The notes under the pieces: generated by a model
What the model saw: only the letters and a program-made list of their open reading frames with translations
Database searches by the model: none
Told to the model about the DNA's origin: nothing
Part shown: positions 1 through 64,000 of the stretch, piece by piece
Layout of the letters: every line of letters starts with the position of its first letter
Numbering within the stretch: position 1 is the first letter of the stretch
Origin: an uncultured Gemmatimonadaceae bacterium
GTDB taxonomy: Bacteria > Gemmatimonadota > Gemmatimonadetes > Longimicrobiales > Gaopeijiaceae
NCBI GenBank assembly: GCA_964605505.1
Contig: CAZSDD010000001.1
Location: 32,840 to 96,839, forward strand
DNA length: 64,000 nt
Direction of reading: 5' to 3'
Position numbers and translations under genes: made by a program

Positions 1-300
1 CGGGGACCCCGGCCCTTCAACGCCGACATGCACCTCTTTCGCCCGGAAGTGAACGTGTATCTGGGAATGGCCTTCTTCTCGGATCTCAGGAGGCGGTTCG
101 GGGAAGATCTCTCGATCCTTCTCTCGGCCTACAATGCGGGCCCCACCCGGGCTCGCCGCTGGCGCGAGTTCCCCGAGGCCGGGGACCTGCCCCGCTTTGT
201 GGAACGGATCCCCTTCGCTGAGACCCGCGGCTACGTGAAAAACGTCCTTCGGAATCGGGAGATCTATGCATGGCTGTACGGGGGTGGCGCCCATGGTTGA
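1..300 (+). CDS. soluble lytic transglycosylase (SLT domain), C-terminal fragment; 5' end lies outside the window
   Basis: Frame 1 is open from base 1. The translation contains LSAYNAGPTRARRW and ETRGYVKNVLRN, typical of the C-terminal part of Slt-type lytic murein transglycosylases. Confidence 0.75.
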   Translation, partial: RGPRPFNADMHLFRPEVNVYLGMAFFSDLRRRFGEDLSILLSAYNAGPTRARRWREFPEAGDLPRFVERIPFAETRGYVKNVLRNREIYAWLYGGGAHG

Positions 301-3085
301 CGTGCCCCCGAAGAAGGCGCCGCGCCTCTTCCTCATCGATGCCTATGCCCTTATCTACCGGGCGTTCTTCGCCTTCATCAACCGGCCTCTCACCAACTCC
401 CGGGGAGAGAACACCTCGGCCCCCTTCGGCTTCGCCAACTTCCTCATTTCCATCCGGGAGGACCATCAACCCGACTATCTGGCTGTGGTCTTCGATAAAG
501 GCACGAGCCAGCGTGAAGAGATGTACCCCGAATACAAGGCCACCCGGGAAAAGATGCCCGACGAGCTGGAGGCGAGCCTTCCCAGGATCTTCGAGCTGGT
601 GGAGGGTTTCCACGACGAGGCCGTGGCCGTGGAGGGGTACGAGGCCGATGACGTCATCGGAACGCTGGCCGTGAAGGCAAGGGACGCCGGCCTGGAGGCC
701 GTCATCGTCTCCGGGGACAAGGACCTCTATCAGCTGGTGGGTCCCGGCATCCATCTCCTGAATCCGGGCCGGGGCGGCCCCACCGGGGTGGAGGCGGAGT
801 GGGTGGATGAGACGAACGCCCACGAAAAATTCGGCATCCCGCCGGAGCGCATCGCCGACTATCTGGCCCTGGTGGGGGATACCTCGGACAATGTGCCCGG
901 GGCACCGGGAGTGGGGCCAAAGACGGCGTTGAAGCTTCTGGACGCCTTCGGCGACCTGGAGGGGGCCCTGGCCCGGGCGGAGGAGATCAAAGGCAAACGG
1001 GCCCGGGAAGCCCTCATCGAGAAGGCCGAGCAGGTACGGCTCTCCAGGCGGCTGGTGACCATCCAGACGGACGTGCCCGTGGAGTTGGATCTGGAGCGCC
1101 TGAAGGTCAGGGATCCGGACCGGGAGCGACTGCGGCAGCTCTTCGTGGACCTGGAGTTCAGGCGCCTGGCGGAGAAGTTTACCGGGCCCGGAGTGGGAGA
1201 GGGAGAAGAGGCACGGGAGGAGGCGAGGCCTGAAGAGTCCTCCCGAACCTACACCCTGGTGGCGGAGGTAGGGGAGGTGGAGGCCCTGGTGAACAGGATC
1301 CGGGAGGCGAAATCCGTATCGGTGGATACGGAGACCACCAGCCGGCAGGCCACCCGGGCGGAGCTGGTGGGGATCTCCCTTTCGGTGAAGCCCGGAGAGG
1401 CCTACTACCTGCCCCTGAGGCACCGGAGGACGGGGGAGCTGGCCCTGGACGATGACGGGGGCGGGTCTCCAGGCAACCTTCCTCCCCTCTCGTCCCCCGA
1501 AATGGCTCCCCTGGTGGCAGTCCTCCAGGATCCTCTGGTGCAGAAGATCGGGCAGAACCTGAAGTACGACCTGATCGTCCTTGAGGGGGCCGGTATCAAG
1601 CTCCAGGGCATGGCGTTCGACACCATGGTGGCCTCATACGTTCTGGACCCCAATCGCCGCGCCCACGGCCTGGATGCGCTGGCCGTGGCTCTTCTTGGCC
1701 ACAGGATGATCTCCTATGAGGACGTGGCCGGTAAGGGGAAGGCCCAACTCTCCTTCGACGAAGTGCCCCTGGACCAGGCTCGGGAGTACGCCTGTGAGGA
1801 CGCAGACTACACCCTTCGGCTGAAGAAGCTATTCGAGCCCCAGCTCAGGGAGCAGAAGCTGGAGAAGCTCTTCCAGGAGCTGGAGATGCCTCTGGTACGG
1901 GTCCTGGCTCGAATGGAGGCCAACGGGATCCGGATCGACGTTCCCTTCTTTCACGAGATGAACCGGAGGCTGGAAGGGGACCTGGAGGCTCTGAGGTCGG
2001 ACATCCTGGGCCTGGCCGGCGTGGAGTTCAACCTCAATTCCACGCAGCAGCTCCGGGAGATCCTCTTCGAGAAGTTGGAGCTTCCGGTCATCAAGAAGAC
2101 CAAGACGGGGCCCTCTACCGACGCCTCGGTCCTGGAGGAGCTGGCGGCCATGGGTCACGAGCTCCCGGTGCAGCTCCTGGCCTACCGGTCCCTGGAGAAG
2201 CTCCGGAACACCTACGTGGATGCCCTTCCCCGCCTGGTGAACCCGGAGACGGGGCGGATCCACACTTCCTTCAATCAGACCGTGGCTGCCACCGGACGTC
2301 TCTCCTCTTCGGACCCGAACCTCCAGAACATCCCCATCCGTACCGAGTTGGGAAGGGAGATCCGAAAAGGGTTTGTCCCGGAGGACGGAAAGGTCTTCTT
2401 CGGGGCCGACTACTCCCAGATCGAGCTCCGCATCCTGGCCCATTTTTCCGGGGATGACGCCTTCGTCCGGGCCTTCCGGGAAGGCATCGACGTCCACAGG
2501 CAGACGGCCTCCGTCATCTTCGGGGTGCCTCTGGAAGAGGTGACGCCGGAGATGCGTTCCAGAGCCAAGACCATCAACTTCGCCACCCTGTACGGACAGG
2601 GAGAGTTCTCCCTGGGCCGCCAACTGGGAATTTCCCGGGAAGAAGCCAGGGCCTTTATCCAGGAATACTTCCAGCGCTTCTCCGGAGTCCGGGCCTTTCT
2701 GGACGAGCAGGTGGAGCTGGCCAGGGATCGTGGCTATGTGGAAACCCTCAGCGGGCGCCGCCGCTACGTTCCGGAGATGCACGCCTCCAACTGGAACGTG
2801 CGTCAGTTCGGGGAGCGGGTGGCCCAGAACACGCCCATTCAGGGCACCGCGGCGGACCTGATCAAGGAGGCCATGATCCGGGTGCATCGGGCCCTGGAAG
2901 CCCGCTTCCCCCAGGCTCTCCTCCTTCTCCAGGTCCACGACGAGCTTCTCCTGGAGGCGCCGGAAGATCAGGTGGAAGAGGTGGGGGCCATGATGGTGGA
3001 GGAGATGGAAGGCGCTCTTTCCCTCAGCGTGCCCCTTTCAGTAGATCACGGGATCGGAAAGAGCTGGTACGACTGCAAGGGCTGA
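293..3085 (+). CDS. polA: DNA polymerase I
   Basis: 5'-nuclease N-terminus (LFLIDAYALIYRAFFA, GDTSDNVPGAPGVGPKTA), a 3'-5' exonuclease-like middle region, and polymerase motifs DYSQIELRILAH and QVHDELLLE. The ATG at 293 (MVDVPPKK) overlaps the slt stop (ATGGTTGA). An alternative ATG lies at 266. Confidence 0.95.
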   Translation: MVDVPPKKAPRLFLIDAYALIYRAFFAFINRPLTNSRGENTSAPFGFANFLISIREDHQPDYLAVVFDKGTSQREEMYPEYKATREKMPDELEASLPRIFELVEGFHDEAVAVEGYEADDVIGTLAVKARDAGLEAVIVSGDKDLYQLVGPGIHLLNPGRGGPTGVEAEWVDETNAHEKFGIPPERIADYLALVGDTSDNVPGAPGVGPKTALKLLDAFGDLEGALARAEEIKGKRAREALIEKAEQVRLSRRLVTIQTDVPVELDLERLKVRDPDRERLRQLFVDLEFRRLAEKFTGPGVGEGEEAREEARPEESSRTYTLVAEVGEVEALVNRIREAKSVSVDTETTSRQATRAELVGISLSVKPGEAYYLPLRHRRTGELALDDDGGGSPGNLPPLSSPEMAPLVAVLQDPLVQKIGQNLKYDLIVLEGAGIKLQGMAFDTMVASYVLDPNRRAHGLDALAVALLGHRMISYEDVAGKGKAQLSFDEVPLDQAREYACEDADYTLRLKKLFEPQLREQKLEKLFQELEMPLVRVLARMEANGIRIDVPFFHEMNRRLEGDLEALRSDILGLAGVEFNLNSTQQLREILFEKLELPVIKKTKTGPSTDASVLEELAAMGHELPVQLLAYRSLEKLRNTYVDALPRLVNPETGRIHTSFNQTVAATGRLSSSDPNLQNIPIRTELGREIRKGFVPEDGKVFFGADYSQIELRILAHFSGDDAFVRAFREGIDVHRQTASVIFGVPLEEVTPEMRSRAKTINFATLYGQGEFSLGRQLGISREEARAFIQEYFQRFSGVRAFLDEQVELARDRGYVETLSGRRRYVPEMHASNWNVRQFGERVAQNTPIQGTAADLIKEAMIRVHRALEARFPQALLLLQVHDELLLEAPEDQVEEVGAMMVEEMEGALSLSVPLSVDHGIGKSWYDCKG

Positions 3086-3213
3086 CCCGCGTCGGAAATC
3101 CGTCCGGATCCGCCATGGGATAGCCCACCCCCGGCCATGACACTTCTCTCGTTCCTGCCCCGCCTCCCCTTTCCGGGAGGGGGGCGTCGACACACCGGAA
3201 AGGGAGGTGCCTC

Positions 3214-3570
3214 ATGAGTCGGTCTGTGAACAAGATCATCCTGGTGGGCAATGTAGGGCAGGATCCCGACATCCAGGAGACAGGAAGCGGAACCAAGGTG
3301 GCCCATCTCTCCCTGGCGACGAACCGGAGGACCTCCGTCAGCGGGGACGAGGTCACAGAGCGGACGGACTGGCATCGCCTGACCCTCTGGAACCGCCTGG
3401 CCCAGTTTACCCAGGACTATGTCTCGAAGGGGGACCGGGTCTACGTGGAGGGCCGTGTGGAATATGACTCCTATGAGCGGGACGGGGTGACCATTCCCAC
3501 GGCTGACGTGGTGGTCCGGGAGCTGGTGCTCCTGACCCCCAGAGCCGCTGCGGACGCGGCGGCGGATTGA
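3214..3570 (+). CDS. ssb: single-stranded DNA-binding protein, short form without acidic C-terminal tip
   Basis: OB-fold SSB signature (NKIILVGNVGQDPD ... TDWHRLTLWNRLA ... KGDRVYVEGR). An AGGGAGG Shine-Dalgarno sits about 6 nt upstream of the ATG. The protein ends ...PRAAADAAAD with no DDDIPF-like tail. Confidence 0.88.
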   Translation: MSRSVNKIILVGNVGQDPDIQETGSGTKVAHLSLATNRRTSVSGDEVTERTDWHRLTLWNRLAQFTQDYVSKGDRVYVEGRVEYDSYERDGVTIPTADVVVRELVLLTPRAAADAAAD

Positions 3571-3598
3571 GCCCGGGTGGGGGAGGGGGCTGAGCGGG

Positions 3599-5659
3599 TC
3601 AGAGCCAGACCCAGAAGTCGTGGTTCACCGAGAGGACCCATGCCCAGTCTCCCCCCTCTCCCAGTCCACGGGCCAGATCCAGCCTCAGGATGTCCCACCC
3701 CAGCCCCACTCCCAGGCCAAGGGAGGCCATGGAGGAGGATTCCTGCGCCGGGGGCCAGGGCTCCGGGAGTAGGGCGCCATGATAGGCAGTACCTCCTGCG
3801 GCGCCGAAGCTCCGAAGGCTCAGAAAGGGGGGAAGGAGCTGGTAGCCGGCCTCGGCCCGGAAAAGCCAGTATCGGTCCGCCACCCGAGAGCGGAAGGCAT
3901 ATCCGGGAACGGTCATACGGCCCCCAAGAAGATAGAGGGCCTGTCGGGGAGGGTCTCCCAGGAGGGCGCCGCCGGAGAGGTCTCCGTCGAACTCCAACCC
4001 CCTGGCGAGCCAGCGCCTGCGGAATTTGAGGGAACCGGCGAAGCTGCCGAATCCTTTACTCCGGAAGCTTCCGAAAAGGCCTTCCGTCTCCACCGTGAGA
4101 CCCGGGAGAGGAGTCGGAAGGTCGATCCGTCCCGCCATGGACTTCCAGGTCCCCTGCTCCACCGGAAAGACGGGCCGGAAGCCGGAAGCGGACGGATCCG
4201 GGGAGATGACGTTCCTGGGACGGCTGTGATCTTCCCATCGAGCCTCGAAGCCCACGGAACGTTCCTCCCCAAGTTTCCACCGGTGGGTCAATCGGCCCCC
4301 GGTGGCGAAGACCAGGTCCGTGTAGTCCTGGTCTCTCAGGAGGGTGGACAGGGAGTTCAAGACGCCGCTGATGGCCGGCTCCGGCCCCATGTCCACGGGA
4401 CGATTCCAGAACCCCGCGATCCGGCTCTCCGGACGCCGCTCCCCTCCGGAGAAGCTCAGGCTCATGGAGGGTCGCTCCCTCCCCAGGGACATGCCGCCGT
4501 GGCCGGATACCGAGAGCCACGGCCGGATCCCGTATGAAGCTCCAGAACCGAGGAAGAGCCCCTCGGCCCGATTGTACCGAAGACCGGAGGAGACGACCGG
4601 GGAAGGGAGGTGCAGGCGGAGCTTTCTGAGGCCGCTGAGGTATCGGTCGCGGGCCAAGCCCAGCGCCAGGGCCTGGATCTCCTCCATCTCCGGAGGGGCA
4701 GTGAGTCCCTCCGTGTCCAGGTGCTCGTGGAGGCCTTCCTCGAAGGGAAAAGCTCTTCGCTGCTCCTCGGGAAGGGCGGTAATGGTGGGTCCCTGAAAGA
4801 GACCCTGGGGGAGCGTGGGATTGATCTCGTATTCCCCCACCTCGAACCACCCCTTGATGATGGTCCCGGCGGGGATGTCCAGCCAGGGCACCTCCCTCCG
4901 GATCTCCAGCTGTTGCCGGTAGGGCAGCCAGAATCTCCCGTTCCACAGACCGTTCTCCAGGGAGATGCGGATATGATCCAGGTATGGATCCTCGTAGGAG
5001 GCCGGGGTGAAGGTGAAGCTCATGCGGACGATGGCCCGGGTATCCCGGTCCAGAAATACACTACCGATAAACCCGGGGATGTCGGGATTTCTGGGGCGAA
5101 CCTGGATTTCATAGACCCGAACGTCCTGGAGGGCGCCTGGGAGGGAAAGGGTGATGGAGTCGGTCAACAGGAAGTCGTAGAACTCCTCTGCCCGGGGCGC
5201 CACCGGATGGAGGACCGCCTCCACCTCGTCTCCGTCTCCGATGCGGATCAGATCCCCGAACTCGTCCTGGACCACCACCAGGTGATCCAGGTGATAATGG
5301 ATGTCGGTGGGAAGGCTCTCCTCGTCTCGCAGGCCGACGATCCGCTGCCGGGTCCGGTCCGGGGCCTGCCAGTAGACCTCCAGCGCGATCTGGTCCGTCT
5401 TGACGAGAATCCGCTCTCCTGTGTCTTCCCGGTGCAGAAAGAAGTGGACGTAGCCCCGGGCCTGGGACGAGTAGGAACGGAATTCAGGGTCCCGGGCGAT
5501 TCCATGACGGACCCGGCGGGCGTCCTGGACCATATCCAGCACTCTGGCGTCGTTCCATCCCTGGCCCCGGGCCGTGGAGGAGGGGATGAGGAAGAGGAGG
5601 CAGGCCAGAAGGAGGAAAAAAGCCCCGCCCTTCAGAAGGCGGGGCCCATTCCCTCCCAT
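3599..5659 (-). CDS. outer-membrane protein with an Omp85/surface-antigen-like C-terminal beta-barrel and an uncharacterised N-terminal region
   Basis: Signal peptide MGGNGPRLLKGGAFFLLLACLLFLIPSSTARGQG. The C-terminus (LGGRMTVPGYAFRS ... SLGLGVGLGWDILRLDLARGL ... VNHDFWVWL) is barrel-like with an aromatic terminus. The start was moved to the ATG at 5659 because the upstream part of the 802-aa ORF overlaps the sigma gene in another frame. Confidence 0.7.
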   Translation of the reverse strand: MGGNGPRLLKGGAFFLLLACLLFLIPSSTARGQGWNDARVLDMVQDARRVRHGIARDPEFRSYSSQARGYVHFFLHREDTGERILVKTDQIALEVYWQAPDRTRQRIVGLRDEESLPTDIHYHLDHLVVVQDEFGDLIRIGDGDEVEAVLHPVAPRAEEFYDFLLTDSITLSLPGALQDVRVYEIQVRPRNPDIPGFIGSVFLDRDTRAIVRMSFTFTPASYEDPYLDHIRISLENGLWNGRFWLPYRQQLEIRREVPWLDIPAGTIIKGWFEVGEYEINPTLPQGLFQGPTITALPEEQRRAFPFEEGLHEHLDTEGLTAPPEMEEIQALALGLARDRYLSGLRKLRLHLPSPVVSSGLRYNRAEGLFLGSGASYGIRPWLSVSGHGGMSLGRERPSMSLSFSGGERRPESRIAGFWNRPVDMGPEPAISGVLNSLSTLLRDQDYTDLVFATGGRLTHRWKLGEERSVGFEARWEDHSRPRNVISPDPSASGFRPVFPVEQGTWKSMAGRIDLPTPLPGLTVETEGLFGSFRSKGFGSFAGSLKFRRRWLARGLEFDGDLSGGALLGDPPRQALYLLGGRMTVPGYAFRSRVADRYWLFRAEAGYQLLPPFLSLRSFGAAGGTAYHGALLPEPWPPAQESSSMASLGLGVGLGWDILRLDLARGLGEGGDWAWVLSVNHDFWVWL

Positions 5660-5675
5660 TTCGCCACAGAAGGGC

Positions 5676-6536
5676 TCAGTTGGCGGTCCAGAACCCGGAG
5701 AGGGACTCACCATGCGGGCTCTCCCTGAGCTTTTCGAAGGCCCGGTTCCGGATCTGGCGGATGCGCTCCCGTGTGACGCCCAGAAGAGAGCCGATCTCTT
5801 CCAGCGTACGCTCTTCGCCGTCATCCAGGCCATAGTAGAGGTAGAGGATCTTCCGCTCCCGCTCCGTGAGGTATTGCTCGAACATCTGCTCCAGATAGTC
5901 CCTCCGGGCGATGGCTTCCACGTCCTCTTCGATGTCACTGGCTTCCGCTCCGGAGAAGCGCTCCCCGAAGCTGGCGCTGTCCCGGTCGCTCCGGTCGATG
6001 GGCGCATCCAGGCTCAACTCGCTGGCGGCCACTCTTCGGAGGGCACGGATGGTCTCCACCGGTTCTTCCATCTCGCCGGCCAGCTCCTGGTCGGTGGGGG
6101 TACGACCGAGTTGCTGGGTCAACGCCGTGTTGGTCCGGGCCAGCTTTGCCAGATTGGAATTCTGGTTCAGGGGAATCCGGACAGAGCGTGTCTGCTCGGC
6201 CAGGGCCTGCAGGACCGTCTGACGGATCCACCAGACGGCGTAGCTGATGAATTTCACTCCCTTGTCGGGATCGAACTTCTTGACGGCTTTCAGCAATCCT
6301 TCATTTCCGATACACACCAGCTCCGCCAACCCCAGTCCCCGCCCCTGGTATTTTTTTACGTAGGAGATGACGAACCGGAGGTTTGCGGTCACGAGCCGTT
6401 CAGCGGCTTCCTTGTCGCCGGATCGGGCTCGACGGGCCAGAGCCCGCTCTTCAGCCGGGTCCTGGATGAGGGGGTATTTCTCGACGTCCTGCAGGTATTG
6501 ATCGAAAGAATCCAGGCCTCGGGAAGTAGAAAACAT
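5676..6536 (-). CDS. RNA polymerase sigma-70 family factor, short primary-like (group 1/2-like, no region 1.1)
   Basis: Regions 2-4 are recognisable: LVTANLRFVISYVKKY, KFISYAVWWIRQTV, LTERERKILYLYYGL, TLEEIGSLLGVTRERIRQIRNRAFEKLR. The ATG at 6536 (MFSTSRGLD) is preferred over the ORF-track start at 6650. Confidence 0.9.
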   Translation of the reverse strand: MFSTSRGLDSFDQYLQDVEKYPLIQDPAEERALARRARSGDKEAAERLVTANLRFVISYVKKYQGRGLGLAELVCIGNEGLLKAVKKFDPDKGVKFISYAVWWIRQTVLQALAEQTRSVRIPLNQNSNLAKLARTNTALTQQLGRTPTDQELAGEMEEPVETIRALRRVAASELSLDAPIDRSDRDSASFGERFSGAEASDIEEDVEAIARRDYLEQMFEQYLTERERKILYLYYGLDDGEERTLEEIGSLLGVTRERIRQIRNRAFEKLRESPHGESLSGFWTAN

Positions 6537-6672
6537 CCGCTCTGCTATACCTCGCGATTGAAAAGATGACCATAGGAGGGAGGAAACGGATCTATGAACA
6601 ACAAGCCCCCGGCGTCGCTTTCCCCATTCCAGCCCTGGGTCATCCACCAAACTGGAGAAGAAAAGCCCGTGA

Positions 6673-6701
6673 AATCTAGTTGAGTAACCGACCTAAGTCA
6701 A
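6673..6701 (-). promoter_or_regulatory. candidate sigma-70-type promoter for the sigma gene (TTGACT-N17-TAGATT)
   Basis: Read directly on the minus strand. It lies inside an AT-richer stretch (about 42% G+C by hand count over 6661-6760), roughly 135 nt upstream of the ATG at 6536. Confidence 0.3.
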
Positions 6702-6892
6702 AGGTTCCTTTACCACTTATGAGATTCCACCTTTGAGGTGCTCTTTTGCAAGAAAAGTGCCGTCACGGATCCGTCGGATGCCGTCAAGAGGATGCGCAGA
6801 TGTGTGATTGACGCCTCCTCAGAGTTCGGCTGAAGGTGGGACAGGGGGTATTCTGCCACCGGACTGGGGACACGATCCCCCCAAACCCGTCC

Positions 6893-8701
6893 CTACCATG
6901 GGAGGGCAATGACGCTGGGGCGTACGCCGGACCTGAGGCTTCGGATCAACTGGGGGTCACGGACCCCCGGCAGGAGCCCCAGCACCTCGCGGAGGCTTAC
7001 CCGGAGCACCAGGTCCTTGAGCTGCGTCCGGTTGCCCAGGGGCATGGCCAGATCGATTCGGGTCATGTTCCCGGTGCCGGGCGGAAGACCGAAGCGGATG
7101 CCGGCTCCAATGGAGGCTCTCCACCCGGATTCCACCCCGAAAGGAACGCCTCCTGGCTGGATATGGCCGATGTCGGCAAAGGCGGAGAGACCGAAATCGA
7201 AGAGCTCCGGTGCCGGCCAGGGAATATAGGTCCGGTTCTCCCAGGTGAAGACGACGCGTTGTCCCCCGGGAAAGTCCTCCTCCCGGTACCCCCGAACAGC
7301 CTCCGACCCGCCCAGGGTGAGCTGGAAAGGCGTCTCCACCTCCCAGCCTCCGGCGGCGGAGAGGCGGAAGAGCACTGTGTGCTTCGGCTGCCTGGCGGGC
7401 TGCCAGTAGACGTAGGCGTCGGCTTCCCCGAAGAGATCCTTCCACTTTCTCCCCTGTCCCCCCCGGGGAGACAACTGTCTCCCCTCCACCTGGCCCTGGA
7501 CGTTGATTGTCCATTCCTCCCAGGCACCGCCTGCGAAGAGGGAGAGTTGGGTATGGAGGTCATCCGGAAGGTTCAGGCCATCCTCTCCGGTGGCATCCAG
7601 GGTCCGCCCGATTCCAAGAAATAGCTCCGTTCCGACCTGGATATCCTGGATTCCCTTCAGGGCGTCCAGGCCCCTTCGCTGGACAAAGCGCAGGTTCCGC
7701 TGACCCAGGAAGAAGTTGATCCGATGGGCCGTGCGTTCCCGGACATGGGGAAGGATCTCCTGGATCTGGGCATCGGTGGCGGGCACGGTGGAGGCATAGT
7801 CCTCCCTCCTGACCACCTCCACGTCGGAGGGAAAAGATCTGAATCGGGCGGACTCTCCGGAAGCCCCTGCTCCCAGGACTGTGAGATTCCCCGGCCGGCC
7901 CAGGCGTATCCCCCCCACCAGATCCCACCGCCGATCCACGAAGGGAAGAAGAAGGTGTGTGAATTCGGGGTGGCTGGGCAGGACGTAGGAGAAGAGGGTT
8001 TCCCTCCGGAGGAAGCTCTGCCTGCCCCCCAGCCGGCCCACCTCTCCCACGAAGGGATAGAAGAGGGATTCCTCCAGGAAATCGCCGGTCCGGGTTCTGC
8101 CGATGCTGATCCGGGCGTCCCATCGGGTGTCCAGGAGGCGCGGGGTCTCGAATTCGAATCCCATGTCCTGACGTTCCCGGTCCTCCTCGAAAAAAAGTCG
8201 CATGAGCATCCCACGGCCCAGGAGGTTCTCCTCCGCCAGGGAGATTCCGGTGAAACGCAGACCGTCTTCGAAGTCGAAGCCCACGTCCACCTTGGTGGTC
8301 CACTCGTCCTGCGTGTCCACGATGACGTGCTGGGTTCCGTCCGGCTGGGCCACGGCGTACACGTCGGAACGTGCGATGAACCCGTAGGCCCGGAGGAGAC
8401 GCTCGGTTTCCGAGAGAAGAAGAGGATCCAGACACTCTCCGGTCTCGAAGAGGAGCTCATCCTGGAGGAAGGATTCCCGGGTCCTCATGTGAAGGCTGTT
8501 GGCCAGGCGGTACGCCCAGAGGAAGCGTGTATCCGGGGCCAGCTCCGACGTATCGAAGATGGAGCGGTTGTCAATGAAGATGTAGGAGATCCGACCCTCC
8601 GGGCATTCCTGCGCCGCGGAACCCCGTGGGCACAGCGTCTGGATGACCAGGAGGAAGGCCGGGAGAAAACGTGCCTGTCTCAACGCTGGAGGGCGGCCCA
8701 T
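6893..8701 (-). CDS. Omp85/BamA-TamA family outer-membrane protein (POTRA-like N-terminus plus barrel)
   Basis: Signal peptide MGRPPALRQARFLPAFLLVIQTLCPRGSAAQ. A POTRA-like segment (ISYIFIDNRSIFD ... RAYGFIARSDVYAVAQPDG) is followed by a barrel-like C-terminus (TLGGSEAVRGYREEDF ... IGAGIRFGLP ... IDLAMPL) ending in W. Confidence 0.75.
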   Translation of the reverse strand: MGRPPALRQARFLPAFLLVIQTLCPRGSAAQECPEGRISYIFIDNRSIFDTSELAPDTRFLWAYRLANSLHMRTRESFLQDELLFETGECLDPLLLSETERLLRAYGFIARSDVYAVAQPDGTQHVIVDTQDEWTTKVDVGFDFEDGLRFTGISLAEENLLGRGMLMRLFFEEDRERQDMGFEFETPRLLDTRWDARISIGRTRTGDFLEESLFYPFVGEVGRLGGRQSFLRRETLFSYVLPSHPEFTHLLLPFVDRRWDLVGGIRLGRPGNLTVLGAGASGESARFRSFPSDVEVVRREDYASTVPATDAQIQEILPHVRERTAHRINFFLGQRNLRFVQRRGLDALKGIQDIQVGTELFLGIGRTLDATGEDGLNLPDDLHTQLSLFAGGAWEEWTINVQGQVEGRQLSPRGGQGRKWKDLFGEADAYVYWQPARQPKHTVLFRLSAAGGWEVETPFQLTLGGSEAVRGYREEDFPGGQRVVFTWENRTYIPWPAPELFDFGLSAFADIGHIQPGGVPFGVESGWRASIGAGIRFGLPPGTGNMTRIDLAMPLGNRTQLKDLVLRVSLREVLGLLPGVRDPQLIRSLRSGVRPSVIALPW

Positions 8702-8722
8702 GGCGCGGGATCGGACGGTGGC

Positions 8723-8764
8723 GCCACGGGACGGGGTGATGACGCCACGGGACGGGATGATGAT
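8723..8764. repeat. tandem direct repeat, 2 x 21 nt (GCCACGGGACGGGGTGATGAC / GCCACGGGACGGGATGATGAT)
   Basis: 19 of 21 positions are identical by direct comparison. It lies in the 73-nt gap between the 138-aa gene and the Omp85 gene, 22 nt upstream of the Omp85 ATG. A possible degenerate third copy lies at 8702-8722. Confidence 0.85.
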
Positions 8765-8774
8765 GGTGATCCGG

Positions 8775-9191
8775 TCATTCCTTGGGAGGAAAGAGGTCTT
8801 CCTGGTCCTCGTCTTCCTCTTCCTCCCGTGTGGAGGCTTGATGAATGAGGGACCGGATTCGCCGCTCCCAGATGTCCAGGTTCAACCGAACCTCGTTTTC
8901 CAGCATCCGCCGGAGCACCGGGTTCACGTCCCTCAGGTCCTCCAACAACTCGCTCAGGAGGCCCCGGGCCTCCTCGGCCCGGAACTCCCTTCTGGGAGCG
9001 GTGCCCATGTCGCTGAGGATGGATTGCTCCGACCGGGAAACCACCAGAGGCTCCTCCCTGGTGGCCACGTAGACCTCCGTTCGCCGCCCGGGGCCGCGAT
9101 TGGTTTCAATGGGGCACAGCCCCACGATCTCGTCGGAGCGCCAGTACTTCCCATAGCCGAGGTGGACCATTCGGCCCTGCTTGATCTCCAA
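8775..9191 (-). CDS. hypothetical protein with acidic C-terminal tail; the N-terminus may be DUF370/RemA-like
   Basis: TTG start at 9191 preceded by AGGAGG with 5-nt spacing; an alternative ATG lies at 9170. The N-terminus (VHLGYGKYWRSDEIVGL ... GRRTEVYVATREEPLVVSRSEQSIL) loosely resembles RemA/DUF370 but lacks its central segment. The tail is EEEEDEDQED. Confidence 0.55.
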   Translation of the reverse strand: MEIKQGRMVHLGYGKYWRSDEIVGLCPIETNRGPGRRTEVYVATREEPLVVSRSEQSILSDMGTAPRREFRAEEARGLLSELLEDLRDVNPVLRRMLENEVRLNLDIWERRIRSLIHQASTREEEEDEDQEDLFPPKE

Positions 9192-9277
9192 GGTCGCCTC
9201 CTGACCGGGTTCTCTGCTAATTTAGAGGGTCCGGGGCAAGGGGCAAACGACCCTGGGTCGCCGGTGCGGAAGTTGCA

Positions 9278-9306
9278 TTGACCCTCCCCGTTCCGAAGGG
9301 TAGGAT
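9278..9306 (+). promoter_or_regulatory. candidate sigma-70-type promoter for maeB (TTGACC-N17-TAGGAT)
   Basis: Read directly; about 45 nt upstream of the maeB ATG at 9350, in a divergent intergenic region. Confidence 0.3.
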
Positions 9307-9349
9307 TCGACACCGAATATCCGTCACCTCACCAGGATCGAAGGAATAA

Positions 9350-11617
9350 ATGGCAATCACGAAGCAGGACGCTCTCGACTATCACACCATGGGTGGGCGG
9401 CCTGGCAAGATAGAGGTCAAGGCGACAAAGCCCATGGGCACGCAGAGGGAACTCTCTCTTGCCTACAGCCCCGGTGTTGCAGATCCGTGTCTGGAGATCG
9501 AGAAGAATCCCGACGACGCTTTCCTCTACACCGCAAAGGGCAACCTGGTTGCGGTGGTCTCCAACGGCACGGCTGTCCTGGGTCTGGGGAACATCGGCGC
9601 TCTGGCCTCCAAGCCCGTCATGGAGGGCAAGGGGGTACTGTTCAAGCGGTTCGCCGGGATCGACGTCTTCGACATCGAGCTCGACACCGAGGATCCGGAC
9701 GAAGTCATCCGGACCTGCCAGCTCCTGGAGCCCACCTTCGGCGGAATCAATCTGGAAGACATCAAGGCTCCGGAGTGTTTCCGCATCGAGGAGACCCTCA
9801 AGGAGACCATGGAGATCCCCGTCTTCCATGATGACCAGCACGGCACGGCCATCATCGGAGCTGCGGGTCTCCTGAACGGTCTGGAGCTGGTGGGCAAGAA
9901 ACCCGAGGAAGTCCGGGTGGTCTTCAGTGGGGCCGGTGCCTCGGCCCTCTCTTCCGCCCGGCATTTCATGCGTCTCGGCGTCAAGCACGAGAACATGATG
10001 ATGGTTGACTCCAAGGGGGTCATCTTCAAGGGCCGCACCGCCGGGATGAACGAATACAAGGAGGAGTGGGCCGTGGAAACCGAGGCCCGGACGCTGGACG
10101 ACGCCATGAAGGACGCGGACGTCTTCGTCGGGCTCTCCGTGGCCGGAATGGTGAGCAAGGAGATGGTCAGGTCCATGGCGCCCAACCCGGTCATCTTCGC
10201 TCTGGCCAACCCGGTGCCGGAGATCCTCCCGGAGGAGGTGGCGGAGGTCAGGAGCGACGCCATCATGGCCACGGGGCGCTCCGACTATGCCAATCAGGTC
10301 AACAACGTGCTGGGCTTTCCCTTCATCTTCCGGGGCGCCCTGGACGTCCGGGCTCGGTCCGTGACGCCGAACATGATGGTGGCCGCCACCCGTGCCCTGG
10401 CCGAACTGGCCCAGCAGGAGGTCCCGGAATCGGTCATCCTGGCCTACGGCGGGGATCATATCGAGTTCGGGAGAGAGTACATCATCCCCAAGCCCTTCGA
10501 TCCCAGGGTCCTGTTTTTCGTCGCCCCGGCCGTTGCCAAGGCTGCCATGGAAGACGGGGTGTCCCGCATTGAACTGGATCTGGACGAGTACCGGGATCGA
10601 CTGAAGGCCAGCCTGGGACCGGGAATGGAAGTCATGCAGCGCATGGTGTCCAAGGCCCGGAAGGCCCCCAAGCGGGTGGTCCTGCCGGACGGTTTCAGCA
10701 ACCGGATCCTGCGGGCCGCAGTGAACGTGGTGGAAGATGGCGTAGCCCGACCCATCATCATCGGACGGCCGGAGCAGGTGGAAGCCCGGGCCAAAGAGCT
10801 GGGGCTGGAGCTGAAGGGCGTGGAGATTGTCCATCCGGCAGAGGAGGAGGAGCAACGGGAGAAGTATGCTCAGGCCCTCTATCGGCGCCGGCTCCGCAGG
10901 GGTCTGACCCTGGCCGAGGCCCGGGACCAGATGTCCCGCTCCCTGCACTTCGCCGGGATGATGGTCCGGGAGGGGGACGCCGACGCCATGGTGGCTGGAA
11001 TCGAATCCAACTACCCCGAGATCATCCGGCCGGCCCTCCAGGTGGTGGGGCGAGCCGATGGGGTGAAGCATGTGGCGGGCCTCTACATGATCGCCCTTCC
11101 GGACAAGCGGCTCCTCTTCTTCGCTGACACCTCGGTGAATATCGATCCCGACACGGAGACGCTGGCGGAGATCGCCCTGCTCTCGGCTGGATTCGTGCAG
11201 GAGCTGGGCATCGAGCCCCGGGTGGCCATGCTCTCCTTCTCCAACTTCGGTTCGGCGCGGCATCCCCTCTCGGAGAAGGTTGCCCGGTCCGTGACCCGCA
11301 TCAAGGAGTTGGCTCCGGATCTGGAGGTGGACGGGGAAATGCAGGCGGACTCCGCCGTGAACTATGACATCCACCGGACCATCTATCCCTTCACCCGCCT
11401 CAAGGGAGCGGCCAACGTGCTGGTCTTCCCGAACCTGGCGGCGGCCAACACGGCCTACAAGCTCATGGGCCAGATCGGCGGGGCCGAGGTTATCGGTCCC
11501 ATTCTTCTTGGAATGCGGAAGCCGGTCCACGTGCTTCAGCGCGGCGCCACCATGCAGGAGATCGCCAACCTCATCACCATCGCCACCGTGGATGCTCAGG
11601 GGCGAGTGGCGAAGTAG
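9350..11617 (+). CDS. maeB: NADP-dependent malic enzyme (malic enzyme domain fused to a phosphotransacetylase-like domain)
   Basis: 755 aa. N-terminus is typical ([16 protein letters not shown] ... [10 protein letters not shown] ... [15 protein letters not shown] ... FHDDQHGTA). The C-terminal PTA-like half is characteristic of MaeB. Confidence 0.93.
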
Positions 11618-11668
11618 CGGGCGGCTCCAGCCGACCCATTCGGGTGATGGCGTGTAGATCGGCAGTGA

Positions 11669-11710
11669 CGGGCCGGTTCCTTCCTCAAGAGGGGGCCGGC
11701 CCGGTTTATT
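11669..11710 (+). terminator. intrinsic terminator-like hairpin after maeB
   Basis: 8-bp stem CGGGCCGG/CCGGCCCG (11669-11676 and 11696-11703) followed by GTTTATT. Confidence 0.5.
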
Positions 11711-11786
11711 CGAATCCAGGCAAACCCTGGCAGGATTGCCGGGAATTCAGCACCCTTCGGGGAAAACCCCGCCAGGAGGAGCTTCC

Positions 11787-14498
11787 ATGTCAGAAGGCGC
11801 CGCACAGGGATCGAAGAGGGGACGGGATCGGAACGTCAAGGAGGTACCGCCGGAAAAACGGATTCACTACTTCGGGCGGTTGGGCTCCAGGCGGACCCGG
11901 TTCTCCAAGGAGCGACTGGGAGGGAAAGGGGCCAGCCTGGCCTACATGCGATCCCTTGGCCTGCCCGTGCCTCCCGGCTTCACCATCACCACCGAGGTCT
12001 GCGCCGAATACTACGACCGGGGTGGCAAGCTCCCCCCCGGGCTCATGGAGCAGGTCCGGGAGAACCTGTCCAAGCTGGAAGAGGAGATGGAAAAGGGTTT
12101 CGGCTCTTCGGAAGACCCTCTTCTGGTCTCTGTTCGAAGCGGCGCCGCCGCCTCCATGCCCGGGATGATGGACACGGTCCTGAACCTGGGCCTGAATGAC
12201 GAGACGGTGGAGGCCATGGGCCGCAAGATGGGAACCGAGCGGGCAGCGTTCGACGCCTACCGGCGGCTCATCAACATGTTCGGCGACGTGGTCAAGAGTG
12301 TGGGTCACGAATACTTCGAGAACGCCTTCGAAGAGATCAAGAAGGCCTATGGCGCCAGGGAAGACATCGAGGTGCCCCTGGAGGGCCTGAAGGAGCTGGT
12401 TGAGAAATACAAGACCCTTTACCGGAAGCACACCGGGGAACCCTTTCCCCAGGATCCATTCAAGCAGCTGGAGATGGCCATCGACGCCGTCTTCCGGAGT
12501 TGGAATACGCCCAGGGCCGTACGGTACCGGGAGATCAATCACATCCATGGCTTTTTGGGCACCGCCGTGAACATCCAGGCCATGGTTTTCGGAAATCTGG
12601 GGGACGATTCAGGTACCGGGGTGGCGTTCACCCGGAATCCCTCCACGGGAGAGGATGCCATCTTCGGGGAGTTCCTGGTGAACGCGCAGGGCGAGGACGT
12701 GGTTGCGGGAATCCGGACCCCCAGGCCTGTGAAGGAGCTGAGGGAATGGAACCGGAAGGTCTACGACGAGCTCATGGAGATGAAGTGGGTTCTGGAGGAG
12801 CACTTCAAGGACATGCAGGACCTGGAGTTCACCATCGAGAAGGGTGACCTCTACATGCTCCAGACCCGGAGAGGGCAGCGGACAGGGGCGGCGGCGGTCC
12901 AGATCGCCGTGGATATGGCCCAGGGCGGCATCATCACCCGGGAGGAGGCCCTGCTCCGGATTCCGCCGGAGGCCATGACCCAGCTTCTCCTGCCCAGCTT
13001 CTCCGCCAGGGACAAGGAGGGGGCTGTGATTCTGGCCCGGGGCCTGCCGGCTTCTCCGGGGGCCGCCCGAGGCAAGCTGGCCTTTACGGCGGAGGACACC
13101 GTCAGGAGAGCGGCAGCGGGGGAGAAGGTGATCCTGGTGCGCAGAGAGACGTCTCCCGAGGACGTGGACGGGATGCACCACGCCGAGGGCATTCTCACCT
13201 CCACCGGCGGAATGACCTCCCACGCGGCTGTGGTGGCCCGGGGGTGGGGAAAGTGTTGCGTGGCCGGGGCCGGCAGCCTTTCCATCTATGCTGATGAGGA
13301 GAAGGTGGTCATCGACGGCAAGAGCTACGGGCCCGATGACGTCTTCTCCCTGGACGGCTCCACCGGGGAGGTCATGGCGGGGGAGGTTCCCTTTTCCCGA
13401 CCGGAACTCTCCGGGAACTTCGCACTGGTCATGGAGTGGGCTGATGAATTCGGCACACTGGGGATCAGGGCCAACGCTGACACTCGGGAGGAAGCCCGAC
13501 GGGCCCGGGACTTCGGGGCCACGGGCATCGGCCTGACCCGGACGGAGCACATGTTCTTCGGAGAAGGCCGCATCGAGGTGGTCCAGGAGATGATCCTCTC
13601 CGACAATTCCGATGCCCGGGAAAAAGCGCTGAAAAGGCTCCTGCCCTTCCAGCGGGAGGACTTCGTGGAAATTCTCTCAGCCATGAAGGGATTCCCCGTC
13701 ACCATCCGTTTGCTCGATCCTCCTCTCCACGAGTTCCTTCCCCGGGACAAGAAGAACCAGCAGGAATTGGCGGAGAAGTTGGATCTGCCCGTCAGATGGA
13801 TCCAGGATCGGGTCCAGGACCTGGGTGAGTCCAACCCCATGCTGGGCCACCGGGGGTGCCGCCTGGCCATTACGTATCCGGAGATTCTCGTGATGCAGGT
13901 GACGGCCATCGTGGAGGCCGCCGTTGAATGCCGCCGGAACAACATCCGGGCCCTTCCGGAGATCATGATCCCCCTGGTGGGCAGCAGGAGGGAGCTCTCC
14001 CATCTTCGGGATCGGGTGGAGGACACCATCAAGGCCGTCATGGACCACCAGGGATACACCGGGAACCTGGAGATTCCCGTGGGGACCATGATCGAGGTTC
14101 CCAGGGCGGCGCTGACGGCCGGGGAGATCGCCGAGGAGGCGGATTTCTTCTCCTTCGGAACAAACGACCTGACCCAGTTGACCTTCGGGTTCAGCCGGGA
14201 CGACGCAGGCACTTTTCTCCCGGATTACCTCTCCAAGGGTATCCTTTCGGACGATCCTTTCTACTCCCTGGACCAGGATGGTGTGGGGCGGCTGGTGGCG
14301 TTGGCTACCCGGGAAGGCCGGGCGGCCAACGATTCCCTGAAGGTGGGGATCTGCGGCGAACACGGGGGGGAACCCAAGTCCATCGACTTCTGTCACCGGA
14401 TCAAGCTGGACTACGTGAGCTGCTCGTCCTTCAGAGTGCCTGTGGCTCGCCTGGCGGCGGCCCAGGCGGCCCTGAGGGAGCAGGGGGTGGAGGAGTAG
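11787..14498 (+). CDS. ppdK: pyruvate, phosphate dikinase
   Basis: LGGKGASLAYM nucleotide-binding N-terminus, the phospho-His region GGMTSHAAVVARGWGK, and a PEP-utiliser C-terminus (GICGEHGGEP). The ATG at 11787 has AGGAGGA 7 nt upstream. The N-terminus has a basic extension of about 25 aa relative to typical PPDKs. Confidence 0.93.
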   Translation: MSEGAAQGSKRGRDRNVKEVPPEKRIHYFGRLGSRRTRFSKERLGGKGASLAYMRSLGLPVPPGFTITTEVCAEYYDRGGKLPPGLMEQVRENLSKLEEEMEKGFGSSEDPLLVSVRSGAAASMPGMMDTVLNLGLNDETVEAMGRKMGTERAAFDAYRRLINMFGDVVKSVGHEYFENAFEEIKKAYGAREDIEVPLEGLKELVEKYKTLYRKHTGEPFPQDPFKQLEMAIDAVFRSWNTPRAVRYREINHIHGFLGTAVNIQAMVFGNLGDDSGTGVAFTRNPSTGEDAIFGEFLVNAQGEDVVAGIRTPRPVKELREWNRKVYDELMEMKWVLEEHFKDMQDLEFTIEKGDLYMLQTRRGQRTGAAAVQIAVDMAQGGIITREEALLRIPPEAMTQLLLPSFSARDKEGAVILARGLPASPGAARGKLAFTAEDTVRRAAAGEKVILVRRETSPEDVDGMHHAEGILTSTGGMTSHAAVVARGWGKCCVAGAGSLSIYADEEKVVIDGKSYGPDDVFSLDGSTGEVMAGEVPFSRPELSGNFALVMEWADEFGTLGIRANADTREEARRARDFGATGIGLTRTEHMFFGEGRIEVVQEMILSDNSDAREKALKRLLPFQREDFVEILSAMKGFPVTIRLLDPPLHEFLPRDKKNQQELAEKLDLPVRWIQDRVQDLGESNPMLGHRGCRLAITYPEILVMQVTAIVEAAVECRRNNIRALPEIMIPLVGSRRELSHLRDRVEDTIKAVMDHQGYTGNLEIPVGTMIEVPRAALTAGEIAEEADFFSFGTNDLTQLTFGFSRDDAGTFLPDYLSKGILSDDPFYSLDQDGVGRLVALATREGRAANDSLKVGICGEHGGEPKSIDFCHRIKLDYVSCSSFRVPVARLAAAQAALREQGVEE

Positions 14499-14524
14499 TA
14501 GGAGTATAGTAGGAGTAGTGGAGC

Positions 14525-15796
14525 TCAGCTTCCGTAGAAGAGCTGACCGGCTCGCAGGCATGCGGCCAGCTCCCTGAACAACTCCTCCATGGCCCCCCTG
14601 GGCACCGGGGCCCCCGCGCCTCCGGTGCCCTTTCCGTTCAGCCCCAGCGCCCTGAGAATCTGGTCGGCCAGGGTTCCCCTTCGGAGGATGTGCCGGGCTT
14701 CCCGGGCCTGATCCGGGTCCTGGAGGTAGGATTCCCCGTCGGCCCGCTCCAGCAGGTGCCACCAGAGCTCCCGGGCCCGGGCCCCCCTCCCCGGGAATCC
14801 CATGACTTCCAGATACTCCCGGTCCCGGATGACGGCGGCCTCCCCATGGCGGATGCACTCCTGGAAGGCAGCCACCAGTGGCGGGGAGGCCATGGCTTTT
14901 TGCCGGGCCACCGGAGAGATGACCTGGTCCACCAGGAGCCTGAGGGCCCCCACCGTTAGCCCAACCAGGGCCAGGTCCGCCCCGGGACACTCCTGCACGT
15001 CCACCACCCGGATCTCGATGCTCCCCCGGCCAAAGCGGGCGATGGCCCCCCTTGAGTTCAGGAATTCCTCTTGCAGGATCCCTTCCGGGTCCAGGGGTGC
15101 GATGTCCAGGTACATCCTTCCCAGGATCTCCCGTTCGTAGTCCCCCCGGGTGAAGATGGGTTCGGGAATGATCTCCCCGGCCACCGAGGGGATTCGTCGG
15201 GAATTGTGCCGGTAGACCTCCATCCTCGAATCCAGGAAACCCGTGGTCCGCCCCTCAACCAGGGGGGAACTGGCGGCAACTCCCGGGAGGATGGGGAGGA
15301 TGAGGCGGATGGCGGCGTGGAGGCGGCCGAATTCCCCATCGTCTGCAAAGGGAAGATTGATGTGGGTGCTCTGCAGATTGGACCAGCCATGTCCCTGGCA
15401 CCCGAAGATCCGGTCGTAGGCGTGGTAGACGGGGCTGAATTCGTGGGGCCAGAGGACCGTCTCCCGGTGGGGGTTCATCCAGGGGTGCATGGCCGTGGGG
15501 AGAAGAATTCCCCCCATGTCCGAGAGGATGCTGCTCACCTTTCCCACGTGGGATTGGAACGCGTTCTGGAGCCCGGTCAGGAACGGCGCCGGCCCGTTGG
15601 TCTTCAGCTCCACCACGTGAAGGACCAGCTCGTTGGACCAGGCCAGGGAGCCCACCTCCACCTCCGGCACGATCGTTCCGGCCTGGGCCGCCAGGATCCG
15701 GTCCACCACAGGAAGGACATCCAGGGATCCGGCATCCACCACCATATACTCCAGCTCTACGCCGAAGCCCTGGAAGAGCCCCAGCCTTCCGCTCAT
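14525..15796 (-). CDS. carboxylate-amine ligase, GCS2/YbdK family (glutamate-cysteine ligase family 2)
   Basis: By eye the protein aligns along its length with E. coli YbdK: FGVELEYMVVD, THINLPF, ILPGVAASSPLVEGRTTGFLDSRMEVY, SIEIRVVDVQECP. The start ATG overlaps the upstream stop by 4 nt (ATGA). Confidence 0.85.
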   Translation of the reverse strand: MSGRLGLFQGFGVELEYMVVDAGSLDVLPVVDRILAAQAGTIVPEVEVGSLAWSNELVLHVVELKTNGPAPFLTGLQNAFQSHVGKVSSILSDMGGILLPTAMHPWMNPHRETVLWPHEFSPVYHAYDRIFGCQGHGWSNLQSTHINLPFADDGEFGRLHAAIRLILPILPGVAASSPLVEGRTTGFLDSRMEVYRHNSRRIPSVAGEIIPEPIFTRGDYEREILGRMYLDIAPLDPEGILQEEFLNSRGAIARFGRGSIEIRVVDVQECPGADLALVGLTVGALRLLVDQVISPVARQKAMASPPLVAAFQECIRHGEAAVIRDREYLEVMGFPGRGARARELWWHLLERADGESYLQDPDQAREARHILRRGTLADQILRALGLNGKGTGGAGAPVPRGAMEELFRELAACLRAGQLFYGS

Positions 15797-17262
15797 TTGC
15801 CGTTCCTCACGTGTCGCGCCTCCAGCCGCCGGAGGAAGGTGGCCATGACCCTCCTGTAGATCTCCTTCCCTTCTACCCTGTCTTCGTACCCGGCGTCCAC
15901 ATTGGGGTTGTCGTTGACCTCCACCACGTGGATCCTCCCGTCCCGCTCCTTGAGGTCCACCCCGTAGAGTCCGCGGCCGATGGGCTGGGTGGCCCGGATG
16001 GCGGTCTCTTTCACCTCGGGGGGGACCTCGCCGAGAGGGACGGCCTCCACCCCGCCATAGCGGGTGTCGGTTCCCCCGTCTCCCCGGATGATCTGCCAGT
16101 GGCCCCGGGCCATGTGATACCGGGCGGCAAAGAGAGGCTCCCCCCCGAGGATCCCCACTCGCCAGTCGAATTGGGTGGGGAAGAACTCCTGGGCGATGAG
16201 GAGGTCCGATCCTTCCAGGAATTCCCTGGTCCTGGCCCGAAAGCTCTCCATGTCGTCTACCCTGACCACTCCCTGGGAGAAGGAGGAGTCCGGGAGCTTG
16301 AGAATCATGGGGAATCCCAGGGCGGCTGCCGCCTGGTCCAGGTTGTCCTTGTGGAGGATCACCGTGGTGGGGGCCGGTATCTTGTGCCGACTGAAGAGCT
16401 CGGCGAGGAAGACCTTGTTGGTGCAGAGCAGGATGGATTCCGGGTCGTCCATCACCACCAATCCCTCGGCGGCAGCGGTTCTGGAGAAGCGGAAGGTGTA
16501 GTGGTTTACCGAAGTGGTGGCCCGGATGAAGAGGGCATCGAATTCCAGGAGGCGACCCAGATCGTCCTTTCCGATTCGCTCCGTCCGGATTCCGATTTCC
16601 TCCGCCGCCGTTTCAAAGCGGCTCAGGGCGCGGTCGTCGGAGGGAGCATGGGTCTCTGCGGGGTCTGTGAGGATGGCCAGGTCGTAGCGGAAGACATGGG
16701 GCCTGGCCCGGGCTCGAGCCCGGCCGGCGAAGAACCGCTGGGTCTGTTCGATGACGAAGGGCCGGTGGTTGTCGGGAATCTCCCTGGCGCCGATGGCCCG
16801 GAGGGAACGGAGCTCCCAGCGTCCGCTCCGCCGGACGAACTGGGCACGGAGGAGGGGCGCCGGAAAGAGACCGAAGAGTTGGTGGCTGAGCTTCCGGTAT
16901 TTCTTGGCCAGGTTCTCTCCGAAGTAGATGCTCAGGGAGAAGGTGTCCGTGGTGAGGCTGGCGAGATTCCGCTGAGTGAGCATCTCCAGGTCCTCGGAGA
17001 TGATTCGGACCACCGATTGGTGCTTCAGATCCTGTATGGTGGCCACGTCGGGAAGGGGGCGGTGGCCCCGGGCCTCGGCCAGAAGCGACACGTAATATCC
17101 CAGGCTCTGGTAGCGGTAGGACCGGCAGACGTTGAAGACCCTCACTCCCCGCTGCCCACTCCACATGGGGTCCGTCAGGTACGTCCTGGCAAGGACAACC
17201 CGGGCGCCCGGGACGTCCAGGGGCCAGTTCTCGGGCCTTTCCACAACCAGAATCCTGTCCAT
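15793..17262 (-). CDS. RimK-type ATP-grasp ligase with a ~200-aa N-terminal extension (RLAN-like)
   Basis: The C-terminal half is ATP-grasp-like (CTNKVFLAELFSRHKIP, FPMILKLPDSSFSQGVVRV, LIAQEFFPTQFDWRVGILGG, GVDLKERDGRIHVVEVNDNP). The N-terminal part (VFNVCRSYRYQSLGYYVSLLAEARGH) resembles the RimK-like ATP-grasp N-terminal domain. GGAGGA lies 7 nt upstream of the ATG. Confidence 0.85.
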   Translation of the reverse strand: MDRILVVERPENWPLDVPGARVVLARTYLTDPMWSGQRGVRVFNVCRSYRYQSLGYYVSLLAEARGHRPLPDVATIQDLKHQSVVRIISEDLEMLTQRNLASLTTDTFSLSIYFGENLAKKYRKLSHQLFGLFPAPLLRAQFVRRSGRWELRSLRAIGAREIPDNHRPFVIEQTQRFFAGRARARARPHVFRYDLAILTDPAETHAPSDDRALSRFETAAEEIGIRTERIGKDDLGRLLEFDALFIRATTSVNHYTFRFSRTAAAEGLVVMDDPESILLCTNKVFLAELFSRHKIPAPTTVILHKDNLDQAAAALGFPMILKLPDSSFSQGVVRVDDMESFRARTREFLEGSDLLIAQEFFPTQFDWRVGILGGEPLFAARYHMARGHWQIIRGDGGTDTRYGGVEAVPLGEVPPEVKETAIRATQPIGRGLYGVDLKERDGRIHVVEVNDNPNVDAGYEDRVEGKEIYRRVMATFLRRLEARHVRNGK

Positions 17263-17350
17263 GATCAGTCCTCCGGACCCGCCATCACAGGAATTGTCTT
17301 CGCGAACCGAGGAATCGTCTCCGCCACCCGGGTTCGGTCGATGTCCACGC

Positions 17351-18103
17351 TCATTCCTTCGGCTCCAGGATCAGGAGGTTGGCATCATTGGTCAGGACCC
17401 CCAGGAGGATGGCTGTGATGAGCCGCTCCATCCGGACCGGGTAGAAGGTGGAGCTTACCCAGGGCGTGCCCCCCAGGGGATCGGCCACCAGGACCTGATC
17501 CGATTCAGGCTCATGGCCTGCCAGGACCACGAAATGGCCCTGGGGGTCCCCCTTTATGTCGTCGTCCCGGACGCCCACCTCTCGGGGTGCCTGGTAGAGG
17601 TAGGTGGCGCTGAGGCCGGTGAGGATGGGGAGTCCCCGGTTCAGATATCCGCGAATGAGGCTGCCGGAGAGGTCGTCCATCCGGACTTCGCCTCCCAGGG
17701 CCAGGAACCGCTCGTAGGCCTCGGCGGCGGTTCTCCGCCGCTTCCCCTCCATGGTCAGGATGGACTGTCTGAGCCGTTCCCTGAACACCTTCCGAGAAAG
17801 GGAGAACCAGGTGGGGTCGAAGACCCGGAGGTTGTAGGAATGGAGAAGAGCCCGATACCCCCGCTCCAGGGCATGGCAGCCCAGGAGGACAGCCAGGGTA
17901 CCGCCTCCCTCCAGGGACCGGACCTCATGAATGAGAGCGTTCAACTCCATGTCGTCTCCGAAGTGACGGTAAACGGCGTGGAGGCAGGTGGGACCGCAGG
18001 TGAAGAGATCCCCCTGGCGGCGCATGTCCAGGGTCGGGAAGACAGCCGGGAAGGATGCCCGGATGCCTCCCTCCTCCGGGTAGGGGGCGGAACGCTTGGG
18101 CAT
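17351..18103 (-). CDS. papain-fold cysteine peptidase, C39-like, free-standing
   Basis: A C39-type triad is visible: Cys in LFTCGPTCLHAV, His in QGHFVVLAGH, Asp in VLVADPLGG. The start is uncertain: ATG 18103 is preferred (GGAGAG just upstream), with alternatives TTG 18181 and ATG 18025. Confidence 0.72.
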   Translation of the reverse strand: MPKRSAPYPEEGGIRASFPAVFPTLDMRRQGDLFTCGPTCLHAVYRHFGDDMELNALIHEVRSLEGGGTLAVLLGCHALERGYRALLHSYNLRVFDPTWFSLSRKVFRERLRQSILTMEGKRRRTAAEAYERFLALGGEVRMDDLSGSLIRGYLNRGLPILTGLSATYLYQAPREVGVRDDDIKGDPQGHFVVLAGHEPESDQVLVADPLGGTPWVSSTFYPVRMERLITAILLGVLTNDANLLILEPKE

Positions 18104-18385
18104 GGCTCTCCGGGGAATCAGCCCTTCGGAACAGGCACTGGGAGGGCAGCCTTTCCCGGGGCGGGATGAATGACCTATCAAGGGGCCCTTTCGGGGGCCG
18201 ACTCGAAAATAATCCAGGAAGAGGGTGGAGCACAGGGAGATGCTTCCTCAGCCAAAGGGGCTTCCGGGAGCCCGGAAGGTTTCCCCGGGGGGTGCGACGG
18301 CGGAGTCTCCGCCCCAGATTGTGGTGGCGCCTCCCCGGCTTCGGAGCCGGGGAGGAAGGCTACTGGAGAAACACCCCCATCGGAG

Positions 18386-19840
18386 ATGACCCTCATGCGC
18401 TTGCCGCCGGCCGCCCTCTCTCCATTCAATTCGTCCCTTCCGGGCCCGGGTAGGGGTCTGGCCCTGGCTTCCGTCCTCCTCCTCGTTCTTCTGGCTACAG
18501 CCGGAGGGCAGGGAAGGCTCGGAGCCCAGGAACCCGTCATCGTTCCCCGGGATGCGGCCCCCCGCTTCCACCCGCTCCCACCCCTGAGGGAGCAGGCCAG
18601 GATCCAGCAGGAGTGGGCAGCCATGCGGGTCACCCGGGTCATTCCCATGCTCATGCGGGAGCACGGGGTGGACATGTGGATCCTCTCCATGCGGGAGTAC
18701 GGGGAGGATCCGGTGTTCTGGGGCATCAAGGCCCCCACCACCTTCGCCGCCCGCCGGCGGTCCATCTACGTCTTCCATGACCCGGGGCAGGGGCGGGAGA
18801 TGGAACGCCTGGCGCTGGGAGGGGGAAGCCAGGGGGGGATCTTCACGGCCTTCACCTCATCCCGTCCGGCAGACCCCACGGGGCAGCCGGAGCTGGTGGG
18901 GGACGAGCAGTGGAGCCTTCTCCGGGAGCTGGTGGAGGATCGGGATCCGAGGGTTGTCGCCGTGAACATCGACGAGGACTGGGCTTTTGCCGATGGGTTG
19001 GGAGCCGGGGAGTGGGAAGCCCTCCAGAGGGCCCTGGGGCCCGAGTACCTGGCCCGGGTCCGGCGGGTGCCCCGGCTGGCGGTGGAATTCATCGCCCACC
19101 GGCTCCCGGAGATGATGCCCATCTACAGGGAGCGGGAGGAGACGGTCCATGCCATCGTTTCCCACGCCTTCTCCAACGCCGTCATCACCCCCGGCGAGAC
19201 CACCACGGAAGATGTCCAGTGGTGGATCCGGGAGAAGATCCAGGAGCTGGGGATGACCACCTGGTTCCATCCCTCGGTGGACGTGCAGCGGGCCGGTGAC
19301 ATCCCGGAGGAAGGGCCGGTGGTCATCCGGCCCGGGGACGTTCTCTGGACAGACCTGGGGACGGTGGCCATGAACCTCCACACCGACACCCAGCACCTGG
19401 GCTACGTTCTGAAGGCCGGAGAGACGGGGGTGCCCCCGGGGCTTCGCCGGTGCATGGCCGCTTCCAATCGGATGCAGGACGTCCTGCTGGAGGAGATGGA
19501 GGTGGGGCGGACGGGGAACGAGATCCTGGCAGCGGCTCTGGCCCGGTTGGCGGAGGAGGGGATCGACGGCACCATCTACACCCATCCCATCGGGGACAAC
19601 GGCCACGGCTCCGGACCCCTCATCGGTCGATGGGACGCCCAGCAGGGTGTGCCGGTTCGGGGGGACATCCCCCTCCGGGCCTCCACGTGGCACTCCATCG
19701 AGCTCCAGGCCCGGGTCCCCATCCCCGAGTGGGGGGGGGAGGTGGCCAGCTGTCGGCAGGAGGAGGAGGCCTATGTGGACCAGGAGGGGGATCGGCACTG
19801 GGTCTACAAGCGGCAGACAGACTTCCATCTGGTCTGGTAG
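18386..19840 (+). CDS. secreted M24-family metallopeptidase (Xaa-Pro peptidase/creatinase fold)
   Basis: Signal-like N-terminus (LALASVLLLVLLATAGGQG). A creatinase-like N-domain is followed by a pita-bread C-domain (PGDVLWTDLG ... YTHPIGDNGHGSGPLIG ... WHSIELQ). The start is ATG 18386 or ATG 18395. Confidence 0.7.
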   Translation: MTLMRLPPAALSPFNSSLPGPGRGLALASVLLLVLLATAGGQGRLGAQEPVIVPRDAAPRFHPLPPLREQARIQQEWAAMRVTRVIPMLMREHGVDMWILSMREYGEDPVFWGIKAPTTFAARRRSIYVFHDPGQGREMERLALGGGSQGGIFTAFTSSRPADPTGQPELVGDEQWSLLRELVEDRDPRVVAVNIDEDWAFADGLGAGEWEALQRALGPEYLARVRRVPRLAVEFIAHRLPEMMPIYREREETVHAIVSHAFSNAVITPGETTTEDVQWWIREKIQELGMTTWFHPSVDVQRAGDIPEEGPVVIRPGDVLWTDLGTVAMNLHTDTQHLGYVLKAGETGVPPGLRRCMAASNRMQDVLLEEMEVGRTGNEILAAALARLAEEGIDGTIYTHPIGDNGHGSGPLIGRWDAQQGVPVRGDIPLRASTWHSIELQARVPIPEWGGEVASCRQEEEAYVDQEGDRHWVYKRQTDFHLVW

Positions 19841-19886
19841 GCAAGAATCTTCCGGTAGGCACGAATTTTCGAAGAGGGAGAGAACC

Positions 19887-22418
19887 ATGAGAAGTGGGGC
19901 TTTCACCGCCGGCCGACGCCGGTATCGGAGCGCGAGGAGCTTCTTCGCAGGTTCCCCAGGAACGCCATGGGGGGGCCTTACCCTCATCCTCCTCCTCTTC
20001 TCCGGACTCCTTCCGTCGGCGGCGGTTTCCGGGCCCCTGGAAGCCCAGGAGCGCCTTTCCCTTCCCGGCCTGGACCATCCGGTGGAGATCCTGGTGGACC
20101 GCTGGGGCATCTCCCATATCTATGCCGAGACGGAGCACGATCTCTTTTTCGCCCAGGGGTGGAACGCTGCCCGGGACCGGCTCTTCCAACTGGAGATCTG
20201 GAGGCGACAGGCCACGGGAACGGTGGCGGAGATCCTGGGACCCCGGGAGCTGGCACGGGACGTGGGGGCCCGGCTCTTCCGATTTCGGGGTGACCTGGAG
20301 CAGGAGCTCCGGCACTACCATCCCCGGGGGGTGGAGATCATCCAGGCCTTCGTGGACGGCATCAACGCCTATGTGGCGGCGGCCCTGGAAGATCCGGACC
20401 TCCTTTCGGTGGAGTTCAGGATGCTGGGGATCCAGCCAGGGTACTGGACGCCGGAGGTGGTCATCTCCAGACATCAGGGTCTCCTCTCCAACGTCCGGTC
20501 CGAGCTTGGGTACGGGAGGGCCGTGGCGGTGGCCGGTCCGGAAGCGGTGAAGGATGTGGCGGCATTTCAGCCCCGGGACCCGGAACTGGCCCTGGACCCG
20601 GCCCTGGACAAGGATCACCTCCTGGAGCACGACGTTCTGGCTCTCTACTCCGCCTTTCGGGGTTCCATCCGATTCCAGCCGGAGGATGTGCTTCCCGAAT
20701 TCCGGGAAGAAGCCGGGACCGAGGTCGGGGAGCTTCCGAGAGGGTCTCCGGATTCGCCGGGGTGGGTCGACTCGGGGCGGGGGCCCGCGGTTTCGTTTCG
20801 TGACATCGGGAGCAACAACTGGATTGTTTCGGGACGGCGATCCGCCAGCGGGTTCCCCATCATGGCCAACGATCCCCACAGGGCCCAGGCCGCCCCGTCC
20901 CTCCGGTACTGGGTTCACCTGGTAGGGCCCGGGTGGAACGTCATCGGCGGTGGGGAGCCGGTCCTTCCCGGAGTGTCCATCGGCCACAACGAGCACGGGG
21001 CCTGGGGCCTCACGGTTTTCGCAACCGACACCGAGGATCTCTACGTCTACGAGTTGAGTTCCCGGGATGCGGACCTCTATCGATACAGAGGCAGCTGGGA
21101 GCGGATGACGGTGATCTCCGACACGATCCCCGTCCGGGGCCGGGACCCGGAGGTGGTGGAACATCGCTATACCCGCCATGGCCCGGTGGTCTACCGGGAC
21201 GAGGAGGCCGGCATCGCCTACGCCGTCCGGGCGGCCTGGATGGAGGTGGGGGGAGCCCCCTACCTGGCTTCCCTTCGAATGGATCAGGCCACGAGCTGGG
21301 AGGAATTCCGGGATGCCTGTACCTATTCCAATATCCCCGGGGAGAACATGATCTGGGGGGACCGTACCGGGACCACGGGGTGGCAGGCCGTGGGGATCGC
21401 GCCCATCCGCCGGAACTGGAGCGGCCTGGTGCCGGTGCCGGGAGACGGCCGTTATGAGTGGGATGGCTACCTGCCCATCCAGGCCAAGCCCCATCTGGTG
21501 AATCCCCCGGAAGGGTACTTTGCCACGGCCAACAACTACCTCGTTCCACCGGACTATCCCTTTCCCGATGCCGTGGGCTTCGAGTGGTCCGATCCCTACA
21601 GGTGGCTCCGGGCGGTGGAGGTCCTGGCCGGAGGCCGCCGCTTCACCCTGCAGGACATGATGGCACTCCAGACCGACGAGCTCTCCATTCCGGCCCGGAC
21701 CCTGGTGCCCCTCCTGGCGGAGCTTTCGGCGGGGAGCCCGGCCGTGGAGTCGGCCAGGCTGCGTCTGGTGGGCTGGGATCATGTTCTGGACCGGGGGTCC
21801 GTGGCCGCCGGTATCTACGTCGCCTGGGAGGGCCATCTCAGAAGCCGGGTTCGGAGCCTGATGATGCCGGAGGCCCTCCGACCTCACCTGGGCTCCGTGT
21901 CCATGAGACAGATGCTGGAATGGATCCTCCTGCCCGACGGGAATTTCGGGGACGATCCGGTGGCGGGACGGGACGCGTTCCTCCTTTCGGCCCTGGATGC
22001 GGCGGTGGAGGAGCTCTCGGAACGATTCGGCCGGGACCAGGAAGCCTGGGTCTACGGCCAGGAGGCCTACAAGCACATCCGCCTCCGGCATCCCCTGAGC
22101 CGGGCCGTGAGTGCCGAGTGGCGGGATCGGCTGGAGGTGGGGCCGGCCCCGCGGGGAGGGAACTCCTATACGTTGAACCAGACCGGAGGGGGTGACAACC
22201 AGACCTCCGGAGCCTCCTTCCGCATCATCGTGGACACGGAGGACTGGGATCGCACGGTAGGAATGAACAATCCGGGCCAGGGAGGCCATCCGGACCACCC
22301 CCATTATGAGGACCTCTTCCGGCTCTGGGCCCGGGACGGGTTCCACCCCGTCTTCTACACCCGGGAAAAGGTGGAGTCGGTAACGGGGGAGCGGATTCGC
22401 CTGGAGCCAAAGAGGTAG
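19887..22418 (+). CDS. penicillin acylase family Ntn-hydrolase (peptidase S45; AHL/penicillin/PvdQ-type acylase)
   Basis: Signal peptide, then VEILVDRWGISHIYAETEHDLFFAQGWNAARDRLFQLE. The self-processing site is GSNNWIVSGRRSASGFPIMANDPH. The start was moved to ATG 19887; the upstream part of the 923-aa ORF overlaps the M24 gene. Confidence 0.88.
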   Translation: MRSGAFTAGRRRYRSARSFFAGSPGTPWGGLTLILLLFSGLLPSAAVSGPLEAQERLSLPGLDHPVEILVDRWGISHIYAETEHDLFFAQGWNAARDRLFQLEIWRRQATGTVAEILGPRELARDVGARLFRFRGDLEQELRHYHPRGVEIIQAFVDGINAYVAAALEDPDLLSVEFRMLGIQPGYWTPEVVISRHQGLLSNVRSELGYGRAVAVAGPEAVKDVAAFQPRDPELALDPALDKDHLLEHDVLALYSAFRGSIRFQPEDVLPEFREEAGTEVGELPRGSPDSPGWVDSGRGPAVSFRDIGSNNWIVSGRRSASGFPIMANDPHRAQAAPSLRYWVHLVGPGWNVIGGGEPVLPGVSIGHNEHGAWGLTVFATDTEDLYVYELSSRDADLYRYRGSWERMTVISDTIPVRGRDPEVVEHRYTRHGPVVYRDEEAGIAYAVRAAWMEVGGAPYLASLRMDQATSWEEFRDACTYSNIPGENMIWGDRTGTTGWQAVGIAPIRRNWSGLVPVPGDGRYEWDGYLPIQAKPHLVNPPEGYFATANNYLVPPDYPFPDAVGFEWSDPYRWLRAVEVLAGGRRFTLQDMMALQTDELSIPARTLVPLLAELSAGSPAVESARLRLVGWDHVLDRGSVAAGIYVAWEGHLRSRVRSLMMPEALRPHLGSVSMRQMLEWILLPDGNFGDDPVAGRDAFLLSALDAAVEELSERFGRDQEAWVYGQEAYKHIRLRHPLSRAVSAEWRDRLEVGPAPRGGNSYTLNQTGGGDNQTSGASFRIIVDTEDWDRTVGMNNPGQGGHPDHPHYEDLFRLWARDGFHPVFYTREKVESVTGERIRLEPKR

Positions 22419-22455
22419 AACCGATCGGACCGAAGATCACACGGGAGACCAGGGC

Positions 22456-22923
22456 ATGGCGAAGCGTTACTGGCTCATGAAGAGCGAAGAAGACGTCTAT
22501 TCCATCCGGGACCTGGAGAGGGAGGGCACGACCCACTGGGAGGGGGTGCGCAACTATGAGGCCCGGAACATCATGCGGGACCAGATGAAGGAGGGTGACG
22601 GGGTCCTCTTCTACCACAGCAATGCCAATCCTCCCGGCGTGGCCGGGCTGGCCAGGGTGGCTCGGAGCGCCTATCCGGACCACTTCGCCTTCCATGAACA
22701 GAGCCGGTACCACGACCCGAAGTCAGACCCGGAGAACCCCCGGTGGTATATGGTGGATGTGGAGTTCGTGGAGGCGTTTCCCCAGGTGGTGAGCCTGGCG
22801 GAGATCAAAGAGACCCCGGAACTGGGAGAGATGACCCTGGTGAAGCGGGCCCGCCTTTCCGTCCAACCTGTGGAAAAGAAGGAGTTCGAGCTCATCATGA
22901 AGATGGGCCGGAAGGGTAGATGA
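22456..22923 (+). CDS. EVE (PUA-like, THYN1/DUF55) domain protein
   Basis: MAKRYWLMKSEEDVYSIRDLEREGTTHWEGVRNYEARNIMRDQMKEGDGVLFYHSN ... VAGLARV ... is the canonical EVE-domain pattern. Confidence 0.85.
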   Translation: MAKRYWLMKSEEDVYSIRDLEREGTTHWEGVRNYEARNIMRDQMKEGDGVLFYHSNANPPGVAGLARVARSAYPDHFAFHEQSRYHDPKSDPENPRWYMVDVEFVEAFPQVVSLAEIKETPELGEMTLVKRARLSVQPVEKKEFELIMKMGRKGR

Positions 22924-22930
22924 GCCGGGA

Positions 22931-24010
22931 TCAGGCCGCCGGTCCGTGGGCTTTCATCCATTCCTCCGGGGGGAGCGTCCGGCGCAGCTCTTCCTGTCTG
23001 AGTCGGAACCAGCGGGCCACCAGAAGGATTTCCGAGGCGGCCTCCGGGGTGAGGGTCCCTGCATGAACCGGGGGTCGGGTGTAGACCTCCTCGACCTTCT
23101 GTCGGGCTCTTTCCCTGTTCTTCCTCCCCCGCGGGTGGGAGATCTCTTCTTCGACCAGCCCCTTCCGGATAAGGTAGATCCGGTCGTCTCCCTTGAAGCC
23201 GGGGACCCTGTACACGAAGGAGAGCCCCTCCACCCGACCCCGGAATCCCACCAGCTCCCTCTGGAGTGATTCCAGACGGGCGAGACGGTCCCGCACCATG
23301 GCCGCGTACTCGTACTCCAGGACTGCCGCCGCCCGGTCCATCTCTTCGCGGAGAAGGCGGAGGGGGGTCTTGCTCCTCCCCTCCAGGAACCGTCGGGCCA
23401 TTTCGATCCGCCCCCGGTACGCGTGGGTGTCACATCCTCCGCAGCAGGGGCCCAGACAGCTGCCGGTCTCGGCTCTGAGGCACCGGGGTGTGAGGCCCTG
23501 CTTGAAGATTTCCAGCTGGTCACCGAATACCATGGGAACGGCTGCGGCGCAGTCCCGGAGTTCCAGGATGTGGGTCAGCTCCCGGAGGGTCAGGGCAAGG
23601 AACCGGGGTCTGGGGAAGGGGCCGTAGTAGGTGCCGCCATCGGGGAGGACCCGGGTGACGGGAACGACCCTGGGGGCCGGCTCCCGGGTGACCTTGATGA
23701 AGGCAAAGCTCCGTTTTCGCTTGTGCTCCACGTTGTAGCGGGGCCGCCACCGCTTGATGAGGCGCATCTCCCGAAGCAGGGCCGAGAACTCGTTGGGCAC
23801 GTACTCCCAGGTGATTTCCCGGCTGTCCCGGACGAGTTTCCCAGGTTTCTCTCCCGGCCGGGCCCGGAAATAGGAGAGGAGCCGGGTACGGACCCGGACG
23901 GACTTGCCCACGTAGAGGAGCTCGCCCTCCGGCCCCAGCATCCGATAGACACCGGGCCGATCCTCGGCGTACTGCCGCACGTGATCTTTCAGGGCGGAGC
24001 TGCGGATCAA
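22931..24010 (-). CDS. GIY-YIG nuclease, UvrC N-terminal-half homologue (Cho-like), lacking the UvrC C-terminal endonuclease/HhH part
   Basis: GIY-YIG module (PGVYRMLGPEGELLYVGKSVRVRTRLLSYF ... EMRLIKRWRPRYN), a Cys-rich segment (CLRAETGSCLGPCCGGC) and a UVR-like helix pair (LEYEYAAMVRDRLARLESL). At 359 aa it is too short for full-length UvrC. Confidence 0.72.
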   Translation of the reverse strand: MIRSSALKDHVRQYAEDRPGVYRMLGPEGELLYVGKSVRVRTRLLSYFRARPGEKPGKLVRDSREITWEYVPNEFSALLREMRLIKRWRPRYNVEHKRKRSFAFIKVTREPAPRVVPVTRVLPDGGTYYGPFPRPRFLALTLRELTHILELRDCAAAVPMVFGDQLEIFKQGLTPRCLRAETGSCLGPCCGGCDTHAYRGRIEMARRFLEGRSKTPLRLLREEMDRAAAVLEYEYAAMVRDRLARLESLQRELVGFRGRVEGLSFVYRVPGFKGDDRIYLIRKGLVEEEISHPRGRKNRERARQKVEEVYTRPPVHAGTLTPEAASEILLVARWFRLRQEELRRTLPPEEWMKAHGPAA

Positions 24011-24221
24011 GGCCTTCCTCGGGATCCCGGGAGATTTGAGGAGTCTCCGCGCTCTACCCGTGCGGAAGCTCCAGGGCGCATTCGCCTTTCCTTCGGGTCA
24101 AGATAGGGAAAGGACGACCCGCGATGCCAGTGCCCTCTTTCGGCCGGCCCTCCTCCGGTTTCTCTTTCTGACTGCCCACCCTTCCATTGCTCCGCCCCAC
24201 TCCCTGGGCTACTCTCCCGGC

Positions 24222-25547
24222 ATGCCTGAGCCATCCCGTTTCCGCGTCATCCGGGATCCTCTCTGGAACACCATCCGGTTGGATCCTACGGCCGTCCGTA
24301 TCGTGGACACTTCGGCCTTCCAGCGCCTCCGCTACATACGGCAGCTGGGCCTCGCCCACCTGGTGTATCCCGGGGCCACACACACTCGTTTCGATCATGC
24401 CCTGGGAGTCTACCATCTGGCCAAGACGGCTCTCCGATTCCTGAAAGAGCGCCGATCCGTTCCCCCGGAGATCTGGGAGGGAGAGGAGCTCATCCCCTAC
24501 GCCGCCCTCCTCCACGATATCGGGCACTATGCCTTTTCCCACGCGCTGGAAGAGCTGGAGGCGAATCAGCTTCCCGGGGATCACGAGGCTGTGAGCGCCC
24601 ATTTCTTCGAGTCGCCGGAGTTGAAGCACGCCCTGGAAGAGCTCGGGGCCGGGGCCGCGGATCGGATCTACCGCATGATCCGAGGGGTGGACCCCCTGCC
24701 TCTGAGGGGCCTGGTGAGCGGCAGCCTGGATCTGGACAAGATGGAGTATCTCCGGCGGGACGCCCGTTTCTGCGGCGTGCCCTACGGAGAAGTGGACGTG
24801 GACCGCCTCCTTCAGGGGATGGTCCTCCTGGAAGATCCCCGGACCGGGCGTTATGAGGTGGGGGTCCACGAGAAGGCCGTGGCGTCCCTGGAGTCCCTCC
24901 TCTTCGCCAAGTACCAGATGTTCAGAAACGTTTACTGGCACCATGGCGTCCGGGCCGCCACCGCCCTCTACAAACGGATCGTGGAGGAAGCCGTGCGTTT
25001 GGCCCTGGTGACGCCGGAAGAACTTGTGGGACCTACCGACGAGGAGATGCTCCACGTGGTCGGCCGACGGGTCGAGACCATGGAATCCCGGGCCGCCGTC
25101 CGCCTCCGGGAGCGATGGCTCCCCGACCTCCGAAACCGGCGACTGCCCAAGCGGGCCCTGGAGATGACGGCCGCGGATCTCGCTCACGTCTCCATTCCAG
25201 CCTGGATGGGGCAGGACTCTCCTCGGAAGAGGGAGCTGGAAGACGGCATCGCGGCGAGCCTTGGACTGGATCCGGGAGAGGTGGTGGTGGACTATCCGGC
25301 GAAAGCCGGCATGTTCCAGCTGAACATCCTTCTGGAGCGGAGAAACGGGGAGGTGGCCCGGGTGGGTGCCGGTGGATTGCCGGGTGTCATCGACCTTCCC
25401 CGGGTCACGTCCGAGCTTTATCGAACTGCCCGGGTGCTCCGGATCTTCTCCTTTCGCCGTCGCCGGATGGAACCAGAAGCCTTCCTGGAACTTATCAATA
25501 CATGGGAGGAAGGTGGCCAGGAACCTTCTCCGGGGACAGGGGTGTAA
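24222..25547 (+). CDS. HD-domain phosphohydrolase, SAMHD1/EF1143-type dNTP triphosphohydrolase-like
   Basis: IRDPLWNTIRLD ... FQRLRYIRQLGLAHLVYPGATHTRFDHALGVYHLA ... LLHDIGHYAFSHALE ... DLDKMEYLRRDARFCGVPYG. The start was set at ATG 24222 (MPEPSRFRVI). Confidence 0.8.
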   Translation: MPEPSRFRVIRDPLWNTIRLDPTAVRIVDTSAFQRLRYIRQLGLAHLVYPGATHTRFDHALGVYHLAKTALRFLKERRSVPPEIWEGEELIPYAALLHDIGHYAFSHALEELEANQLPGDHEAVSAHFFESPELKHALEELGAGAADRIYRMIRGVDPLPLRGLVSGSLDLDKMEYLRRDARFCGVPYGEVDVDRLLQGMVLLEDPRTGRYEVGVHEKAVASLESLLFAKYQMFRNVYWHHGVRAATALYKRIVEEAVRLALVTPEELVGPTDEEMLHVVGRRVETMESRAAVRLRERWLPDLRNRRLPKRALEMTAADLAHVSIPAWMGQDSPRKRELEDGIAASLGLDPGEVVVDYPAKAGMFQLNILLERRNGEVARVGAGGLPGVIDLPRVTSELYRTARVLRIFSFRRRRMEPEAFLELINTWEEGGQEPSPGTGV

Positions 25548-25563
25548 CAGAGTCGGAAAAGGC

Positions 25564-25592
25564 TGGACACGAGTTTATCACTATGATAGCAT
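25564..25592 (+). promoter_or_regulatory. candidate sigma-70-type promoter for the second sigma gene (TGGACA-N17-TAGCAT)
   Basis: Read directly; about 150 nt upstream of the ATG at 25742. Confidence 0.3.
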
Positions 25593-25741
25593 GAAGGGCT
25601 CATCACCCTGCGGTTGGTCACAGGAGCCGCATCCAACGCCTTTTCGCCCGCCGCCGCTTCTGGTTGGTGGGCCTGTGGTTCGAGCAGGGACCAAAAGAGT
25701 TTTCGAGGGTACGCCCCGGCAGACCCTCTTGGGAGATATTA

Positions 25742-26647
25742 ATGAGCACGGCAGCCACGGATACAAATCGGAAGCGTAAGGGCCGCAAGAATCCTCTTGC
25801 GGGGTTCTCCGCCACCGTGGAGGAGCAATCAGCTCTGGATCAGTACCTCCGGGACGTGAGCCGACACGAGCTCATCTCACCGGACCGGGAGAAGGAGCTG
25901 GGGGCCCTGGCCCAGAAGGGTGACGAGGACGCCGTCCAGGAGCTGGCCAGAGCGAACCTCCGCTTCGTCATCAGTGTGGCCAAGAAGTACCAGAACCGCG
26001 GCGTGTCCCTCACGGATCTGATCCAGGAGGGGAATGTGGGACTGGTGACGGCCGCCCGGAAGTTCGATCCGGACCAGGGTGTGAAGTTCATCAGTTACGC
26101 CGTCTGGTGGATCCGCCAGGCGATTCTGGCCTCACTGGCCAATCAGGGCCGTGCCGTCCGGGTGCCTCTGAACCGGGCCTCGGACCTGGCCAGGATCTTC
26201 CGGGAGAAGGAGCGTCTGAAGCAGGAGCTCCGCCGGGAGCCTACCGCCGAGGAACTCAGCGCCGCCACGGATCTGACGCCGGAGTTGGTGGAGTCCCTTC
26301 AGACGCTGAACGCTGCCGAAATCCGGTTGGACGCCCCCATCGGGGACAGCGAGGACTCCCAGCTGGTGGAGCGTTTCATCACCGAGGAGGCCGCCGAGCC
26401 GGAGGTGGAGGTGGAAGGCCGCCTCCTCAGCGAGGCCATCAGCGAGGCCCTGGAAACCCTGGAGGCCCGGGATGCCAAGGTGCTTCGACTCTATTTCGGG
26501 CTCGAGGGAGAGCGTGAGCACACCCTGGAGGAGATCGGGAACATGTTGGGCGTGACCCGGGAGCGGATTCGACAGCTTCGGGACCGTGCCCTGCGACGCC
26601 TCCGGGAGGGTGACAAGGGGATCGCCCTGGAGTCTTTCGCCGCCTGA
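25742..26647 (+). CDS. RNA polymerase sigma-70 family factor, short primary-like; paralogue of the 5676-6536 gene
   Basis: LARANLRFVISVAKKYQNRG, KFISYAVWWIRQAI, LEARDAKVLRLYFGL, TLEEIGNMLGVTRERIRQLRDRALRRLR. ATG 25742 (MSTAATD). Confidence 0.9.
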   Translation: MSTAATDTNRKRKGRKNPLAGFSATVEEQSALDQYLRDVSRHELISPDREKELGALAQKGDEDAVQELARANLRFVISVAKKYQNRGVSLTDLIQEGNVGLVTAARKFDPDQGVKFISYAVWWIRQAILASLANQGRAVRVPLNRASDLARIFREKERLKQELRREPTAEELSAATDLTPELVESLQTLNAAEIRLDAPIGDSEDSQLVERFITEEAAEPEVEVEGRLLSEAISEALETLEARDAKVLRLYFGLEGEREHTLEEIGNMLGVTRERIRQLRDRALRRLREGDKGIALESFAA

Positions 26648-26686
26648 TGCTCAAGGCGTCGCCGCCCCGTCGGCGGTGGAATCCGA

Positions 26687-26740
26687 CCGCCTTCCGCGGA
26701 CCCCGGAACCTGAGGGGTGCGGAGGGCGGTCTTCTTTTTT
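26687..26740 (+). terminator. intrinsic terminator after the sigma gene
   Basis: 11-bp stem CCGCCTTCCGC/GCGGAGGGCGG (one G-T pair), followed by TCTTCTTTTTT. Confidence 0.7.
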
Positions 26741-26753
26741 CCCGGGACATGGG

Positions 26754-27716
26754 GTGACCGTGGAAAGGGGGCTGGTCCACGGAAGCGAAGGGGGTGTCTA
26801 CCAGGTCGTCCTGGATTCGGGGGAGCAGGTGGATGCCTCTCTTCGGGGGCGCGTCAAGCGGGAAGCCCGGGTCGGTGACCGGGTCGTCATCGGGGACTCG
26901 GTGGACGTTCGCCGGGATGCTGACGGCTCGGTGACCATCGAGGCCGTTCACCCCCGCCGCACCCAGGTCATCCGAAGAGGGCCGGGGGGGCGTCGAGCCA
27001 AGGTGGTTGCTGCCAATGTGGACCGCCTGGTGGCGGTGGTGGCGGCCCGTAGACCTGCTCCCAGGCAGGCCCTCATCGATCGCCTTCTGGTGGTGGGAGA
27101 GGTCAATCGCCTGGAAATCGTCCTGGTGGTGAACAAACAGGATCTCCTGGCCGGGGCCGAAGGAGGGGAGGGGGCCGGAGAGAAGGGTGCAGAGGAGCTC
27201 CGGGCGCTGGTGGAGCTATACCGGGACCTGGGATACCCGGTCCTGGAAACCAGCGCCAGGGACGGTCGGGGGATGGAATCCCTGCGGGGATTCCTCTGCC
27301 GGGGGATCTCGGCACTGGTGGGGCCTTCCGGCGCGGGAAAGTCCACCCTGTTGAACGCGATACAACCCGGCCTCTCCCTGAGAACCGGGGGAGTGAGCCT
27401 GAAAGCGGGCCGGGGTCGTCACACCACCGTGAGCGCCCGGCTCCTCACCCTGGCATGCGGCGGAGTGGTGGCGGACACCCCCGGCTTTTCAGATGTAGGG
27501 GTGTGGGGGGTTGAGGCCAGGGAGCTGGAGGGGTGCTTCCCCGAGTTTTCCCTCTACCGCGAAGGGTGTCGTTTCCGGGGATGCACCCACCTCCACGAGC
27601 CGGGGTGCCGGGTCCGGGGCGCGCTGGAAGAAGGGGTGATAGATCCGGGGCGCTACGAGAGCTACCGGATCCTCTTCCAGGAAGCCCAGGAAGCGGACCG
27701 GCGCCTCTTCAGGTGA
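26754..27716 (+). CDS. rsgA: ribosome small-subunit-dependent GTPase A
   Basis: OB N-terminus, circularly permuted GTPase (VVNKQDLL ... GPSGAGKSTLLNAI ... GRGRHTT ... DTPGF) and a zinc knuckle (CRFRGCTHLHEPGC). A GTG start at 26754 or 26760 was inferred; the ORF-track start at 26586 overlaps the sigma gene. Confidence 0.88.
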   Translation: MTVERGLVHGSEGGVYQVVLDSGEQVDASLRGRVKREARVGDRVVIGDSVDVRRDADGSVTIEAVHPRRTQVIRRGPGGRRAKVVAANVDRLVAVVAARRPAPRQALIDRLLVVGEVNRLEIVLVVNKQDLLAGAEGGEGAGEKGAEELRALVELYRDLGYPVLETSARDGRGMESLRGFLCRGISALVGPSGAGKSTLLNAIQPGLSLRTGGVSLKAGRGRHTTVSARLLTLACGGVVADTPGFSDVGVWGVEARELEGCFPEFSLYREGCRFRGCTHLHEPGCRVRGALEEGVIDPGRYESYRILFQEAQEADRRLFR

Positions 27717-27722
27717 CCCTCC

Positions 27723-28529
27723 TCACCTGTTCTTGGCGGGTCCAGGGGCTCCTTCCCCGAGGGGGGTGATCTGGGGGGCTCCCGTGACCGGGTCCCTCCG
27801 GACCGCCACGGGCCAGCGGTAGACCGCCTCCAGGATCTCTTCCCGAAACACCTCCTGCACCCCTCCCTCCGCCGCCACCCTTCCCCCGTCCAGGAGGAGG
27901 ATCCGGTCCGAGAACCGGGCAGCCAGATTCATGTTATGGGTGATGACCATCACCGTCATTCCCTGGTTTGCCGATGCCCTCAGGAGTTGAAAGATGGACA
28001 TCTCGTGACGGACGTCCAGGCTGGCCGTGGGCTCGTCGAGAACCAGGGCCGTGGGCTCCTGGGCCAGGGCCCTGGCGATGCGAACCCGCTGGATCTCCCC
28101 TCCTGAAAGGGTGGTGACGTCCCGGCCCCCCAGATCCGCCACATCACAACGATGGAGGGCCTTCCTGATGGCTTCCCGGTCCCTGGCCCCCTCGGCATGG
28201 AGTGGCCCGAGATGAGGATAGCGACCCATGGCCACGAAATCCCGGACCGAGAGGGGGAAGGCCAGGTGCTCGTTCTGGGCCACGGCACCCACGGTCCTGG
28301 CCAGCTCCCGGCGGCTCCACTTCCCCGTCTCCTTCCCTTCCACCAGGGTGCTGCCGCCGGAGGGTCGAATGAGCCCCAGGAGGGCCCTCATGAGGGTGGA
28401 CTTGCCTGAGCCGTTGGGTCCCAGCACGGCGTAGAGGGCACCGTGGGGAACCGCCATGGTGACCCCGTCCAGAGCCGGGATATGAAACCTCCCGTAGCGC
28501 ACCACCAGATCCCGGGTCTGGAAAGTCAT
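27723..28529 (-). CDS. ABC transporter ATP-binding protein (FecE/BtuD-type, iron-chelate/cobalamin importer)
   Basis: Walker A GPNGSGKST, signature LSGGEIQRVRIA, Walker B LVLDEPT. Confidence 0.88.
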   Translation of the reverse strand: MTFQTRDLVVRYGRFHIPALDGVTMAVPHGALYAVLGPNGSGKSTLMRALLGLIRPSGGSTLVEGKETGKWSRRELARTVGAVAQNEHLAFPLSVRDFVAMGRYPHLGPLHAEGARDREAIRKALHRCDVADLGGRDVTTLSGGEIQRVRIARALAQEPTALVLDEPTASLDVRHEMSIFQLLRASANQGMTVMVITHNMNLAARFSDRILLLDGGRVAAEGGVQEVFREEILEAVYRWPVAVRRDPVTGAPQITPLGEGAPGPAKNR

Positions 28530-29515
28530 CCCGAGAGGCTCCGGCGGAGGAGGACGAGAAAGAGGGGCACCCCCAGAAAGGCCGTGATGACGCCGATGGG
28601 AATCTCCGTGGGATCCAGGATGAGGCGAGCCCCCACGTCGGCCAGCATGAGGAAGGCGGCCCCGGCCAGAAAGGAGAGGGGAAGGATCACACGCTGATCC
28701 GAGCCCACCAGGAGCCGGAGGATGTGGGGGATGATGAGGCCCACGAAGCCGATGATTCCGGCCACCGCCACCCCGGCAGCAGTGATGAGGGAGGCCACGG
28801 CGTAGGCGATCCGCTTCACCCGCTCCACATCGGTGCCCAGGTAGCTGGCCGTCTCCTCCCCCACGGCCATGAGGTTCAGGGCCCGGGCCAGTCCCATCAG
28901 GATCAACGTGGCCGGGAGGGTATAGGCCGCCACCACCGCGACGCTCTTCCAGGAGGCTCCGGCCAGGCTCCCCATCATCCAGAGAACGGCGCTCCGGACG
29001 GCCTGGGCCTCGGAGATGGACAGAATGAGGGCGATGACGGCCGTGAAGAAGGCCCCCACCACCACGCCGGCCAGGAGGAGGACCCGGACGTCCAGGCGCC
29101 GGTCTGCCGAGGCAGCCACCCCGAAAACCAGGAAGATGGCCAGAAGGGCGCCTCCGAATGCGGCGGCCGGCAAGAGGACGGAGCTCCGGGAGGCCAATCC
29201 CAGGGAGAGGACCGCCACGGCCCCCGCCGCAGACCCGCCGGAGATGCCCAGGATGTACGGCTCGGCCAGAGGGTTCCGCAGGAGAGCCTGGAACACGGAG
29301 CCGGAAAGGGCCAGGCCGCCCCCCACCAGGAGACCCAGGAGGGCTCTGGGAAGGCGGATCTCCAGGAGGATCCGACGGAAGATGGGATCCCCTTCTCCTG
29401 TGAGGATCTGGAGCGTCTGAAGGGTTGTGAGGGACACGTGGCCCAGCCGGATGTTCAGAAAAAACGCTGCCCCAAGCCCGGCCAGCAGGAGGAGGGTCAG
29501 AAGGCGCCGGTTCAC
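28526..29515 (-). CDS. ABC importer permease (FecCD/BtuC family)
   Basis: IRLPRALLGLLVGGGLALSGSVFQALLRNPLAEPYILGISGG ... is typical FecCD. The GTG start at 29515 overlaps the upstream stop (GTGA). The rest of the 649-aa ORF is an out-of-frame overlap with the binding-protein gene. Confidence 0.88.
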   Translation of the reverse strand: MNRRLLTLLLLAGLGAAFFLNIRLGHVSLTTLQTLQILTGEGDPIFRRILLEIRLPRALLGLLVGGGLALSGSVFQALLRNPLAEPYILGISGGSAAGAVAVLSLGLASRSSVLLPAAAFGGALLAIFLVFGVAASADRRLDVRVLLLAGVVVGAFFTAVIALILSISEAQAVRSAVLWMMGSLAGASWKSVAVVAAYTLPATLILMGLARALNLMAVGEETASYLGTDVERVKRIAYAVASLITAAGVAVAGIIGFVGLIIPHILRLLVGSDQRVILPLSFLAGAAFLMLADVGARLILDPTEIPIGVITAFLGVPLFLVLLRRSLSG

Positions 29516-30423
29516 CGGAAAACCCCGGGATGGAGGATGCGGGCCAGATCCCACGCCTGTCGAGCCAGATCCGGCCCCGGGATCTCCAGCTCCGGAGAGA
29601 CCCTCCGAAGAGGGACGGGGATTCTGGGGAGGAGCACCTCGATGCCCTCCGGGGCGAGGATGAGATCCATGTCCCGAACCAGGAATGCCTCGGCGTTCAC
29701 CGGCCCGTAGAGACCCTCGAGGTCGGCGAAGACGTTCACGCCACCAGCCAGCTCCAGAAGCTCGTGGAGGTAACTCCCGGGCCCGGCCACCCATGGGGGA
29801 CTCCCGCCGAGGAGATAGGCCACCCGCACCGGAGGTCTTCCGGCGACACGGGCTTCGAGACGTTCCAGGTCCCGGGCCATTGCGCCCAGAATGCTGTCGG
29901 CCTCCTTCTCCCTGCCGGTAATCCTGCCAAGGTGCCGGATGGTTCGCCGAATGTCCCGGAGGCCATCGGGCCGGACGGCCAGATGGGCAATGCCCAGATC
30001 GTCGAGGCGCAGGGAGGTGGTGGGATCCGATTCTCCGCCGAAGCGGATTACCAGGTCCGGGTCCAAAGCCATGACCGCTTCCAGACTCGGATTCAGCCCG
30101 CCTCCCACCGAGGGTAGATGGGCCAGTGCCCCGGCGGTGTCGAAATCCGTTCGCCCCGCCAGGCGCTCGCCTGCCCCCAGGGCCAGCAGGATCCGGGAAG
30201 CGGAAGGAACCAGGGAGATGACACGTCGGGGAGGATCCCTGAAGAGGATGGTGTCGCCGGAAGCGTCCACCAGCCGGAGGGGAAATCCTTCCGAAGGCTC
30301 CTCCTCCCTCTCCTCCTCCCGGGAGCTTTCGACACCGCAGCCCGGAACCAGCAGGAGGAGCGGGAGGAGGAGCGGGAAGAGAAGGGCCGCCCTCACGCCC
30401 CGCCGTCTCCGGAGTCCCCACAT
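29512..30423 (-). CDS. periplasmic/lipoprotein substrate-binding protein (BtuF/FecB-like, class III)
   Basis: Lipobox LLLVPGCG. RVISLVPSASRILLALGAGERLAGRTDF ... SLEAVMALDPDLVI matches the BtuF/FhuD-type pattern. Start ATG 30423. Confidence 0.8.
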   Translation of the reverse strand: MWGLRRRRGVRAALLFPLLLPLLLLVPGCGVESSREEEREEEPSEGFPLRLVDASGDTILFRDPPRRVISLVPSASRILLALGAGERLAGRTDFDTAGALAHLPSVGGGLNPSLEAVMALDPDLVIRFGGESDPTTSLRLDDLGIAHLAVRPDGLRDIRRTIRHLGRITGREKEADSILGAMARDLERLEARVAGRPPVRVAYLLGGSPPWVAGPGSYLHELLELAGGVNVFADLEGLYGPVNAEAFLVRDMDLILAPEGIEVLLPRIPVPLRRVSPELEIPGPDLARQAWDLARILHPGVFR

Positions 30424-31397
30424 GGATCCTGGTAGGTGAGGACCCAGCCGTCGGGGCCCCGCTCCAGGGCTGCAAACCAGCGCGCTTCTTCTCCCATGAC
30501 CTCCAGGAGGATCTCCTGGTCTCCGTCCCGGTCCCAATCCAGGCGGGAGAAGTACCGGGGAGCTCCCTTTCCGTCCTCCCCCACCTTCCGGTACCAGGTG
30601 AAGGCGAGGTCGAAGGTGGAGCCCCGGGGCTCGCCGAGAATCATGAGGGCGTATGCGCTGTCCGGGGCCGGACCCACCCGGAGGTCATCCCCATGGACGA
30701 AGGTAGCCATGACGGCCGGCGCTCCTGCTCCAGGGAGCTCGAACACCTGGATATCCCGCCGGGTTTCCAGGAGAGAGGCGGGCCAGGAAGCCCCTACCAG
30801 GGGAATGGCTTCGGCACCCAGGTTCAAAGAGGCCACTCGCTGGTCGTATACGCTGCCAAGAGTCTGAAAGGGCCCGAAGCCAAATCCCGAAACCCGTTCC
30901 GGTTCCAGCGCGATGAATCTCTCGGCCTCGGCAGCCTCCGGTACCAGCTGGAGTCGGCCGACGGCCTGGGCCCGGACCCCGCAATAGGGCTCCGTGACCA
31001 GCTTCGCCTCTTCCACTTCCACTGTGCCCACCCGGACGCCCTGGTGGAAGAGGGACAGGGCCGTCCCGGGAGCCAGGCGCCGGCTCAGGAGCTGCCGGGA
31101 CGCTTCCTCGCTTTCCGGGGCTGGGGGCAGAGGCTGAAGGCCCTCCTCGGTAAGGACCGCCACCGGGAAGATCCGGACCGCGTCTCCCTCACGGAGGCCC
31201 GCGTAGAGAAAGGGACCCGGGTCCTGGTCCCGTGGCTCGGGCTGGGTGGCCTGTCCCGAATCCGGGGCCGGGGCCGCGGAGTCGGCCGCAGGAGCCCGGA
31301 GTGCCACCTCGATGCCGCCCCAGGATACGTTGTCGCAAGCAGATGCGGCGCTTACAATGCCAACCAAAAGGAGCCAGTGGGGTACTCTTCCGATCAT
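30393..31397 (-). CDS. hypothetical lipoprotein, first gene of the ABC importer operon
   Basis: Signal peptide plus Cys (LLLVGIVSAASAC). I recognise no family. The C-terminus contains DWDRDGDQEILLEV (FG-GAP/calcium-loop-like). It overlaps the next gene by 31 nt. The ATG at 31397 is preferred over the TTG at 31400. Confidence 0.6.
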   Translation of the reverse strand: MIGRVPHWLLLVGIVSAASACDNVSWGGIEVALRAPAADSAAPAPDSGQATQPEPRDQDPGPFLYAGLREGDAVRIFPVAVLTEEGLQPLPPAPESEEASRQLLSRRLAPGTALSLFHQGVRVGTVEVEEAKLVTEPYCGVRAQAVGRLQLVPEAAEAERFIALEPERVSGFGFGPFQTLGSVYDQRVASLNLGAEAIPLVGASWPASLLETRRDIQVFELPGAGAPAVMATFVHGDDLRVGPAPDSAYALMILGEPRGSTFDLAFTWYRKVGEDGKGAPRYFSRLDWDRDGDQEILLEVMGEEARWFAALERGPDGWVLTYQDPCGDSGDGGA

Positions 31398-31590
31398 CAA
31401 TTCCCTTCAATCCCCCCCGGCCGGGCGCCAGGGACGGCCCGCCGGAGCACCCTGAAAGTTCCAGAAATGGGAGAAACCCGAAGAAAGCACATAAAAGCTA
31501 GGGTGCCAGGTGGGCAGAGGCAAAAGGGAGGAGCCGGAGTCCCTGCCCAGTGGGGGTTCCGGAGGGATCGAACGGTCAGGCAGGGAGAGA

Positions 31591-32064
31591 ATGGTCGAAG
31601 AGATGAAGTTCCGAACCGTCATGGGACATTTCGCAACCGGCGTGACGGTGGTGACCACCCGGGACGGAGGCGCGACTCCCCTGGGCCTTACCGTAAGCGC
31701 GTTTACCTCCGTCTCTCTGCGACCCCTTCAGGTCCTCATCTGTGTCCATAAGAATGCCGGGCCGCACGATGCCATTCTGAAAAGCAGGAGCTTTGCCGTG
31801 AACGTCCTTTCGGCAGATCAGGCGCACCTGGCTACCCGGTTCGCCACAGGCCCCACGGGGGAGCGCTTCCGGGGGCTGGAATTTCGAGATGACCCGCTGG
31901 GCAATCCGCTTCTGCCCGGTTTGGCCTGGCTGACCTGCCGCGTTCGGGAAGTCTGGCCCGGAGGGGACCACTCGGTGATCCTGGGAGAGGTTCAGGATTG
32001 TGACGCCCGGGAGGGTCGGCCCCTCCTCTTCTTCAAGGGACGTCTCGAAGGCAGGATCTCGTGA
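31591..32064 (+). CDS. flavin reductase (HpaC/NADH:FMN oxidoreductase family)
   Basis: FRTVMGHFATGVTVVTT ... GLTVSAFTSVSLRPLQVLICV ... SVILGEV is a classic flavin reductase domain. The start is ATG 31591 or ATG 31603. Confidence 0.85.
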   Translation: MVEEMKFRTVMGHFATGVTVVTTRDGGATPLGLTVSAFTSVSLRPLQVLICVHKNAGPHDAILKSRSFAVNVLSADQAHLATRFATGPTGERFRGLEFRDDPLGNPLLPGLAWLTCRVREVWPGGDHSVILGEVQDCDAREGRPLLFFKGRLEGRIS

Positions 32065-33362
32065 GTCGCGGCCGATCCGTGCTGGGAGCCCTGCCCCCTT
32101 TCGTCATCGGATTGGCCGGAGCCGGAGTCGCGGAGATCTCCGCCACCCTCCTCCTTTATTCCGCCGAGGGGTTCCTTCCGGCGTTGACCCTGATCCTCAC
32201 CGTCGAAGCCGGAGCCTTCGCCCTGGGCTTGTGGAGCGGTTCGGCGCAGGTGGGATCCGTCAGTGTGGAGCAGCTCCGGCTCCGGTGGCTCTTTGCCCTG
32301 GTAGCCCTGTCCCTGGCGGCTGCGTTCTCCACGGGGATGACGGTCATGGAGGAGGTGTTCAGGGGGGGGCTGTGGCAGGGGTTCGGCCTGGCCTTCCTGG
32401 GAAGCCTTCCCCTTTTCGCCCTGGGCTCCCTCCTGGCGGCCATGGGAAGATCCCGGCCTTCCGGGGCCTGGAAACCGGGGGTGTCGGCGGCCTTTGGGCT
32501 GGCGGCGGGCTTTCTCCTTACCGGCGTGCTCCTGCTCCCGAACATGGCTCCCTACACCTTCTATCTCCTCCTCCTCTCGGCCCTATCCGGCGGCGCCCTC
32601 CTTCACGGCTGGGTCCTGGACGGGCGTCTCCAGGCCTCGGTGGTGGAGGAGATTCCCACCCCCCGGGGCATGGCAAGGGTGGAGGACCGCCGCACCGGTG
32701 CAGCCGGGCTCCAGTGGCGCGTCATCCTGGAGGGAGGGCGCGTTCGGGCCCGGGAGAGTGTGGACGGAAGGAGCGGACGGGGATGGGAGAACGCCGTCCT
32801 GGAAGGGTTGAAAGAAGGGGAACATTGTCCGAGCCCCGTCCTTTTCCTGGGAGGAGGGGGGGGCACCCTGGCCCGGCTTCTCCTGGACGACTTTCCTGAA
32901 GTGGACCTCCTGGTGGTGGAGGAGAGCCGGGAGGTGCTGCGGCTGGCCCGGAAACACCTCCGGCCGTTCCCTGGTTGGGAACGGGTGCGGTGCGAGATGG
33001 GTCGTCCCTGGCGGATACTGGAGGAACTGGAGATGACGTTTCCCCTCCTCCTGGTGGACCTGGAGGCGGTTCCGTCCCTGGGACCGATCCCGGACATCCC
33101 CGCCCGGGTGTGGAAGGAGATGGCTTGCCGGGCGGGGGCTGAAGGCCTGGTCGTATTGGGAGGGCTCGCCCTCCGGGATCGGTTGGGGAAAGCCCCTGTG
33201 GAAGGCCTCCTCAGGGAGGCTTCCCGGCACTTCGCGACAGGGGTCGTCTATGAAGGAGACGAGGAGGCCTTCCTCTTCGCCTCCGGATCCCGGGCCCCCA
33301 TCTGGCCCCGGGTCCTCCCGGGGTTCCGCGCCACGGTGTCCACTGAAGATCTGGACGGGTAG
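32061..33362 (+). CDS. membrane protein fused to a spermidine-synthase-like (class I SAM-MTase fold) domain
   Basis: About 190 aa of hydrophobic helices are followed by VLFLGGGGGTLARLLLDDFPEVDLLVVEESREVLRLARKHL. The GTG start overlaps the flavin reductase stop (GTGA). Confidence 0.7.
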   Translation: MSRGRSVLGALPPFVIGLAGAGVAEISATLLLYSAEGFLPALTLILTVEAGAFALGLWSGSAQVGSVSVEQLRLRWLFALVALSLAAAFSTGMTVMEEVFRGGLWQGFGLAFLGSLPLFALGSLLAAMGRSRPSGAWKPGVSAAFGLAAGFLLTGVLLLPNMAPYTFYLLLLSALSGGALLHGWVLDGRLQASVVEEIPTPRGMARVEDRRTGAAGLQWRVILEGGRVRARESVDGRSGRGWENAVLEGLKEGEHCPSPVLFLGGGGGTLARLLLDDFPEVDLLVVEESREVLRLARKHLRPFPGWERVRCEMGRPWRILEELEMTFPLLLVDLEAVPSLGPIPDIPARVWKEMACRAGAEGLVVLGGLALRDRLGKAPVEGLLREASRHFATGVVYEGDEEAFLFASGSRAPIWPRVLPGFRATVSTEDLDG

Positions 33363-33365
33363 CCG

Positions 33366-36173
33366 ATGCTACTGGCCCATCTTTCGGACCTGCACCTCGG
33401 CCACCGGGCCTATGACAGGGTGGAAGAGGGGAGAAACGTCCGGGAGAGGGATGTGGCCGCCGCCTTCCAACGTGCCGTCCAGGAGGTGATCCGGCTCAAG
33501 CCCGACCTTGTTCTTCTCGTGGGTGACATCTTCGATCGTCCGGATCCGCCCCCCAGCGCCCTGGTGGAGATGGCCCGGGGGTTGGAGGCCTTTCGGAGCG
33601 CCATTCCCGGCGCCCTGATCTTCATGGTGGCGGGGGCCCGGGATACCCCCAGGCCGGTGTCGGACCCCGGGGCCCTGGCGGCCCTGGATCCCTTTCCCCA
33701 GGTGGAGGCAGTGACGGGCACGGCGCGTTCAATCTTCCTCAGGGAAATGGAAACCCACCTCTACCTCATTCCCCACGGGGCGGTGGTCCGCCGGCCCTAT
33801 CCGGAGTTGAGGGTTCACCCGGAGGCCCGGTGGAACATCCTCCTGGCCTATGCCGGGGTGGGAACGGGTCCGGGGCCGGGATTGCCCCTGGACCCGGCTC
33901 CATGGGACTACGTGGCCCTGGGACACCTGCATCAGCGCCAGCAGGTAGCCCCCCGGGTCTTCTATCCCGGATCCCTGGAGCGGGTGGGGCCTGAGCCATG
34001 GAGGGAAGCAGCTCAGGAGAAGGGCTTCCTGACTTTCGACATGGAACGAGGGGTGTCTCGCTTTCATGCCATTCCCGGGCGGGCGGTGGTGGCACTGGCG
34101 CCCATACGGATCCCTCACGGCGAGGGTTCACACCTTGCGGAACGGGTCCGGGAAGTCCTGGGGGAAGTGCCCGGCGGCATCGACGGAAAGATCGTGCGGC
34201 TCCGGATCGAGGGACTCTCTCCCCAGGAGGTGAAGCGGCAGGACCGGAATCTCTTCTCTCCCCTCTGGAACCAGGCTCTCCACCTTGCCATCGAGGTGGA
34301 CGACTTCCACGACATGGGAGACGAAAATCGTCTTCCCCTGGTTTCCCGGGATCGGGGCTTCGCCCTTCGGGCCCTTCGGGAGCAGATCCGCGCCGGAGGC
34401 GGGAAGGAGGTTTCGCGGCTGCTGGATGAGCTGTCTTCCGACGCCACGCTCCCGGAAGATTCCCCCGGGAGGGAAGAGGATCTCCTGCTGAGAGAGCTCC
34501 ACGGGTCCCACCTCCCGTACCTGGGCTCTCTGAGCATGGAGGCCCAGGAGGGGCTTCTGGCCTGGATGGGCGGGGACGGCCGGGACCTCAGGTCCTTCGC
34601 TTCCACACTCCTATGGGGAGTGGGACTCTCTCCGGGGCTGCCGGGACAGAAGGGGGCGGAGGGAATGAAGCCGGAGCCTTCTGTGGCCATTCGCCTGGGG
34701 CTCAGGGAGGGAAGCTTCTGGGTCGGGAACGGTCCCGCGGGCAGCGGCTCCCTTCCGGGAAGAGGTGGCGAGACCCGGCCGGACTGGGGCCTTCGCCGGG
34801 AAGGCGTGGCCCTGGCCTGGTGCGGAGTGGGAGGTGAGACGCCGGAAGCCTTGCTGGAGAAGGGGGCACGTCTTCTGGCCGTTGCCAGGGGAGTGGAAGA
34901 CCTGGGGGCGCTGAAGGAGAAGCTCTGGAAGCTGCACCCCGGATTGAAGGACGGCCCGGACCTGGGCAGGCTGTCGCCCCAGGACTATGAGCGGCTGCGC
35001 CTGGAATCGGAGATGGCGGACCTCCAGGCCCAGCTCCGGGCCCTGGAGGACGTACCCGACCGGGTCATGGAGCTGGAGAGTAGGCTCCGGGAGCTCCGGG
35101 CCGAATATGCCGAGGTCATAGGAGATCTGGATGCCGGGACCATGGATTGGCACCGGGAGCGGCAGGATGCCGAGACCCATCTCCACGCCTACCGGGACCG
35201 GGGGCGGGAGGTCCGGGACCGGATTCGTAAACTGGAGTCCCTGGGGTCAGAGAGTCCCTGCCCCACCTGTGGCCGGCTCCTGGAAGAGCATTCCCAGAAG
35301 GTCCTGGAAAAGCTCCGGGAGGAGTGGGAGGGTCTGGTTCAGGACGGGCAGTGGTGGAGGAAGCGGTGGGAGCAGCTGGAGGCGAAACCGGAAGGCCTCA
35401 GAGATCTGGAAGGCAGGTCCCTGCGCATCAACGCAGAGCAGGAGGCCCTCACGGAGGAGCTGGAGCGGGCCCGCTCCTCCCTCCGGGAGCGAGACGAGAT
35501 CCGGGACCGGGAAAAGGAGGTCCAGCTTCGCCGGGAGCAGTTGGATGGCGAGGGTGGAGGCGGACGAGGGGCGGGTGAGGGCGGGACAGGGGTTCCGGGG
35601 CCCGGTGCCCCGGGGGTCCCTGAGGAGGCCCGGGTGCTCTTCAAACTGGTAAAGGGTCTCCTTCAGGAGATCATGGAGGAGAGTCGGGTTCGCCTGTTGC
35701 ACCGTGGAGGACGGCGTTTGAACCGGCTCACCGGTGGGCGCATCCTGGGGTTGGAGGTGGAGGGATGGGAGGGAGAGGTTCAACTGGTGGAGGGGGGAGG
35801 AACAGGGGGCGTTGAGACGGACCAGGACCGGGCCGCCGCCGTTGTAGCCCTTCGCATGGCTCTGGTGGAGCTCCTGGCCGAGGAGTGGAGCACCCTGGGC
35901 TCCTTCGTCCTGGGGGATCCCTTCGATCGAATGGGGGAGGAGGATCAGCTCCGCTGCCTGAGCCTCCTGAGGGGGGTCCTGTTCCGGATCCCCCAGATCA
36001 TGCTTCTGACCCGAGGCTCCGTGGTGGAGCGTGCGCCGGAGTTTTTCGACGGCCTCTTCGAGTTCCGGGAAGCTCCCGCCGAAGGGCTCCCTCCCCTCCG
36101 GTCCCTGCCGGCGGGTGTCGGGATGTTGCGGATCCGTCAGGAGACCAGCGTGACTTCAGGGAATGGCTCCTAA
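33366..36173 (+). CDS. single-chain SbcD/Mre11-like phosphoesterase fused to an SbcC/Rad50-like coiled-coil/zinc-hook protein; catalytic motifs look partly degenerate
   Basis: The N-terminus has Mre11 motifs I (LSDLHLGH), II (LVGDIFD) and V (ALGHLH). The GNHD position reads GARD and the motif IV His position reads LLAYAG. A mid-protein coiled coil carries CPTCGR (aa 632-635, nt 35259-35270). The Walker A position reads GGDGRDLRS, the signature position ETDQD, Walker B VLGDPF, and the H-loop LLTR. Confidence 0.7.
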   Translation: MLLAHLSDLHLGHRAYDRVEEGRNVRERDVAAAFQRAVQEVIRLKPDLVLLVGDIFDRPDPPPSALVEMARGLEAFRSAIPGALIFMVAGARDTPRPVSDPGALAALDPFPQVEAVTGTARSIFLREMETHLYLIPHGAVVRRPYPELRVHPEARWNILLAYAGVGTGPGPGLPLDPAPWDYVALGHLHQRQQVAPRVFYPGSLERVGPEPWREAAQEKGFLTFDMERGVSRFHAIPGRAVVALAPIRIPHGEGSHLAERVREVLGEVPGGIDGKIVRLRIEGLSPQEVKRQDRNLFSPLWNQALHLAIEVDDFHDMGDENRLPLVSRDRGFALRALREQIRAGGGKEVSRLLDELSSDATLPEDSPGREEDLLLRELHGSHLPYLGSLSMEAQEGLLAWMGGDGRDLRSFASTLLWGVGLSPGLPGQKGAEGMKPEPSVAIRLGLREGSFWVGNGPAGSGSLPGRGGETRPDWGLRREGVALAWCGVGGETPEALLEKGARLLAVARGVEDLGALKEKLWKLHPGLKDGPDLGRLSPQDYERLRLESEMADLQAQLRALEDVPDRVMELESRLRELRAEYAEVIGDLDAGTMDWHRERQDAETHLHAYRDRGREVRDRIRKLESLGSESPCPTCGRLLEEHSQKVLEKLREEWEGLVQDGQWWRKRWEQLEAKPEGLRDLEGRSLRINAEQEALTEELERARSSLRERDEIRDREKEVQLRREQLDGEGGGGRGAGEGGTGVPGPGAPGVPEEARVLFKLVKGLLQEIMEESRVRLLHRGGRRLNRLTGGRILGLEVEGWEGEVQLVEGGGTGGVETDQDRAAAVVALRMALVELLAEEWSTLGSFVLGDPFDRMGEEDQLRCLSLLRGVLFRIPQIMLLTRGSVVERAPEFFDGLFEFREAPAEGLPPLRSLPAGVGMLRIRQETSVTSGNGS

Positions 36174-38479
36174 CTCCCCAGCCTGGCCCAGGATTCTGCC
36201 CGCTCCATGTTCAGCACAGCCTCTTCTTCCCGCCCCGCCTCCGCGGCGGCCCGGTAGAGGGCGTAGTGAACCCAGGCATAGTAGCTGGGCACCCCCAGGA
36301 CGGCACGGTAGGGCCAGCGGGACCATTCGTCCGGGAGTCCTCCCCGGTGCATGAAGACCTCCCAGGCCAGTGACCGGGTGCGGTCCACGTCCAGCCAGAT
36401 TCCCGTCACCGAGGTCATGGGGGAAAGCTCCAGCTCCGTCACTCCCGGCATCGCCTCGGGATCCGGAATCCCCGGATTCAGGCGATAGGCCAGCCCCTGC
36501 CGGATGAGGAAGGGGCTCAGCCCCAGGCTCTCGGCCGCGCTTCCGCTGGAGGCGAAGTAGACGGGACGGTCTCCCATGGAGTTGCTGATGATGGCCAGGG
36601 CGAACTGATGCCAGGGGTAGAGGTAGGTATCCCCTCGCAGGCGTGCCGAAACCCCCCGTCCGAGATCCACCGTCCGCTCTTCCCGGAGAGGGACCACGGC
36701 CTGGGCGACACGGCGAATGGTGTCGTCGTCCAGGTTCAGGATGGAGCGGGTGGGTTTCCGGAGGGCGCCGGAGAGGATGAGGGGTATCTTGCCCTGGCTC
36801 TCCACCTCCCGGGCCTTCGCCGCCGGAACGTATTCGGCCCCGGGAGAGCCTTCTCCCGTGTACGGTCGCTGGCAGACGATGCGGGTGGGGTTCGAGGCCG
36901 GATCCTCCCCGGGGCCGCAGGGTCTCGTGAGCCCCCGGAGCTGGAAGGCATACCAGTCGATGTTCAGGTAGGAGGTGACGATGACGGTGACGTCCCGCCG
37001 GATCCCCTCCACCTCCTGAAGATACCAGAGGGGGAAGGTGTCGTTGTCTCCATTGGTAAAGAGGACCCCGTAGGGCTCCACGCTCATGAGAAGGTTGTAG
37101 GCCCAGTCCCTGGTGGAGTAATCCCCGGCCCGGTTGGCCCAGGGCCAGTTGAGCGCCAGGGGCAGAAGGGCCAGAACCAATATGGGTGCCGCCTTCCGGT
37201 AGCTTCCCTTCATCCGTTCGGAAAACGACTTCCAGAGAGTGGCGATTCCCATACCGGCCCAGAGGCCCCAGAGGGAGAAGCTCACGAGAAAGAAGTAGTC
37301 CCGCTCCCTGACCTCGTGGAGGCTCAGATCACCCGCAGGATCCGGGATGGTATACCCGTACTTGAAGTTCAGGTAGAAGACCAGTGCCACCGAAAGGGTG
37401 CCGAAAAGGGTCAGGAAATACCACCAGGTGGCCCGATCCCGCTTGAAATGCTCCACGGCCCCGTAGACTCCCAGCCCCGTGAAGAGGAGGGTGAAGGGAA
37501 GCCTGGCTGCGGCGAAAAGGCTCTGAGTACCCTGGAGGGCCCGGGCCCACTGCCAGTCGAAGTACTGTAGATAGTTGGCGAACTGGAGATGCAGAGGAGC
37601 CAGCCTGCCCCAGACGGAGGGCTTCACGTACTGGTCCCGGCTGAGAGCCGCCGAGAGGTTCTCGCACCCGGCCTGTCCCCATGTCAGAATGCTGGTGAGG
37701 GCCCCGCCCAGGGACTCGCAGGTGGGAGAGGCCTCGTTTATGATGGGATCCAGTCCCGCCCGCAGAGGCAGGTAGAGGTGAATGGAGAGGCCCAGGAAGA
37801 GGGCCACCAGGGCCGCCACGTACAACCGGAAATTCAGGAGCACACGGGGGTGTGCCATGAGAATGAAGATCCCCAGGGCCGGGGCCGCCAGGAACGCCAT
37901 GAGGTGATTCCCCACCGACAGGGCCAGGATGAACACCATGAGGACGAGGATGTTGTCGTCCTTTCCCTTTCCCAGGTTCCGCCGCCAATGGAAGGCAAGC
38001 CAGGACAGCAGTGCGATGGTGAAGAGTGAGACGGTGTAGACCTTCTCGTTGACGTTCGATTGGTTCCAGACGGTGAATGCGGTGGCGCTCACGAGGACGG
38101 CGGTGAAGGCTCCGGCAAGGGGGAAGATCCGGTCCCGGGTATAGGTTCGGAGGACCTGGTGGACGATGAGAAACCAGAACCCGTGGGCCAGGGCGCTCAT
38201 GAAGGTGGAGAAGAGGTTGATCCGGACGGCCACCGATAGCCCCAGGGGCGCCAGCAACAGCTCCCAGGCCCGAGCCAGCACTACGAAGAGGGGATTCCCG
38301 GGCGGGTGGGGAATTCCAAGGATGTGGGCCGTGGCGATGTACTCGCTGGTATCCCAGAAGGCGGTGGTGGGGGCCAGTGTGATGATGTACAGGGCCGCCA
38401 CCGCCAGGGTGGCCGCCAGGGCCCATCCATAGGGGGGCCTCGGATCCTTCCCCTGCCGGGTGTCCGTCGCGTCCGTCAA
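36170..38479 (-). CDS. DUF2723/TMEM260-like GT-C fold membrane glycosyltransferase
   Basis: N-terminus LAPTTAFWDTSEYIATAHILGIPHPPGNPLFVVLAR with many TM helices. The TTG start at 38479 has an AAGGAG embedded in the last codons of the upstream gene. Its stop overlaps the convergent sbcDC-like stop. Confidence 0.75.
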   Translation of the reverse strand: MTDATDTRQGKDPRPPYGWALAATLAVAALYIITLAPTTAFWDTSEYIATAHILGIPHPPGNPLFVVLARAWELLLAPLGLSVAVRINLFSTFMSALAHGFWFLIVHQVLRTYTRDRIFPLAGAFTAVLVSATAFTVWNQSNVNEKVYTVSLFTIALLSWLAFHWRRNLGKGKDDNILVLMVFILALSVGNHLMAFLAAPALGIFILMAHPRVLLNFRLYVAALVALFLGLSIHLYLPLRAGLDPIINEASPTCESLGGALTSILTWGQAGCENLSAALSRDQYVKPSVWGRLAPLHLQFANYLQYFDWQWARALQGTQSLFAAARLPFTLLFTGLGVYGAVEHFKRDRATWWYFLTLFGTLSVALVFYLNFKYGYTIPDPAGDLSLHEVRERDYFFLVSFSLWGLWAGMGIATLWKSFSERMKGSYRKAAPILVLALLPLALNWPWANRAGDYSTRDWAYNLLMSVEPYGVLFTNGDNDTFPLWYLQEVEGIRRDVTVIVTSYLNIDWYAFQLRGLTRPCGPGEDPASNPTRIVCQRPYTGEGSPGAEYVPAAKAREVESQGKIPLILSGALRKPTRSILNLDDDTIRRVAQAVVPLREERTVDLGRGVSARLRGDTYLYPWHQFALAIISNSMGDRPVYFASSGSAAESLGLSPFLIRQGLAYRLNPGIPDPEAMPGVTELELSPMTSVTGIWLDVDRTRSLAWEVFMHRGGLPDEWSRWPYRAVLGVPSYYAWVHYALYRAAAEAGREEEAVLNMERAESWARLGS

Positions 38480-38485
38480 GAGCTT

Positions 38486-40477
38486 CTACTCCTTCATGAG
38501 GTGGAGGCTGCCCCAGGCATCCACTTCCAGGCGCCAGGCCGGTGGGAGCCAGGTGGTGGAGCTGTATTCCATGACCAGGGCGGGGCCATGGAGCGTGTGG
38601 CCCTTCCGGAGCTCCCTTCGCCAGACCGCCCGGGCGGTGATCTCCTCCCCAGCATGATATACCGTTTTTTCCATGGTGGGAGGGGGAGCGTCTGATTCCG
38701 GGAGGGGATCGTGGATGAGAGGGAAGGCCCGACCTTCCACGACCACCCTGAGGGTGACGGCTTCCACTGGGGTGTCCTTCCGGGCGTAGCCGTACCGTTC
38801 CAGGTGCCTCCGGTGGAAGGCTTCCACCCACCCTTCCCTGGGGACCCGGATCTCGAAGCTCTGCCCCTGGTAGCGGGCATCCACCCAGAAGTTCAGGGTG
38901 AGATCCTCAAAGCGGTTCCCCTCCTCCAGCATCTCCCCCACGGCCTGGGACTCCAGGGCCTTGAACGCGAGGTCCATTCCGGCCTGGGTGTCGTCCAGGG
39001 TCGAGAGAAGAAGGAGGGTCCGGGACACTTCCCGGGTGGGAGGGGCCGCCAGCATCCCGTAGGCAGAGAGGAGCCCGGGATCCGGCGGCACCAGAGCCCC
39101 GGCGGCGCCCAGGCGCTCCGTCAGCTCGGCCACGTGGAGCGCCCCGGCTCCCCCGAAGGCCACCAATACGAATTCGGCGGGATCAAATCCCCGCTCCACG
39201 CTGATGACCCGGAGAGCTCGCTCCATGGCCGTATTTGCCACCTCCAGGACTCCCTCCGCCGCACCCTCCGGTGTCTTGCCAAGCTTCTCTGCCAATGCCC
39301 CCAGGGGGTCTTTGATGCGATTCCGGTCCAGGCTTCCTTCTCCGCCCAGGAACCCTCCCGGGGGCAGTCGGCCCAACCAGACATGGGCGTCCGTGACGGT
39401 GACCTCCTTGCCTCCCGACCCGTAGGAGATGGGCCCGGGATCGGCCCCGGCGCTCTCGGGCCCCACCCTGAGGGCCCCGCCGGCGTCCACACGGGCCAGG
39501 GAGCCGCCACCGGCTCCCACGGTATGAATGTCGATGACGGGTATGGCCACCGGCTGGCCGGCGATCTCGAACTCCCGGGTGTGGAGAGGCCGGCCGGGGC
39601 ACAGGGAGACATCGGTGGAGGTGCCCCCCATGTCGAAGGTGATGATCTGCTGGAATCCCGAGCGATCGGCCCAGCTCCGGGCTCCCACCACGCCGCCCGC
39701 GGGACCCGAGAGGACCGTATGCACCGGCTCCCGGATGGCCCGTCGGACCGGGACCGCTCCCCCGTTCGAGCCCATGATCTGGACCTTGTCGGCACCGCTT
39801 TCCCGGTCCAGGCGTCCCAGATACCGGGACATCATGGGAGAGACATAGGCGTTCACGACGGTGGTGGAGGTACGCTCGTACTCCCGGTATTCGGGAAGGA
39901 GCCGGGAAGACACGGAGAGGGGAAGGCCCATGGGTTCCAGGACCCCCGCCACCGCCTCTTCATGGGCCGGATCGGCGTAGGCGTGGAGCAGGACCACGGC
40001 CAGGGCCTCGGCCCCTGCGCACCGATCCGGGAGACCCGACAGCTCCCGGAGGTCCAGGGGCTGGATCTCCTCACCCTCCGGGCCCAGGCGCCCCGAGATC
40101 CCCAGGCGGTCCTCCCTGGCCACCAGGGGTGAGGGACGATGTCCCACCAGCGCGTAGAGCTGAGGCCGATTCTGCCTGCCGATCTCGATGACGTCCTCGA
40201 ACCCCCGGTTGGTCACCAGGAGGACCCGTGCCCCCTTTCGCTCCAGGAGACCGTTGGTTGCAACGGTGGAGCCGTGGAGGAGCCTGTGGGGGTGGACGTT
40301 TTCCCCCATGATCCGCCGACTCCCCGTGAGAACGGCCTCGGCGGGGTCCCCCGGGGTGGATGGGACCTTCAGGGTCCGAAGCCGGCCGTCTTCCTCCAGG
40401 AGAAGAAGATCCGTGAAGGTGCCCCCGGTATCCACCGCCAGGATGCGTGTTGACGTGGCTTCAGCGCTCTTGGACAT
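38486..40477 (-). CDS. hydantoinase/oxoprolinase A-type subunit (HyuA/OplA family)
   Basis: ILAVDTGGTFTDLLLL ... LLHGSTVATNGLLERKGARVLLVTNRGFEDVIEIGRQNRP ... FDMGGTSTDVSL. No HyuB-type partner is present in the window. Confidence 0.85.
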   Translation of the reverse strand: MSKSAEATSTRILAVDTGGTFTDLLLLEEDGRLRTLKVPSTPGDPAEAVLTGSRRIMGENVHPHRLLHGSTVATNGLLERKGARVLLVTNRGFEDVIEIGRQNRPQLYALVGHRPSPLVAREDRLGISGRLGPEGEEIQPLDLRELSGLPDRCAGAEALAVVLLHAYADPAHEEAVAGVLEPMGLPLSVSSRLLPEYREYERTSTTVVNAYVSPMMSRYLGRLDRESGADKVQIMGSNGGAVPVRRAIREPVHTVLSGPAGGVVGARSWADRSGFQQIITFDMGGTSTDVSLCPGRPLHTREFEIAGQPVAIPVIDIHTVGAGGGSLARVDAGGALRVGPESAGADPGPISYGSGGKEVTVTDAHVWLGRLPPGGFLGGEGSLDRNRIKDPLGALAEKLGKTPEGAAEGVLEVANTAMERALRVISVERGFDPAEFVLVAFGGAGALHVAELTERLGAAGALVPPDPGLLSAYGMLAAPPTREVSRTLLLLSTLDDTQAGMDLAFKALESQAVGEMLEEGNRFEDLTLNFWVDARYQGQSFEIRVPREGWVEAFHRRHLERYGYARKDTPVEAVTLRVVVEGRAFPLIHDPLPESDAPPPTMEKTVYHAGEEITARAVWRRELRKGHTLHGPALVMEYSSTTWLPPAWRLEVDAWGSLHLMKE

Positions 40478-40575
40478 TCATCATCGCTCCAGAGAGTCGT
40501 GTCTCCATCGGATCCTCTTCTCCTCTTTCCAGCTGCCGGGGATGCCGGACACCTGCCGCCTCGGGGAGGCGGGCC

Positions 40576-42078
40576 ATGCAGACGAACCCATCCTTCGAAG
40601 AATTCCGGGCTCATGCCGCAGGTTCCGGCGTCGTCCCTGTCTGGGCTGAGTTTCTTTTCGATACCCAGACGGCCGTGACGGCCTACGAAGCCCTGGCTGA
40701 GCCTCCCTTCGGCTTTCTCCTGGAGTCCGTTGTCGGAGGTGAACAATGGGCCCGTTACTCCTTCTTGGGAAGCCGCCCCCGGGAAGCCTGGCGCCTCCAG
40801 GGGGACCGGGTGAGCGTCTGGTCCCCCGGGAAGGGATGGCGGCCGGTGGAGACCCGTTCCCCCCTGGATGAGCTGGACCGGCGACTCCGGGCCCGGACCG
40901 CCGCCCGGGTACCGGGGCTGCCCCGGTTCTGGGGCGGGGCAGTGGGTTTCTTCGGGTATGACGTGGTCCGGCAGGTGGAGACCCTTCCCTCCCCTCCCGC
41001 CGACGACCTGGATCTCCCCGACGGCCTCCTCCTCTTCACCGACCTGGTCCTGGTCATCGACAACCTCCTGGGAAGGGCCATGGCCGTGGCGGCTGTGGAT
41101 GTGGAGGAGGGTCTTTCGGAAGCCGAGCTCAGAAGCCGGTATGAGGCCGGCGCCACCCGTGCCCGGGAGATGATCCGGCGCCTGGAGGCAGCCCCCCGGA
41201 TGCCGGCTCTGGATCTCCCCCCGGAGCCGGAGGATGACCCGCCCTTTTCCAGCAGCATGACCCGGGAGGGATTCCGGGATGCGGTGCGGAGGGTGAAGGA
41301 GTACATCCGGGCCGGCGACGCCTTCCAGGTGGTTCTCAGCCAGCGACTCGGGATGCCCTTCCACGGCAGGCCCTTCGACCTCTACCGGATCCTCCGGTCC
41401 CTGAATCCCTCCCCCTATCTCTACTTTCTGGAGATGGAGGGTCTGACCCTGGTCGGGGCATCTCCGGAAGTCCTGGTCCGGGTTGAGGATGGCCGGGTAA
41501 CGGTGCGACCCATCGCCGGGACCCGCCGCCGGGGCCGGACGCCGGAGGAGGACCGGACCCTGGCCCAGGAGCTGCAGTCGGACGAGAAAGAGCTGGCGGA
41601 GCACCGGATGCTGGTGGACCTGGGACGAAATGATGTGGGTCGGGTGGCCCGCTTCGGCTCCGTCCATGTCCCGGAGCTCCTGGCGGTGGAGCGGTATTCC
41701 CACGTCATGCACCTGGTGAGCCAGGTGGAGGGGGAGCTGAGAGAGGGCCTGTCGGCCCTGGACGTTTTCCAGGCCTGCTTTCCTGCCGGTACTGTGTCCG
41801 GCGCTCCGAAGATCCGGGCCATGGAGATCATCGACGAAATGGAGCCGGTGAAGCGTGGCCCCTACGCCGGAGCGGTGGGCTATTTCTCCTTCGGGGGGAT
41901 GAACATGGATACGGCCATCACCATCCGGACCGTGGTCCTCACCCCCTCCCGGGCCTTCGTCCAGGCAGGAGCCGGAATCGTGGCCGATTCGGACCCGGAA
42001 GGGGAATACCAGGAAACCCTGAACAAGGCCCGGGCCCTTCTCAGGGCCGGGGCCATGGTCCGGTCCGGGGCCCGGTAG
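40576..42078 (+). CDS. trpE: anthranilate synthase component I
   Basis: FGFLLESVVGGEQWARYSFLG ... chorismate-binding C-terminus (GTRRRG ... LVDLGRNDVGRV ... GAPKIRAMEII ... GPYAGAVGYF ... AGAGIVADS). ATG 40576 has GGAGG upstream. No trpG is adjacent. Confidence 0.88.
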   Translation: MQTNPSFEEFRAHAAGSGVVPVWAEFLFDTQTAVTAYEALAEPPFGFLLESVVGGEQWARYSFLGSRPREAWRLQGDRVSVWSPGKGWRPVETRSPLDELDRRLRARTAARVPGLPRFWGGAVGFFGYDVVRQVETLPSPPADDLDLPDGLLLFTDLVLVIDNLLGRAMAVAAVDVEEGLSEAELRSRYEAGATRAREMIRRLEAAPRMPALDLPPEPEDDPPFSSSMTREGFRDAVRRVKEYIRAGDAFQVVLSQRLGMPFHGRPFDLYRILRSLNPSPYLYFLEMEGLTLVGASPEVLVRVEDGRVTVRPIAGTRRRGRTPEEDRTLAQELQSDEKELAEHRMLVDLGRNDVGRVARFGSVHVPELLAVERYSHVMHLVSQVEGELREGLSALDVFQACFPAGTVSGAPKIRAMEIIDEMEPVKRGPYAGAVGYFSFGGMNMDTAITIRTVVLTPSRAFVQAGAGIVADSDPEGEYQETLNKARALLRAGAMVRSGAR

Positions 42079-42086
42079 ATCTCTCG

Positions 42087-43451
42087 CTATTCCTCCAGCT
42101 CCTCGTAGATCTGGGCCGCCGCTTTGATGCCCTTCTGGAAATTCTCCAGGGGGATCCACTCGTTGGGAGCGTGCATGTTGGCTCCGGGAGGCGCGAATCC
42201 CATGAGGAGGACCGGTGCCTCAAGGATCTCCTGGAAGTCCACCACGATGGGGATGGACCCCCCCTCGCCCGTGAGGACGGGTACGGTATCGAACGCCTTC
42301 TCCAGGGCCCTCCGGGCCGCTTCGAAGAAGCTCCCTTCCAGCTCCGCCTTCCAGGGCCGCCCGCCGTGCAGCTCCTCCACCCGCACCCGGACTTCCGACG
42401 GCGCCACAGTGTCGATATGGGCCATGAGAAGCTCCCGGACCCGTTCCGGCGTCTGGTTCGGAACCAGCCGAAAGCTGACCTTCGCCATGGCTCTGGCCGG
42501 GAGGACCGTCTTGGCGCCCTCACCCGTGTATCCGCAGAGAATGCCGTTCACGTCACAGGTCGGGCGGATCCAGAGGCGCTCCAGGAGGGAGTATCCCCGC
42601 TCTCCGTTCAGCCCCGGGGCTCCGACTTCCTCCTTGAATTCCTCCAGATCGAAGGGAAGCGCCTGGATGGCCTCCCGGGTGTCCAGGTCCCACTCCATGA
42701 CATCGTCGTAGAAACCCGGGATGGTGATGTGCCCGTTGGCATCCTTCAGGGAGGCGAGGATTGCCGCCAGGGCGTTCCCCGGGTTCACCACGGAACCCCC
42801 GTAGGTGCCGGAGTGCAGGTCGGTGGCCGGTCCCTGGACGTGGATCTCGAAGTAGGCCAGTCCCCGGAGGGAGAAGAGAAGGGAAGGGAGGGCCCGGCCG
42901 AACATGGAGGAGTCGGAGATGATGACGGCGTCGCAGGCCAGGCGTTCCTTCTGTTCCTTCACGAAGGGAACCAGGCTCGGAGATCCGATCTCCTCCTCTC
43001 CCTCGGCCAGGACCAGAACGTTCACCGGCAGCCTTCCGGCGGCTTTGAGCCGGGCTTCCAGGGCCTTGATATGGATGAACAACTGGCCTTTGTCGTCCGA
43101 GGCCCCTCGGGCGTAGATGTTGCCGTGCCGCACCGTCGGCTCGAAGGCCGGTGAGATCCATTCGTCGAGAGGCTCGGCGGGTTGGACGTCGTAGTGCCCA
43201 TAGATGAGGATGGTGGGAGCGTCGGGTCCGGCCTCTCTCCACTCTCCCAGAACCACGGGGTGTCCCGGCGTCTCCAGGATGGAGGCCTCCAGCCCGGCCT
43301 CCGTCAAACGGTTCCGGAGCCAGGCGGCGGCGGTCCGGATATCTGCGGAATGTTCGGCCCGGGCGCTGATGGAGGGAATCCGGAGGAAATCGAAAAGCTC
43401 TTCCTGGAATCGGGCCATCTCCTGGTCGATGTACGCCTTCACGTCTGCCAT
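42087..43451 (-). CDS. M20-family metallopeptidase (dipeptidase/ArgE-DapE-like)
   Basis: FLRIPSISA ... ILIYGHYDVQP ... GNIYARGASDDKGQLF ... LAEGEEEIGSP. ATG 43451 has AGGAGGA 7 nt upstream. Confidence 0.85.
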   Translation of the reverse strand: MADVKAYIDQEMARFQEELFDFLRIPSISARAEHSADIRTAAAWLRNRLTEAGLEASILETPGHPVVLGEWREAGPDAPTILIYGHYDVQPAEPLDEWISPAFEPTVRHGNIYARGASDDKGQLFIHIKALEARLKAAGRLPVNVLVLAEGEEEIGSPSLVPFVKEQKERLACDAVIISDSSMFGRALPSLLFSLRGLAYFEIHVQGPATDLHSGTYGGSVVNPGNALAAILASLKDANGHITIPGFYDDVMEWDLDTREAIQALPFDLEEFKEEVGAPGLNGERGYSLLERLWIRPTCDVNGILCGYTGEGAKTVLPARAMAKVSFRLVPNQTPERVRELLMAHIDTVAPSEVRVRVEELHGGRPWKAELEGSFFEAARRALEKAFDTVPVLTGEGGSIPIVVDFQEILEAPVLLMGFAPPGANMHAPNEWIPLENFQKGIKAAAQIYEELEE

Positions 43452-43810
43452 GGCCTGGGTCCTCCTGGGCGTTCGGGGGTGGGTGAAGATCATTGGGCGT
43501 CACGCCCGGCAGGCAGGGTGGAGCCCTTTACCAGAAGTACAATGTACGGCCCTCCCGAATCTTTTTCACCCGAAACCCGTAGGGGGGGGAGACCGGAGCA
43601 ACCAAATTCCTCTCCGGTTCGTCATAACAGGTGCAGGAAGCCCCGGGCGGGTGGGTGGTGGATGGGGGTCGGAAACCGGGGTGTAATGGAGGAGGCTGTC
43701 TTACGTACTGTAAGAAGCCTGTACCGTTACCGCGGAGCTCGACGCGTAATCCGAGCAGGAGGGGCTGGTCACCTCTCCTCACCCAACTCCACGGGGTGCC
43801 TCCGTGGGGG

Positions 43811-43852
43811 GACGAAACAAAGGCGGCGGTCCATCGGGGTCGTCGCCTTTTC
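43811..43852 (-). terminator. terminator-like hairpin downstream of the GlsB/YeaQ-like gene (T-rich flanks on both strands)
   Basis: Stem AAGGCGGCG/CGTCGCCTT (one G-T pair). On the minus strand it is followed by TTTGTTTCG and on the plus strand by TTTCGTG. Confidence 0.55.
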
Positions 43853-43897
43853 GTGCTCAGACGGGAAGGTCGGACAGTTGGACGGCGCCGGCCTGGA

Positions 43898-44179
43898 TCA
43901 GATCAGCCCGCGGATTCCCCACCGATAGATGTACGTGAAGAGGACCGACAGAAAGACGGCCCCCGCCATGCCGCCCGGGCTGAGGGCCAGAGGGTCTTCG
44001 AAGGCGAAGAGACCCACGCCCAGCATGCCTCCCACCACGGCGGCGAATGCGCCGAGAATCATGATGATGAGGGTGTGCCCCGAGGTGGCCGCCTCGGGAC
44101 CCTTCACCAGGGCCTTCACGACCAGCCCCATGAGGCCGCCGAGGACGATCCAGACACCGATTCCGATCCAGTTCTCCAT
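43898..44179 (-). CDS. GlsB/YeaQ/YmgE-family small membrane protein (transglycosylase-associated)
   Basis: 93 aa with three Gly-rich TM segments (WIGIGVWIVLGGLMGLVVK ... IIMILGAFAAVVGGMLG ... AVFLSVLFTYIYRW). Confidence 0.7.
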   Translation of the reverse strand: MENWIGIGVWIVLGGLMGLVVKALVKGPEAATSGHTLIIMILGAFAAVVGGMLGVGLFAFEDPLALSPGGMAGAVFLSVLFTYIYRWGIRGLI

Positions 44180-44266
44180 TGGATCCCGTTCGAGCTTGGG
44201 TTGGGGAGCAGGAAACGAAAAAATCTACCCTCTTTCCTCTGCAGCGACCACCCCGGGCCCCGGGTG

Positions 44267-44923
44267 TCACTCCTCCCCCATCCTCCGCTTCAACTCCCGG
44301 AGCCGGGCCTCGGCCAGCTCCTCGGGAGTGGGACCCCAGGATTCCCGCGACGATTCCGACTCCCCGAGCTCCGCCAGGAGATCCTCCTCCGCCTTCCTCC
44401 GGCCATCGGCTCCCTCGATCCGTTCCGCCATCCGGTCCATCTCGGCGAAGAGATCATCGGAATCGGTCATGGAGCTTCGGGCCTGGGCCCTTCCAAGAGT
44501 GGCGGTGAGGGTCTCCCGTTTCGCCTTCGCCTCCTTGAACTGGGCCATCATTTCCCGGATCTCGCCCTTCTTCATCTCCATTTCCTCCCGAAGGGCCAGG
44601 GCCTTGTTCTCCTGGATGACCTTGCGCTTCCGGTGCTTTTCCTCGTATTCCCCGGCGACCCTGGCCGTCTCCTCATCCCCGATCTTCCTGGCCATGGCCT
44701 CCCGACGCCGGCAGGTGGCCATCTCCTTCTCCTCCATCTCCACCATCTGGAGGGCCTTTCTTATCTGCCCCTCGAGAGTGTGCAGGTGGGCCTGGGCGTC
44801 GGTGAGCTCCTCCCGCATCTGCCGCAGGAGGCCGTCCACCACCTCCGGGACCTGGTCCCGGTTCAGCTCCTCCTTGAAGTTCTCCACAGCTTCCTTGAAG
44901 GCGTCTCGCAGGTTCTGAAACAT
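44267..44923 (-). CDS. PspA/IM30-like coiled-coil protein
   Basis: All-helical heptad-rich sequence with a PspA-like layout (MFQNLRDAFKEAVENF ... LLRQMREELTDAQAHL ... LFAEMDRMAERIEG). The ATG at 44923 is preferred over 44953. Confidence 0.55.
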   Translation of the reverse strand: MFQNLRDAFKEAVENFKEELNRDQVPEVVDGLLRQMREELTDAQAHLHTLEGQIRKALQMVEMEEKEMATCRRREAMARKIGDEETARVAGEYEEKHRKRKVIQENKALALREEMEMKKGEIREMMAQFKEAKAKRETLTATLGRAQARSSMTDSDDLFAEMDRMAERIEGADGRRKAEEDLLAELGESESSRESWGPTPEELAEARLRELKRRMGEE

Positions 44924-45037
44924 GGTGACGGGCTTCCTCACTGGAGTAGGCACAGCGTTGCTGGAGTTGGACCGGCTCCCGGAATTTCGCCGGGACTTCG
45001 GCGTGACCGTAAAAAACTTAGCACGGCGGAAAACCCT

Positions 45038-45081
45038 GACAAAGAAGAAGGACCCGGGGCTGTCTCCAGTGCCCCGGGTCC
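45038..45081 (-). terminator. intrinsic terminator after the ECF sigma gene
   Basis: On the minus strand: GGACCCGGGGC-actggagaca-GCCCCGGGTCC (11-bp perfect stem), followed by TTCTTCTTTGTC. Confidence 0.75.
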
Positions 45082-45128
45082 TCCGTCTTCCGGTCCGGTC
45101 CGATCCCGGCCCGGCGGCTCCAGCGGTA

Positions 45129-45758
45129 TCAGTTCAGGAAGGGCTCGATGCGCTGGGCGAAGGAGCTCCTGGCCCTGTGGAGGCGGCTCTTTACGGTACC
45201 CAGGTTGACTCCGGTGATGTCGGCGATCTCCTCATAGCTCTTCCCTTCCAACTCCCTGAGCCGGAATACCAGGCGGTGATGCTCCGGCAACTCCTCCACC
45301 GTCTCCTCCACAACCTGCTGGAGGTAGCGCTTCCGGTACATATCGTCGGGACGCATGGAAGAGTCTTCGAACTGGAGGGGCCGCTGGTCGTCCTCGAAGC
45401 TGTTCTGGAGCTTCTGGAAGAGGACCAGCGGGCTCCGGGACCGGTTGCGCAGCTCGTTCTTCGAGAGATTGCTGGCAATGGTGTAGACCCAGGTTGAGAA
45501 CTTCTTGGACGTGTCGAACCGGTGCAGGTGCCGGGTCACACGGATGAAGGCTTCCTGGACCAGGTCCTGAGCCCGGTCCGGGTCTCCCGTCTTCCGGATG
45601 ATGAAATGGATCAGCCGGTCACGGTAACGGTCATACAGACGTTGGAAGGCACCGGGCCGGCCTTGAAGGTGGGCGGTCACCAACTCTTCGTCGGTGAGAT
45701 CGGCCAGGGGCCGAAGGTCCATCAACTGATCCGGTTCCATGGTCGTTACGTGGGCCAT
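45129..45758 (-). CDS. ECF (group 4) sigma-70 family factor
   Basis: Region 2 (FQRLYDRYRDRLIHFIIRKTGDPDRAQDLVQEAFIRV ... FSTWVYTIASN) and region 4 (LPEHHRLVFRLRELEGKSYEEIADITGVNLGTVKSRLHRAR). ATG 45758. Confidence 0.88.
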   Translation of the reverse strand: MAHVTTMEPDQLMDLRPLADLTDEELVTAHLQGRPGAFQRLYDRYRDRLIHFIIRKTGDPDRAQDLVQEAFIRVTRHLHRFDTSKKFSTWVYTIASNLSKNELRNRSRSPLVLFQKLQNSFEDDQRPLQFEDSSMRPDDMYRKRYLQQVVEETVEELPEHHRLVFRLRELEGKSYEEIADITGVNLGTVKSRLHRARSSFAQRIEPFLN

Positions 45759-46154
45759 GCCGATTTCCTTTGAAGAAGAGTTCCCCCGTCGGAGGAAAAC
45801 GTGGTCAAATGTTTTCCGGAACACGTCATTTTGAGTTTAAAATATGTCAATTTTTAGAGGAGATGGCAAGAGGGGCTGCCGGGGTTGCCGGCCCGCCCGC
45901 CTCGTCCTCCGTTGCACCGGAAGGTGGGATAGGAGAGATTGGTCCTTCCGGCTCGATTTCAACGAAGGCTTGAGGGTAACGTGGAAGACAGACCACCCCC
46001 TGGCAGACCTCAACCCCTTCCTCTGTCTGTTTCTCCGGAGGCCCCCTCCGGAAAGCGGCGGGTGGCGGCGGCGGTGGCCCTATCCCTCCTGGAGGTGATT
46101 CGGGCCCGGGATCTTCCAACCGAAATCCTGGGATCCGAGGACCCGGCCCGGACC

Positions 46155-46655
46155 ATGCCCCGCCGCCTGGGATTGAGCGAGGCCGTGGAGCTCCAGATCC
46201 GCCGATACCGGAAAGAGGCCCGGAAACGGCGCCGGATCAATGACGAGGAGGTCCGTGACCTCTTCGGACTCGTCCTGCGAAGGCCCGACTCCGAAGAGGT
46301 GTTCTACCAGGTTGGAGAGTTGCTGGCGGGAAAGGACGCACCGATCCGGGGATGGAAGCGTCTTCTTCCCCGGAGGATTCGTTACGGGATGGCCCGCCGC
46401 CAGATCCGGCGGCGCTTTCGGACCCTCTTCGGCCGCGCCATGGGCGGCTTTGCCCAGGGCCGGTTCACCCTGGAGGCAAGGGCTCATTTTCTCCTGGAGA
46501 TGGATCCGGGAGGGGACGCCTGCGCCCTCCTCACCGGCTTCACTCGTGTCATACTCAGCCGATATCTGGGGTCTCCCGTCACCGTCACCCACCCTCATTG
46601 CCGATCCCGAAAGGACGAGCTGTGTCGCTGGGTGGCGACAGAAGTGAAAGACTGA
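46155..46655 (+). CDS. hypothetical protein with a V4R-like C-terminal Cys motif; start uncertain
   Basis: The C-terminus DACALLTGFTRVILSRYLGSPVTVTHPHCRSRKDELCRWVA fits the V4R pattern (C-x3-G ... C-x6-C-x-aromatic). In-frame GTGs at 46062 and 46074, or the TTG at 45939, could extend the N-terminus. Confidence 0.5.
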   Translation: MPRRLGLSEAVELQIRRYRKEARKRRRINDEEVRDLFGLVLRRPDSEEVFYQVGELLAGKDAPIRGWKRLLPRRIRYGMARRQIRRRFRTLFGRAMGGFAQGRFTLEARAHFLLEMDPGGDACALLTGFTRVILSRYLGSPVTVTHPHCRSRKDELCRWVATEVKD

Positions 46656-46690
46656 CCTGCCATGTGCAACCCGGAATTGGGAGATGCGTG

Positions 46691-47149
46691 ATGGTGAAAG
46701 AGGGTGACAGGGCCCCGAACTTCAGTCTGCCGGCTGACGACGGCTCGCAGGTGCGACTTTCGGATCTGAGAGGAAAGCGGGTGGTCCTCTACTTCTATCC
46801 CAAGGACAATACCTCAGGATGCACCACCCAGGCCTGCGATCTCCGGGATACCCTCCCGGAGATCGACGAAAAGGGCGCCGTGGTCCTGGGCGTCTCTCCG
46901 GACCCCATCTCCTCCCACGAGAAGTTCAGGAACAAGTTCTCCTTGAACTTCCCGCTCCTCTCCGATGAGGACCACCAGGTGGCCGAGGCCTATGGGGTAT
47001 GGAAAGAAAAGTCCATGTACGGGCGGAAGTACTGGGGGATCGAGCGCAGCACCTTCATCATCGATGAAGATGGTGTGGTGGCTCATGCCTGGCGGAACGT
47101 GAGGCCCAAGGGGCATGCGCAGAAGGTGACGGAGGCTCTGGCCTCCTGA
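46691..47149 (+). CDS. bcp: thioredoxin-dependent peroxiredoxin Bcp
   Basis: GDRAPNFSLPADDGSQVRLSDLRGKRVVLYFYPKDNTSGCTTQAC ... LGVSPD. ATG 46691. Confidence 0.92.
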   Translation: MVKEGDRAPNFSLPADDGSQVRLSDLRGKRVVLYFYPKDNTSGCTTQACDLRDTLPEIDEKGAVVLGVSPDPISSHEKFRNKFSLNFPLLSDEDHQVAEAYGVWKEKSMYGRKYWGIERSTFIIDEDGVVAHAWRNVRPKGHAQKVTEALAS

Positions 47150-47163
47150 CGGCACTCCTGGAG

Positions 47164-47184
47164 CCGCCGGCCCGGTGCCGGCGG
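47164..47184. terminator. GC-rich hairpin between the convergent bcp and CoA-binding genes
   Basis: Perfect 8-bp stem CCGCCGGC/GCCGGCGG with a 5-nt loop and no clear U-tract. Confidence 0.4.
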
Positions 47185-47216
47185 ACCTTCCACCTGTCCT
47201 TTCCGGGCCTGCGAAC

Positions 47217-47678
47217 CTATCCCCCCAGGGCCCTGTGGGCCTGATAGGCGCAGAGATCCTGAATCATCCGGATCCCCTGGCTCCTGGCCCGGCTCGCCAC
47301 TTCGTCGGCCCGAATCCCCTCCTGAAGCCAGATGACGGGCCTTTCCTCCCGTTCCATGGCGGCTTCGGCCACCTGGGCTGCTTCTTCCGAGGGCCGGAAG
47401 ACCAGAACCATGTCCACAGCTTCTGTGACGTCGGTCAGTGAGTCCCGGGCGTCCTTTCCGAGGGCTCTGTCCAGAAAGGGATTCACCGGAACGATATCGT
47501 ACCCCTGGCTGGCCAGGTAGGAGGGCACACGGCGAGCGGCCTTCTCGGGATTCCCCGAGATTCCCACCACGGCGATGCTCTCCACCGTCTCCAGGATCGT
47601 TTTGATCTCCTCTGGACCTGGGTTCTCAGGATCGTGGCTCCTGTCCAGGATCTGCTGAAGCCTCGCCAATTCATCCAT
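47217..47678 (-). CDS. CoA-binding domain protein (YccU/YneT family)
   Basis: SIAVVGISGNPEKAARRVPSYLASQGYDIVPVNP ... VDMVLVFRPSEE ... VIWLQEGI. Confidence 0.85.
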   Translation of the reverse strand: MDELARLQQILDRSHDPENPGPEEIKTILETVESIAVVGISGNPEKAARRVPSYLASQGYDIVPVNPFLDRALGKDARDSLTDVTEAVDMVLVFRPSEEAAQVAEAAMEREERPVIWLQEGIRADEVASRARSQGIRMIQDLCAYQAHRALGG

Positions 47679-47852
47679 GGTGTTCCACCTCCGCCATCGC
47701 GTTTCGGGTCCTGGGGATAACGGCTAACCTATTGCATGCCATTGCCTGGTTCCGCAAGATCTGACACACGGGTTTCCTGTGGAAGGGATGGAGGCCATCA
47801 TTGGAGTGGGCTCCGTCTCCGAGACCCGCACGAACCTCAAACGAAATGAGCC

Positions 47853-48692
47853 ATGGACGACGCACTGTTTCTGGGGCTTGGCCTCCTGGTGGGGGGAATT
47901 CTGGGTTGGGTCATCGGTGTTCAAAGAGGGGTCCGCCGGGCCGAAGGGCAGGTGGCCGGCCTTCTGGAAGCCCTCCGGGCGGGCCGACGGCCGATTCCTG
48001 AAGAGGCACCTCCGGGAGAGATGCCCCCGCTGAGTGAAATCAGGGCGATCCTGGCCGGTGAGTGGGCGCCGCGAACGGAAGGGGATCCTGGGGGTGGGAT
48101 GGCCCTCGATCGCGTGGCCGAGTACCTGCGGGTGCGGGTGACGGAACCGTTATCGGCTTCTCTGGAGGGAGATGATGGAGAGTTGCGGGCGTGGGTGGAG
48201 TCGGTGTTGGACGCTGTGGATGACATGCGCTTCTTCCTCCAGGCGCCATCGGAAGAAACGGAGCGGGTGATCACCAATCTCGTGGACCTGGTGGGGGAGG
48301 TGACGCAGGAATTCTCCGGAGAACTGACGGTCCGGTTGAAGGTTGAAGCGCCGCCGGGACCCCTTCGGGCCCGAGTGGATCCCGAGCCCCTGAAGGACGC
48401 CCTCTTCCTCATTCTTCACAACGCGGGGGAGTTCGGGGACAGGGAGGCCGTGGAGGTCACCCTTCGAAAGACCGGGGAGTCGATCCACATTCTGGTTCGG
48501 GACCGTGGGCCCGGCTTTACGGCAGAGGCTCTGATCAAGGCCATGGACCCATTCTACTCCACCACCCCCGGAGGCCTGGGCCTTGGCCTGCCCTACGCCA
48601 GGATGGCCGTGAAGGCCCAGGGTGGAGAGATGGTCCTGAGGAATCGCGAGGATGGAGGCGCAGAGGTGGAGGTCATCCTGCCACAGGACTGA
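47853..48692 (+). CDS. membrane-anchored GHKL/HATPase_c protein, histidine-kinase-like but without a phospho-acceptor His
   Basis: One N-terminal TM helix. N box LFLILHNAGEF, G1 VRDRGPGF, F/G2 FYSTTPGGLGLGLPYA. There is no histidine anywhere upstream of the N box; the H-box position reads VAEYLRVRVTEPL. Confidence 0.7.
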   Translation: MDDALFLGLGLLVGGILGWVIGVQRGVRRAEGQVAGLLEALRAGRRPIPEEAPPGEMPPLSEIRAILAGEWAPRTEGDPGGGMALDRVAEYLRVRVTEPLSASLEGDDGELRAWVESVLDAVDDMRFFLQAPSEETERVITNLVDLVGEVTQEFSGELTVRLKVEAPPGPLRARVDPEPLKDALFLILHNAGEFGDREAVEVTLRKTGESIHILVRDRGPGFTAEALIKAMDPFYSTTPGGLGLGLPYARMAVKAQGGEMVLRNREDGGAEVEVILPQD

Positions 48693-48715
48693 CTGGCCAG
48701 GCTTTTCCGAAGCCC

Positions 48716-49153
48716 CTACACCCAACCATACACATGGTAGAGGAGGACGTAGACCAGGAGCCCCGTCACGGACACGTAAAGCCAGATGGGGAAGGTCCAT
48801 CCGGCAAGACGGGCATGGGCATGGAATCTCTCCTTCCACGCCAGGTAGAGGAGGCGGAGGACCATGGGCACGATGACCACCGCCAGGATCATGTGGGAAA
48901 AGAGAACGCTGAGGTAGACGGTCCTGGCCAGGCCTTCTCCCGCGAAGTGATGAGTCCCCGTCAGAGAAAACCGAAACAGATAGAAGATCAGGAAGAGCCC
49001 CGAGGAAGCCACCGCCCCCAGCATGGCCATCCGGTGGCGTTGGATGTCCCTCCTTTTGATGAACCGGAACCCGGCCAGGAGCAGAAGGGTGCTGGTGAGG
49101 TTGAGCCCGGCGTTCAGCGGGGCCAGGAGACCCCCCAGGGCCTCGGCCGTCAT
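48716..49153 (-). CDS. DUF420 (CtaM-like) membrane protein
   Basis: 145 aa with four TM helices. The pattern FIKRRDIQRHRMAMLGAV ... HARLAGWTFPIWLYVSVTG is typical of DUF420 next to ctaA. The start ATG overlaps the ctaA stop by 4 nt. Confidence 0.65.
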   Translation of the reverse strand: MTAEALGGLLAPLNAGLNLTSTLLLLAGFRFIKRRDIQRHRMAMLGAVASSGLFLIFYLFRFSLTGTHHFAGEGLARTVYLSVLFSHMILAVVIVPMVLRLLYLAWKERFHAHARLAGWTFPIWLYVSVTGLLVYVLLYHVYGWV

Positions 49154-50115
49154 GGGCCTGCTACCGGCTTGAAAGCGGCCACCGAAGAGTCTTCCTCCCC
49201 CTCTTCCCTTCGGGCCGGAGTCTCGGTTTCCGGCGCCCAGGTCAGGCAGGCCAGGGCCACCAGAACGACCAGGAGGGAGGCTGCCAGGAGGGTGTGAAGG
49301 GAGACGGGGATCACCGAAAGGCGGAAGTAGACGGAGAAGAAGCCCAGAAGCACCTGGACCAGGGCCAGGGCCGCGGCTGAGACCCCCAGATTCCGGATCC
49401 ACCGGGAGCCACCTCGCCGAAAAGCCAGGTGACCCACCAGGAGAACCGCCCCCAGAACCAGAATCCCCAGGACTCTGTGTCCGAAGTGCAGGATCACCAG
49501 ACCATTCTGAAAAGGTGGGACCCACTGTCCAAGGCAGAGAGGCACATCGGGGCAGGCCATCCCGGCGTCGGCGTGTCGCACCGCCGCCCCCATCAAGGAC
49601 TGGCCGAAAGTGAGGGCCGCCGCCGCCAGAGCGGTCTTTCGCAGGAGATCCCGGACAGATCCGGGCGGGCCCACTCCCCCGGTCCAGAAGGGGGCGCTGG
49701 GCACGTAGAGGACCGTGGCCAGGCCAAGAAAGAGAAAGGCCAGCCCCAGGTGGGAGGTGGAGATGGCATCGGGGAGCCTGTACAGAACGGTGATTCCCCC
49801 CAGAACGGCCTGGATCAGGAGCAGGAAGATTCCCGCCAGGGTCCATCCCCGGATCCAGGAAAAACGAGGCTCCTCCCGCCATGCCAGGTAGGCGGCTCCC
49901 GTGAAGAAGAGGATGAGGCCTCCGGCTACCAGGCGGTGCAGGTGTTCCCAGAACACCCCACCCGTCATCTCCGGAACCATGGTACCGAAGCAGGTAGGCC
50001 AATCCGGACAGGCGAGACTGGACTCGGTGGCGTGGACCACACTCCCCAGGTAGAGGAGGAAAAGCGTCCAGACGATGGTGATGAGAAACGCTCGTGGGTG
50101 CTGTTGGTTGTTCAT
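49150..50115 (-). CDS. ctaA: heme A synthase (COX15/CtaA)
   Basis: Paired Cys motifs CPDWPTC and CPDVPLC, conserved His residues in TM helices (WEHLHRL, HFGHRVLG). ATG 50115 (MNNQQHP). Confidence 0.85.
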   Translation of the reverse strand: MNNQQHPRAFLITIVWTLFLLYLGSVVHATESSLACPDWPTCFGTMVPEMTGGVFWEHLHRLVAGGLILFFTGAAYLAWREEPRFSWIRGWTLAGIFLLLIQAVLGGITVLYRLPDAISTSHLGLAFLFLGLATVLYVPSAPFWTGGVGPPGSVRDLLRKTALAAAALTFGQSLMGAAVRHADAGMACPDVPLCLGQWVPPFQNGLVILHFGHRVLGILVLGAVLLVGHLAFRRGGSRWIRNLGVSAAALALVQVLLGFFSVYFRLSVIPVSLHTLLAASLLVVLVALACLTWAPETETPARREEGEEDSSVAAFKPVAGP

Positions 50116-50282
50116 GGCCTGGAGGTACCCGTCGGGGGGTGGCGGGTGCCCCCCATGGGGAGTCCCGGCCGCCGTTTTACCGTCGGCGTGGAATGCACCG
50201 GCTACTTTCCCTAACTTCTCCCCTTCGAAGGGCCGCGCCAAGGGCGGTGTTTCGAGCCCCGACGGGAAAACACGGGAGTTCC

Positions 50283-52097
50283 ATGTCAAAGCGCTCCAGG
50301 AGCATCGATCCACCGAAGCCACGCCTGACGCCCGGTCAAGCCTTCGGCTTCCTGGGCCTTCTGGCCCCCAGGGTCCGCCCGTACCGGAAGGCGCTGGCCG
50401 TGGCCGGGGTCCTTCTGCTCTTCGGCACCGGCATCGGCCTGGCTTTTCCCCTGGTGGTTCGGGAGCTTCTGGATGCCGCATTCCTCAGGAGCGACGCCTC
50501 TCTCCTGAATCTCATCGCCCTGGGGCTGCTGGCTCTGTTTGCCGTCCAGGCCGTCAACAACTTCGCCCAGAGCTACCTCTTCGCCTCCACCTCGGAGCGC
50601 ATCGTGGCGGAGCTCAGGACCGACCTCTTTCGATCCCTGGTCTTCCAGCCTCCGGGCTTCTTCGATCAGCGTCGTGTGGGTGAGCTGACTTCCCGGATAT
50701 CCTCGGATACCGGGCTGGTCCAGGGCGTTCTGCGATTCGGGGTACCCGAGCTGGTGCGGCAGGGCGTCTTCCTGGTGGGAGCCTTGATCCTGGTGACCAT
50801 CACCCATCCCCGTCTCACCCTGGTCACCCTCATCGCCGTACCCTTCGCCGCGGTGGTGGGCTGGCTTTTCGGGAAGCGTGTCCGGCGCCTGAGCCTCCGG
50901 ATTCAGGACCGCCTGGCCGGAGCCGTATCCCGTGCGGAGCAGGTCTTCACCCAGATCCAGACGGTCCAGGCCTTTACCCGTGAGGAGTGGGAGCAGGGAC
51001 GGTTTTCCCACGAGGTCATGGCAGTCCGGGACGAAGGGCTCAAGCGGGCTGTGGCCCGTGCAGGCCTCACAGGGGCCATCACCTTCTCTGCCTTCGGAGG
51101 AATCGTTCTGGTTCTCTGGGAGGGGGGGCGCCTGGTCCTCTCCGGAGCCCTGACCCCGGGGACCCTGGTGGCCTTCCTCCTCTATGCGGTGACCATCGCC
51201 GGGGCCATCACCTCCCTGGCCGGATTCTGGGGAAACCTCCAGGAAGCCGCCGGGGCAGCCCAGCGCATCTTCGAGCTCATGGATCATCCCAGGGAGTTGC
51301 CGGAGCCGGATCGGCCCAGGGTCCTCCCCTCGCCGGTGGAGGGAATCATCGCCTATGAGGGGGTGACCTTCCGTTACGGTCCGGATCTGCCTCTCGTGCT
51401 GAGGGGAATCGACGTCCTGGTGGGGCAGGGCGAGCGGGTGGCTCTGGTGGGGACTTCCGGAGCCGGAAAGAGCACCATGGCCTCCCTCCTTCCCCGCTTC
51501 TACGACGTGGAGGAGGGGCGGGTGACCCTGGACGGTGTGGATGTTCGGGAGCTGAGGCTGAGGGACTTGAGAAGCCACATCGGCATCGTACCGCAGGAGC
51601 CCATGCTCTTCGCCGGCACCGTTCGGGAGAACCTGGCCTACGGCCGGGAAGACGCCACCGAGAAGGAGGTCACGGAAGCGGCCCGGGGTGCCCACGCCCA
51701 TGACTTCATTACCGCCTTTCCCGACGGATATGATCAGCTCATCGGAGAACGGGGCGTGACCCTCAGCGCCGGCCAGCGTCAGCGGATCGCCATCGCCCGG
51801 GTGATGCTCCGGAAGCCGGCCGTCCTGATCCTGGACGAGGCCTCCTCCAGCCTGGACGCCGAGAGCGAAGCCCTGGTCCAGGACGCTTTGGATCAGTTGA
51901 TGGCCGGAAGGACCACACTGGTCATCGCCCACCGGCTGTCCACCGTCATCCGGGCCGACGAGATCCTGGTCCTGGACGGGGGCGTCATCGTGGACCGGGG
52001 GAGTCACGCGGAGCTCCTGGGCCGGAGCCCCGTGTATCAGCGACTCTATCAGCGGCAATTCGACGACGCCCTGGCCACCACCCGGGATTCCGCATAG
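50283..52097 (+). CDS. ABC exporter, fused permease/ATPase (MsbA/ABCB-like)
   Basis: Six-TM domain, then Walker A GTSGAGKST, signature LSAGQRQRIAIAR, Walker B LILDEASS. ATG 50283. Confidence 0.9.
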   Translation: MSKRSRSIDPPKPRLTPGQAFGFLGLLAPRVRPYRKALAVAGVLLLFGTGIGLAFPLVVRELLDAAFLRSDASLLNLIALGLLALFAVQAVNNFAQSYLFASTSERIVAELRTDLFRSLVFQPPGFFDQRRVGELTSRISSDTGLVQGVLRFGVPELVRQGVFLVGALILVTITHPRLTLVTLIAVPFAAVVGWLFGKRVRRLSLRIQDRLAGAVSRAEQVFTQIQTVQAFTREEWEQGRFSHEVMAVRDEGLKRAVARAGLTGAITFSAFGGIVLVLWEGGRLVLSGALTPGTLVAFLLYAVTIAGAITSLAGFWGNLQEAAGAAQRIFELMDHPRELPEPDRPRVLPSPVEGIIAYEGVTFRYGPDLPLVLRGIDVLVGQGERVALVGTSGAGKSTMASLLPRFYDVEEGRVTLDGVDVRELRLRDLRSHIGIVPQEPMLFAGTVRENLAYGREDATEKEVTEAARGAHAHDFITAFPDGYDQLIGERGVTLSAGQRQRIAIARVMLRKPAVLILDEASSSLDAESEALVQDALDQLMAGRTTLVIAHRLSTVIRADEILVLDGGVIVDRGSHAELLGRSPVYQRLYQRQFDDALATTRDSA

Positions 52098-52132
52098 GGA
52101 GACACCCTTCCGGAGCGGGTCTCCCGGCGCGA

Positions 52133-52191
52133 GTGAATCGCTGCCGGCCCTTGCCCCGGTTCCGGTGAATCGCTGCCGGTCCTTGCCTCGG
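52133..52191. repeat. direct repeat, 2 x 27 nt with 32-nt period (GTGAATCGCTGCCGG[C/T]CCTTGCC[C/T]CGG)
   Basis: 25 of 27 positions are identical by direct comparison. It lies 105-163 nt upstream of the annotated corA start. Confidence 0.85.
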
Positions 52192-52295
52192 CCCCGGGAA
52201 GGCCCGTTTCTTGATCTGCGTCCATCATCCGGCTCGGGACCTTCAGAATCCACGAGGGCCTCCGGGCCGGAGCCAACAGCGCTGGAGGTTTCAGA

Positions 52296-53453
52296 ATGTC
52301 CGCCTTCTCCTCCGTCACCAGCAATCTTTCCCACCTCACCCGGGAAGCCCTGGGCGGAGCCCTGCACCCCCTGCGGACCGCTCGGGTGGTGGGCCGCCTG
52401 GTCCACCGGTCAGGTCAGAAACCGGGGGCTGCGCCGGGTACACTGATCCACTCCGGTCCCAAGAGGGTGGAGCAGACCCGGCTCCGCCTGTTGGAGTACG
52501 ATGCAGAGAGCCTCCGGGAGCGGGAGTTGGAGACGGTGAAGGATGCCTTTCCCACCAGGGACAATCCCCCGGTGGGCTGGCTGAACGTGGACGGTCTCCA
52601 CGACCCGGAGGTGATGAAGGCTCTTCGGGACCATTTCGGCCTCCATCTCCTGGTCATGGAAGATGTGGTGACCCTGGGGCAGCGGCCCAAGGTGGAAGAG
52701 TATGATGAGTACATCTACCTGGCAGTGCCCATGCTCTTTTTCGACCCTCTGACCCGGACGGTCGAGACGGAGCAGTTGAGCCTGATCCTGGGTCCTGGAT
52801 GGGTCATGACGTTCCAGGAGCGCCCCGGGGATGTGTTCGAGCCGGTTCGGGAGCGCCTCCGTGCGGCCTACGGCAGGATCCGCCAGCGGGGTGCCGACTA
52901 CCTGGCCTATGCCCTGGTGGATGCCGTGGTGGACCGGTACTTCCTGATCCTGGAGCAACTGGGGGACGTGGCCGAGGACCTGGACGTGAGGATCATCGAC
53001 GACTCCTCCCCGGAGGTTCTTCGAGGGGTGAACCACCTCAAGCGGGAGCTCCTCCTGATGCGAAAGGCGGTCTGGCCCCTCCGGGAGGCCCTGAACGGCC
53101 TGGTCCGTACCGAATCCCGCCTGGTGGAGGAGAATACCCAGGTCTTCCTCCGGGACGTCCACGATCACGCCGTCCAGGTCATCGACACGGTGGAGACCCT
53201 CCGGGACGTCGCTTCTTCGATGACGGATCTCTACCTCTCAACGGTGGGGCAGCGGACCAACGATGTCATGAAGGTCCTGACCATCATGGCCTCCATCTTC
53301 ATTCCCCTGACCTTCATGGCCGGGGTCTACGGGATGAACTTCGAGTTCATGCCCGAGCTAGAGTACCGGTGGGCCTATCCGGCCCTATGGGGGGCCATGC
53401 TGGCGGTGGCCGGGGGAATGGTGCTGTACTTCAGAAAGAAGGGGTGGCTATGA
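52296..53453 (+). CDS. corA: magnesium/cobalt transporter CorA
   Basis: YGMNFEFMPEL (GMN motif) followed by the final TM helix. The N-terminal start is uncertain; about 40 aa extra relative to Thermotoga CorA. Confidence 0.9.
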   Translation: MSAFSSVTSNLSHLTREALGGALHPLRTARVVGRLVHRSGQKPGAAPGTLIHSGPKRVEQTRLRLLEYDAESLRERELETVKDAFPTRDNPPVGWLNVDGLHDPEVMKALRDHFGLHLLVMEDVVTLGQRPKVEEYDEYIYLAVPMLFFDPLTRTVETEQLSLILGPGWVMTFQERPGDVFEPVRERLRAAYGRIRQRGADYLAYALVDAVVDRYFLILEQLGDVAEDLDVRIIDDSSPEVLRGVNHLKRELLLMRKAVWPLREALNGLVRTESRLVEENTQVFLRDVHDHAVQVIDTVETLRDVASSMTDLYLSTVGQRTNDVMKVLTIMASIFIPLTFMAGVYGMNFEFMPELEYRWAYPALWGAMLAVAGGMVLYFRKKGWL

Positions 53454-55774
53454 GGGGATGGCCGGATGTTCACGGATGGCACCGGGACCATCTCCGGCCG
53501 GTGACACGGAAATGGGGGAAGGAGGGCCTCAGGTTTCGGTCCGCTTCCCGCGTCCCTGGTGCTCTGACTCTGGCGCTGCTTCTGCTTTCGACGCCGACCG
53601 GGGCCCAGGTGTCGGGGGGCGCCGGGGAGGGGGATCCGGCACCCGCTTCGGCCCGGGATCCGGAGGCCATGCCCAGACCCCGGGCCCGGGCCATCCGAAC
53701 CGCTCTGCCCATCAGGCTGGACGGGGTCCTGGACGACGAGGCCTGGGCGGCGGCGGAACCCATCAGCGGGTTCGTACAGTCCATGCCGGATGCCGGAGCC
53801 CCGGCCACGGAAGAGACGGTGGTGAGGGTGCTCTACGATGAGGAGAACCTCTATATCGGGGCCCTCATGAGGGATTCGGAGCCATCCGAAATCATCGCCC
53901 AGTACCTGAACCAGGACTTCGAAACCCACGACGACGATGTATTCGCCGTTACGCTGGACACCTTCAAGGATCGGCGAAACTCCTTCATGTTCCTCATCAA
54001 TCCCAATGGGGCCGTGAAGGACGGGCAGACGTTCGACAACTCCAGGACCATCAACCTGGCCTGGGAGGGGGTCATCCACATCGAAACCTCCGTGCACCAT
54101 GAAGGCTGGACGGCGGAAGTGGCCATTCCTTTCACCACACTGCGATTCGATCCCACCGAAGGAGAGCAGTCCTGGGGCATGAACTTCCTCAGGAGGATCC
54201 GGCGCAAGAACGAGGACTCCTACTGGGCCCCGGTGGATCGGAGGACCCGGGTCCACACCATGGCCTATGGGGGGACCGTGTCGGGCTTTTCCGGCCTTCC
54301 CCGTCCCCGGAACCTTACCCTGAAGCCCTACGTCATGGCGGCAGACGCTTCGGGCCTCCTGCAGGAGCCGGCGGACCGGGGCCGCAGAGGGGACTTCGGC
54401 CTGGACCTGAAGTACGGGGTCACTCCCCGCCTGACCCTGGACCTGACCTACGGGACGGACTTCTCCCAGGTGGAGGTGGACCAGGAGAGAGTGAATCTCA
54501 CCCGGTTCTCCCTCTTCTTTCCGGAGAAGCGGGACTTCTTCATGGAGAATTCCGGGGTGTTCTCCTTCGGAGATCTTTCAGAGCGGAATTTCCGGATGGG
54601 AGCGTCTCCCCGGGACTTCACCCTTTTTCACTCCCGGCGCATCGGACTGGTGGACGGACGTCCCGTTCCCATCCAGGCCGGCGGCCGGCTTACGGGGTCG
54701 GCCGGCGGCATGGATCTTGGCTTCCTGGGCATGCGGACGGAGTCGGGCCAGGGGCTTCCCCGGGAGAATCTGGCCGTGGCCCGGCTTCGAAGGAGCTTCT
54801 CCTCCGGCCTGCAGGTGGGTGGGCTCTTCGCCAACCGGGAGGCCGGGGGGCCTGGAGCCCCGGATTACAACCGAAGCTTCGGCGTCGATCTGAACTACGC
54901 CCTGGGTGGAAACCTCCTCTTCCATTCCTATCTGGCGGCCACGGACTATCCGGGGGTGGAAGGAAACAACCGAGCGGCTCGGGTCTCTGCCGCCTTCCGG
55001 AATCAGTTCTGGGACGTTTCGGCTCTCTTCCGAGAGATTGGAGGCGCCTTCGATCCGGGGCTGGGGTTTGTGGCCCGACGGGGAATCCGCCACAGCTACG
55101 GGACGGCAGGCATTCATCCCAGACCGGAGATGCCCGGGATTCTGGAGTTGAACCCCTACCTGGAGATGCACTACATCACCAACCTGGCCTCGGCCCTGGA
55201 AACCAGGGAGGGAACCGCCGGCCTGGGCATCCTCTTCACCGACGGGAGCCGGCTCAGGAGCCACGTGTCGGACCGCTTCGAGGCCATCAAGAGCGCCTTC
55301 CAGGTGGCCGGGCAGGGAGAAGTGCCGGCAGGAGCCTACCGGTTCACCGAGGCGTCCCTCAGCTATGCCACCAATGCGGCCCGCCCCCTCTCCGGGGAGC
55401 TGGAGATCGGAGGTGGGGAGTTCTACAACGGGAAGCGCACCTCCCTGACGCTCTCGGGAAACTGGCGGCCCAGCAGGCACGTGGCGTTGGACCTGCAGGC
55501 CCAGCGGAACGATATCTCCCTTCCCGCCGATCACTTCACCGCCGACGTCCTGGGGGCGAGGGTGGATTTCGCAGGCTCCCGGCGAATCTTCCTGAACTCC
55601 TTCGTCCAGTACAACACGGCCTCGGAGGAGGTGGTGACGAATATTCGTCTGAATGTCATCCACTCCCCCCTCAGCGATCTGTTCCTGGTTTTCTCCGAGC
55701 GAAGGGACGTGGACCAGGGCGTGGTCCTGGAGCGGGAGATCACTCTGAAGGGCACGAAGCTCCTTTCCTTCTGA
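53450..55774 (+). CDS. CBM9-like/DUF5916 family outer-membrane protein
   Basis: Signal peptide, then IRLDGVLDDEAWAAAEPISGFVQ ... VRVLYDEENLYIGALM ... DVFAVTLDTFKDRRNSFMFLINPNG ... WTAEVAIPFTTLRF, followed by a long barrel-like region. The ATG at 53450 overlaps the corA stop (ATGA). Confidence 0.75.
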   Translation: MRGWPDVHGWHRDHLRPVTRKWGKEGLRFRSASRVPGALTLALLLLSTPTGAQVSGGAGEGDPAPASARDPEAMPRPRARAIRTALPIRLDGVLDDEAWAAAEPISGFVQSMPDAGAPATEETVVRVLYDEENLYIGALMRDSEPSEIIAQYLNQDFETHDDDVFAVTLDTFKDRRNSFMFLINPNGAVKDGQTFDNSRTINLAWEGVIHIETSVHHEGWTAEVAIPFTTLRFDPTEGEQSWGMNFLRRIRRKNEDSYWAPVDRRTRVHTMAYGGTVSGFSGLPRPRNLTLKPYVMAADASGLLQEPADRGRRGDFGLDLKYGVTPRLTLDLTYGTDFSQVEVDQERVNLTRFSLFFPEKRDFFMENSGVFSFGDLSERNFRMGASPRDFTLFHSRRIGLVDGRPVPIQAGGRLTGSAGGMDLGFLGMRTESGQGLPRENLAVARLRRSFSSGLQVGGLFANREAGGPGAPDYNRSFGVDLNYALGGNLLFHSYLAATDYPGVEGNNRAARVSAAFRNQFWDVSALFREIGGAFDPGLGFVARRGIRHSYGTAGIHPRPEMPGILELNPYLEMHYITNLASALETREGTAGLGILFTDGSRLRSHVSDRFEAIKSAFQVAGQGEVPAGAYRFTEASLSYATNAARPLSGELEIGGGEFYNGKRTSLTLSGNWRPSRHVALDLQAQRNDISLPADHFTADVLGARVDFAGSRRIFLNSFVQYNTASEEVVTNIRLNVIHSPLSDLFLVFSERRDVDQGVVLEREITLKGTKLLSF

Positions 55775-55863
55775 GGGCAGGGGTCTGCCGCCTGACCACC
55801 GGTGAAGGGTGGACGGCGGACTCAGTCAGCCCTTCTCTCCGGGTCATCCGCCGCGACAGACGA

Positions 55864-55895
55864 TGGAGAGCCCCGCCTTTCGACGGGGCTCTCTC
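55864..55895. terminator. strong hairpin between convergent genes (probable bidirectional terminator)
   Basis: GGAGAGCCCCG-cctttcga-CGGGGCTCTCC, an 11-bp perfect stem with no long U-tract on either side. Confidence 0.55.
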
Positions 55896-55998
55896 CGGAT
55901 CCTGGGGATCATTCCGGCCCGGGGTCCGGCTCACCCATTCCCCGCCGGAAGGGGGCCGGAGTGACCCGGCTCCCCGCTCCAGGCGGAATCGGCCTACT

Positions 55999-58608
55999 TC
56001 ATCCCTCGAACTCTCCCACCGGCACCGGGTTCTTTACCCATTTGTCCAGCCAGGCCACCCAGCGGGCCCAGAGGTCCAGGAGGGTTTCCCGGGCGGCGGG
56101 TCCGTGATCCTCCCAGGGATAAAGGTACATGGCGGCGTCCTTCCCCAGCCCGTTCAGGGCGTGAAACATCCGGGGAGAGTGGATGGGGAAGGTACCCACG
56201 TTCTGATCGAAGAGCCCGTGGTACATGAGGAGGGCCCCGGTGAGGTCGTCGGCCCTGAAGAAGGGCGACATGTCGATGTAGACGTGGGGAGCGTCCCAGA
56301 AGATCCGCCGCTCGCTCTGGAAGCTCAGGGGCGTGAGGGTCCGGTTGTAATTGCCGTCGCCGGCGATCCCCGCCTTGAAGAAGGGGGTGTTGACCATAGC
56401 GTTTGCGGTGCCGAAGGCCCCATAGGAATGGCCTCCGATGCCCAGGCGGTCCCGATCCACCCATCCCCGCTCAGAAATGGTATCGATGACGGCCGCCAGG
56501 CTATTCCGGAGATCCCGGACGTAGTTGTCGTTCCGGTAGTGCATCTCCGGGCCCACGATGGGGAGGTCCGGCTGCACGATGACGTATCCTTCCCGGATCA
56601 GGTACTCGATGGAGCGGGTGCCGAAGCGGGGAAAGCTGTTCTTGTTGTAGGTCCTCAGGGATTCCAGGTAGTCTTCCTGACCGGTGTATTCCCTGGGATA
56701 GAACCAGAACATGGCGGGCCTGGCTTCACCGGGACGGTAGTCGTTGGGCAGGGTGACCTGGATCCGGTACTCGAAGCCGTCGGGTCGCCGGATCATGAAG
56801 GTGTGCCGCTGGGCATCGACCAGGTCCGGGGCGTAATTCCGGTTTTCGGTGATCCGGGTGAGGTTGTCGCCCTCCCTCAGGTAGGATTGGGGCACCTCGG
56901 TGGGGCTTTCCCTGGACACCACGAACCGGCGGGCCTCCAGGTCCACGGCGGTGAGGAAATTCTCGAAGACGCCGTCGTTGTCGCCCTCATATATGCGGGT
57001 CTTCTCATCTCCCCGGATGGCCACCCGGTCGATGAAGTCAAAGGGGCCCACTTCCAGGAAGTCTTCGTGGTAGCGGGTCCCCTGGAGGAACACGGAGGTT
57101 CCGTCGGCGGAAAGCTGGACGGTGGCCCCGGAGCTTCCCGGAGCGCCGCCGCCCCGGCGGAACCCGCCCCCGCCGCTTCCGGCCCTGGCCGTCATGAGGG
57201 AGCCGGGATCGGCGTAGAAGTCGTCCGGGTCGTGCTTGAAGATGGTGTGCTTCTCCTCGGCGTCGTCCAGATAGACGGCGAAGACGTGGTCGTTTCCTCC
57301 CTGGCGCTCACCTGCGAAGAGGATGTCCATCTCCGGGGAGAAGCGGTGCCATGCCATGCGGGTGTTCTGTTCGTAGAGGACCGTCCTGGCATCGTCGTCG
57401 AAGGGCGGAACCCACCGAATGACCCTGTCTTTGCGTCGGTCGTTCTCTCCCTCTCCCTCCTCCTCTTCCTCCCGGGCCTCGGCCTGGGCGGTCCCGGTGG
57501 TGTCGGGAGGCGGGTCCTGGATCAGGTAGGTCAGGCCGTTCCCGTCCGGAGCCCACGCCATGTCCCTGGGTTCCGGCTCGTCGTCATCCTCATCGTCCTG
57601 GTCGGAAACCCCCAGGCTCGGCACGTCTTCTTTCATGGCCGCCAGGACGTTCCCCTCCCGGTCCCAGATCTCCTCGGTGGTGGCTACCTGGCTCACGGGA
57701 ACCACGTAGTGGAAGTCCCCGGTAACCCGGGTCACCCGGGCGTACATCCCATCGGGAGAAAAGTCGAAGCTCTGGATTATCGTGGGCTGGCCCACATTGA
57801 CGGTGCGGCGATTATCCGCCTGGATCAAGGCCAACTGGCCGGTGAGGTGCCACTCGGCCAACTCCTTCTCCCAGGGGGTGCCGATGAGGCTCTGGTAGGT
57901 CCGGAGGAGGTTCTTGCCCTCGTAGGTCAGCGTGACCTCCGGCCCCTCCGGAACCGGCGGCTCCATGGGCATGCCCCCCCGATCTTCCGGCATCAGGACC
58001 GTACCGATGAACCGGGAATCGTCGGTCCACTGGAAGTTCGTGACGGCGGTGGCCAGGACCGGGCGCCGGGTCAGCTGCTGGGAGCGCCCGCTGGAGGCAT
58101 CGGCCACATAGATGTGGGTCCGGTCGTTGAAATGGGCGAAGAAAGCCACCCGGCCACCGTCGGGAGACCACTGGGCCCCGGAAACCCTGGCGCCGTCGGG
58201 CACCTGAATGTCCCGGACCTCTCCGTCCAGAGAGATGAGCTTGATCCCCACGTTGGACCGGATTGTGAGGTTCCGGTGCCGGTTGGCCTGGAAGTCCACG
58301 AAGAGTCCGCCCAGCTCGTGGAAGGGTTTGGCCAGGGTGGCGATGGGAGGCGGTCCACCGCTGACCTCCTCGAGGAACCAACTCCTGTCGGCATTGGGTT
58401 CCGTAAGACTGACGTTCAGGTACCAGGGAGCCAGCACGGCCTCGGAGATGGTCTCCGGCGGGGTGACGTACCCCTCCGCGCTGAGAATCCGGTCCGGGTC
58501 CGAGGCTTGCCCCTGGACCACGGATTGGGGCATGGAAAGCCCCAGGGCAAGAAGAAGACAGAAAAAAGCTCCTTTGAACGGAAGTTTCAGGAAGGGAGTT
58601 GGACGCAT
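55999..58608 (-). CDS. secreted S9-family serine peptidase (beta-propeller plus prolyl oligopeptidase/DPP-like catalytic domain)
   Basis: Signal peptide MRPTPFLKLPFKGAFFCLLLALGLS. TolB-like propeller repeats. The catalytic domain has GIGGHSYGAFGT (GxSxG). ATG 58608. Confidence 0.85.
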   Translation of the reverse strand: MRPTPFLKLPFKGAFFCLLLALGLSMPQSVVQGQASDPDRILSAEGYVTPPETISEAVLAPWYLNVSLTEPNADRSWFLEEVSGGPPPIATLAKPFHELGGLFVDFQANRHRNLTIRSNVGIKLISLDGEVRDIQVPDGARVSGAQWSPDGGRVAFFAHFNDRTHIYVADASSGRSQQLTRRPVLATAVTNFQWTDDSRFIGTVLMPEDRGGMPMEPPVPEGPEVTLTYEGKNLLRTYQSLIGTPWEKELAEWHLTGQLALIQADNRRTVNVGQPTIIQSFDFSPDGMYARVTRVTGDFHYVVPVSQVATTEEIWDREGNVLAAMKEDVPSLGVSDQDDEDDDEPEPRDMAWAPDGNGLTYLIQDPPPDTTGTAQAEAREEEEEGEGENDRRKDRVIRWVPPFDDDARTVLYEQNTRMAWHRFSPEMDILFAGERQGGNDHVFAVYLDDAEEKHTIFKHDPDDFYADPGSLMTARAGSGGGGFRRGGGAPGSSGATVQLSADGTSVFLQGTRYHEDFLEVGPFDFIDRVAIRGDEKTRIYEGDNDGVFENFLTAVDLEARRFVVSRESPTEVPQSYLREGDNLTRITENRNYAPDLVDAQRHTFMIRRPDGFEYRIQVTLPNDYRPGEARPAMFWFYPREYTGQEDYLESLRTYNKNSFPRFGTRSIEYLIREGYVIVQPDLPIVGPEMHYRNDNYVRDLRNSLAAVIDTISERGWVDRDRLGIGGHSYGAFGTANAMVNTPFFKAGIAGDGNYNRTLTPLSFQSERRIFWDAPHVYIDMSPFFRADDLTGALLMYHGLFDQNVGTFPIHSPRMFHALNGLGKDAAMYLYPWEDHGPAARETLLDLWARWVAWLDKWVKNPVPVGEFEG

Positions 58609-58750
58609 GAAAATCCTCCGTGGAAGAGATTCCCCGGGGAGAAACGGGGAAAGTCGAGCCCGATTCCGGGTGCCGAATTCCTGGAAAAGTGCGAAAGAAC
58701 GGGCAGCTTTGCCAGGGGGGCCGGGGGACGGCCGGGTGGGGAGGGACGAA

Positions 58751-58810
58751 AGAGAGAAGGGGCCAGGGAGGATTCTCCCCCGACCCCTCTCTCTTTTCCA
58801 TCGCTTTTTC
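58751..58810 (+). terminator. intrinsic-terminator-like hairpin whose U-tract is on the plus strand, with no plus-strand gene upstream
   Basis: AGAGAGAAGGGG ... CCCCTCTCTCT (11 bp, one bulge) with an inner GGGAG/CTCCC stem. It is followed by TTTTCCATCGCTTTTTCGTTT. The minus-strand tail is only TTCGTCC. Confidence 0.45.
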
Positions 58811-58899
58811 GTTTCCGTCACTTCTCCGTCGGTTGAACGTTTCTCCCGGCGGATCGCCGGCTTCAGCCGGTGGGTCGTGAGGTGCCGGAGAAGGGACCT

Positions 58900-59076
58900 C
58901 TACTTCACCAGGTGAACGTCACTGTGGGGAACACAGCCGGCGCTACGGAAGTCGTTGTTCCTGACGCTGGCTTCCTTGTCGCAAATCCAGGTCTCGCCCT
59001 GGCTGTCCACGTGAAAAGCGACGGGACGAGCGCTCTGCTTCACGATTCCGTTACCGATCTTGGCCTTCTTGGACAT
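58900..59076 (-). CDS. small hypothetical protein (58 aa)
   Basis: ATG 59076 is preceded by AAGGGAGGA with 5-nt spacing. Sequence: MSKKAKIGNGIVKQSARPVAFHVDSQGETWICDKEASVRNNDFRSAGCVPHSDVHLVK. I recognise no family. Confidence 0.6.
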   Translation of the reverse strand: MSKKAKIGNGIVKQSARPVAFHVDSQGETWICDKEASVRNNDFRSAGCVPHSDVHLVK

Positions 59077-59495
59077 TGGATCCTCCCTTTTCAGTCGTTG
59101 ATCGAACCTGTTCTGTCGTCCATCGAAAGAATTGACGATGCCGTTCTGGTGTAGCACCGTTGCCAATCACTAGTTTAATCTATGTCTAAGATTATGGCCG
59201 GTCAACCCTCTCGAAAGATTTCTTGCCGGACGAAGAGAAGGCCCCCCGCTCAGGGGACCATGGAGCCTGCCCGAGTGATGTCGGACAGGCTCCTGTTTCC
59301 ACTGTGTCATGAACGGAGGGACGGAAGGGGTGGAGATGCGAGCGGTTTCGCGGGCAGGTAGCGGGCGGACGGCGTGAATGTCGGCAATCCGCGGGCCGAA
59401 TGACGGAAATCCCTATCAATCTCCGACGTGAAATCCACTTTGCTGGCAGAGTTGAGGAGCTTGGGGGAATTCACCACTGTGAGAGCAGAGTGGTC

Positions 59496-59879
59496 CTATG
59501 CAAACAGAGAGTTCCGGATCACCAGGATCCCTGCCGCCACCAGGGCCAGAGCCACACCGACTCCGAGGACGTGGATCTTGTAGTCCCTCTCCTCCCGGGG
59601 CCTTCGGCGGTTGGCCGAGTAGGTCATCTGGGCCAGGGCCGCGGCGGCCATGGTGAATACCATGTGGAGGCCCAGGGGCCCGCTGAAGAAGCGGTAGGTG
59701 AAGATCAGCAGGAAGCCCAGGACCACCTGCACGTAGAGAGAGATGGTAAATGCCGCCGCCAGGTCCCACATGCGCTTCCGGTAGGGGTGCTTTCCCATGA
59801 GGCCCCAGAGGGCATACCCGAAGGCTGCCAGCCCCGCGAGGTAGACGGCGTATCTGAGCCAGGAGTGAAGGGCGTACAT
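59496..59879 (-). CDS. hypothetical integral membrane protein (four predicted TM helices)
   Basis: 127 aa and hydrophobic (LRYAVYLAGLAAFGYALWGL, AAFTISLYVQVVLGFLLIF, MVFTMAAAALAQM, VLGVGVALALVAAGILVI). Confidence 0.6.
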   Translation of the reverse strand: MYALHSWLRYAVYLAGLAAFGYALWGLMGKHPYRKRMWDLAAAFTISLYVQVVLGFLLIFTYRFFSGPLGLHMVFTMAAAALAQMTYSANRRRPREERDYKIHVLGVGVALALVAAGILVIRNSLFA

Positions 59880-59999
59880 CCGCAGGGTCCCCCGTCCACG
59901 TTAGACGGCAAATGGCGTTCGCTGGAATGGGCAGTTGAAGACTATAGCTCCACCGCCTCCGGTCAATGTCGGATCTCTACCGGGCAGCCGATTCCCGAA

Positions 60000-61160
60000 T
60001 CAAGGCCTGCCCTCGAGAAAGAAGTCGGCCACCGCCCGGGCGTTCTCCGTCTGACCGGCGCCCTGAATGTTGGTGAGGATGGCGACCACCACTTCAGCTT
60101 CAGGATAGATGACCAGGACAGTGGTGCCCCCCACAGCCCCGCCCGTGTGATGGACGACCCTGCGCCCCTCCTGGAAGCTCTCCCGCCAGCCGATTCCGTA
60201 TCCTGTCCGCCGGCCGGCACGGGTGACCTGGGATGTCCACAGGAGCTCCACGGTTTCAGGCCGGAGGAGGGTGCCGTCCAGGTGTGCGAAGCCGAATCTC
60301 ACCAGATCCTCGGCGGTGGAAAGAAAGCCCCCCCCGGACCACTTGTTGGAATTGTCCACGTAGGGGGCGTTGATGATGCGGCCGTCCTCGGTACTGTGAT
60401 ATGCCCGGGACCGGTGATAGATCAGGGAGTCCACGTGCTCCGCGACTGTCTCGTCCATGCCGGCGGGATGGAACACCGCCCGCCGCATGTACTCCAGGAA
60501 CGGCTCTCCCGCGGCCTCCTGCACCACGGCGGAAATGAGATTCCATCCGTAGGTGGAGTACTCGTACGCCGTGCCGGGCTCGTGAAGGAGCGTGTCACCG
60601 GCAAAGATCTCCAGGCCCTCCGTCACGTCGTCGTAGTGGGCCATGGACTGGAATTCCTGCCCCCGGTAGTGTCGGACCCCCGCCAGGTGTCCCCCCAGAA
60701 GACGCGTGGTGACGGGCCAGCGCTTTACGGGGAACTCGGGAACGTACTCCTGCACCGGGGCGTCCAGGTCCAGAGTCCCGTCCTCCACCAGCTTCCCCAC
60801 GGCGGCGGCCGTTAGGGACTTGGATATGGAGGCGACCCGGAATTTCGTCTCGGGCCATACGGGCACCCGGTTCTCCAGATCCGCCCAACCGAAGCCCTCG
60901 GCCCAGACCATCTCCCCCTGAACCCCGACGGCGACGGAGAGGCCGGGAATCCCCTGCTCTTCCATGCGGCTCAGAAGGTGCTCCCGGGCACGGTCCACAG
61001 CGGGAGCCCACGGCCCGGGGGCCGGAGCCAGCGCCGGGGGCGGCAGCTCCTGGGCCCCCAGCTCCGGGGCGTCCAGGAGCATCCCGGGAACCACGAAGCC
61101 CATGGAGAGGAATCCTGCCAGCGCCAGTGAGATCGAACCGCGAGTCCTGAATTGAATCAT
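60000..61160 (-). CDS. serine hydrolase, beta-lactamase class C/PBP4*-like family
   Basis: Signal peptide. FRVASISKSLTAAAVGKLVEDG (SxxK motif), YSTYGW (YxN-like position), HTGGAVGG. Confidence 0.85.
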   Translation of the reverse strand: MIQFRTRGSISLALAGFLSMGFVVPGMLLDAPELGAQELPPPALAPAPGPWAPAVDRAREHLLSRMEEQGIPGLSVAVGVQGEMVWAEGFGWADLENRVPVWPETKFRVASISKSLTAAAVGKLVEDGTLDLDAPVQEYVPEFPVKRWPVTTRLLGGHLAGVRHYRGQEFQSMAHYDDVTEGLEIFAGDTLLHEPGTAYEYSTYGWNLISAVVQEAAGEPFLEYMRRAVFHPAGMDETVAEHVDSLIYHRSRAYHSTEDGRIINAPYVDNSNKWSGGGFLSTAEDLVRFGFAHLDGTLLRPETVELLWTSQVTRAGRRTGYGIGWRESFQEGRRVVHHTGGAVGGTTVLVIYPEAEVVVAILTNIQGAGQTENARAVADFFLEGRP

Positions 61161-61216
61161 GGAGAATCCCCTGGGAACGAGATCTGGAATGACGGTGGAG
61201 GGCAGGGGGGCGGTGG

Positions 61217-64000
61217 CTATCTCCGGTGCTCCTCCAGCGCTTCCCGTGCCGCTCTCACCACCTCCTGGTGGGTCTCCGTGGGCGGATAGAGGGAGCCCTG
61301 CCTCACCCCGCTCCCGTTCAGGTCGTTGTAGACCCCCATGACGTTCCGCCGGTGGGCCTGGAGCATCCGCTCCTCATCCGTCATCTCCTGGATGTCCGCC
61401 CGCCGGAACCCGGGGCCTCCCAGGACGTCCCGGAACTCCTGAAGGAGGTGCTGGATTCCCGTGAGGAACGCCTCCCGCTCCTCGTACTGGGCCTGTGAGA
61501 GGGGCATCTGGGGGTCTCCCTCCACCCCCACTGTGGTGGAGACGGTGGTGCCCCGGGCCTCCAGGGTCAGGGTGTAGGTTCCGGGGGAAACGAAGTGGCC
61601 CCGGTCCTCCAGGTTCCGGTGATACCGCCGGCCGGCGAAGCTCTCCCATGCCTCCAGACCCGCGTCCAGCTCGGCGGGGTGTCGCAGATCCCAGTTCACC
61701 CGGTGGAGCCCCGGCTCCCCAGGCACCCGGTATTCCCGGATCACCTCTCCATCGGCCCGGGAAACCCGGAGGATGGCGTCGCCGCTTCCCTGGCCCAGCC
61801 GATAGGTGATGATGGCCCCGTCCACCGGGTTCTCACCTGCGAACTCGGCCTGGCCCCGGTAGGAGGTGTCCTTCCAGTAGGTGAAGATGGTGGCCTCCCG
61901 GACGCTGAACAGGTGGGCCGGGGCCTCGACTACCTCAGCGTTCCACTCTGCCAGGGGACGGGTATCGTCCAGGATCCAGATGCTCTGGCCGTGGGTCCCG
62001 ATGACCAGATCCTTCTCCCGGGAATGGATGAGGATGTCGTCGTAGTGGGTGGTGGGCATGTTCTCGAAGCGTGCCCAGCTCTCTCCCCCGTCGGTGCTGG
62101 CGAAGAGGTGATGCTCCGTTCCGACGAAGAGGACATCGGGGTTGTCCGGCTGCTCGATGACGTCGTTCACGGCCCCGGTGGGCAGGCCGTCCATGATGGG
62201 CTCCCAGGTGGCCCCGAAGTCCCGTGTCCGGTAGAGATAAGGAGAGAAGTCTCCGTCCCGGTGCGCGTCGAATGCGGCATAGGCCCGGCCCGGCTCCGCC
62301 GCCGACGGGGTGATGCGGCTGACGTAGGTGCCGTAGGCGAGGCCGGGCACGTTTCCGGCCACCTCCGTCCAGGTGGCTCCTCCGTCCTGGGACACCTGGA
62401 GGCTCCCGTCGTCCATCCCCACCCAGAGGATCCGGGGATCCAGGGGCGACTCACCCAGAGTGGTGGCTTCGCCGAAGCTGCTGGTCCCGTCATTCCGGGA
62501 GAGGGTGATGTTTGCTCCCAGGATGCCCATGAGGGGGATGGTGTCCCGATCGATCTTCCTGGAGAGATCTTCCGTCCGGGCCCAGCTTTCTCCCCGGTCC
62601 CTGGAGATGAAGAGCCGGTTCCCTCCGGCGTAGAGGGTGGCCGGGTCGTGCTGGGAGATGATGATGGGAGAGGTCCAGTCGAATCGGTAGTCCTCCTCTC
62701 CCACCGGGGGCTGGGGCTTGATGTCCAGCATGTCCCCGGTCTCGGCATCCAGGCGGATCCAGTTTCCGTTCTGGGAGCTCCCGTAGTTGTAACGGCGGGA
62801 TGTGGGGTCCGGTTGCCAGTACATCCCGTCTCCGAACCCTACCTGCTTCCAGTCGTCGTTCACGATGCCGATCCACCGGCGGGTCTGAGAGGGGCCGGCG
62901 AAGGAGTGGTTGTCCTGGAGCCCTCCGAAGACCCAGTAGGGATCCCGGTTGTCCGCCCCGATGGCGTAGAACTGGGCGATGGGGAAGTTGTTGATCTTCC
63001 GGAAGGTCACCCCGCCGTCGTAGCTCTCGTGGAGCCCCGCGTCTCCACCCAGATAGAGGTGCTCCGAGTCATTGGGGTCGATCCAGAGGGCGTGGTGGTC
63101 GGCGTGGACACCCACGTCGTAGGTGGGCCGGACGGCGATCTCGTGGTAGCTCCGTCCCCCGTCCAGACTCTTGTGGGCGGAGGTGGCCAGGTTGTAGACC
63201 ACGTCGGGATCGTTGGGGTCGATGAAGATCTCCGAATAGTACATTGGCCGGCCGTTCAAGGGATTCACCCGCTCCCAGGTCGCCCCGGCGTCCTCGGAGC
63301 GGTAGGTGCCCTGGGCGTCCCCGTCGGCGTGCTCGACGAGGGCGTTCAGGATCCGGGGATCGGAGGCGGAGATGGCCAGGCCGATGCGTCCCTTGTCCCC
63401 TGCAGGGATCCCGTTGGTGAGCTCGGTCCAGCTGTCGCCCCCATCGGTGGTCTTGTAGATCCCGCTCCCCGGGCCCCCTCCGTTGAATCCCCAGGCTCGA
63501 CGCAGTCGCTGGTAGGTGGCGGCGTAGAGGACGTCGGGGTCGGAGGGATCCATCACCATGTCCACGGCTCCGGTGTGCTCGTCCACGTAGAGGACCTTTT
63601 CCCAGCTGTCGCCTCCGTCGGTGCTCCGGAAGACCCCCCGCTCCGGGTTCGGAGTCCAGAGGTTCCCCAGGGCAGCCACGTAGACCACGTCCGGGTTCCC
63701 GGGATGGACCTCCACCTTCCCGATGTGCCGTGTCTCCACCAGTCCCAGATGACGCCACGTCTCCCCGCCGTCGTCGGAACGGTAGACGCCGTTCCCCCAG
63801 GAGGTGCTCTGACGGTTGTTCTGCTCCCCGGTTCCCGCGTAGAGGATGTCGGGGTTGGAGGAGGCGATGGCCACGTCCCCGAAGGTGCTCACGGGCATGT
63901 CGGCGAAGACGTTCTCCCAGGTGATGCCCCGGTTGGTGCTCTTCCAGAGGCCCCCGGAGGCGGAGGCCACGTAGAGGGTCGAAGGATCGTGGGGGAGGGC
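61217..64000 (-). CDS. BNR/Asp-box repeat protein, sortilin/VPS10-like double propeller; N-terminus lies outside the window
   Basis: At least 11 SxDxGxTW-type Asp boxes (STNRGITW, SDDGGETW, STDGGDSW, TTDGGDSW, SEDAGATW, SRDRGESW, SQDGGATW, STDGGESW and others). The frame stays open to base 64000 (ALPHDPSTLYVASASGG...). Confidence 0.85.
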   Translation of the reverse strand, partial: ALPHDPSTLYVASASGGLWKSTNRGITWENVFADMPVSTFGDVAIASSNPDILYAGTGEQNNRQSTSWGNGVYRSDDGGETWRHLGLVETRHIGKVEVHPGNPDVVYVAALGNLWTPNPERGVFRSTDGGDSWEKVLYVDEHTGAVDMVMDPSDPDVLYAATYQRLRRAWGFNGGGPGSGIYKTTDGGDSWTELTNGIPAGDKGRIGLAISASDPRILNALVEHADGDAQGTYRSEDAGATWERVNPLNGRPMYYSEIFIDPNDPDVVYNLATSAHKSLDGGRSYHEIAVRPTYDVGVHADHHALWIDPNDSEHLYLGGDAGLHESYDGGVTFRKINNFPIAQFYAIGADNRDPYWVFGGLQDNHSFAGPSQTRRWIGIVNDDWKQVGFGDGMYWQPDPTSRRYNYGSSQNGNWIRLDAETGDMLDIKPQPPVGEEDYRFDWTSPIIISQHDPATLYAGGNRLFISRDRGESWARTEDLSRKIDRDTIPLMGILGANITLSRNDGTSSFGEATTLGESPLDPRILWVGMDDGSLQVSQDGGATWTEVAGNVPGLAYGTYVSRITPSAAEPGRAYAAFDAHRDGDFSPYLYRTRDFGATWEPIMDGLPTGAVNDVIEQPDNPDVLFVGTEHHLFASTDGGESWARFENMPTTHYDDILIHSREKDLVIGTHGQSIWILDDTRPLAEWNAEVVEAPAHLFSVREATIFTYWKDTSYRGQAEFAGENPVDGAIITYRLGQGSGDAILRVSRADGEVIREYRVPGEPGLHRVNWDLRHPAELDAGLEAWESFAGRRYHRNLEDRGHFVSPGTYTLTLEARGTTVSTTVGVEGDPQMPLSQAQYEEREAFLTGIQHLLQEFRDVLGGPGFRRADIQEMTDEERMLQAHRRNVMGVYNDLNGSGVRQGSLYPPTETHQEVVRAAREALEEHRR

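What the first reader, a model, noticed from the sequence alone, without database searches (positions are those of the whole stretch)
14525..18103. Peptidase / ATP-grasp / GCS2 three-gene amidoligase operon with unknown product
Three co-directional minus-strand genes. First is a free-standing C39-like papain-fold peptidase (Cys in FTCGPTCL, His in GHFVVLAG, Asp in LVADPLGG), not fused to an ABC exporter as classic C39 domains are. Second is a RimK-type ATP-grasp ligase with a ~200-aa N-terminal extension. Its stop overlaps by 4 nt (ATGA) the start of the third gene, a GCS2/YbdK-type carboxylate-amine ligase. Two mechanistically different ATP-dependent amide-bond-forming enzymes, translationally coupled and preceded by a peptide-cleaving enzyme, fit a peptide or protein-tag synthesis-and-trimming system. 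Comparable cases are RimK poly-Glu tailing of ribosomal protein S6, and PafA/Dop of pupylation, which are GCS-like ligases. From memory, comparative-genomic surveys of amidoligases (Iyer, Aravind and co-workers, 2009) flagged RLAN-ATP-grasp plus GCS2 neighbourhoods as uncharacterised peptide-synthesis systems. I know of no determined product or target. No precursor gene of 60 aa or more lies nearby.
Basis: partly seen in the sequence, partly recalled or inferred. Interest (0 to 1): 0.78.

Follow-up and report, generated by a model that had tools for sequence, protein, structure and literature searches.

The report
Conserved peptidase–two-ligase operon, product unknown
Three adjacent genes for a cysteine peptidase-like enzyme and two different ATP-driven amide-bond-forming enzymes form an intact copy of an operon found across at least ten bacterial phyla, whose product has never been determined; this copy has lost the usual fourth gene.

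Summary
Window 14525-18103 (minus strand) encodes three genes in order. The first is a free-standing C39-like cysteine peptidase with an invariant Gln-Cys-His-Asp set. The second is an RLAN + RimK-type ATP-grasp ligase. The third is a GCS2 carboxylate-amine ligase whose ATG overlaps the ATP-grasp stop (ATGA).

The same gene order recurs in almost all of 83 other loci from at least ten phyla. At least 588 species genomes matched, and all three proteins are about 50% identical across phyla. Roughly 60% of loci add a fourth gene, an FGase-family N-formylglutamate amidohydrolase. A 72%-identical relative with identical flanking genes has it. The window and its 87%-identical relative do not, so it was recently lost here, yet the trio remains under purifying selection (dN/dS 0.08-0.32).

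A sister system replaces GCS2 with a GNAT, which is fused either to the C39-like domain or to the RLAN-ATP-grasp. I found no conserved precursor ORF, exporter, rpsF, carrier protein, RNA motif or defence-family match.

No experimental paper or curated NCBIfam equivalog exists, so the product is still unknown. My best guess is a small non-ribosomal glutamate-containing peptide that is built and turned over. Protein C-terminal tagging is the main rival. This is an ordinary member of a computationally known, biochemically orphan system.

The parts
17351..18103 (-). Free-standing cytoplasmic C39-like papain-fold cysteine enzyme (250 aa), first gene of the operon. Candidate catalytic residues are Gln30, Cys36, His190 and Asp208. 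A helical insert of about 70 aa (residues ~95-165) lies between the Cys and His lobes.
   Evidence: Pfam Peptidase_C39_2 1.5e-7 and Peptidase_C39 3e-5. Q30/C36/H190/D208 are invariant in 22 cross-phylum homologues. The AF2 model has pLDDT 82. Its best PDB folds are 3erv (C39-like), Alr0975 (primitive phytochelatin synthase) and the PCAT1 C39 domain, with TM scores of only 0.43-0.59. At least 8000 homologous 90% clusters exist.
17263..17350 (-). 88-nt spacer between the peptidase and ATP-grasp genes. It is not conserved in the closest relatives and shows no recognisable RNA motif.
   Evidence: Sequence read. The spacers of L085 and L086 are unrelated in sequence. No Rfam match at E<=1 over 14300-18600.
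15793..17262 (-). RLAN + RimK-type ATP-grasp ligase (489 aa). The RLAN domain spans about residues 1-180, followed by an Arg-rich disordered linker (180-191) and the ATP-grasp module (~195-489).
   Evidence: Pfam RLAN 3.1e-49 and RimK 1.1e-7. Residues I take to be the ATP/Mg-binding set (assigned by analogy with other ATP-grasp enzymes; my own knowledge), K322, Q358, E359, R368, D436, E448 and N450, are invariant in 26 homologues. The AF2 model has pLDDT 83. Its best PDB folds are ArgX, LysX and RimK (target TM ~0.78), covering the ATP-grasp part only. RLAN has no sequence relative in the PDB. A 100% identical protein is annotated 'RimK family protein', MAG Longimicrobiales.
14525..15796 (-). 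GCS2-family carboxylate-amine ligase (423 aa). Its ATG overlaps the ATP-grasp stop codon by 4 nt (ATGA at 15796-15793), which suggests translational coupling.
   Evidence: Pfam GCS2 1.1e-24 over 281 of 291 profile positions. It scores below every NCBIfam cut-off: YbdK 44.1 against 176.4, and the GshA and EgtA models lower still. Invariant E14, E16, E56, H60, E63, H145, N147, R249, E261 and R263 across 23 orthologues. The overlap is read, and the same overlap occurs in 42 of 66 related loci.
14499..14524 (.). 26-nt gap between the GCS2 stop and the stop of the convergent pyruvate phosphate dikinase gene. In the 72%-identical relative L086, a 246-aa FGase (N-formylglutamate amidohydrolase family) gene sits here. 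It has been lost in the window.
   Evidence: L086 gene order is EVE, penicillin amidase, M24, then C39-like, RLAN-grasp, GCS2, FGase, then PPDK, malic enzyme. L085 and the window have the same order without FGase. FGase Pfam match 3.2e-23. No FGase is found by tblastn anywhere in the 64-kb window.

Best explanation
**Shown.** This is an intact, selectively maintained copy of a widespread cytoplasmic operon of three catalytically competent enzymes: a C39-like Cys enzyme, an RLAN-RimK-type ATP-grasp ligase and a GCS2 ligase. In most genomes an FGase-family amidohydrolase follows as a fourth gene.

**Inferred.** The system most likely builds and turns over a small ribosome-independent, glutamate-containing peptide by a 'cap, then extend' logic.
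1. GCS2 makes the first amide, probably a gamma-glutamyl-type link onto the amino group of an amino acid X. This blocks that amino group.
2. The translationally coupled ATP-grasp phosphorylates the free alpha-carboxylate of this intermediate and adds a further amino acid, most likely L-glutamate, as RimK-clade enzymes do. The product would be a glutathione-like cap-X-Glu peptide.
3. The C39-like enzyme acts on this product through a Cys-acyl intermediate. It could be a hydrolase or a transpeptidase/transacylase, as in phytochelatin synthase, CtaG or BtrH.
4. FGase, where present, hydrolyses the N-acyl-glutamate bond to recycle the product. It has been lost in this lineage.

The identity of X and of the final product is unknown.
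For: - **Synteny.** The gene order peptidase, ATP-grasp, GCS2 is conserved in nearly all of 83 loci. These come from Planctomycetota, Bacteroidota, Verrucomicrobiota, Myxococcota, Desulfobacterota, Nitrospirota, Acidobacteriota, Spirochaetota, Gammaproteobacteria (including Legionella) and Gemmatimonadota.
- **Coupling.** Start/stop overlap of the two ligase genes occurs in 42 of 66 loci.
- **Fourth gene.** FGase lies directly downstream in at least 36 of 59 loci with room. Its only characterised activity, hydrolysis of N-formyl-L-glutamate (established knowledge), is on a small N-acyl-glutamate.
- **Extra peptidase.** An M42 aminopeptidase follows FGase in Desulfatitalea.
- **Sister system.** A GNAT replaces GCS2, fused either to the C39-like domain (Azospirillum, next to an RLAN-ATP-grasp 41% identical to the window's) or to the RLAN-ATP-grasp itself. 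An N-capping enzyme swapped for another N-acylating enzyme fits cap-X-Y chemistry, as in GSH, NAAG and NAGG synthesis (established knowledge).
- **Family precedent.** Characterised GCS2 members act on free amino acids (established knowledge).
- **Fold.** Among the closest folds to the peptidase model is the glutathione acyl-enzyme of the primitive phytochelatin synthase Alr0975.
- **Biochemical precedent.** A C39-like protein works as a transacylase together with an ATP-grasp ligase in closthioamide synthesis (PMC7183216).
- **No target nearby.** No conserved small ORF, carrier protein or exporter lies near the operon.
- **Competence.** Catalytic residues are invariant in all three proteins, and dN/dS is 0.08-0.32.
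Against: - No product, substrate or phenotype is known. Every chemical step is inference from family precedents.
- The ATP-grasp module's best structural matches (ArgX, LysX, RimK) all modify protein C-termini.
- C39 enzymes normally cut peptides or proteins.
- The 170-aa RLAN domain has no known fold relative and could be a protein-recognition module.
- The GNAT of the sister system scores best against RimI, a ribosomal-protein acetyltransferase (90.5 bits against a cut-off of 86.4 for one member).
- Fold similarity of the peptidase to phytochelatin synthase is weak (TM 0.43-0.56) and no better than to C39-like proteins.
- No Pfam Phytochelatin match was found.
- About 40% of loci, including this window, lack FGase, so it is not essential to the system.
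Confidence: 0.4

Rival explanations
1. Protein (or ribosomal-protein) tagging and de-tagging. The RLAN domain recruits a protein encoded elsewhere in the genome. The ATP-grasp adds glutamate(s) to its C-terminus, as RimK does on S6 or LysX/ArgX on LysW. GCS2 then ligates an amine onto a terminal Glu side chain, as PafA does with Pup. The C39-like enzyme and FGase process or reverse the modifications.
For: - The best structural neighbours of the ATP-grasp module are ArgX, LysX and RimK, all protein C-terminus modifiers.
- The closest sequence relatives of the peptidase in the PDB are double-glycine leader peptidases.
- An extra, highly conserved 170-aa RLAN domain with many invariant residues could be a recognition module.
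- The GNAT in the sister system is most similar to RimI.
- A DUF155/RMND1 gene lies directly upstream in 16 of 83 loci from at least 3 phyla. Its eukaryotic homologues are linked to mitochondrial translation (own knowledge).
- Cross-phylum identity of about 50% in all three proteins would suit a conserved macromolecular target.
Against: - No conserved small ORF or candidate target lies next to the operon in 83 loci.
- No rpsF or rpsR in the window or in any locus.
- Scores against the S6-glutamate ligase, LysX and rimK_fam models are far below cut-off.
- No Pup-ligase family match for the GCS2 protein.
- FGase and GCS2 have only small-molecule precedents (established knowledge).
Confidence: 0.3
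2. A cyanophycin-like branched polymer. The ATP-grasp iteratively extends a poly-alpha-glutamate backbone, as RimK does in vitro, with RLAN holding the growing chain. GCS2 decorates side-chain carboxylates with an amine. The C39-like enzyme and FGase depolymerise the polymer. This would be a nitrogen or carbon store, or an osmotic buffer.
For: - The architecture resembles cyanophycin synthetase, which has an N-terminal anchoring domain, an ATP-grasp domain and a second ligase (own knowledge).
- RimK makes poly-alpha-Glu (PMC10375531, listed).
- One RLAN-ATP-grasp relative shows a weak match to the cyanophycin synthetase model in the ATP-grasp region (3e-7).
- Two hydrolases accompany two ligases.
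Against: - Cyanophycin synthetase structures are not among the top 50 fold matches of the full-length model.
- RLAN shows no detectable sequence relation to any solved structure.
- There is no direct evidence of iterative activity.
Confidence: 0.1
3. A RiPP-type pathway. The C39-like peptidase removes a double-glycine leader from a ribosomal precursor, which the two ligases modify by lactam, lactone or glutamylation chemistry.
For: C39 domains are classic leader peptidases. ATP-grasp ligases do make graspetides (PMC8939145, listed).
Against: - No conserved precursor ORF of 20-100 aa within 1.5 kb of the operon in 83 loci.
- No ABC exporter or other transporter is conserved.
- The ATP-grasp belongs to the RimK/LysX clade, not the graspetide clade.
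- About 50% identity of all enzymes across ten phyla is unlike fast-evolving RiPP clusters.
Confidence: 0.05

Closest known systems
RLAN-ATP-grasp / COOH-NH2 ligase (GCS2) / papain-like peptidase / FGase neighbourhood, predicted computationally (Iyer, Abhiman, Burroughs & Aravind, Mol Biosyst 2009). The paper was not readable here. Basis: my own knowledge, the existence of Pfam PF14401, and citations in PMC10318531.
   Same: Same domain families in the same gene order. This window is a member of that neighbourhood type.
   Different: The window lacks the FGase gene found in about 60% of loci and in its 72%-identical relative. The class has no determined product, so the word 'known' applies to the gene arrangement only.
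Glutathione pathway with phytochelatin synthase or glutathionylspermidine synthetase/amidase
   Same: A GCL-superfamily ligase is followed by an ATP-grasp ligase, as in GshA then GshB. A papain-fold Cys enzyme then acts on the product, as phytochelatin synthase or the CHAP amidase of Gsp synthetase does. The peptidase model matches the Alr0975 glutathione acyl-enzyme at E 3e-5.
   Different: No protein reaches any GshA, GshB or EgtA cut-off. There is no Pfam Phytochelatin hit. The ATP-grasp is RimK/LysX-like with an extra RLAN domain. Thiol chemistry is not indicated by anything tested.
RimK/RimB (S6 poly-glutamylation) and LysX/ArgX-LysW
   Same: The ATP-grasp module is closest in sequence and fold to these enzymes. 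As with RimK-RimB, a ligase is paired with a peptidase (PMC11957051).
   Different: It scores below the rimK_fam, S6-ligase and LysX cut-offs and has an N-terminal RLAN domain. The partner peptidase is papain-fold rather than retropepsin-like. A second ligase is present. No rpsF or LysW-like gene lies nearby.
Sister system: GNAT + C39-like (DUF3335) + RLAN-ATP-grasp. Examples are Azospirillum brasilense plasmid p1 and the GNAT-RLAN-ATP-grasp fusions.
   Same: The RLAN-ATP-grasp is 41% identical over its full length. The partner is a C39-like domain with the same Q/C...H...D layout and helical insert. The genes are tightly coupled.
   Different: A GNAT replaces GCS2 and is fused to one of the other two components. 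It is not the NAGGN synthetase Ngg, because TIGR03103 is matched only weakly and only in the GNAT part. It is equally uncharacterised.
CtaD/CtaG (closthioamide) and BtrJ/BtrH (butirosin)
   Same: An ATP-grasp ligase cooperates with a C39/BtrH-like papain-fold protein that uses its Cys-His-Asp triad as a transacylase (PMC7183216). CtaG structures appear among the weaker fold matches.
   Different: Those pathways are thiotemplated on carrier proteins. No PCP/ACP gene is conserved near this operon, and the ATP-grasp clades differ.
Pupylation (PafA/Dop)
   Same: It uses a GS/GCL-fold ligase that activates a Glu gamma-carboxylate, paired with a hydrolase that reverses or prepares the modification (PMC3511204, listed).
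   Different: No Pup-ligase family match. No Pup-like ORF or proteasome genes nearby. The phyletic range is different.

Membership tests
Pfam RLAN (PF14401) + RimK-like ATP-grasp architecture | RLAN domain N-terminal to a RimK-type ATP-grasp domain, both above gathering score | tested here: met
   RLAN 166.9 bits (cut-off 25), residues 25-172. RimK 32.2 bits (cut-off 21), residues 282-456.
RimK proper (S6--L-glutamate ligase / rimK_fam) | Score above the curated NCBIfam cut-off for TIGR00768 or NF007764 | tested here: not met
   70.7 bits against 143.4, and 25.5 against 331. No rpsF within 64 kb or in 84 related loci.
LysX/ArgX amino-group carrier system | LysX equivalog score and an adjacent LysW-type small acidic carrier gene | tested here: not met
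   78.7 bits against 275.6. No conserved small ORF near the operon. The ATP-grasp module has a similar fold.
GCS2 superfamily (PF04107) | Full-length match above gathering score, with conserved metal/ATP-binding acidic and His residues | tested here: met
   87.8 bits (cut-off 21) over profile positions 2-282 of 291. E14, E16, E56, H60, E63, H145, R249, E261 and R263 are invariant.
YbdK / GshA / EgtA (GCS2 members with assigned substrates) | Score above the curated equivalog or subfamily cut-off | tested here: not met
   YbdK 44.1 against 176.4; gshA_cyano 22.6 against 249; EgtA 15.5 against 371. PDB relatives appear only at E>=0.005.
Peptidase C39-like (clan CA; PF13529 / PF03412) | Family HMM match plus a conserved Gln (oxyanion hole), Cys, His, Asp/Asn layout | tested here: met
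   C39_2 32.6 bits (cut-off 24). C39 24.3 bits (cut-off 22, though no single stretch passes). Q30/C36/H190/D208 are invariant. The papain fold is confirmed by the model.
Classic C39 bacteriocin-processing peptidase | Fusion to, or adjacency with, an ABC exporter and a double-glycine leader precursor | tested here: not met
   The protein is a free-standing 250 aa. No transporter or precursor is conserved in 83 loci.
Four-gene peptidase / RLAN-grasp / GCS2 / FGase operon | Gene order peptidase, ATP-grasp, GCS2 on one strand with tight spacing | tested here: met
   The window has an 88-nt gap and then a 4-nt overlap. The same order is found in L001-L086.
Four-gene peptidase / RLAN-grasp / GCS2 / FGase operon | FGase (PF05013) gene directly after GCS2 | tested here: not met
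   Absent from the whole 64-kb window. Present in at least 36 of 59 loci and in the syntenic relative L086. FGase is therefore accessory, and its absence does not exclude membership.
Phytochelatin synthase (C83, PF05023) | Family HMM match | tested here: not met
   No Pfam hit at E<=0.01. No sequence hit to Alr0975 with the family profile. Only weak fold similarity (TM 0.43-0.56).
NAGGN synthesis (Ngg/AsnO/M42 trio) | TIGR03103 N-acetylglutaminylglutamine synthetase equivalog | tested here: not met
   The window ATP-grasp has no TIGR03103 hit. GNAT-RLAN-ATP-grasp relatives match only in the GNAT part, at 29-34 bits against 569.
Known anti-phage defence systems | Match to a PADLOC model | tested here: not met
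   No hit for any of the three proteins.
Enzymatic activities (ATP-dependent ligation; Cys-dependent hydrolysis or transfer) | Demonstrated catalysis and substrate | not testable with these tools
   Only conservation of catalytic residues could be checked.

The most novel reading that the evidence does not exclude
The operon makes a chemically new, widespread cytoplasmic product that no one has detected. It could be a glutathione-like gamma-glutamyl peptide serving as a metabolite (redox, metal or osmotic role) in phyla whose small-peptide chemistry is largely unknown (Planctomycetota, Cytophagales, Gemmatimonadota, Myxococcota). Or it could be a new enzymatically built protein tag. In either case RLAN would be the substrate-selecting module shared with the GNAT-type sister system.
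Probability: 0.45. Interest if true: 0.8.

Novelty: new member of a known kind. Interest (0 to 1): 0.5.

Why it matters
The operon is present in at least 588 species genomes across ten or more phyla, with about 50% cross-phylum identity in every component. Yet it has no known product, no curated functional model and no experimental paper that I could find. Solving it would assign function to thousands of genes now annotated 'RimK family protein', 'glutamate-cysteine ligase family protein' and 'C39 family peptidase'. It would also reveal either a new small peptide metabolite or a new protein modification. The window itself adds two modest points. The FGase gene can be lost while the trio stays under purifying selection, so the three-gene core is the functional unit. 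Comparison with the GNAT-type sister system shows that the C39-like enzyme and the RLAN-ATP-grasp are the invariant pair.

Tried and rejected
1. **NAGGN/Ngg link.** GNAT-RLAN-ATP-grasp fusions looked like the osmolyte enzyme Ngg. NCBIfam TIGR03103 matched only the GNAT part, at 29-34 bits against 569, so I rejected this.
2. **Conserved precursor or target ORF.** I clustered 2580 ORFs of 20-100 aa within 1.5 kb of the core in 83 loci. Only low-complexity or antisense-shadow families emerged.
3. **Other conserved neighbours.** Clustering of 3693 ORFs of at least 90 aa found nothing universal beyond the three genes and FGase. DUF155 was found in 16 loci. The S1/P1-nuclease-like, asparagine-synthase-like and DUF1080-like neighbours are lineage-local.
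4. **M24 peptidase and penicillin amidase as system members.** They are conserved only within the Longimicrobiales relatives and absent elsewhere. I rejected them as parts of the system.
5. **RLAN fold identity.** A profile search of the PDB gave only noise (E>=0.47). The whole-protein fold search was dominated by the ATP-grasp module. The domain could not be searched alone.
6. **Riboswitch or RNA element in the spacers.** No Rfam hit, and the spacer is not conserved.
7. **Defence system.** No PADLOC hits.
8. **rpsF/rpsR adjacency.** None found.
9. **Literature.** Ten full-text searches found no experimental study. Iyer et al. 2009 is not held. The PA1345 search assumed a locus-tag identity that I did not verify, and it gave nothing useful.

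Full report
**What is in the window**

The window is about 65% GC. On the minus strand at 14525-18103 there are three consecutive ORFs with high GC3 (0.79-0.84), typical of real genes in this sequence.
- 17351-18103 (250 aa)
- 15793-17262 (489 aa)
- 14525-15796 (423 aa)

- First gene: Peptidase_C39_2 (1.5e-7) and Peptidase_C39 (3e-5).
- Second gene: RLAN (3.1e-49, residues 25-172) plus RimK-type ATP-grasp (1.1e-7).
- Third gene: GCS2 (1.1e-24, nearly full profile length).

The stop of the ATP-grasp gene and the start of the GCS2 gene overlap as ATGA. An 88-nt non-conserved spacer separates the peptidase and ATP-grasp genes. The ATP-grasp protein is 100% identical to a protein annotated 'RimK family protein' from a Longimicrobiales MAG of the phylum Gemmatimonadota.

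Flanking genes:
- Convergent: pyruvate phosphate dikinase and a malic enzyme.
- Divergent: an M24-family peptidase, a penicillin amidase and an EVE-domain protein.

**Are the enzymes real and active?**

- *Peptidase.* In a 22-sequence cross-phylum alignment, Gln30, Cys36, His190 and Asp208 are invariant, as are about 50 other positions.
- *ATP-grasp.* Residues that I assign as the ATP/Mg-binding set, by analogy with other ATP-grasp enzymes (own knowledge), are invariant in 26 homologues: K322, Q358/E359, R368, D436, E448 and N450. So is a large block of the RLAN domain, N44-C46-...-Y49-Y51-G55YYVSLLA-A64R-H67-P69-P71-D78.
- *GCS2.* The acidic and His/Arg positions E14, E16, E56, H60, E63, H145, N147, R249, E261 and R263 are invariant in 23 orthologues. 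I read these as the kind of metal- and nucleotide-binding residues expected in the GS/GCL fold (own knowledge).
- *Selection.* Against two relatives of the same order, dN/dS is 0.08-0.32 for all three genes, although dS is near saturation.

**Synteny**

Neighbourhoods of distant peptidase homologues show the same three genes in the same order, often with overlapping stops and starts.

The 80 loci kept come from Planctomycetota, Bacteroidota (Cytophagales), Verrucomicrobiota, Myxococcota, Desulfobacterota, Nitrospirota, Acidobacteriota, Spirochaetota, Gammaproteobacteria and others.

tblastn with the window's proteins found peptidase, ATP-grasp and GCS2 in that order in nearly every locus long enough to hold them. 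Identity was about 45-57% for each protein. Independent ORF clustering gave 83, 79 and 72 loci for the three families. A 4-nt start/stop overlap of the ATP-grasp and GCS2 genes is possible in 42 of 66 loci. Legionella adelaidensis also carries the ATP-grasp, GCS2 and FGase genes in that order, with generic annotations.

**A fourth gene, lost here**

In at least 36 of 59 loci with enough downstream sequence, a gene of the FGase family (PF05013, N-formylglutamate amidohydrolase) follows GCS2, often overlapping it.

The 72%-identical relative L086 has exactly the window's flanking genes (EVE, penicillin amidase and M24 on one side; PPDK and malic enzyme on the other) and carries FGase between GCS2 and PPDK. 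The window and its 87%-identical relative L085 have only 26 and 63 nt there. No FGase is detectable anywhere in the 64 kb.

FGase was therefore lost recently in this lineage, while the trio stayed under purifying selection. The M24 and penicillin-amidase neighbours are local synteny only, and they do not recur in other phyla.

**A sister system**

An exhaustive search with the RLAN domain found 811 representative clusters. Most have the same ~490-aa architecture. A subset of 636-663 aa carries an N-terminal GNAT domain.

In Azospirillum brasilense, a GNAT-DUF3335 fusion protein is followed, with stop/start overlap, by an RLAN-ATP-grasp 41% identical to the window's. DUF3335 is a C39-like papain domain with the same Q/C...H...D layout.

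The invariant pair is therefore a C39-like enzyme plus an RLAN-ATP-grasp. The second acylating enzyme is either GCS2 or a GNAT. These GNAT forms are not the NAGGN synthetase Ngg.

**Structure**

The ATP-grasp model (pLDDT 83) matches ArgX, LysX and RimK best, with target TM about 0.78. The match covers only the C-terminal ~300 residues. RLAN has no sequence relative among solved structures.

The peptidase model (pLDDT 82) is a papain fold with a helical insert. Its nearest PDB entries are:
- a Bacillus C39-like protein, 3erv (E 1.6e-5);
- the glutathione acyl-enzyme of the primitive phytochelatin synthase Alr0975 (E 3e-5);
- the PCAT1 C39 domain and the pseudomurein isopeptidase PeiR, with the transacylase CtaG further down the list.

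All of these have modest TM scores (0.43-0.59), so they confirm the fold but do not fix a function.

**What is absent**

- No conserved small ORF within 1.5 kb of the core.
- No exporter, carrier protein or other universally conserved neighbour.
- No rpsF or rpsR.
- No Rfam motif.
- No PADLOC match.
- No NCBIfam model reached its cut-off for the ATP-grasp or GCS2 proteins, and none matched the peptidase or FGase at all.
- No experimental paper in ten full-text searches.
It is cited for related C39-like/GNAT fusions in a 2023 classification of papain-like enzymes.

**Mechanism**

The steps below are inference, not demonstration.

I rank a small-peptide 'cap then extend' pathway first, at about 0.4. 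GCS2 would make a gamma-glutamyl-type amide onto an amino acid. The coupled RimK-clade ATP-grasp would add a further residue, most likely Glu, to the free carboxylate. The Cys enzyme would hydrolyse or transfer the product through an acyl-enzyme. FGase would hydrolyse the N-acyl-Glu bond.

The main arguments for this ranking are:
- the GNAT-for-GCS2 swap;
- the small-molecule precedents of GCS2, FGase and M42;
- the absence of any target gene;
- documented cooperation of a C39-like transacylase with an ATP-grasp ligase (PMC7183216).

Protein tagging is the serious rival, at about 0.3. It rests on:
- the ArgX/LysX/RimK fold neighbours;
- the unexplained RLAN domain;
- the RimI-like GNAT of the sister system;
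- the DUF155/RMND1 neighbour in 16 loci.

A cyanophycin-like polymer (about 0.1) and a RiPP pathway (about 0.05) are less likely.

**Verdict**

The finding is real and correctly interpreted.

It is, however, one more member, and a reduced one, of an operon type that is very common and was recognised computationally years ago. A specialist would not be surprised to see it in a Gemmatimonadota genome. The interest lies in the class, which remains a widely conserved biochemical orphan and could be tested directly by co-expression and mass spectrometry.

Noticed in passing
window 14499-14524; compare L086 8552-9292: The FGase gene present in the 72%-identical syntenic relative is missing from the window and from L085, leaving only 26 nt between the convergent GCS2 and PPDK stop codons. 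This looks like a clean lineage-specific deletion of the operon's fourth gene.
   Followed up: yes
window 18170-22923 (+): An M24-family peptidase (the long ORF is 556 aa, but relatives are called at 458-481 aa, so the true start is probably later), a penicillin amidase and an EVE-domain gene lie divergent to the operon. This block is conserved only in the Longimicrobiales relatives L085 and L086, not in other phyla. The long ORFs of the M24 and amidase genes overlap at 19647-19840, so their starts are uncertain.
   Followed up: partly
e.g. L057 9199-9993, L084 3816-4679, L006 12160-13002: A DUF155/RMND1-family protein (PF02582, 7.7e-32) with a C-terminal hydrophobic, probably membrane-spanning, tail is encoded directly upstream of the peptidase gene in 16 of 83 loci, from Bacteroidota, Planctomycetota, Myxococcota and Gammaproteobacteria. 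Eukaryotic homologues are linked to mitochondrial translation (own knowledge). The bacterial function is unknown.
   Followed up: partly
L087 2138-7591 (Azospirillum brasilense Sp7 plasmid p1): This locus carries a sister operon: a 914-aa protein with no Pfam match, then a GNAT-DUF3335 (C39-like) fusion, then an RLAN-ATP-grasp, each with overlapping or abutting stop and start. The 914-aa protein could be a substrate or a further enzyme.
   Followed up: partly
L088 5974-7563 (Pseudomonas aeruginosa record NZ_CP133752.1): A stand-alone RLAN-ATP-grasp homologue (529 aa, annotated 'RimK family alpha-L-glutamate ligase') has no adjacent peptidase or GCS2. It lies convergent to a class I/II aminotransferase and near ggt and a Glu/Asp ABC transporter. 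The RLAN-ATP-grasp can therefore occur outside the operon.
   Followed up: no
L004 543-4463: About 6-9 kb upstream of the operon in a Gemmatimonadota-like contig lies another amide-bond cluster: two D-Ala-D-Ala-ligase-like ATP-grasp genes, a GNAT and a lysine-2,3-aminomutase-type radical SAM gene. A TrkAH potassium uptake pair lies directly upstream of the peptidase gene, and glutamate dehydrogenase lies downstream.
   Followed up: no
L003 14239-15285 (Desulfatitalea alkaliphila): An M42-family aminopeptidase follows FGase as a fifth co-directional gene. Its best NCBIfam matches are lysyl and glutamyl aminopeptidases, all below cut-off. The only other place I met M42 in this work is the NAGGN osmolyte operon (PA3461).
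   Followed up: partly
window 16678-17262 (RLAN domain of the ATP-grasp): The RLAN domain contains an unusually rigid invariant block (N44, C46, S48, Y49, Y51, G55-A62, A64-H67, P69, P71, D78) that includes a Cys, a His and an Asp. This looks more like a binding or catalytic site than a passive scaffold, but no fold or sequence relative could be found.
   Followed up: partly

What the first reader, a model, noticed from the sequence alone, without database searches (positions are those of the whole stretch)
33366..36173. Single-chain SbcD-SbcC (Mre11-Rad50) fusion with an intact zinc hook but apparently dead nuclease and ATPase motifs
SbcD/Mre11 and SbcC/Rad50 are normally two polypeptides. 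Here one 935-aa ORF has both. It starts with a calcineurin-like phosphoesterase domain carrying motifs I DLHLGH, II GDIFD and V GHLH. It continues into a Rad50-like head / short coiled coil / CPTCGR zinc hook / coiled coil / head arrangement. By eye the catalytic positions are eroded. Motif III GNHD reads GARD. The motif IV His reads Tyr (LLAYAG). Walker A GxxGxGKS reads GGDGRDLRS. The signature LSGGE reads ETDQD. Walker B hhhhDE reads FVLGDP. The H-loop His reads Arg (LLTR). The coiled-coil arms (about 90 aa each) are far shorter than in SbcC. A hook-bearing, probably ATP-independent Mre11-Rad50 pseudo-enzyme fusion is not something I know to be described. It could be a DNA-tethering scaffold or have a non-repair role.
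Basis: partly seen in the sequence, partly recalled or inferred. Interest (0 to 1): 0.7.

Follow-up and report, generated by a model that had tools for sequence, protein, structure and literature searches.

The report
Motif-dead fused SbcD-SbcC orthologue
In this Gemmatimonadota genome the DNA-break-repair pair SbcD/SbcC (Mre11/Rad50) has become a single, strongly conserved protein that keeps its fold and zinc hook but has lost the residues needed to burn ATP and most of those needed to cut DNA.

Summary
ORF 33366-36173 (+, 935 aa) is one polypeptide made of an Mre11/SbcD nuclease and capping domain, a helix-loop-helix, then a Rad50/SbcC head, about 90-aa coiled coil, CPTC hook, coiled coil and head.

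Across 87 full-length homologues, Walker A Lys is never Lys, LSGGE has no Gly, and the H-loop His is Arg. Motif III GNHD is always G[A/P]RD. The hook cysteines and the four ligands of nuclease metal A are invariant.

It is not an artefact or a decaying gene (dN/dS 0.10).

The main new result is positional. In other Gemmatimonadota the same chromosomal slot holds a motif-intact two-gene sbcD-sbcC operon, so this gene is its fused, degenerate orthologue.

The fusion itself is not new: Mre11/Rad50 fusions were described in 2011 and occur in phage and giant-virus proteins. The family-wide, selected loss of catalytic motifs appears undescribed.

The function is inferred, not shown: an ATP-independent DNA-end tether or scaffold. 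Residual one-metal nuclease activity cannot be excluded.

The parts
33366..36173 (+). Whole gene: fused, motif-degenerate SbcD-SbcC (Mre11-Rad50) orthologue, 935 aa
   Evidence: dN/dS 0.10 against a 98%-identical relative
33366..34010 (+). Mre11/SbcD phosphoesterase (nuclease) domain, aa 1-215. Metal-A ligands D8, H10, D54 and H189 are invariant.
   Evidence: Pfam Metallophos; profile vs 3auz E 5e-18; Foldseek; motif table
33633..33644 (+). Former motif III, GNHD changed to GARD (aa 90-93). R92 and D93 are invariant in 87/87.
34011..34301 (+). Mre11 capping domain, aa 216-312
   Evidence: AF2; Foldseek alignment to Mre11 nuclease plus capping structures; BLASTP to the neighbouring-lineage SbcD covers residues 1-340
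34359..34436 (+). Helix-loop-helix, aa 332-357, at the position of the Mre11 Rad50-binding domain
   Evidence: AF2 helices 332-344 and 346-357; 3av0_A aligned over 419 columns. The assignment is inferred.
34482..34934 (+). Rad50/SbcC-like head N-lobe, aa 373-523. It includes a clade-specific, poorly conserved insert at aa 419-477.
   Evidence: AF2; Foldseek to SMC and Rad50 heads; conservation
34569..34595 (+). Former Walker A, GxxGxGK[ST] changed to GGDGRDLRS (aa 402-410). R406 is invariant and the Lys position is L/R, never K.
34977..35252 (+). Ascending coiled-coil arm, aa 538-629. Its hook-proximal half is among the best conserved parts of the protein.
   Evidence: AF2; conservation; BLASTP to canonical SbcC, 33% identity, E 5e-21
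35253..35282 (+). Zinc hook, SPCPTCGRLL (aa 630-639). C632 and C635 are invariant.
   Evidence: Pfam Rad50_zn_hook E 0.005, below the cut-off; NCBIfam Rad50 models, aa 545-727, E 3.6e-8
35283..35552 (+). Descending coiled-coil arm, aa 640-729
   Evidence: AF2
35553..35621 (+). Gly-rich disordered insert, aa 730-752. It is specific to this clade.
   Evidence: pLDDT below 50; gaps in the other clade
35622..36140 (+). Rad50/SbcC-like head C-lobe, aa 753-925
   Evidence: profile vs P. furiosus Rad50 E 1e-7; Foldseek
35814..35828 (+). Former signature motif, LSGGE changed to ETDQD (aa 817-821). It is acidic family-wide and D821 is present in 86/87.
35904..35936 (+). Former Walker B and D-loop, hhhhDEPxxxLD changed to FVLGDPFDRMG (aa 847-857). 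P852, F853 and D854 are invariant.
36003..36017 (+). Former H-loop, LLTRG (aa 880-884). The His is Arg in 84/87.
31510..32064 (+). Upstream operon gene, a flavin reductase-like protein. It is found upstream of both the fused and the canonical sbcDC forms in the phylum.
   Evidence: Pfam; synteny
32061..33362 (+). Upstream operon gene, a 433-aa membrane protein with no family match. It overlaps the flavin reductase gene by 4 nt and ends 3 nt before the target.
   Evidence: its N-terminal TM region is homologous to the 427-aa protein in the canonical locus

Best explanation
What it is (shown). This gene is the chromosomal orthologue of the Gemmatimonadota sbcD-sbcC operon. The two genes have been joined at the old sbcD stop / sbcC start. 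The coiled coil has been cut from roughly 240 to roughly 90 residues per arm. The catalytic residues of the Rad50 ATPase and of Mre11 metal site B have been replaced by other residues that are themselves conserved.

How it most likely works (inferred). It is an ATP-independent structural Mre11-Rad50. It would dimerise through the Mre11 dimer interface and through Zn-mediated CPTC hooks, bind DNA ends, and hold, bridge or cap them without the ATP-driven clamp-and-cut cycle. The former ATP sandwich carries an Arg-rich ex-P-loop (GGxGRx[L/R]R), an acidic ex-signature ([ED][EQ]D), PFD in the ex-D-loop and RG in the ex-H-loop. This surface probably forms a fixed head interface or a filled pocket in place of nucleotide. 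The Mre11 domain keeps one metal (D8, H10, D54, H189) next to the invariant R92, either for DNA-end binding or for structure.
For: Fold and topology:
- AF2 pLDDT 85.
- Foldseek matches to Mre11 (E 3e-15) and to Rad50/SMC heads.
- Profile alignments to solved Mre11 and Rad50.

Motif loss is family-wide and replaced by new invariant residues: 87 homologues and 147 representatives at 50% identity, with the hook kept in all of them.

Selection:
- dN/dS 0.10 at dS 0.09.
- The Mre11 domain, the hook and the hook-proximal coiled coil are the best conserved parts, and the heads the least.

Orthology:
- The same slot (Fe ABC transporter, hypothetical gene, flavin reductase, TM protein, [X], then TMEM260-like glycosyltransferase (missing in L084) and hydantoinase) holds intact sbcD (GNHD) plus sbcC (GPNGSGKST, ISGGEE, LDEV, ITH, CPTC) in L082 and L083.
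- It holds fused degenerate genes in L001, L002, L084 and most of 78 genome loci.
- BLASTP to that SbcD gives 33% identity, E 4e-50. BLASTP to that SbcC hook region gives 33% identity, E 5e-21.

- The yeast motif III allele mre11-H125N is nuclease-dead yet keeps structural functions.
- The hook and the Mre11 dimer both tether DNA.
Against: - No experiment or dimer model supports DNA binding, hook dimerisation or head engagement here.
- In canonical MR, ATP binding by Rad50 is required for DNA binding and tethering. A tether without ATP therefore needs a new mechanism that has not been shown.
- The invariant metal-A ligands would not be needed by a pure scaffold. Known scaffold phosphoesterase folds usually lose them.
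- The L408/G850 versus R408/E850 pairing is a single clade split, so it is weak as covariation evidence.
- Whether these genomes also carry an active SbcCD elsewhere is unknown.
Confidence: 0.55

Rival explanations
1. It is still a nuclease or phosphoesterase. A one-metal active site (D8, H10, D54, H189) with R92 replacing metal B and the motif III His cuts DNA without ATP gating. The Rad50-like part serves only as a dimerising, substrate-positioning arm.
For: - The four metal-A ligands plus R92 and D93 are 100% conserved in 87 sequences and nearly so in divergent clades.
- The nuclease and capping domains are the most conserved globular parts.
Against: - The metal-B ligands are lost or variable: N84-equivalent is A/P, motif IV is H/Y/R/F, and the first His of motif V is present in 8/87.
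- Loss of the motif III His abolishes nuclease activity in characterised Mre11 proteins (yeast H125N, P. furiosus H85; from memory, not looked up).
Confidence: 0.25
2. The former ATP site binds a different ligand without hydrolysing it, so that the protein acts as a sensor or switch. Candidates are a phosphate-bearing small molecule, a nucleotide held by the arginines, or the DNA backbone.
For: - Two P-loop glycines (G402, G405) and the invariant R406 remain.
- The residues lining the old site are the most conserved positions in otherwise poorly conserved heads.
Against: - The Mg-coordinating Ser/Thr, the third Gly and the Lys of Walker A are gone.
- The Walker B acidic pair is variable.
- In divergent clades the P-loop region is not even Gly-rich.
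Confidence: 0.1
3. It is a regulator or decoy. It hooks onto, or competes with, an active SbcCD or another end-processing enzyme encoded elsewhere in the genome, limiting DNA-end resection.
For: - The hook and its flanks are about 33% identical to the canonical Gemmatimonadota SbcC hook region, so mixed hooks are conceivable.
Against: - It sits in the sbcDC slot itself, and no second sbcCD was seen in the 64-kb window or in the locus flanks. The fused and canonical forms therefore look like alternatives rather than partners.
- Co-occurrence genome-wide was not tested.
Confidence: 0.08
4. It is an artefact or a dying gene: a frameshift join of two genes, or a pseudogene drifting after loss of function.
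For: Split versions of the family exist, of about 373 aa plus about 490-560 aa.
Against: - More than 85 full-length fused homologues from independent assemblies, down to 40% identity.
- 332 species genomes carry a relative.
- dN/dS is 0.10.
- The replacement residues are invariant.
Confidence: 0.01

Closest known systems
Canonical bacterial SbcCD / archaeal Mre11-Rad50 (E. coli SbcCD; M. jannaschii and P. furiosus MR; the sbcD-sbcC pair of other Gemmatimonadota in L082 and L083)
   Same: - Same folds and domain order: nuclease, capping, HLH; then head, coiled coil, CxxC hook, coiled coil, head.
- Same chromosomal slot as the Gemmatimonadota sbcDC.
- Shared lineage-specific hook-flank motifs (YRDRAREL...CPTC...LVQDGxW) and the LTxGR motif.
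   Different: - One polypeptide instead of two.
- Arms of about 90 aa against about 240 aa. The canonical arm length is inferred from motif positions.
- Walker A Lys, signature SGG, the Walker B DE pair, the H-loop His, motif III N and H, and the metal-B histidines are all replaced.
Natural Mre11/Rad50 fusion proteins (Mimivirus R555, Clostridium kluyveri plasmid, Deferribacter; Yoshida, Claverie and Ogata 2011, PMC3175470)
   Same: N-terminal Mre11-like and C-terminal Rad50-like parts in one chain. The best BFVD structural matches, for example Listeria phage LMTA-57 'recombination exonuclease' (1009 aa, E 1.6e-30), are long single chains that align over most of the model; their domain make-up was not checked here.
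   Different: - Those fusions keep the Walker A/B and phosphoesterase motifs.
- They are sporadic and linked to viruses and plasmids, and they are not derived from the host's own canonical genes.
- This one is core-chromosomal, vertically inherited within one phylum, derived in situ from the resident operon, and motif-degenerate.
Lamassu LmuB/LmuC (anti-phage system proposed to derive from SbcCD; PMC12663957)
   Same: - An SbcC-derived CxxC protein with shortened coiled coils.
- LmuB structures are among the top Foldseek matches of the Rad50-like part (9hqx_B, E 4e-9).
- Weak PADLOC LmuB hits to the coiled coil.
   Different: - There is no LmuA effector or any defence neighbourhood.
- The full Mre11 nuclease fold is retained and fused.
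- The PADLOC hits cover only aa 541-719.
Phage T4 gp46/gp47 (from general knowledge)
   Same: A compact Rad50 homologue with short coiled coils.
   Different: Two subunits, and an active ATPase and nuclease.
Catalytically inactive calcineurin-like phosphoesterase folds: Vps29 and the B subunits of eukaryotic DNA polymerases alpha, delta and epsilon (from general knowledge)
   Same: The Mre11-type fold is kept as a binding module after loss of catalytic residues.
   Different: Those proteins lost most metal ligands. Here one complete metal site is invariant.

Membership tests
Mre11/SbcD nuclease family | Calcineurin-like phosphoesterase fold plus capping domain | tested here: met
   Foldseek to Mre11 and SbcD structures, E 3e-15 to 1e-10, TM (target) 0.57-0.72; Pfam Metallophos 30.6 bits against a 21.5 cut-off
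Mre11/SbcD nuclease family | Complete set of phosphoesterase motifs (DxH, GD, GNH[DE], H, GHxH) giving a two-metal site | tested here: not met
   Motif III is G[A/P]RD in 87/87. Motif IV is H46/Y41. The first His of motif V is present in 8/87. Only the metal-A ligands are kept.
Mre11/SbcD nuclease family | Score above the curated family threshold (NCBIfam TIGR00619 sbcd; Mre11 equivalogs) | tested here: not met
   TIGR00619 scores 42.8 bits against 77.65; the Mre11 equivalogs score 41-49 bits against 500-600
Mre11/SbcD nuclease family | C-terminal helix-loop-helix that binds the Rad50 coiled-coil base | tested here: inconclusive
   Helices 332-344 and 346-357 lie at the right place, and 3av0_A aligns over 419 columns. 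No coordinates or contact map were available to check docking.
Rad50/SbcC ABC-ATPase family | Bipartite ABC head split by an antiparallel coiled coil | tested here: met
   AF2; Foldseek to Rad50 NBDs with TM (target) 0.53-0.59 and to SMC head 5xei at E 5e-11; profile vs P. furiosus Rad50 C-lobe E 1e-7
Rad50/SbcC ABC-ATPase family | CxxC zinc hook at the coiled-coil apex | tested here: met
   CPTC lies at 632-635 between helices 563-629 and 640-672 and is invariant. NCBIfam Rad50 models hit aa 545-727 at E 3.6e-8. Pfam Rad50_zn_hook scores 17 bits, below the 24.3 cut-off. Zinc binding itself is not testable here.
Rad50/SbcC ABC-ATPase family | Walker A GxxGxGK[ST] | tested here: not met
   The motif is GGDGRDLRS. 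The Lys position is L44/R42/A1.
Rad50/SbcC ABC-ATPase family | Signature LSGG[EQ], Walker B hhhhDE and H-loop His | tested here: not met
   The three motifs are [EL][AS][ED][EQ]D, [GE][DEQ] and Arg in 84/87 respectively.
Rad50/SbcC ABC-ATPase family | ATP binding and hydrolysis | not testable with these tools
   Needs a biochemical assay.
Described natural Mre11/Rad50 fusions (R555-like) | Mre11-like N-terminus and Rad50-like C-terminus in one ORF | tested here: met
   the description is from PMC3175470
Described natural Mre11/Rad50 fusions (R555-like) | Intact catalytic motifs; sporadic, mobile-element-linked distribution; distinct from the host's canonical genes | tested here: not met
   The motifs are degenerate. 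The context is core-chromosomal and syntenic across the phylum, and the gene is the positional orthologue of the canonical sbcDC.
Lamassu (LmuA/LmuB/LmuC) | LmuB with an adjacent LmuA effector and LmuC; match to the PADLOC models over the heads | tested here: not met
   The PADLOC LmuB hits (E 8e-8) cover only the coiled coil, aa 541-719. The neighbours are a flavin reductase, a membrane protein and a glycosyltransferase.

The most novel reading that the evidence does not exclude
A large, ancient part of the phylum Gemmatimonadota has converted its only SbcCD into a fused, ATP-independent and nuclease-dead Mre11-Rad50, and has kept it under strong selection. This would show that the architectural function of MR (hook, Mre11 dimer, head scaffold) is selectable on its own. 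It would also show that Rad50-type heads can work without nucleotide, perhaps by a built-in Arg/acid head latch that mimics the ATP-engaged state.
Probability: 0.35. Interest if true: 0.8.

Novelty: new variant of a known kind. Interest (0 to 1): 0.65.

Why it matters
In every characterised Mre11-Rad50/SbcCD, ATP binding by Rad50 is taken to be indispensable for DNA binding, tethering and nuclease gating. Here a natural orthologue has dispensed with the ATPase motifs and half of the nuclease site, yet remains under strong purifying selection across hundreds of species. Motif-intact sister lineages keep the ordinary two-gene operon at the same locus.

That makes it a ready-made separation-of-function system. 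It lets one ask which MR functions are purely architectural, how heads and hooks act without a nucleotide cycle, and what Gemmatimonadota use instead for hairpin and blocked-end processing. Many members of the phylum live in dry, irradiated soils.

It is also an annotation warning. Databases label these proteins 'SbcD' or 'DNA repair exonuclease', which the motifs do not support.

Tried and rejected
- Frameshift or assembly artefact. Rejected: full-length homologues exist in more than 85 clusters and 332 species genomes.
- Decaying pseudogene. Rejected: dN/dS is 0.10 and the replacement residues are invariant.
- Misplaced motifs, with intact Walker or GNHD motifs elsewhere in the sequence. Rejected by profile alignments to solved structures and by the ungapped alignment to the neighbouring canonical SbcC.
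- 'ISGGR' (aa 788-792) as the true signature motif. I considered this by eye and rejected it. It aligns with the Rad50/SbcC 'LTxG[KR]Y' strand (EFTEGKY in P. furiosus, ITDGRY in the canonical neighbour), not with LSGGE.
- Defence system (Lamassu, Wadjet). Rejected: only coiled-coil-level PADLOC hits and a housekeeping neighbourhood.
- Functional link to the flavin reductase and membrane protein operon. Not informative, because the canonical sbcDC sits in the same operon, so the context is inherited.
- Covariation of positions 408 and 850 as evidence for a filled pocket. It is only a two-clade split, that is, one event.
- Literature. No paper on a degenerate SbcCD or Mre11-Rad50 in Gemmatimonadota was found.
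Full report
**1. The observation**

ORF 33366..36173 (+) encodes 935 aa. It starts at an ATG 3 nt after the stop of the upstream gene.

Pfam finds a calcineurin-like phosphoesterase domain at residues 1-190, above the cut-off, and a sub-threshold Rad50 zinc hook at 621-653. NCBIfam gives weak Mre11/SbcD matches at the N-terminus. It also matches Rad50 models over the coiled coil and hook (aa 545-727, E 3.6e-8). No ATPase-head model matches.

**2. It is a real, conserved family**

A search of 5.8 billion proteins returns several hundred relatives. More than 85 clusters are full length (830-935 aa) and 40-98% identical. Those that carry a name are labelled Gemmatimonadota.

A scan of one genome per species finds relatives in 332 genomes. 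The best 80 are nearly all labelled Gemmatimonadota (Gemmatimonadales or Longimicrobiales); two are labelled only 'uncultured bacterium' and one Planctomycetota.

Against a 98%-identical relative the gene shows dS 0.09, dN 0.009 and dN/dS 0.10. A frameshift join or a decaying pseudogene is therefore excluded.

**3. The motif assignments hold**

A profile of the family aligns to M. jannaschii Mre11 (3auz, E 5e-18). That alignment pairs VAGNHEMPRR with vAGaRDtPrr, ILMLHQG with lLvayae, and ALGHIHKR with ALGgeHrr.

A profile of the C-terminal 570 residues aligns to P. furiosus Rad50 (3qku, E 1e-7). The Rad50 sequence LSGGERIALGLAFRLA...LLILDEPTPYLD...QVILVSH lies over eseeDrAaakvalRla...slvleePFDrld...rvlLltrg.

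The N-lobe aligns without gaps to a canonical Gemmatimonadota SbcC, GLTGIIGPNGSGKST over GLLAWMGGDGRDLRS.

The table below gives the state of each motif over 87 homologues.

| Position | State in 87 homologues |
|---|---|
| D8, H10, D54, H189 (metal A) | 100% conserved |
| Motif III Asn | A46 / P41 |
| Motif III His | R87 |
| Motif IV His | H46 / Y41 |
| Motif V, first His | present in 8/87 |
| Walker A Lys | L44 / R42 / A1, never K |
| R406 (in the ex-P-loop) | 100% conserved |
| Signature LSGGE | [EL][AS][ED][EQ]D, no Gly |
| Walker B DE | [GE][DEQ] |
| H-loop His | R84 |
| Hook C632, C635 | 100% conserved |

The same pattern holds in 147 representatives at 50% identity. These include more divergent fused clades (740-900 aa) and split two-gene forms of about 373 aa plus about 490-560 aa. 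They have GxRD at motif III, no P-loop Lys, and the CPTC hook retained.

**4. Structure**

AlphaFold2 with the 87-sequence alignment gives pLDDT 85.1 and pTM 0.72. The model divides as follows.

| Residues | Element |
|---|---|
| 1-215 | nuclease domain |
| 216-312 | capping domain |
| 332-357 | helix-loop-helix |
| 373-523 | head N-lobe |
| 538-629 | ascending helices |
| 630-639 | hook |
| 640-729 | descending helices |
| 730-752 | disordered Gly-rich insert |
| 753-925 | head C-lobe |

Foldseek against the PDB gives Mre11 structures first (E 3e-15, target TM 0.6-0.72).

A separate model of the Rad50-like part (pLDDT 82) matches SMC, Rad50 and LmuB heads. These include 5xei at 5e-11, 9hqx_B at 4e-9, and Rad50 NBDs at 1e-7 to 1e-6 with target TM 0.53-0.59.

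**5. Origin: the key new result**

The closest motif-intact relatives in 1.8 billion representative proteins are standalone SbcD proteins of 380-410 aa with GNHD, H and GHxH. Their nearest homologues that carry a name are again labelled Gemmatimonadota.

In two long contigs (L082, L083) this canonical sbcD is followed by an 810-aa sbcC. That sbcC has GPNGSGKST, ISGGEE, ILILDEVF, ILITH and a CPTC hook.

The pair lies in the same slot as the window gene. The order is:
- Fe ABC transporter
- a hypothetical gene
- flavin reductase
- a roughly 430-aa membrane protein
- [sbcD-sbcC, or the fused gene]
- TMEM260-like glycosyltransferase (missing in L084)
- hydantoinase
- chorismate-binding enzyme

The order was checked. 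A divergent 773-aa fused clade sits there too.

Sequence comparisons support the same origin:
- The window protein is 33% identical to that SbcD over residues 1-340 (E 4e-50).
- It is 33% identical to that SbcC around the hook (E 5e-21).
- It shares the lineage-specific motifs YRDRAREL...CPTC...LVQDGxW and LTxGR.

By eye, the junction (…LPEDSPGREEDLLLRELHG…) corresponds to the SbcD tail followed by the SbcC start (…DPDEPLLEPSAP* MRLARLHL…). The split degenerate forms begin exactly there.

The gene is therefore the fused, shortened and motif-degenerate orthologue of the phylum's own sbcDC. It is not an acquired fusion.

**6. What is conserved**

Mean conservation is highest in the nuclease domain (0.75), the capping domain (0.74), the ascending arm (0.74) and the hook (0.88). 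It is lower in the C-lobe (0.63) and lowest in the N-lobe (0.60, falling to 0.28 in its insert).

Within the heads, several of the few invariant residues line the former ATP sandwich: R406, A823, R830 and P852-F853-D854, together with the nearly invariant D821, R883 and G884. So the old catalytic surfaces were remodelled under selection, not abandoned.

**7. Mechanism (inferred)**

Without the P-loop Lys, the Mg-binding Ser/Thr, the signature glycines, the Walker B pair and the H-loop His, an ATP cycle is very unlikely.

The Mre11 site keeps metal A but has lost metal B and the motif III His. Changing that His kills nuclease activity in characterised Mre11 proteins (established knowledge, from memory).

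The best-supported reading is an ATP-independent architectural MR. It would be an Mre11 dimer plus hook-mediated assembly that binds, bridges or caps DNA ends. An Arg-rich ex-P-loop and an acidic ex-signature could form a fixed head interface.

Nothing beyond fold, conservation and orthology is shown. DNA binding, Zn binding and head contacts are all inferences.

The rival readings are:
- a residual one-metal nuclease
- a non-hydrolysing ligand sensor
- a decoy for an active SbcCD elsewhere in the genome

**8. Comparison with what is known**

The fusion as such is not new. Yoshida, Claverie and Ogata (2011) described Mre11/Rad50 fusions in Mimivirus, plasmids and some bacteria (PMC3175470). 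Foldseek against viral models finds many long single-chain phage and giant-virus proteins that align over most of the model, which suggests the same fused arrangement; I did not check their domain make-up. Listeria phage LMTA-57 is one example (1009 aa, E 1.6e-30).

The published fusions keep their motifs and are sporadic. Lamassu is a published SbcCD derivative with shortened coiled coils (PMC12663957). This locus has no effector and no defence context.

I found no paper describing a degenerate SbcCD of this kind.

**9. Verdict**

- Novelty: a new variant of a known kind.
- The main open point is whether these genomes retain any active SbcCD. I could not test this.

Noticed in passing
window 32061-33362 (+); L083 6721-8004: The 433-aa upstream membrane protein has no Pfam or NCBIfam match. 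Its N-terminal transmembrane region is homologous (E 2e-8) to that of the 427-aa protein at the same position in canonical-sbcDC loci. The C-terminal domains differ: a Rossmann-like GGGGG motif here, and an SDR (adh_short) there. In some relatives the gene is shortened or absent.
   Followed up: partly
window 36138-36173: The window protein carries an 11-aa C-terminal tail (QETSVTSGNGS) that is absent from 98%-identical relatives. In those relatives a stop codon occupies the Gln codon (L085, L086).
   Followed up: yes
proteins P0153, P0154, P0164, P0167, P0170, P0178: The degenerate family also exists as two separate genes. An Mre11-like protein of about 373 aa is paired with a Rad50-like protein of about 490-560 aa that starts exactly at the fusion junction. 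On the one contig seen, the upstream gene overlaps the second by 4 nt. Degeneration and fusion are therefore separable events.
   Followed up: partly
proteins P0215, P0130, P0132, P0225, P0214, P0232: Some proteins show apparent intermediate motif states, such as GAHD or GGHD (Asn lost, His kept) and GERD with the motif IV His kept. They suggest stepwise erosion of the Mre11 site across lineages.
   Followed up: no
L007 and L011 (MAG CAYOVN01); L015 and L020 (MAG JABDNZ01): Two copies of the fused gene lie on different contigs of the same MAG: complete copies in CAYOVN01, and one complete plus one cut at a contig end in JABDNZ01. In L007 the flavin reductase gene directly precedes the fused gene, without the membrane protein gene. 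These could be paralogues or mixed bins.
   Followed up: no
window 28526-30475 (-): This 649-aa mechanical ORF is probably over-extended. Only residues 336-645 match FecCD. In relatives the permease is about 330 aa and is followed by a separate periplasmic-binding-protein gene, probably 29512-30537 (-) here.
   Followed up: partly
window 266-3085, 9350-11617, 11736-14498, 19647-22418, 26586-27716: The rest of the window is ordinary core chromosome: DNA polymerase I, malic enzyme-PTA fusion, pyruvate phosphate dikinase, penicillin amidase and RsgA GTPase. There is no second sbcC/sbcD and no mobile or defence genes near the target.
   Followed up: partly
databases: Source annotations name the degenerate proteins 'exonuclease SbcD', 'DNA repair exonuclease SbcCD nuclease subunit' or 'metallophosphoesterase'. 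The motif states do not support an exonuclease annotation.
   Followed up: yes
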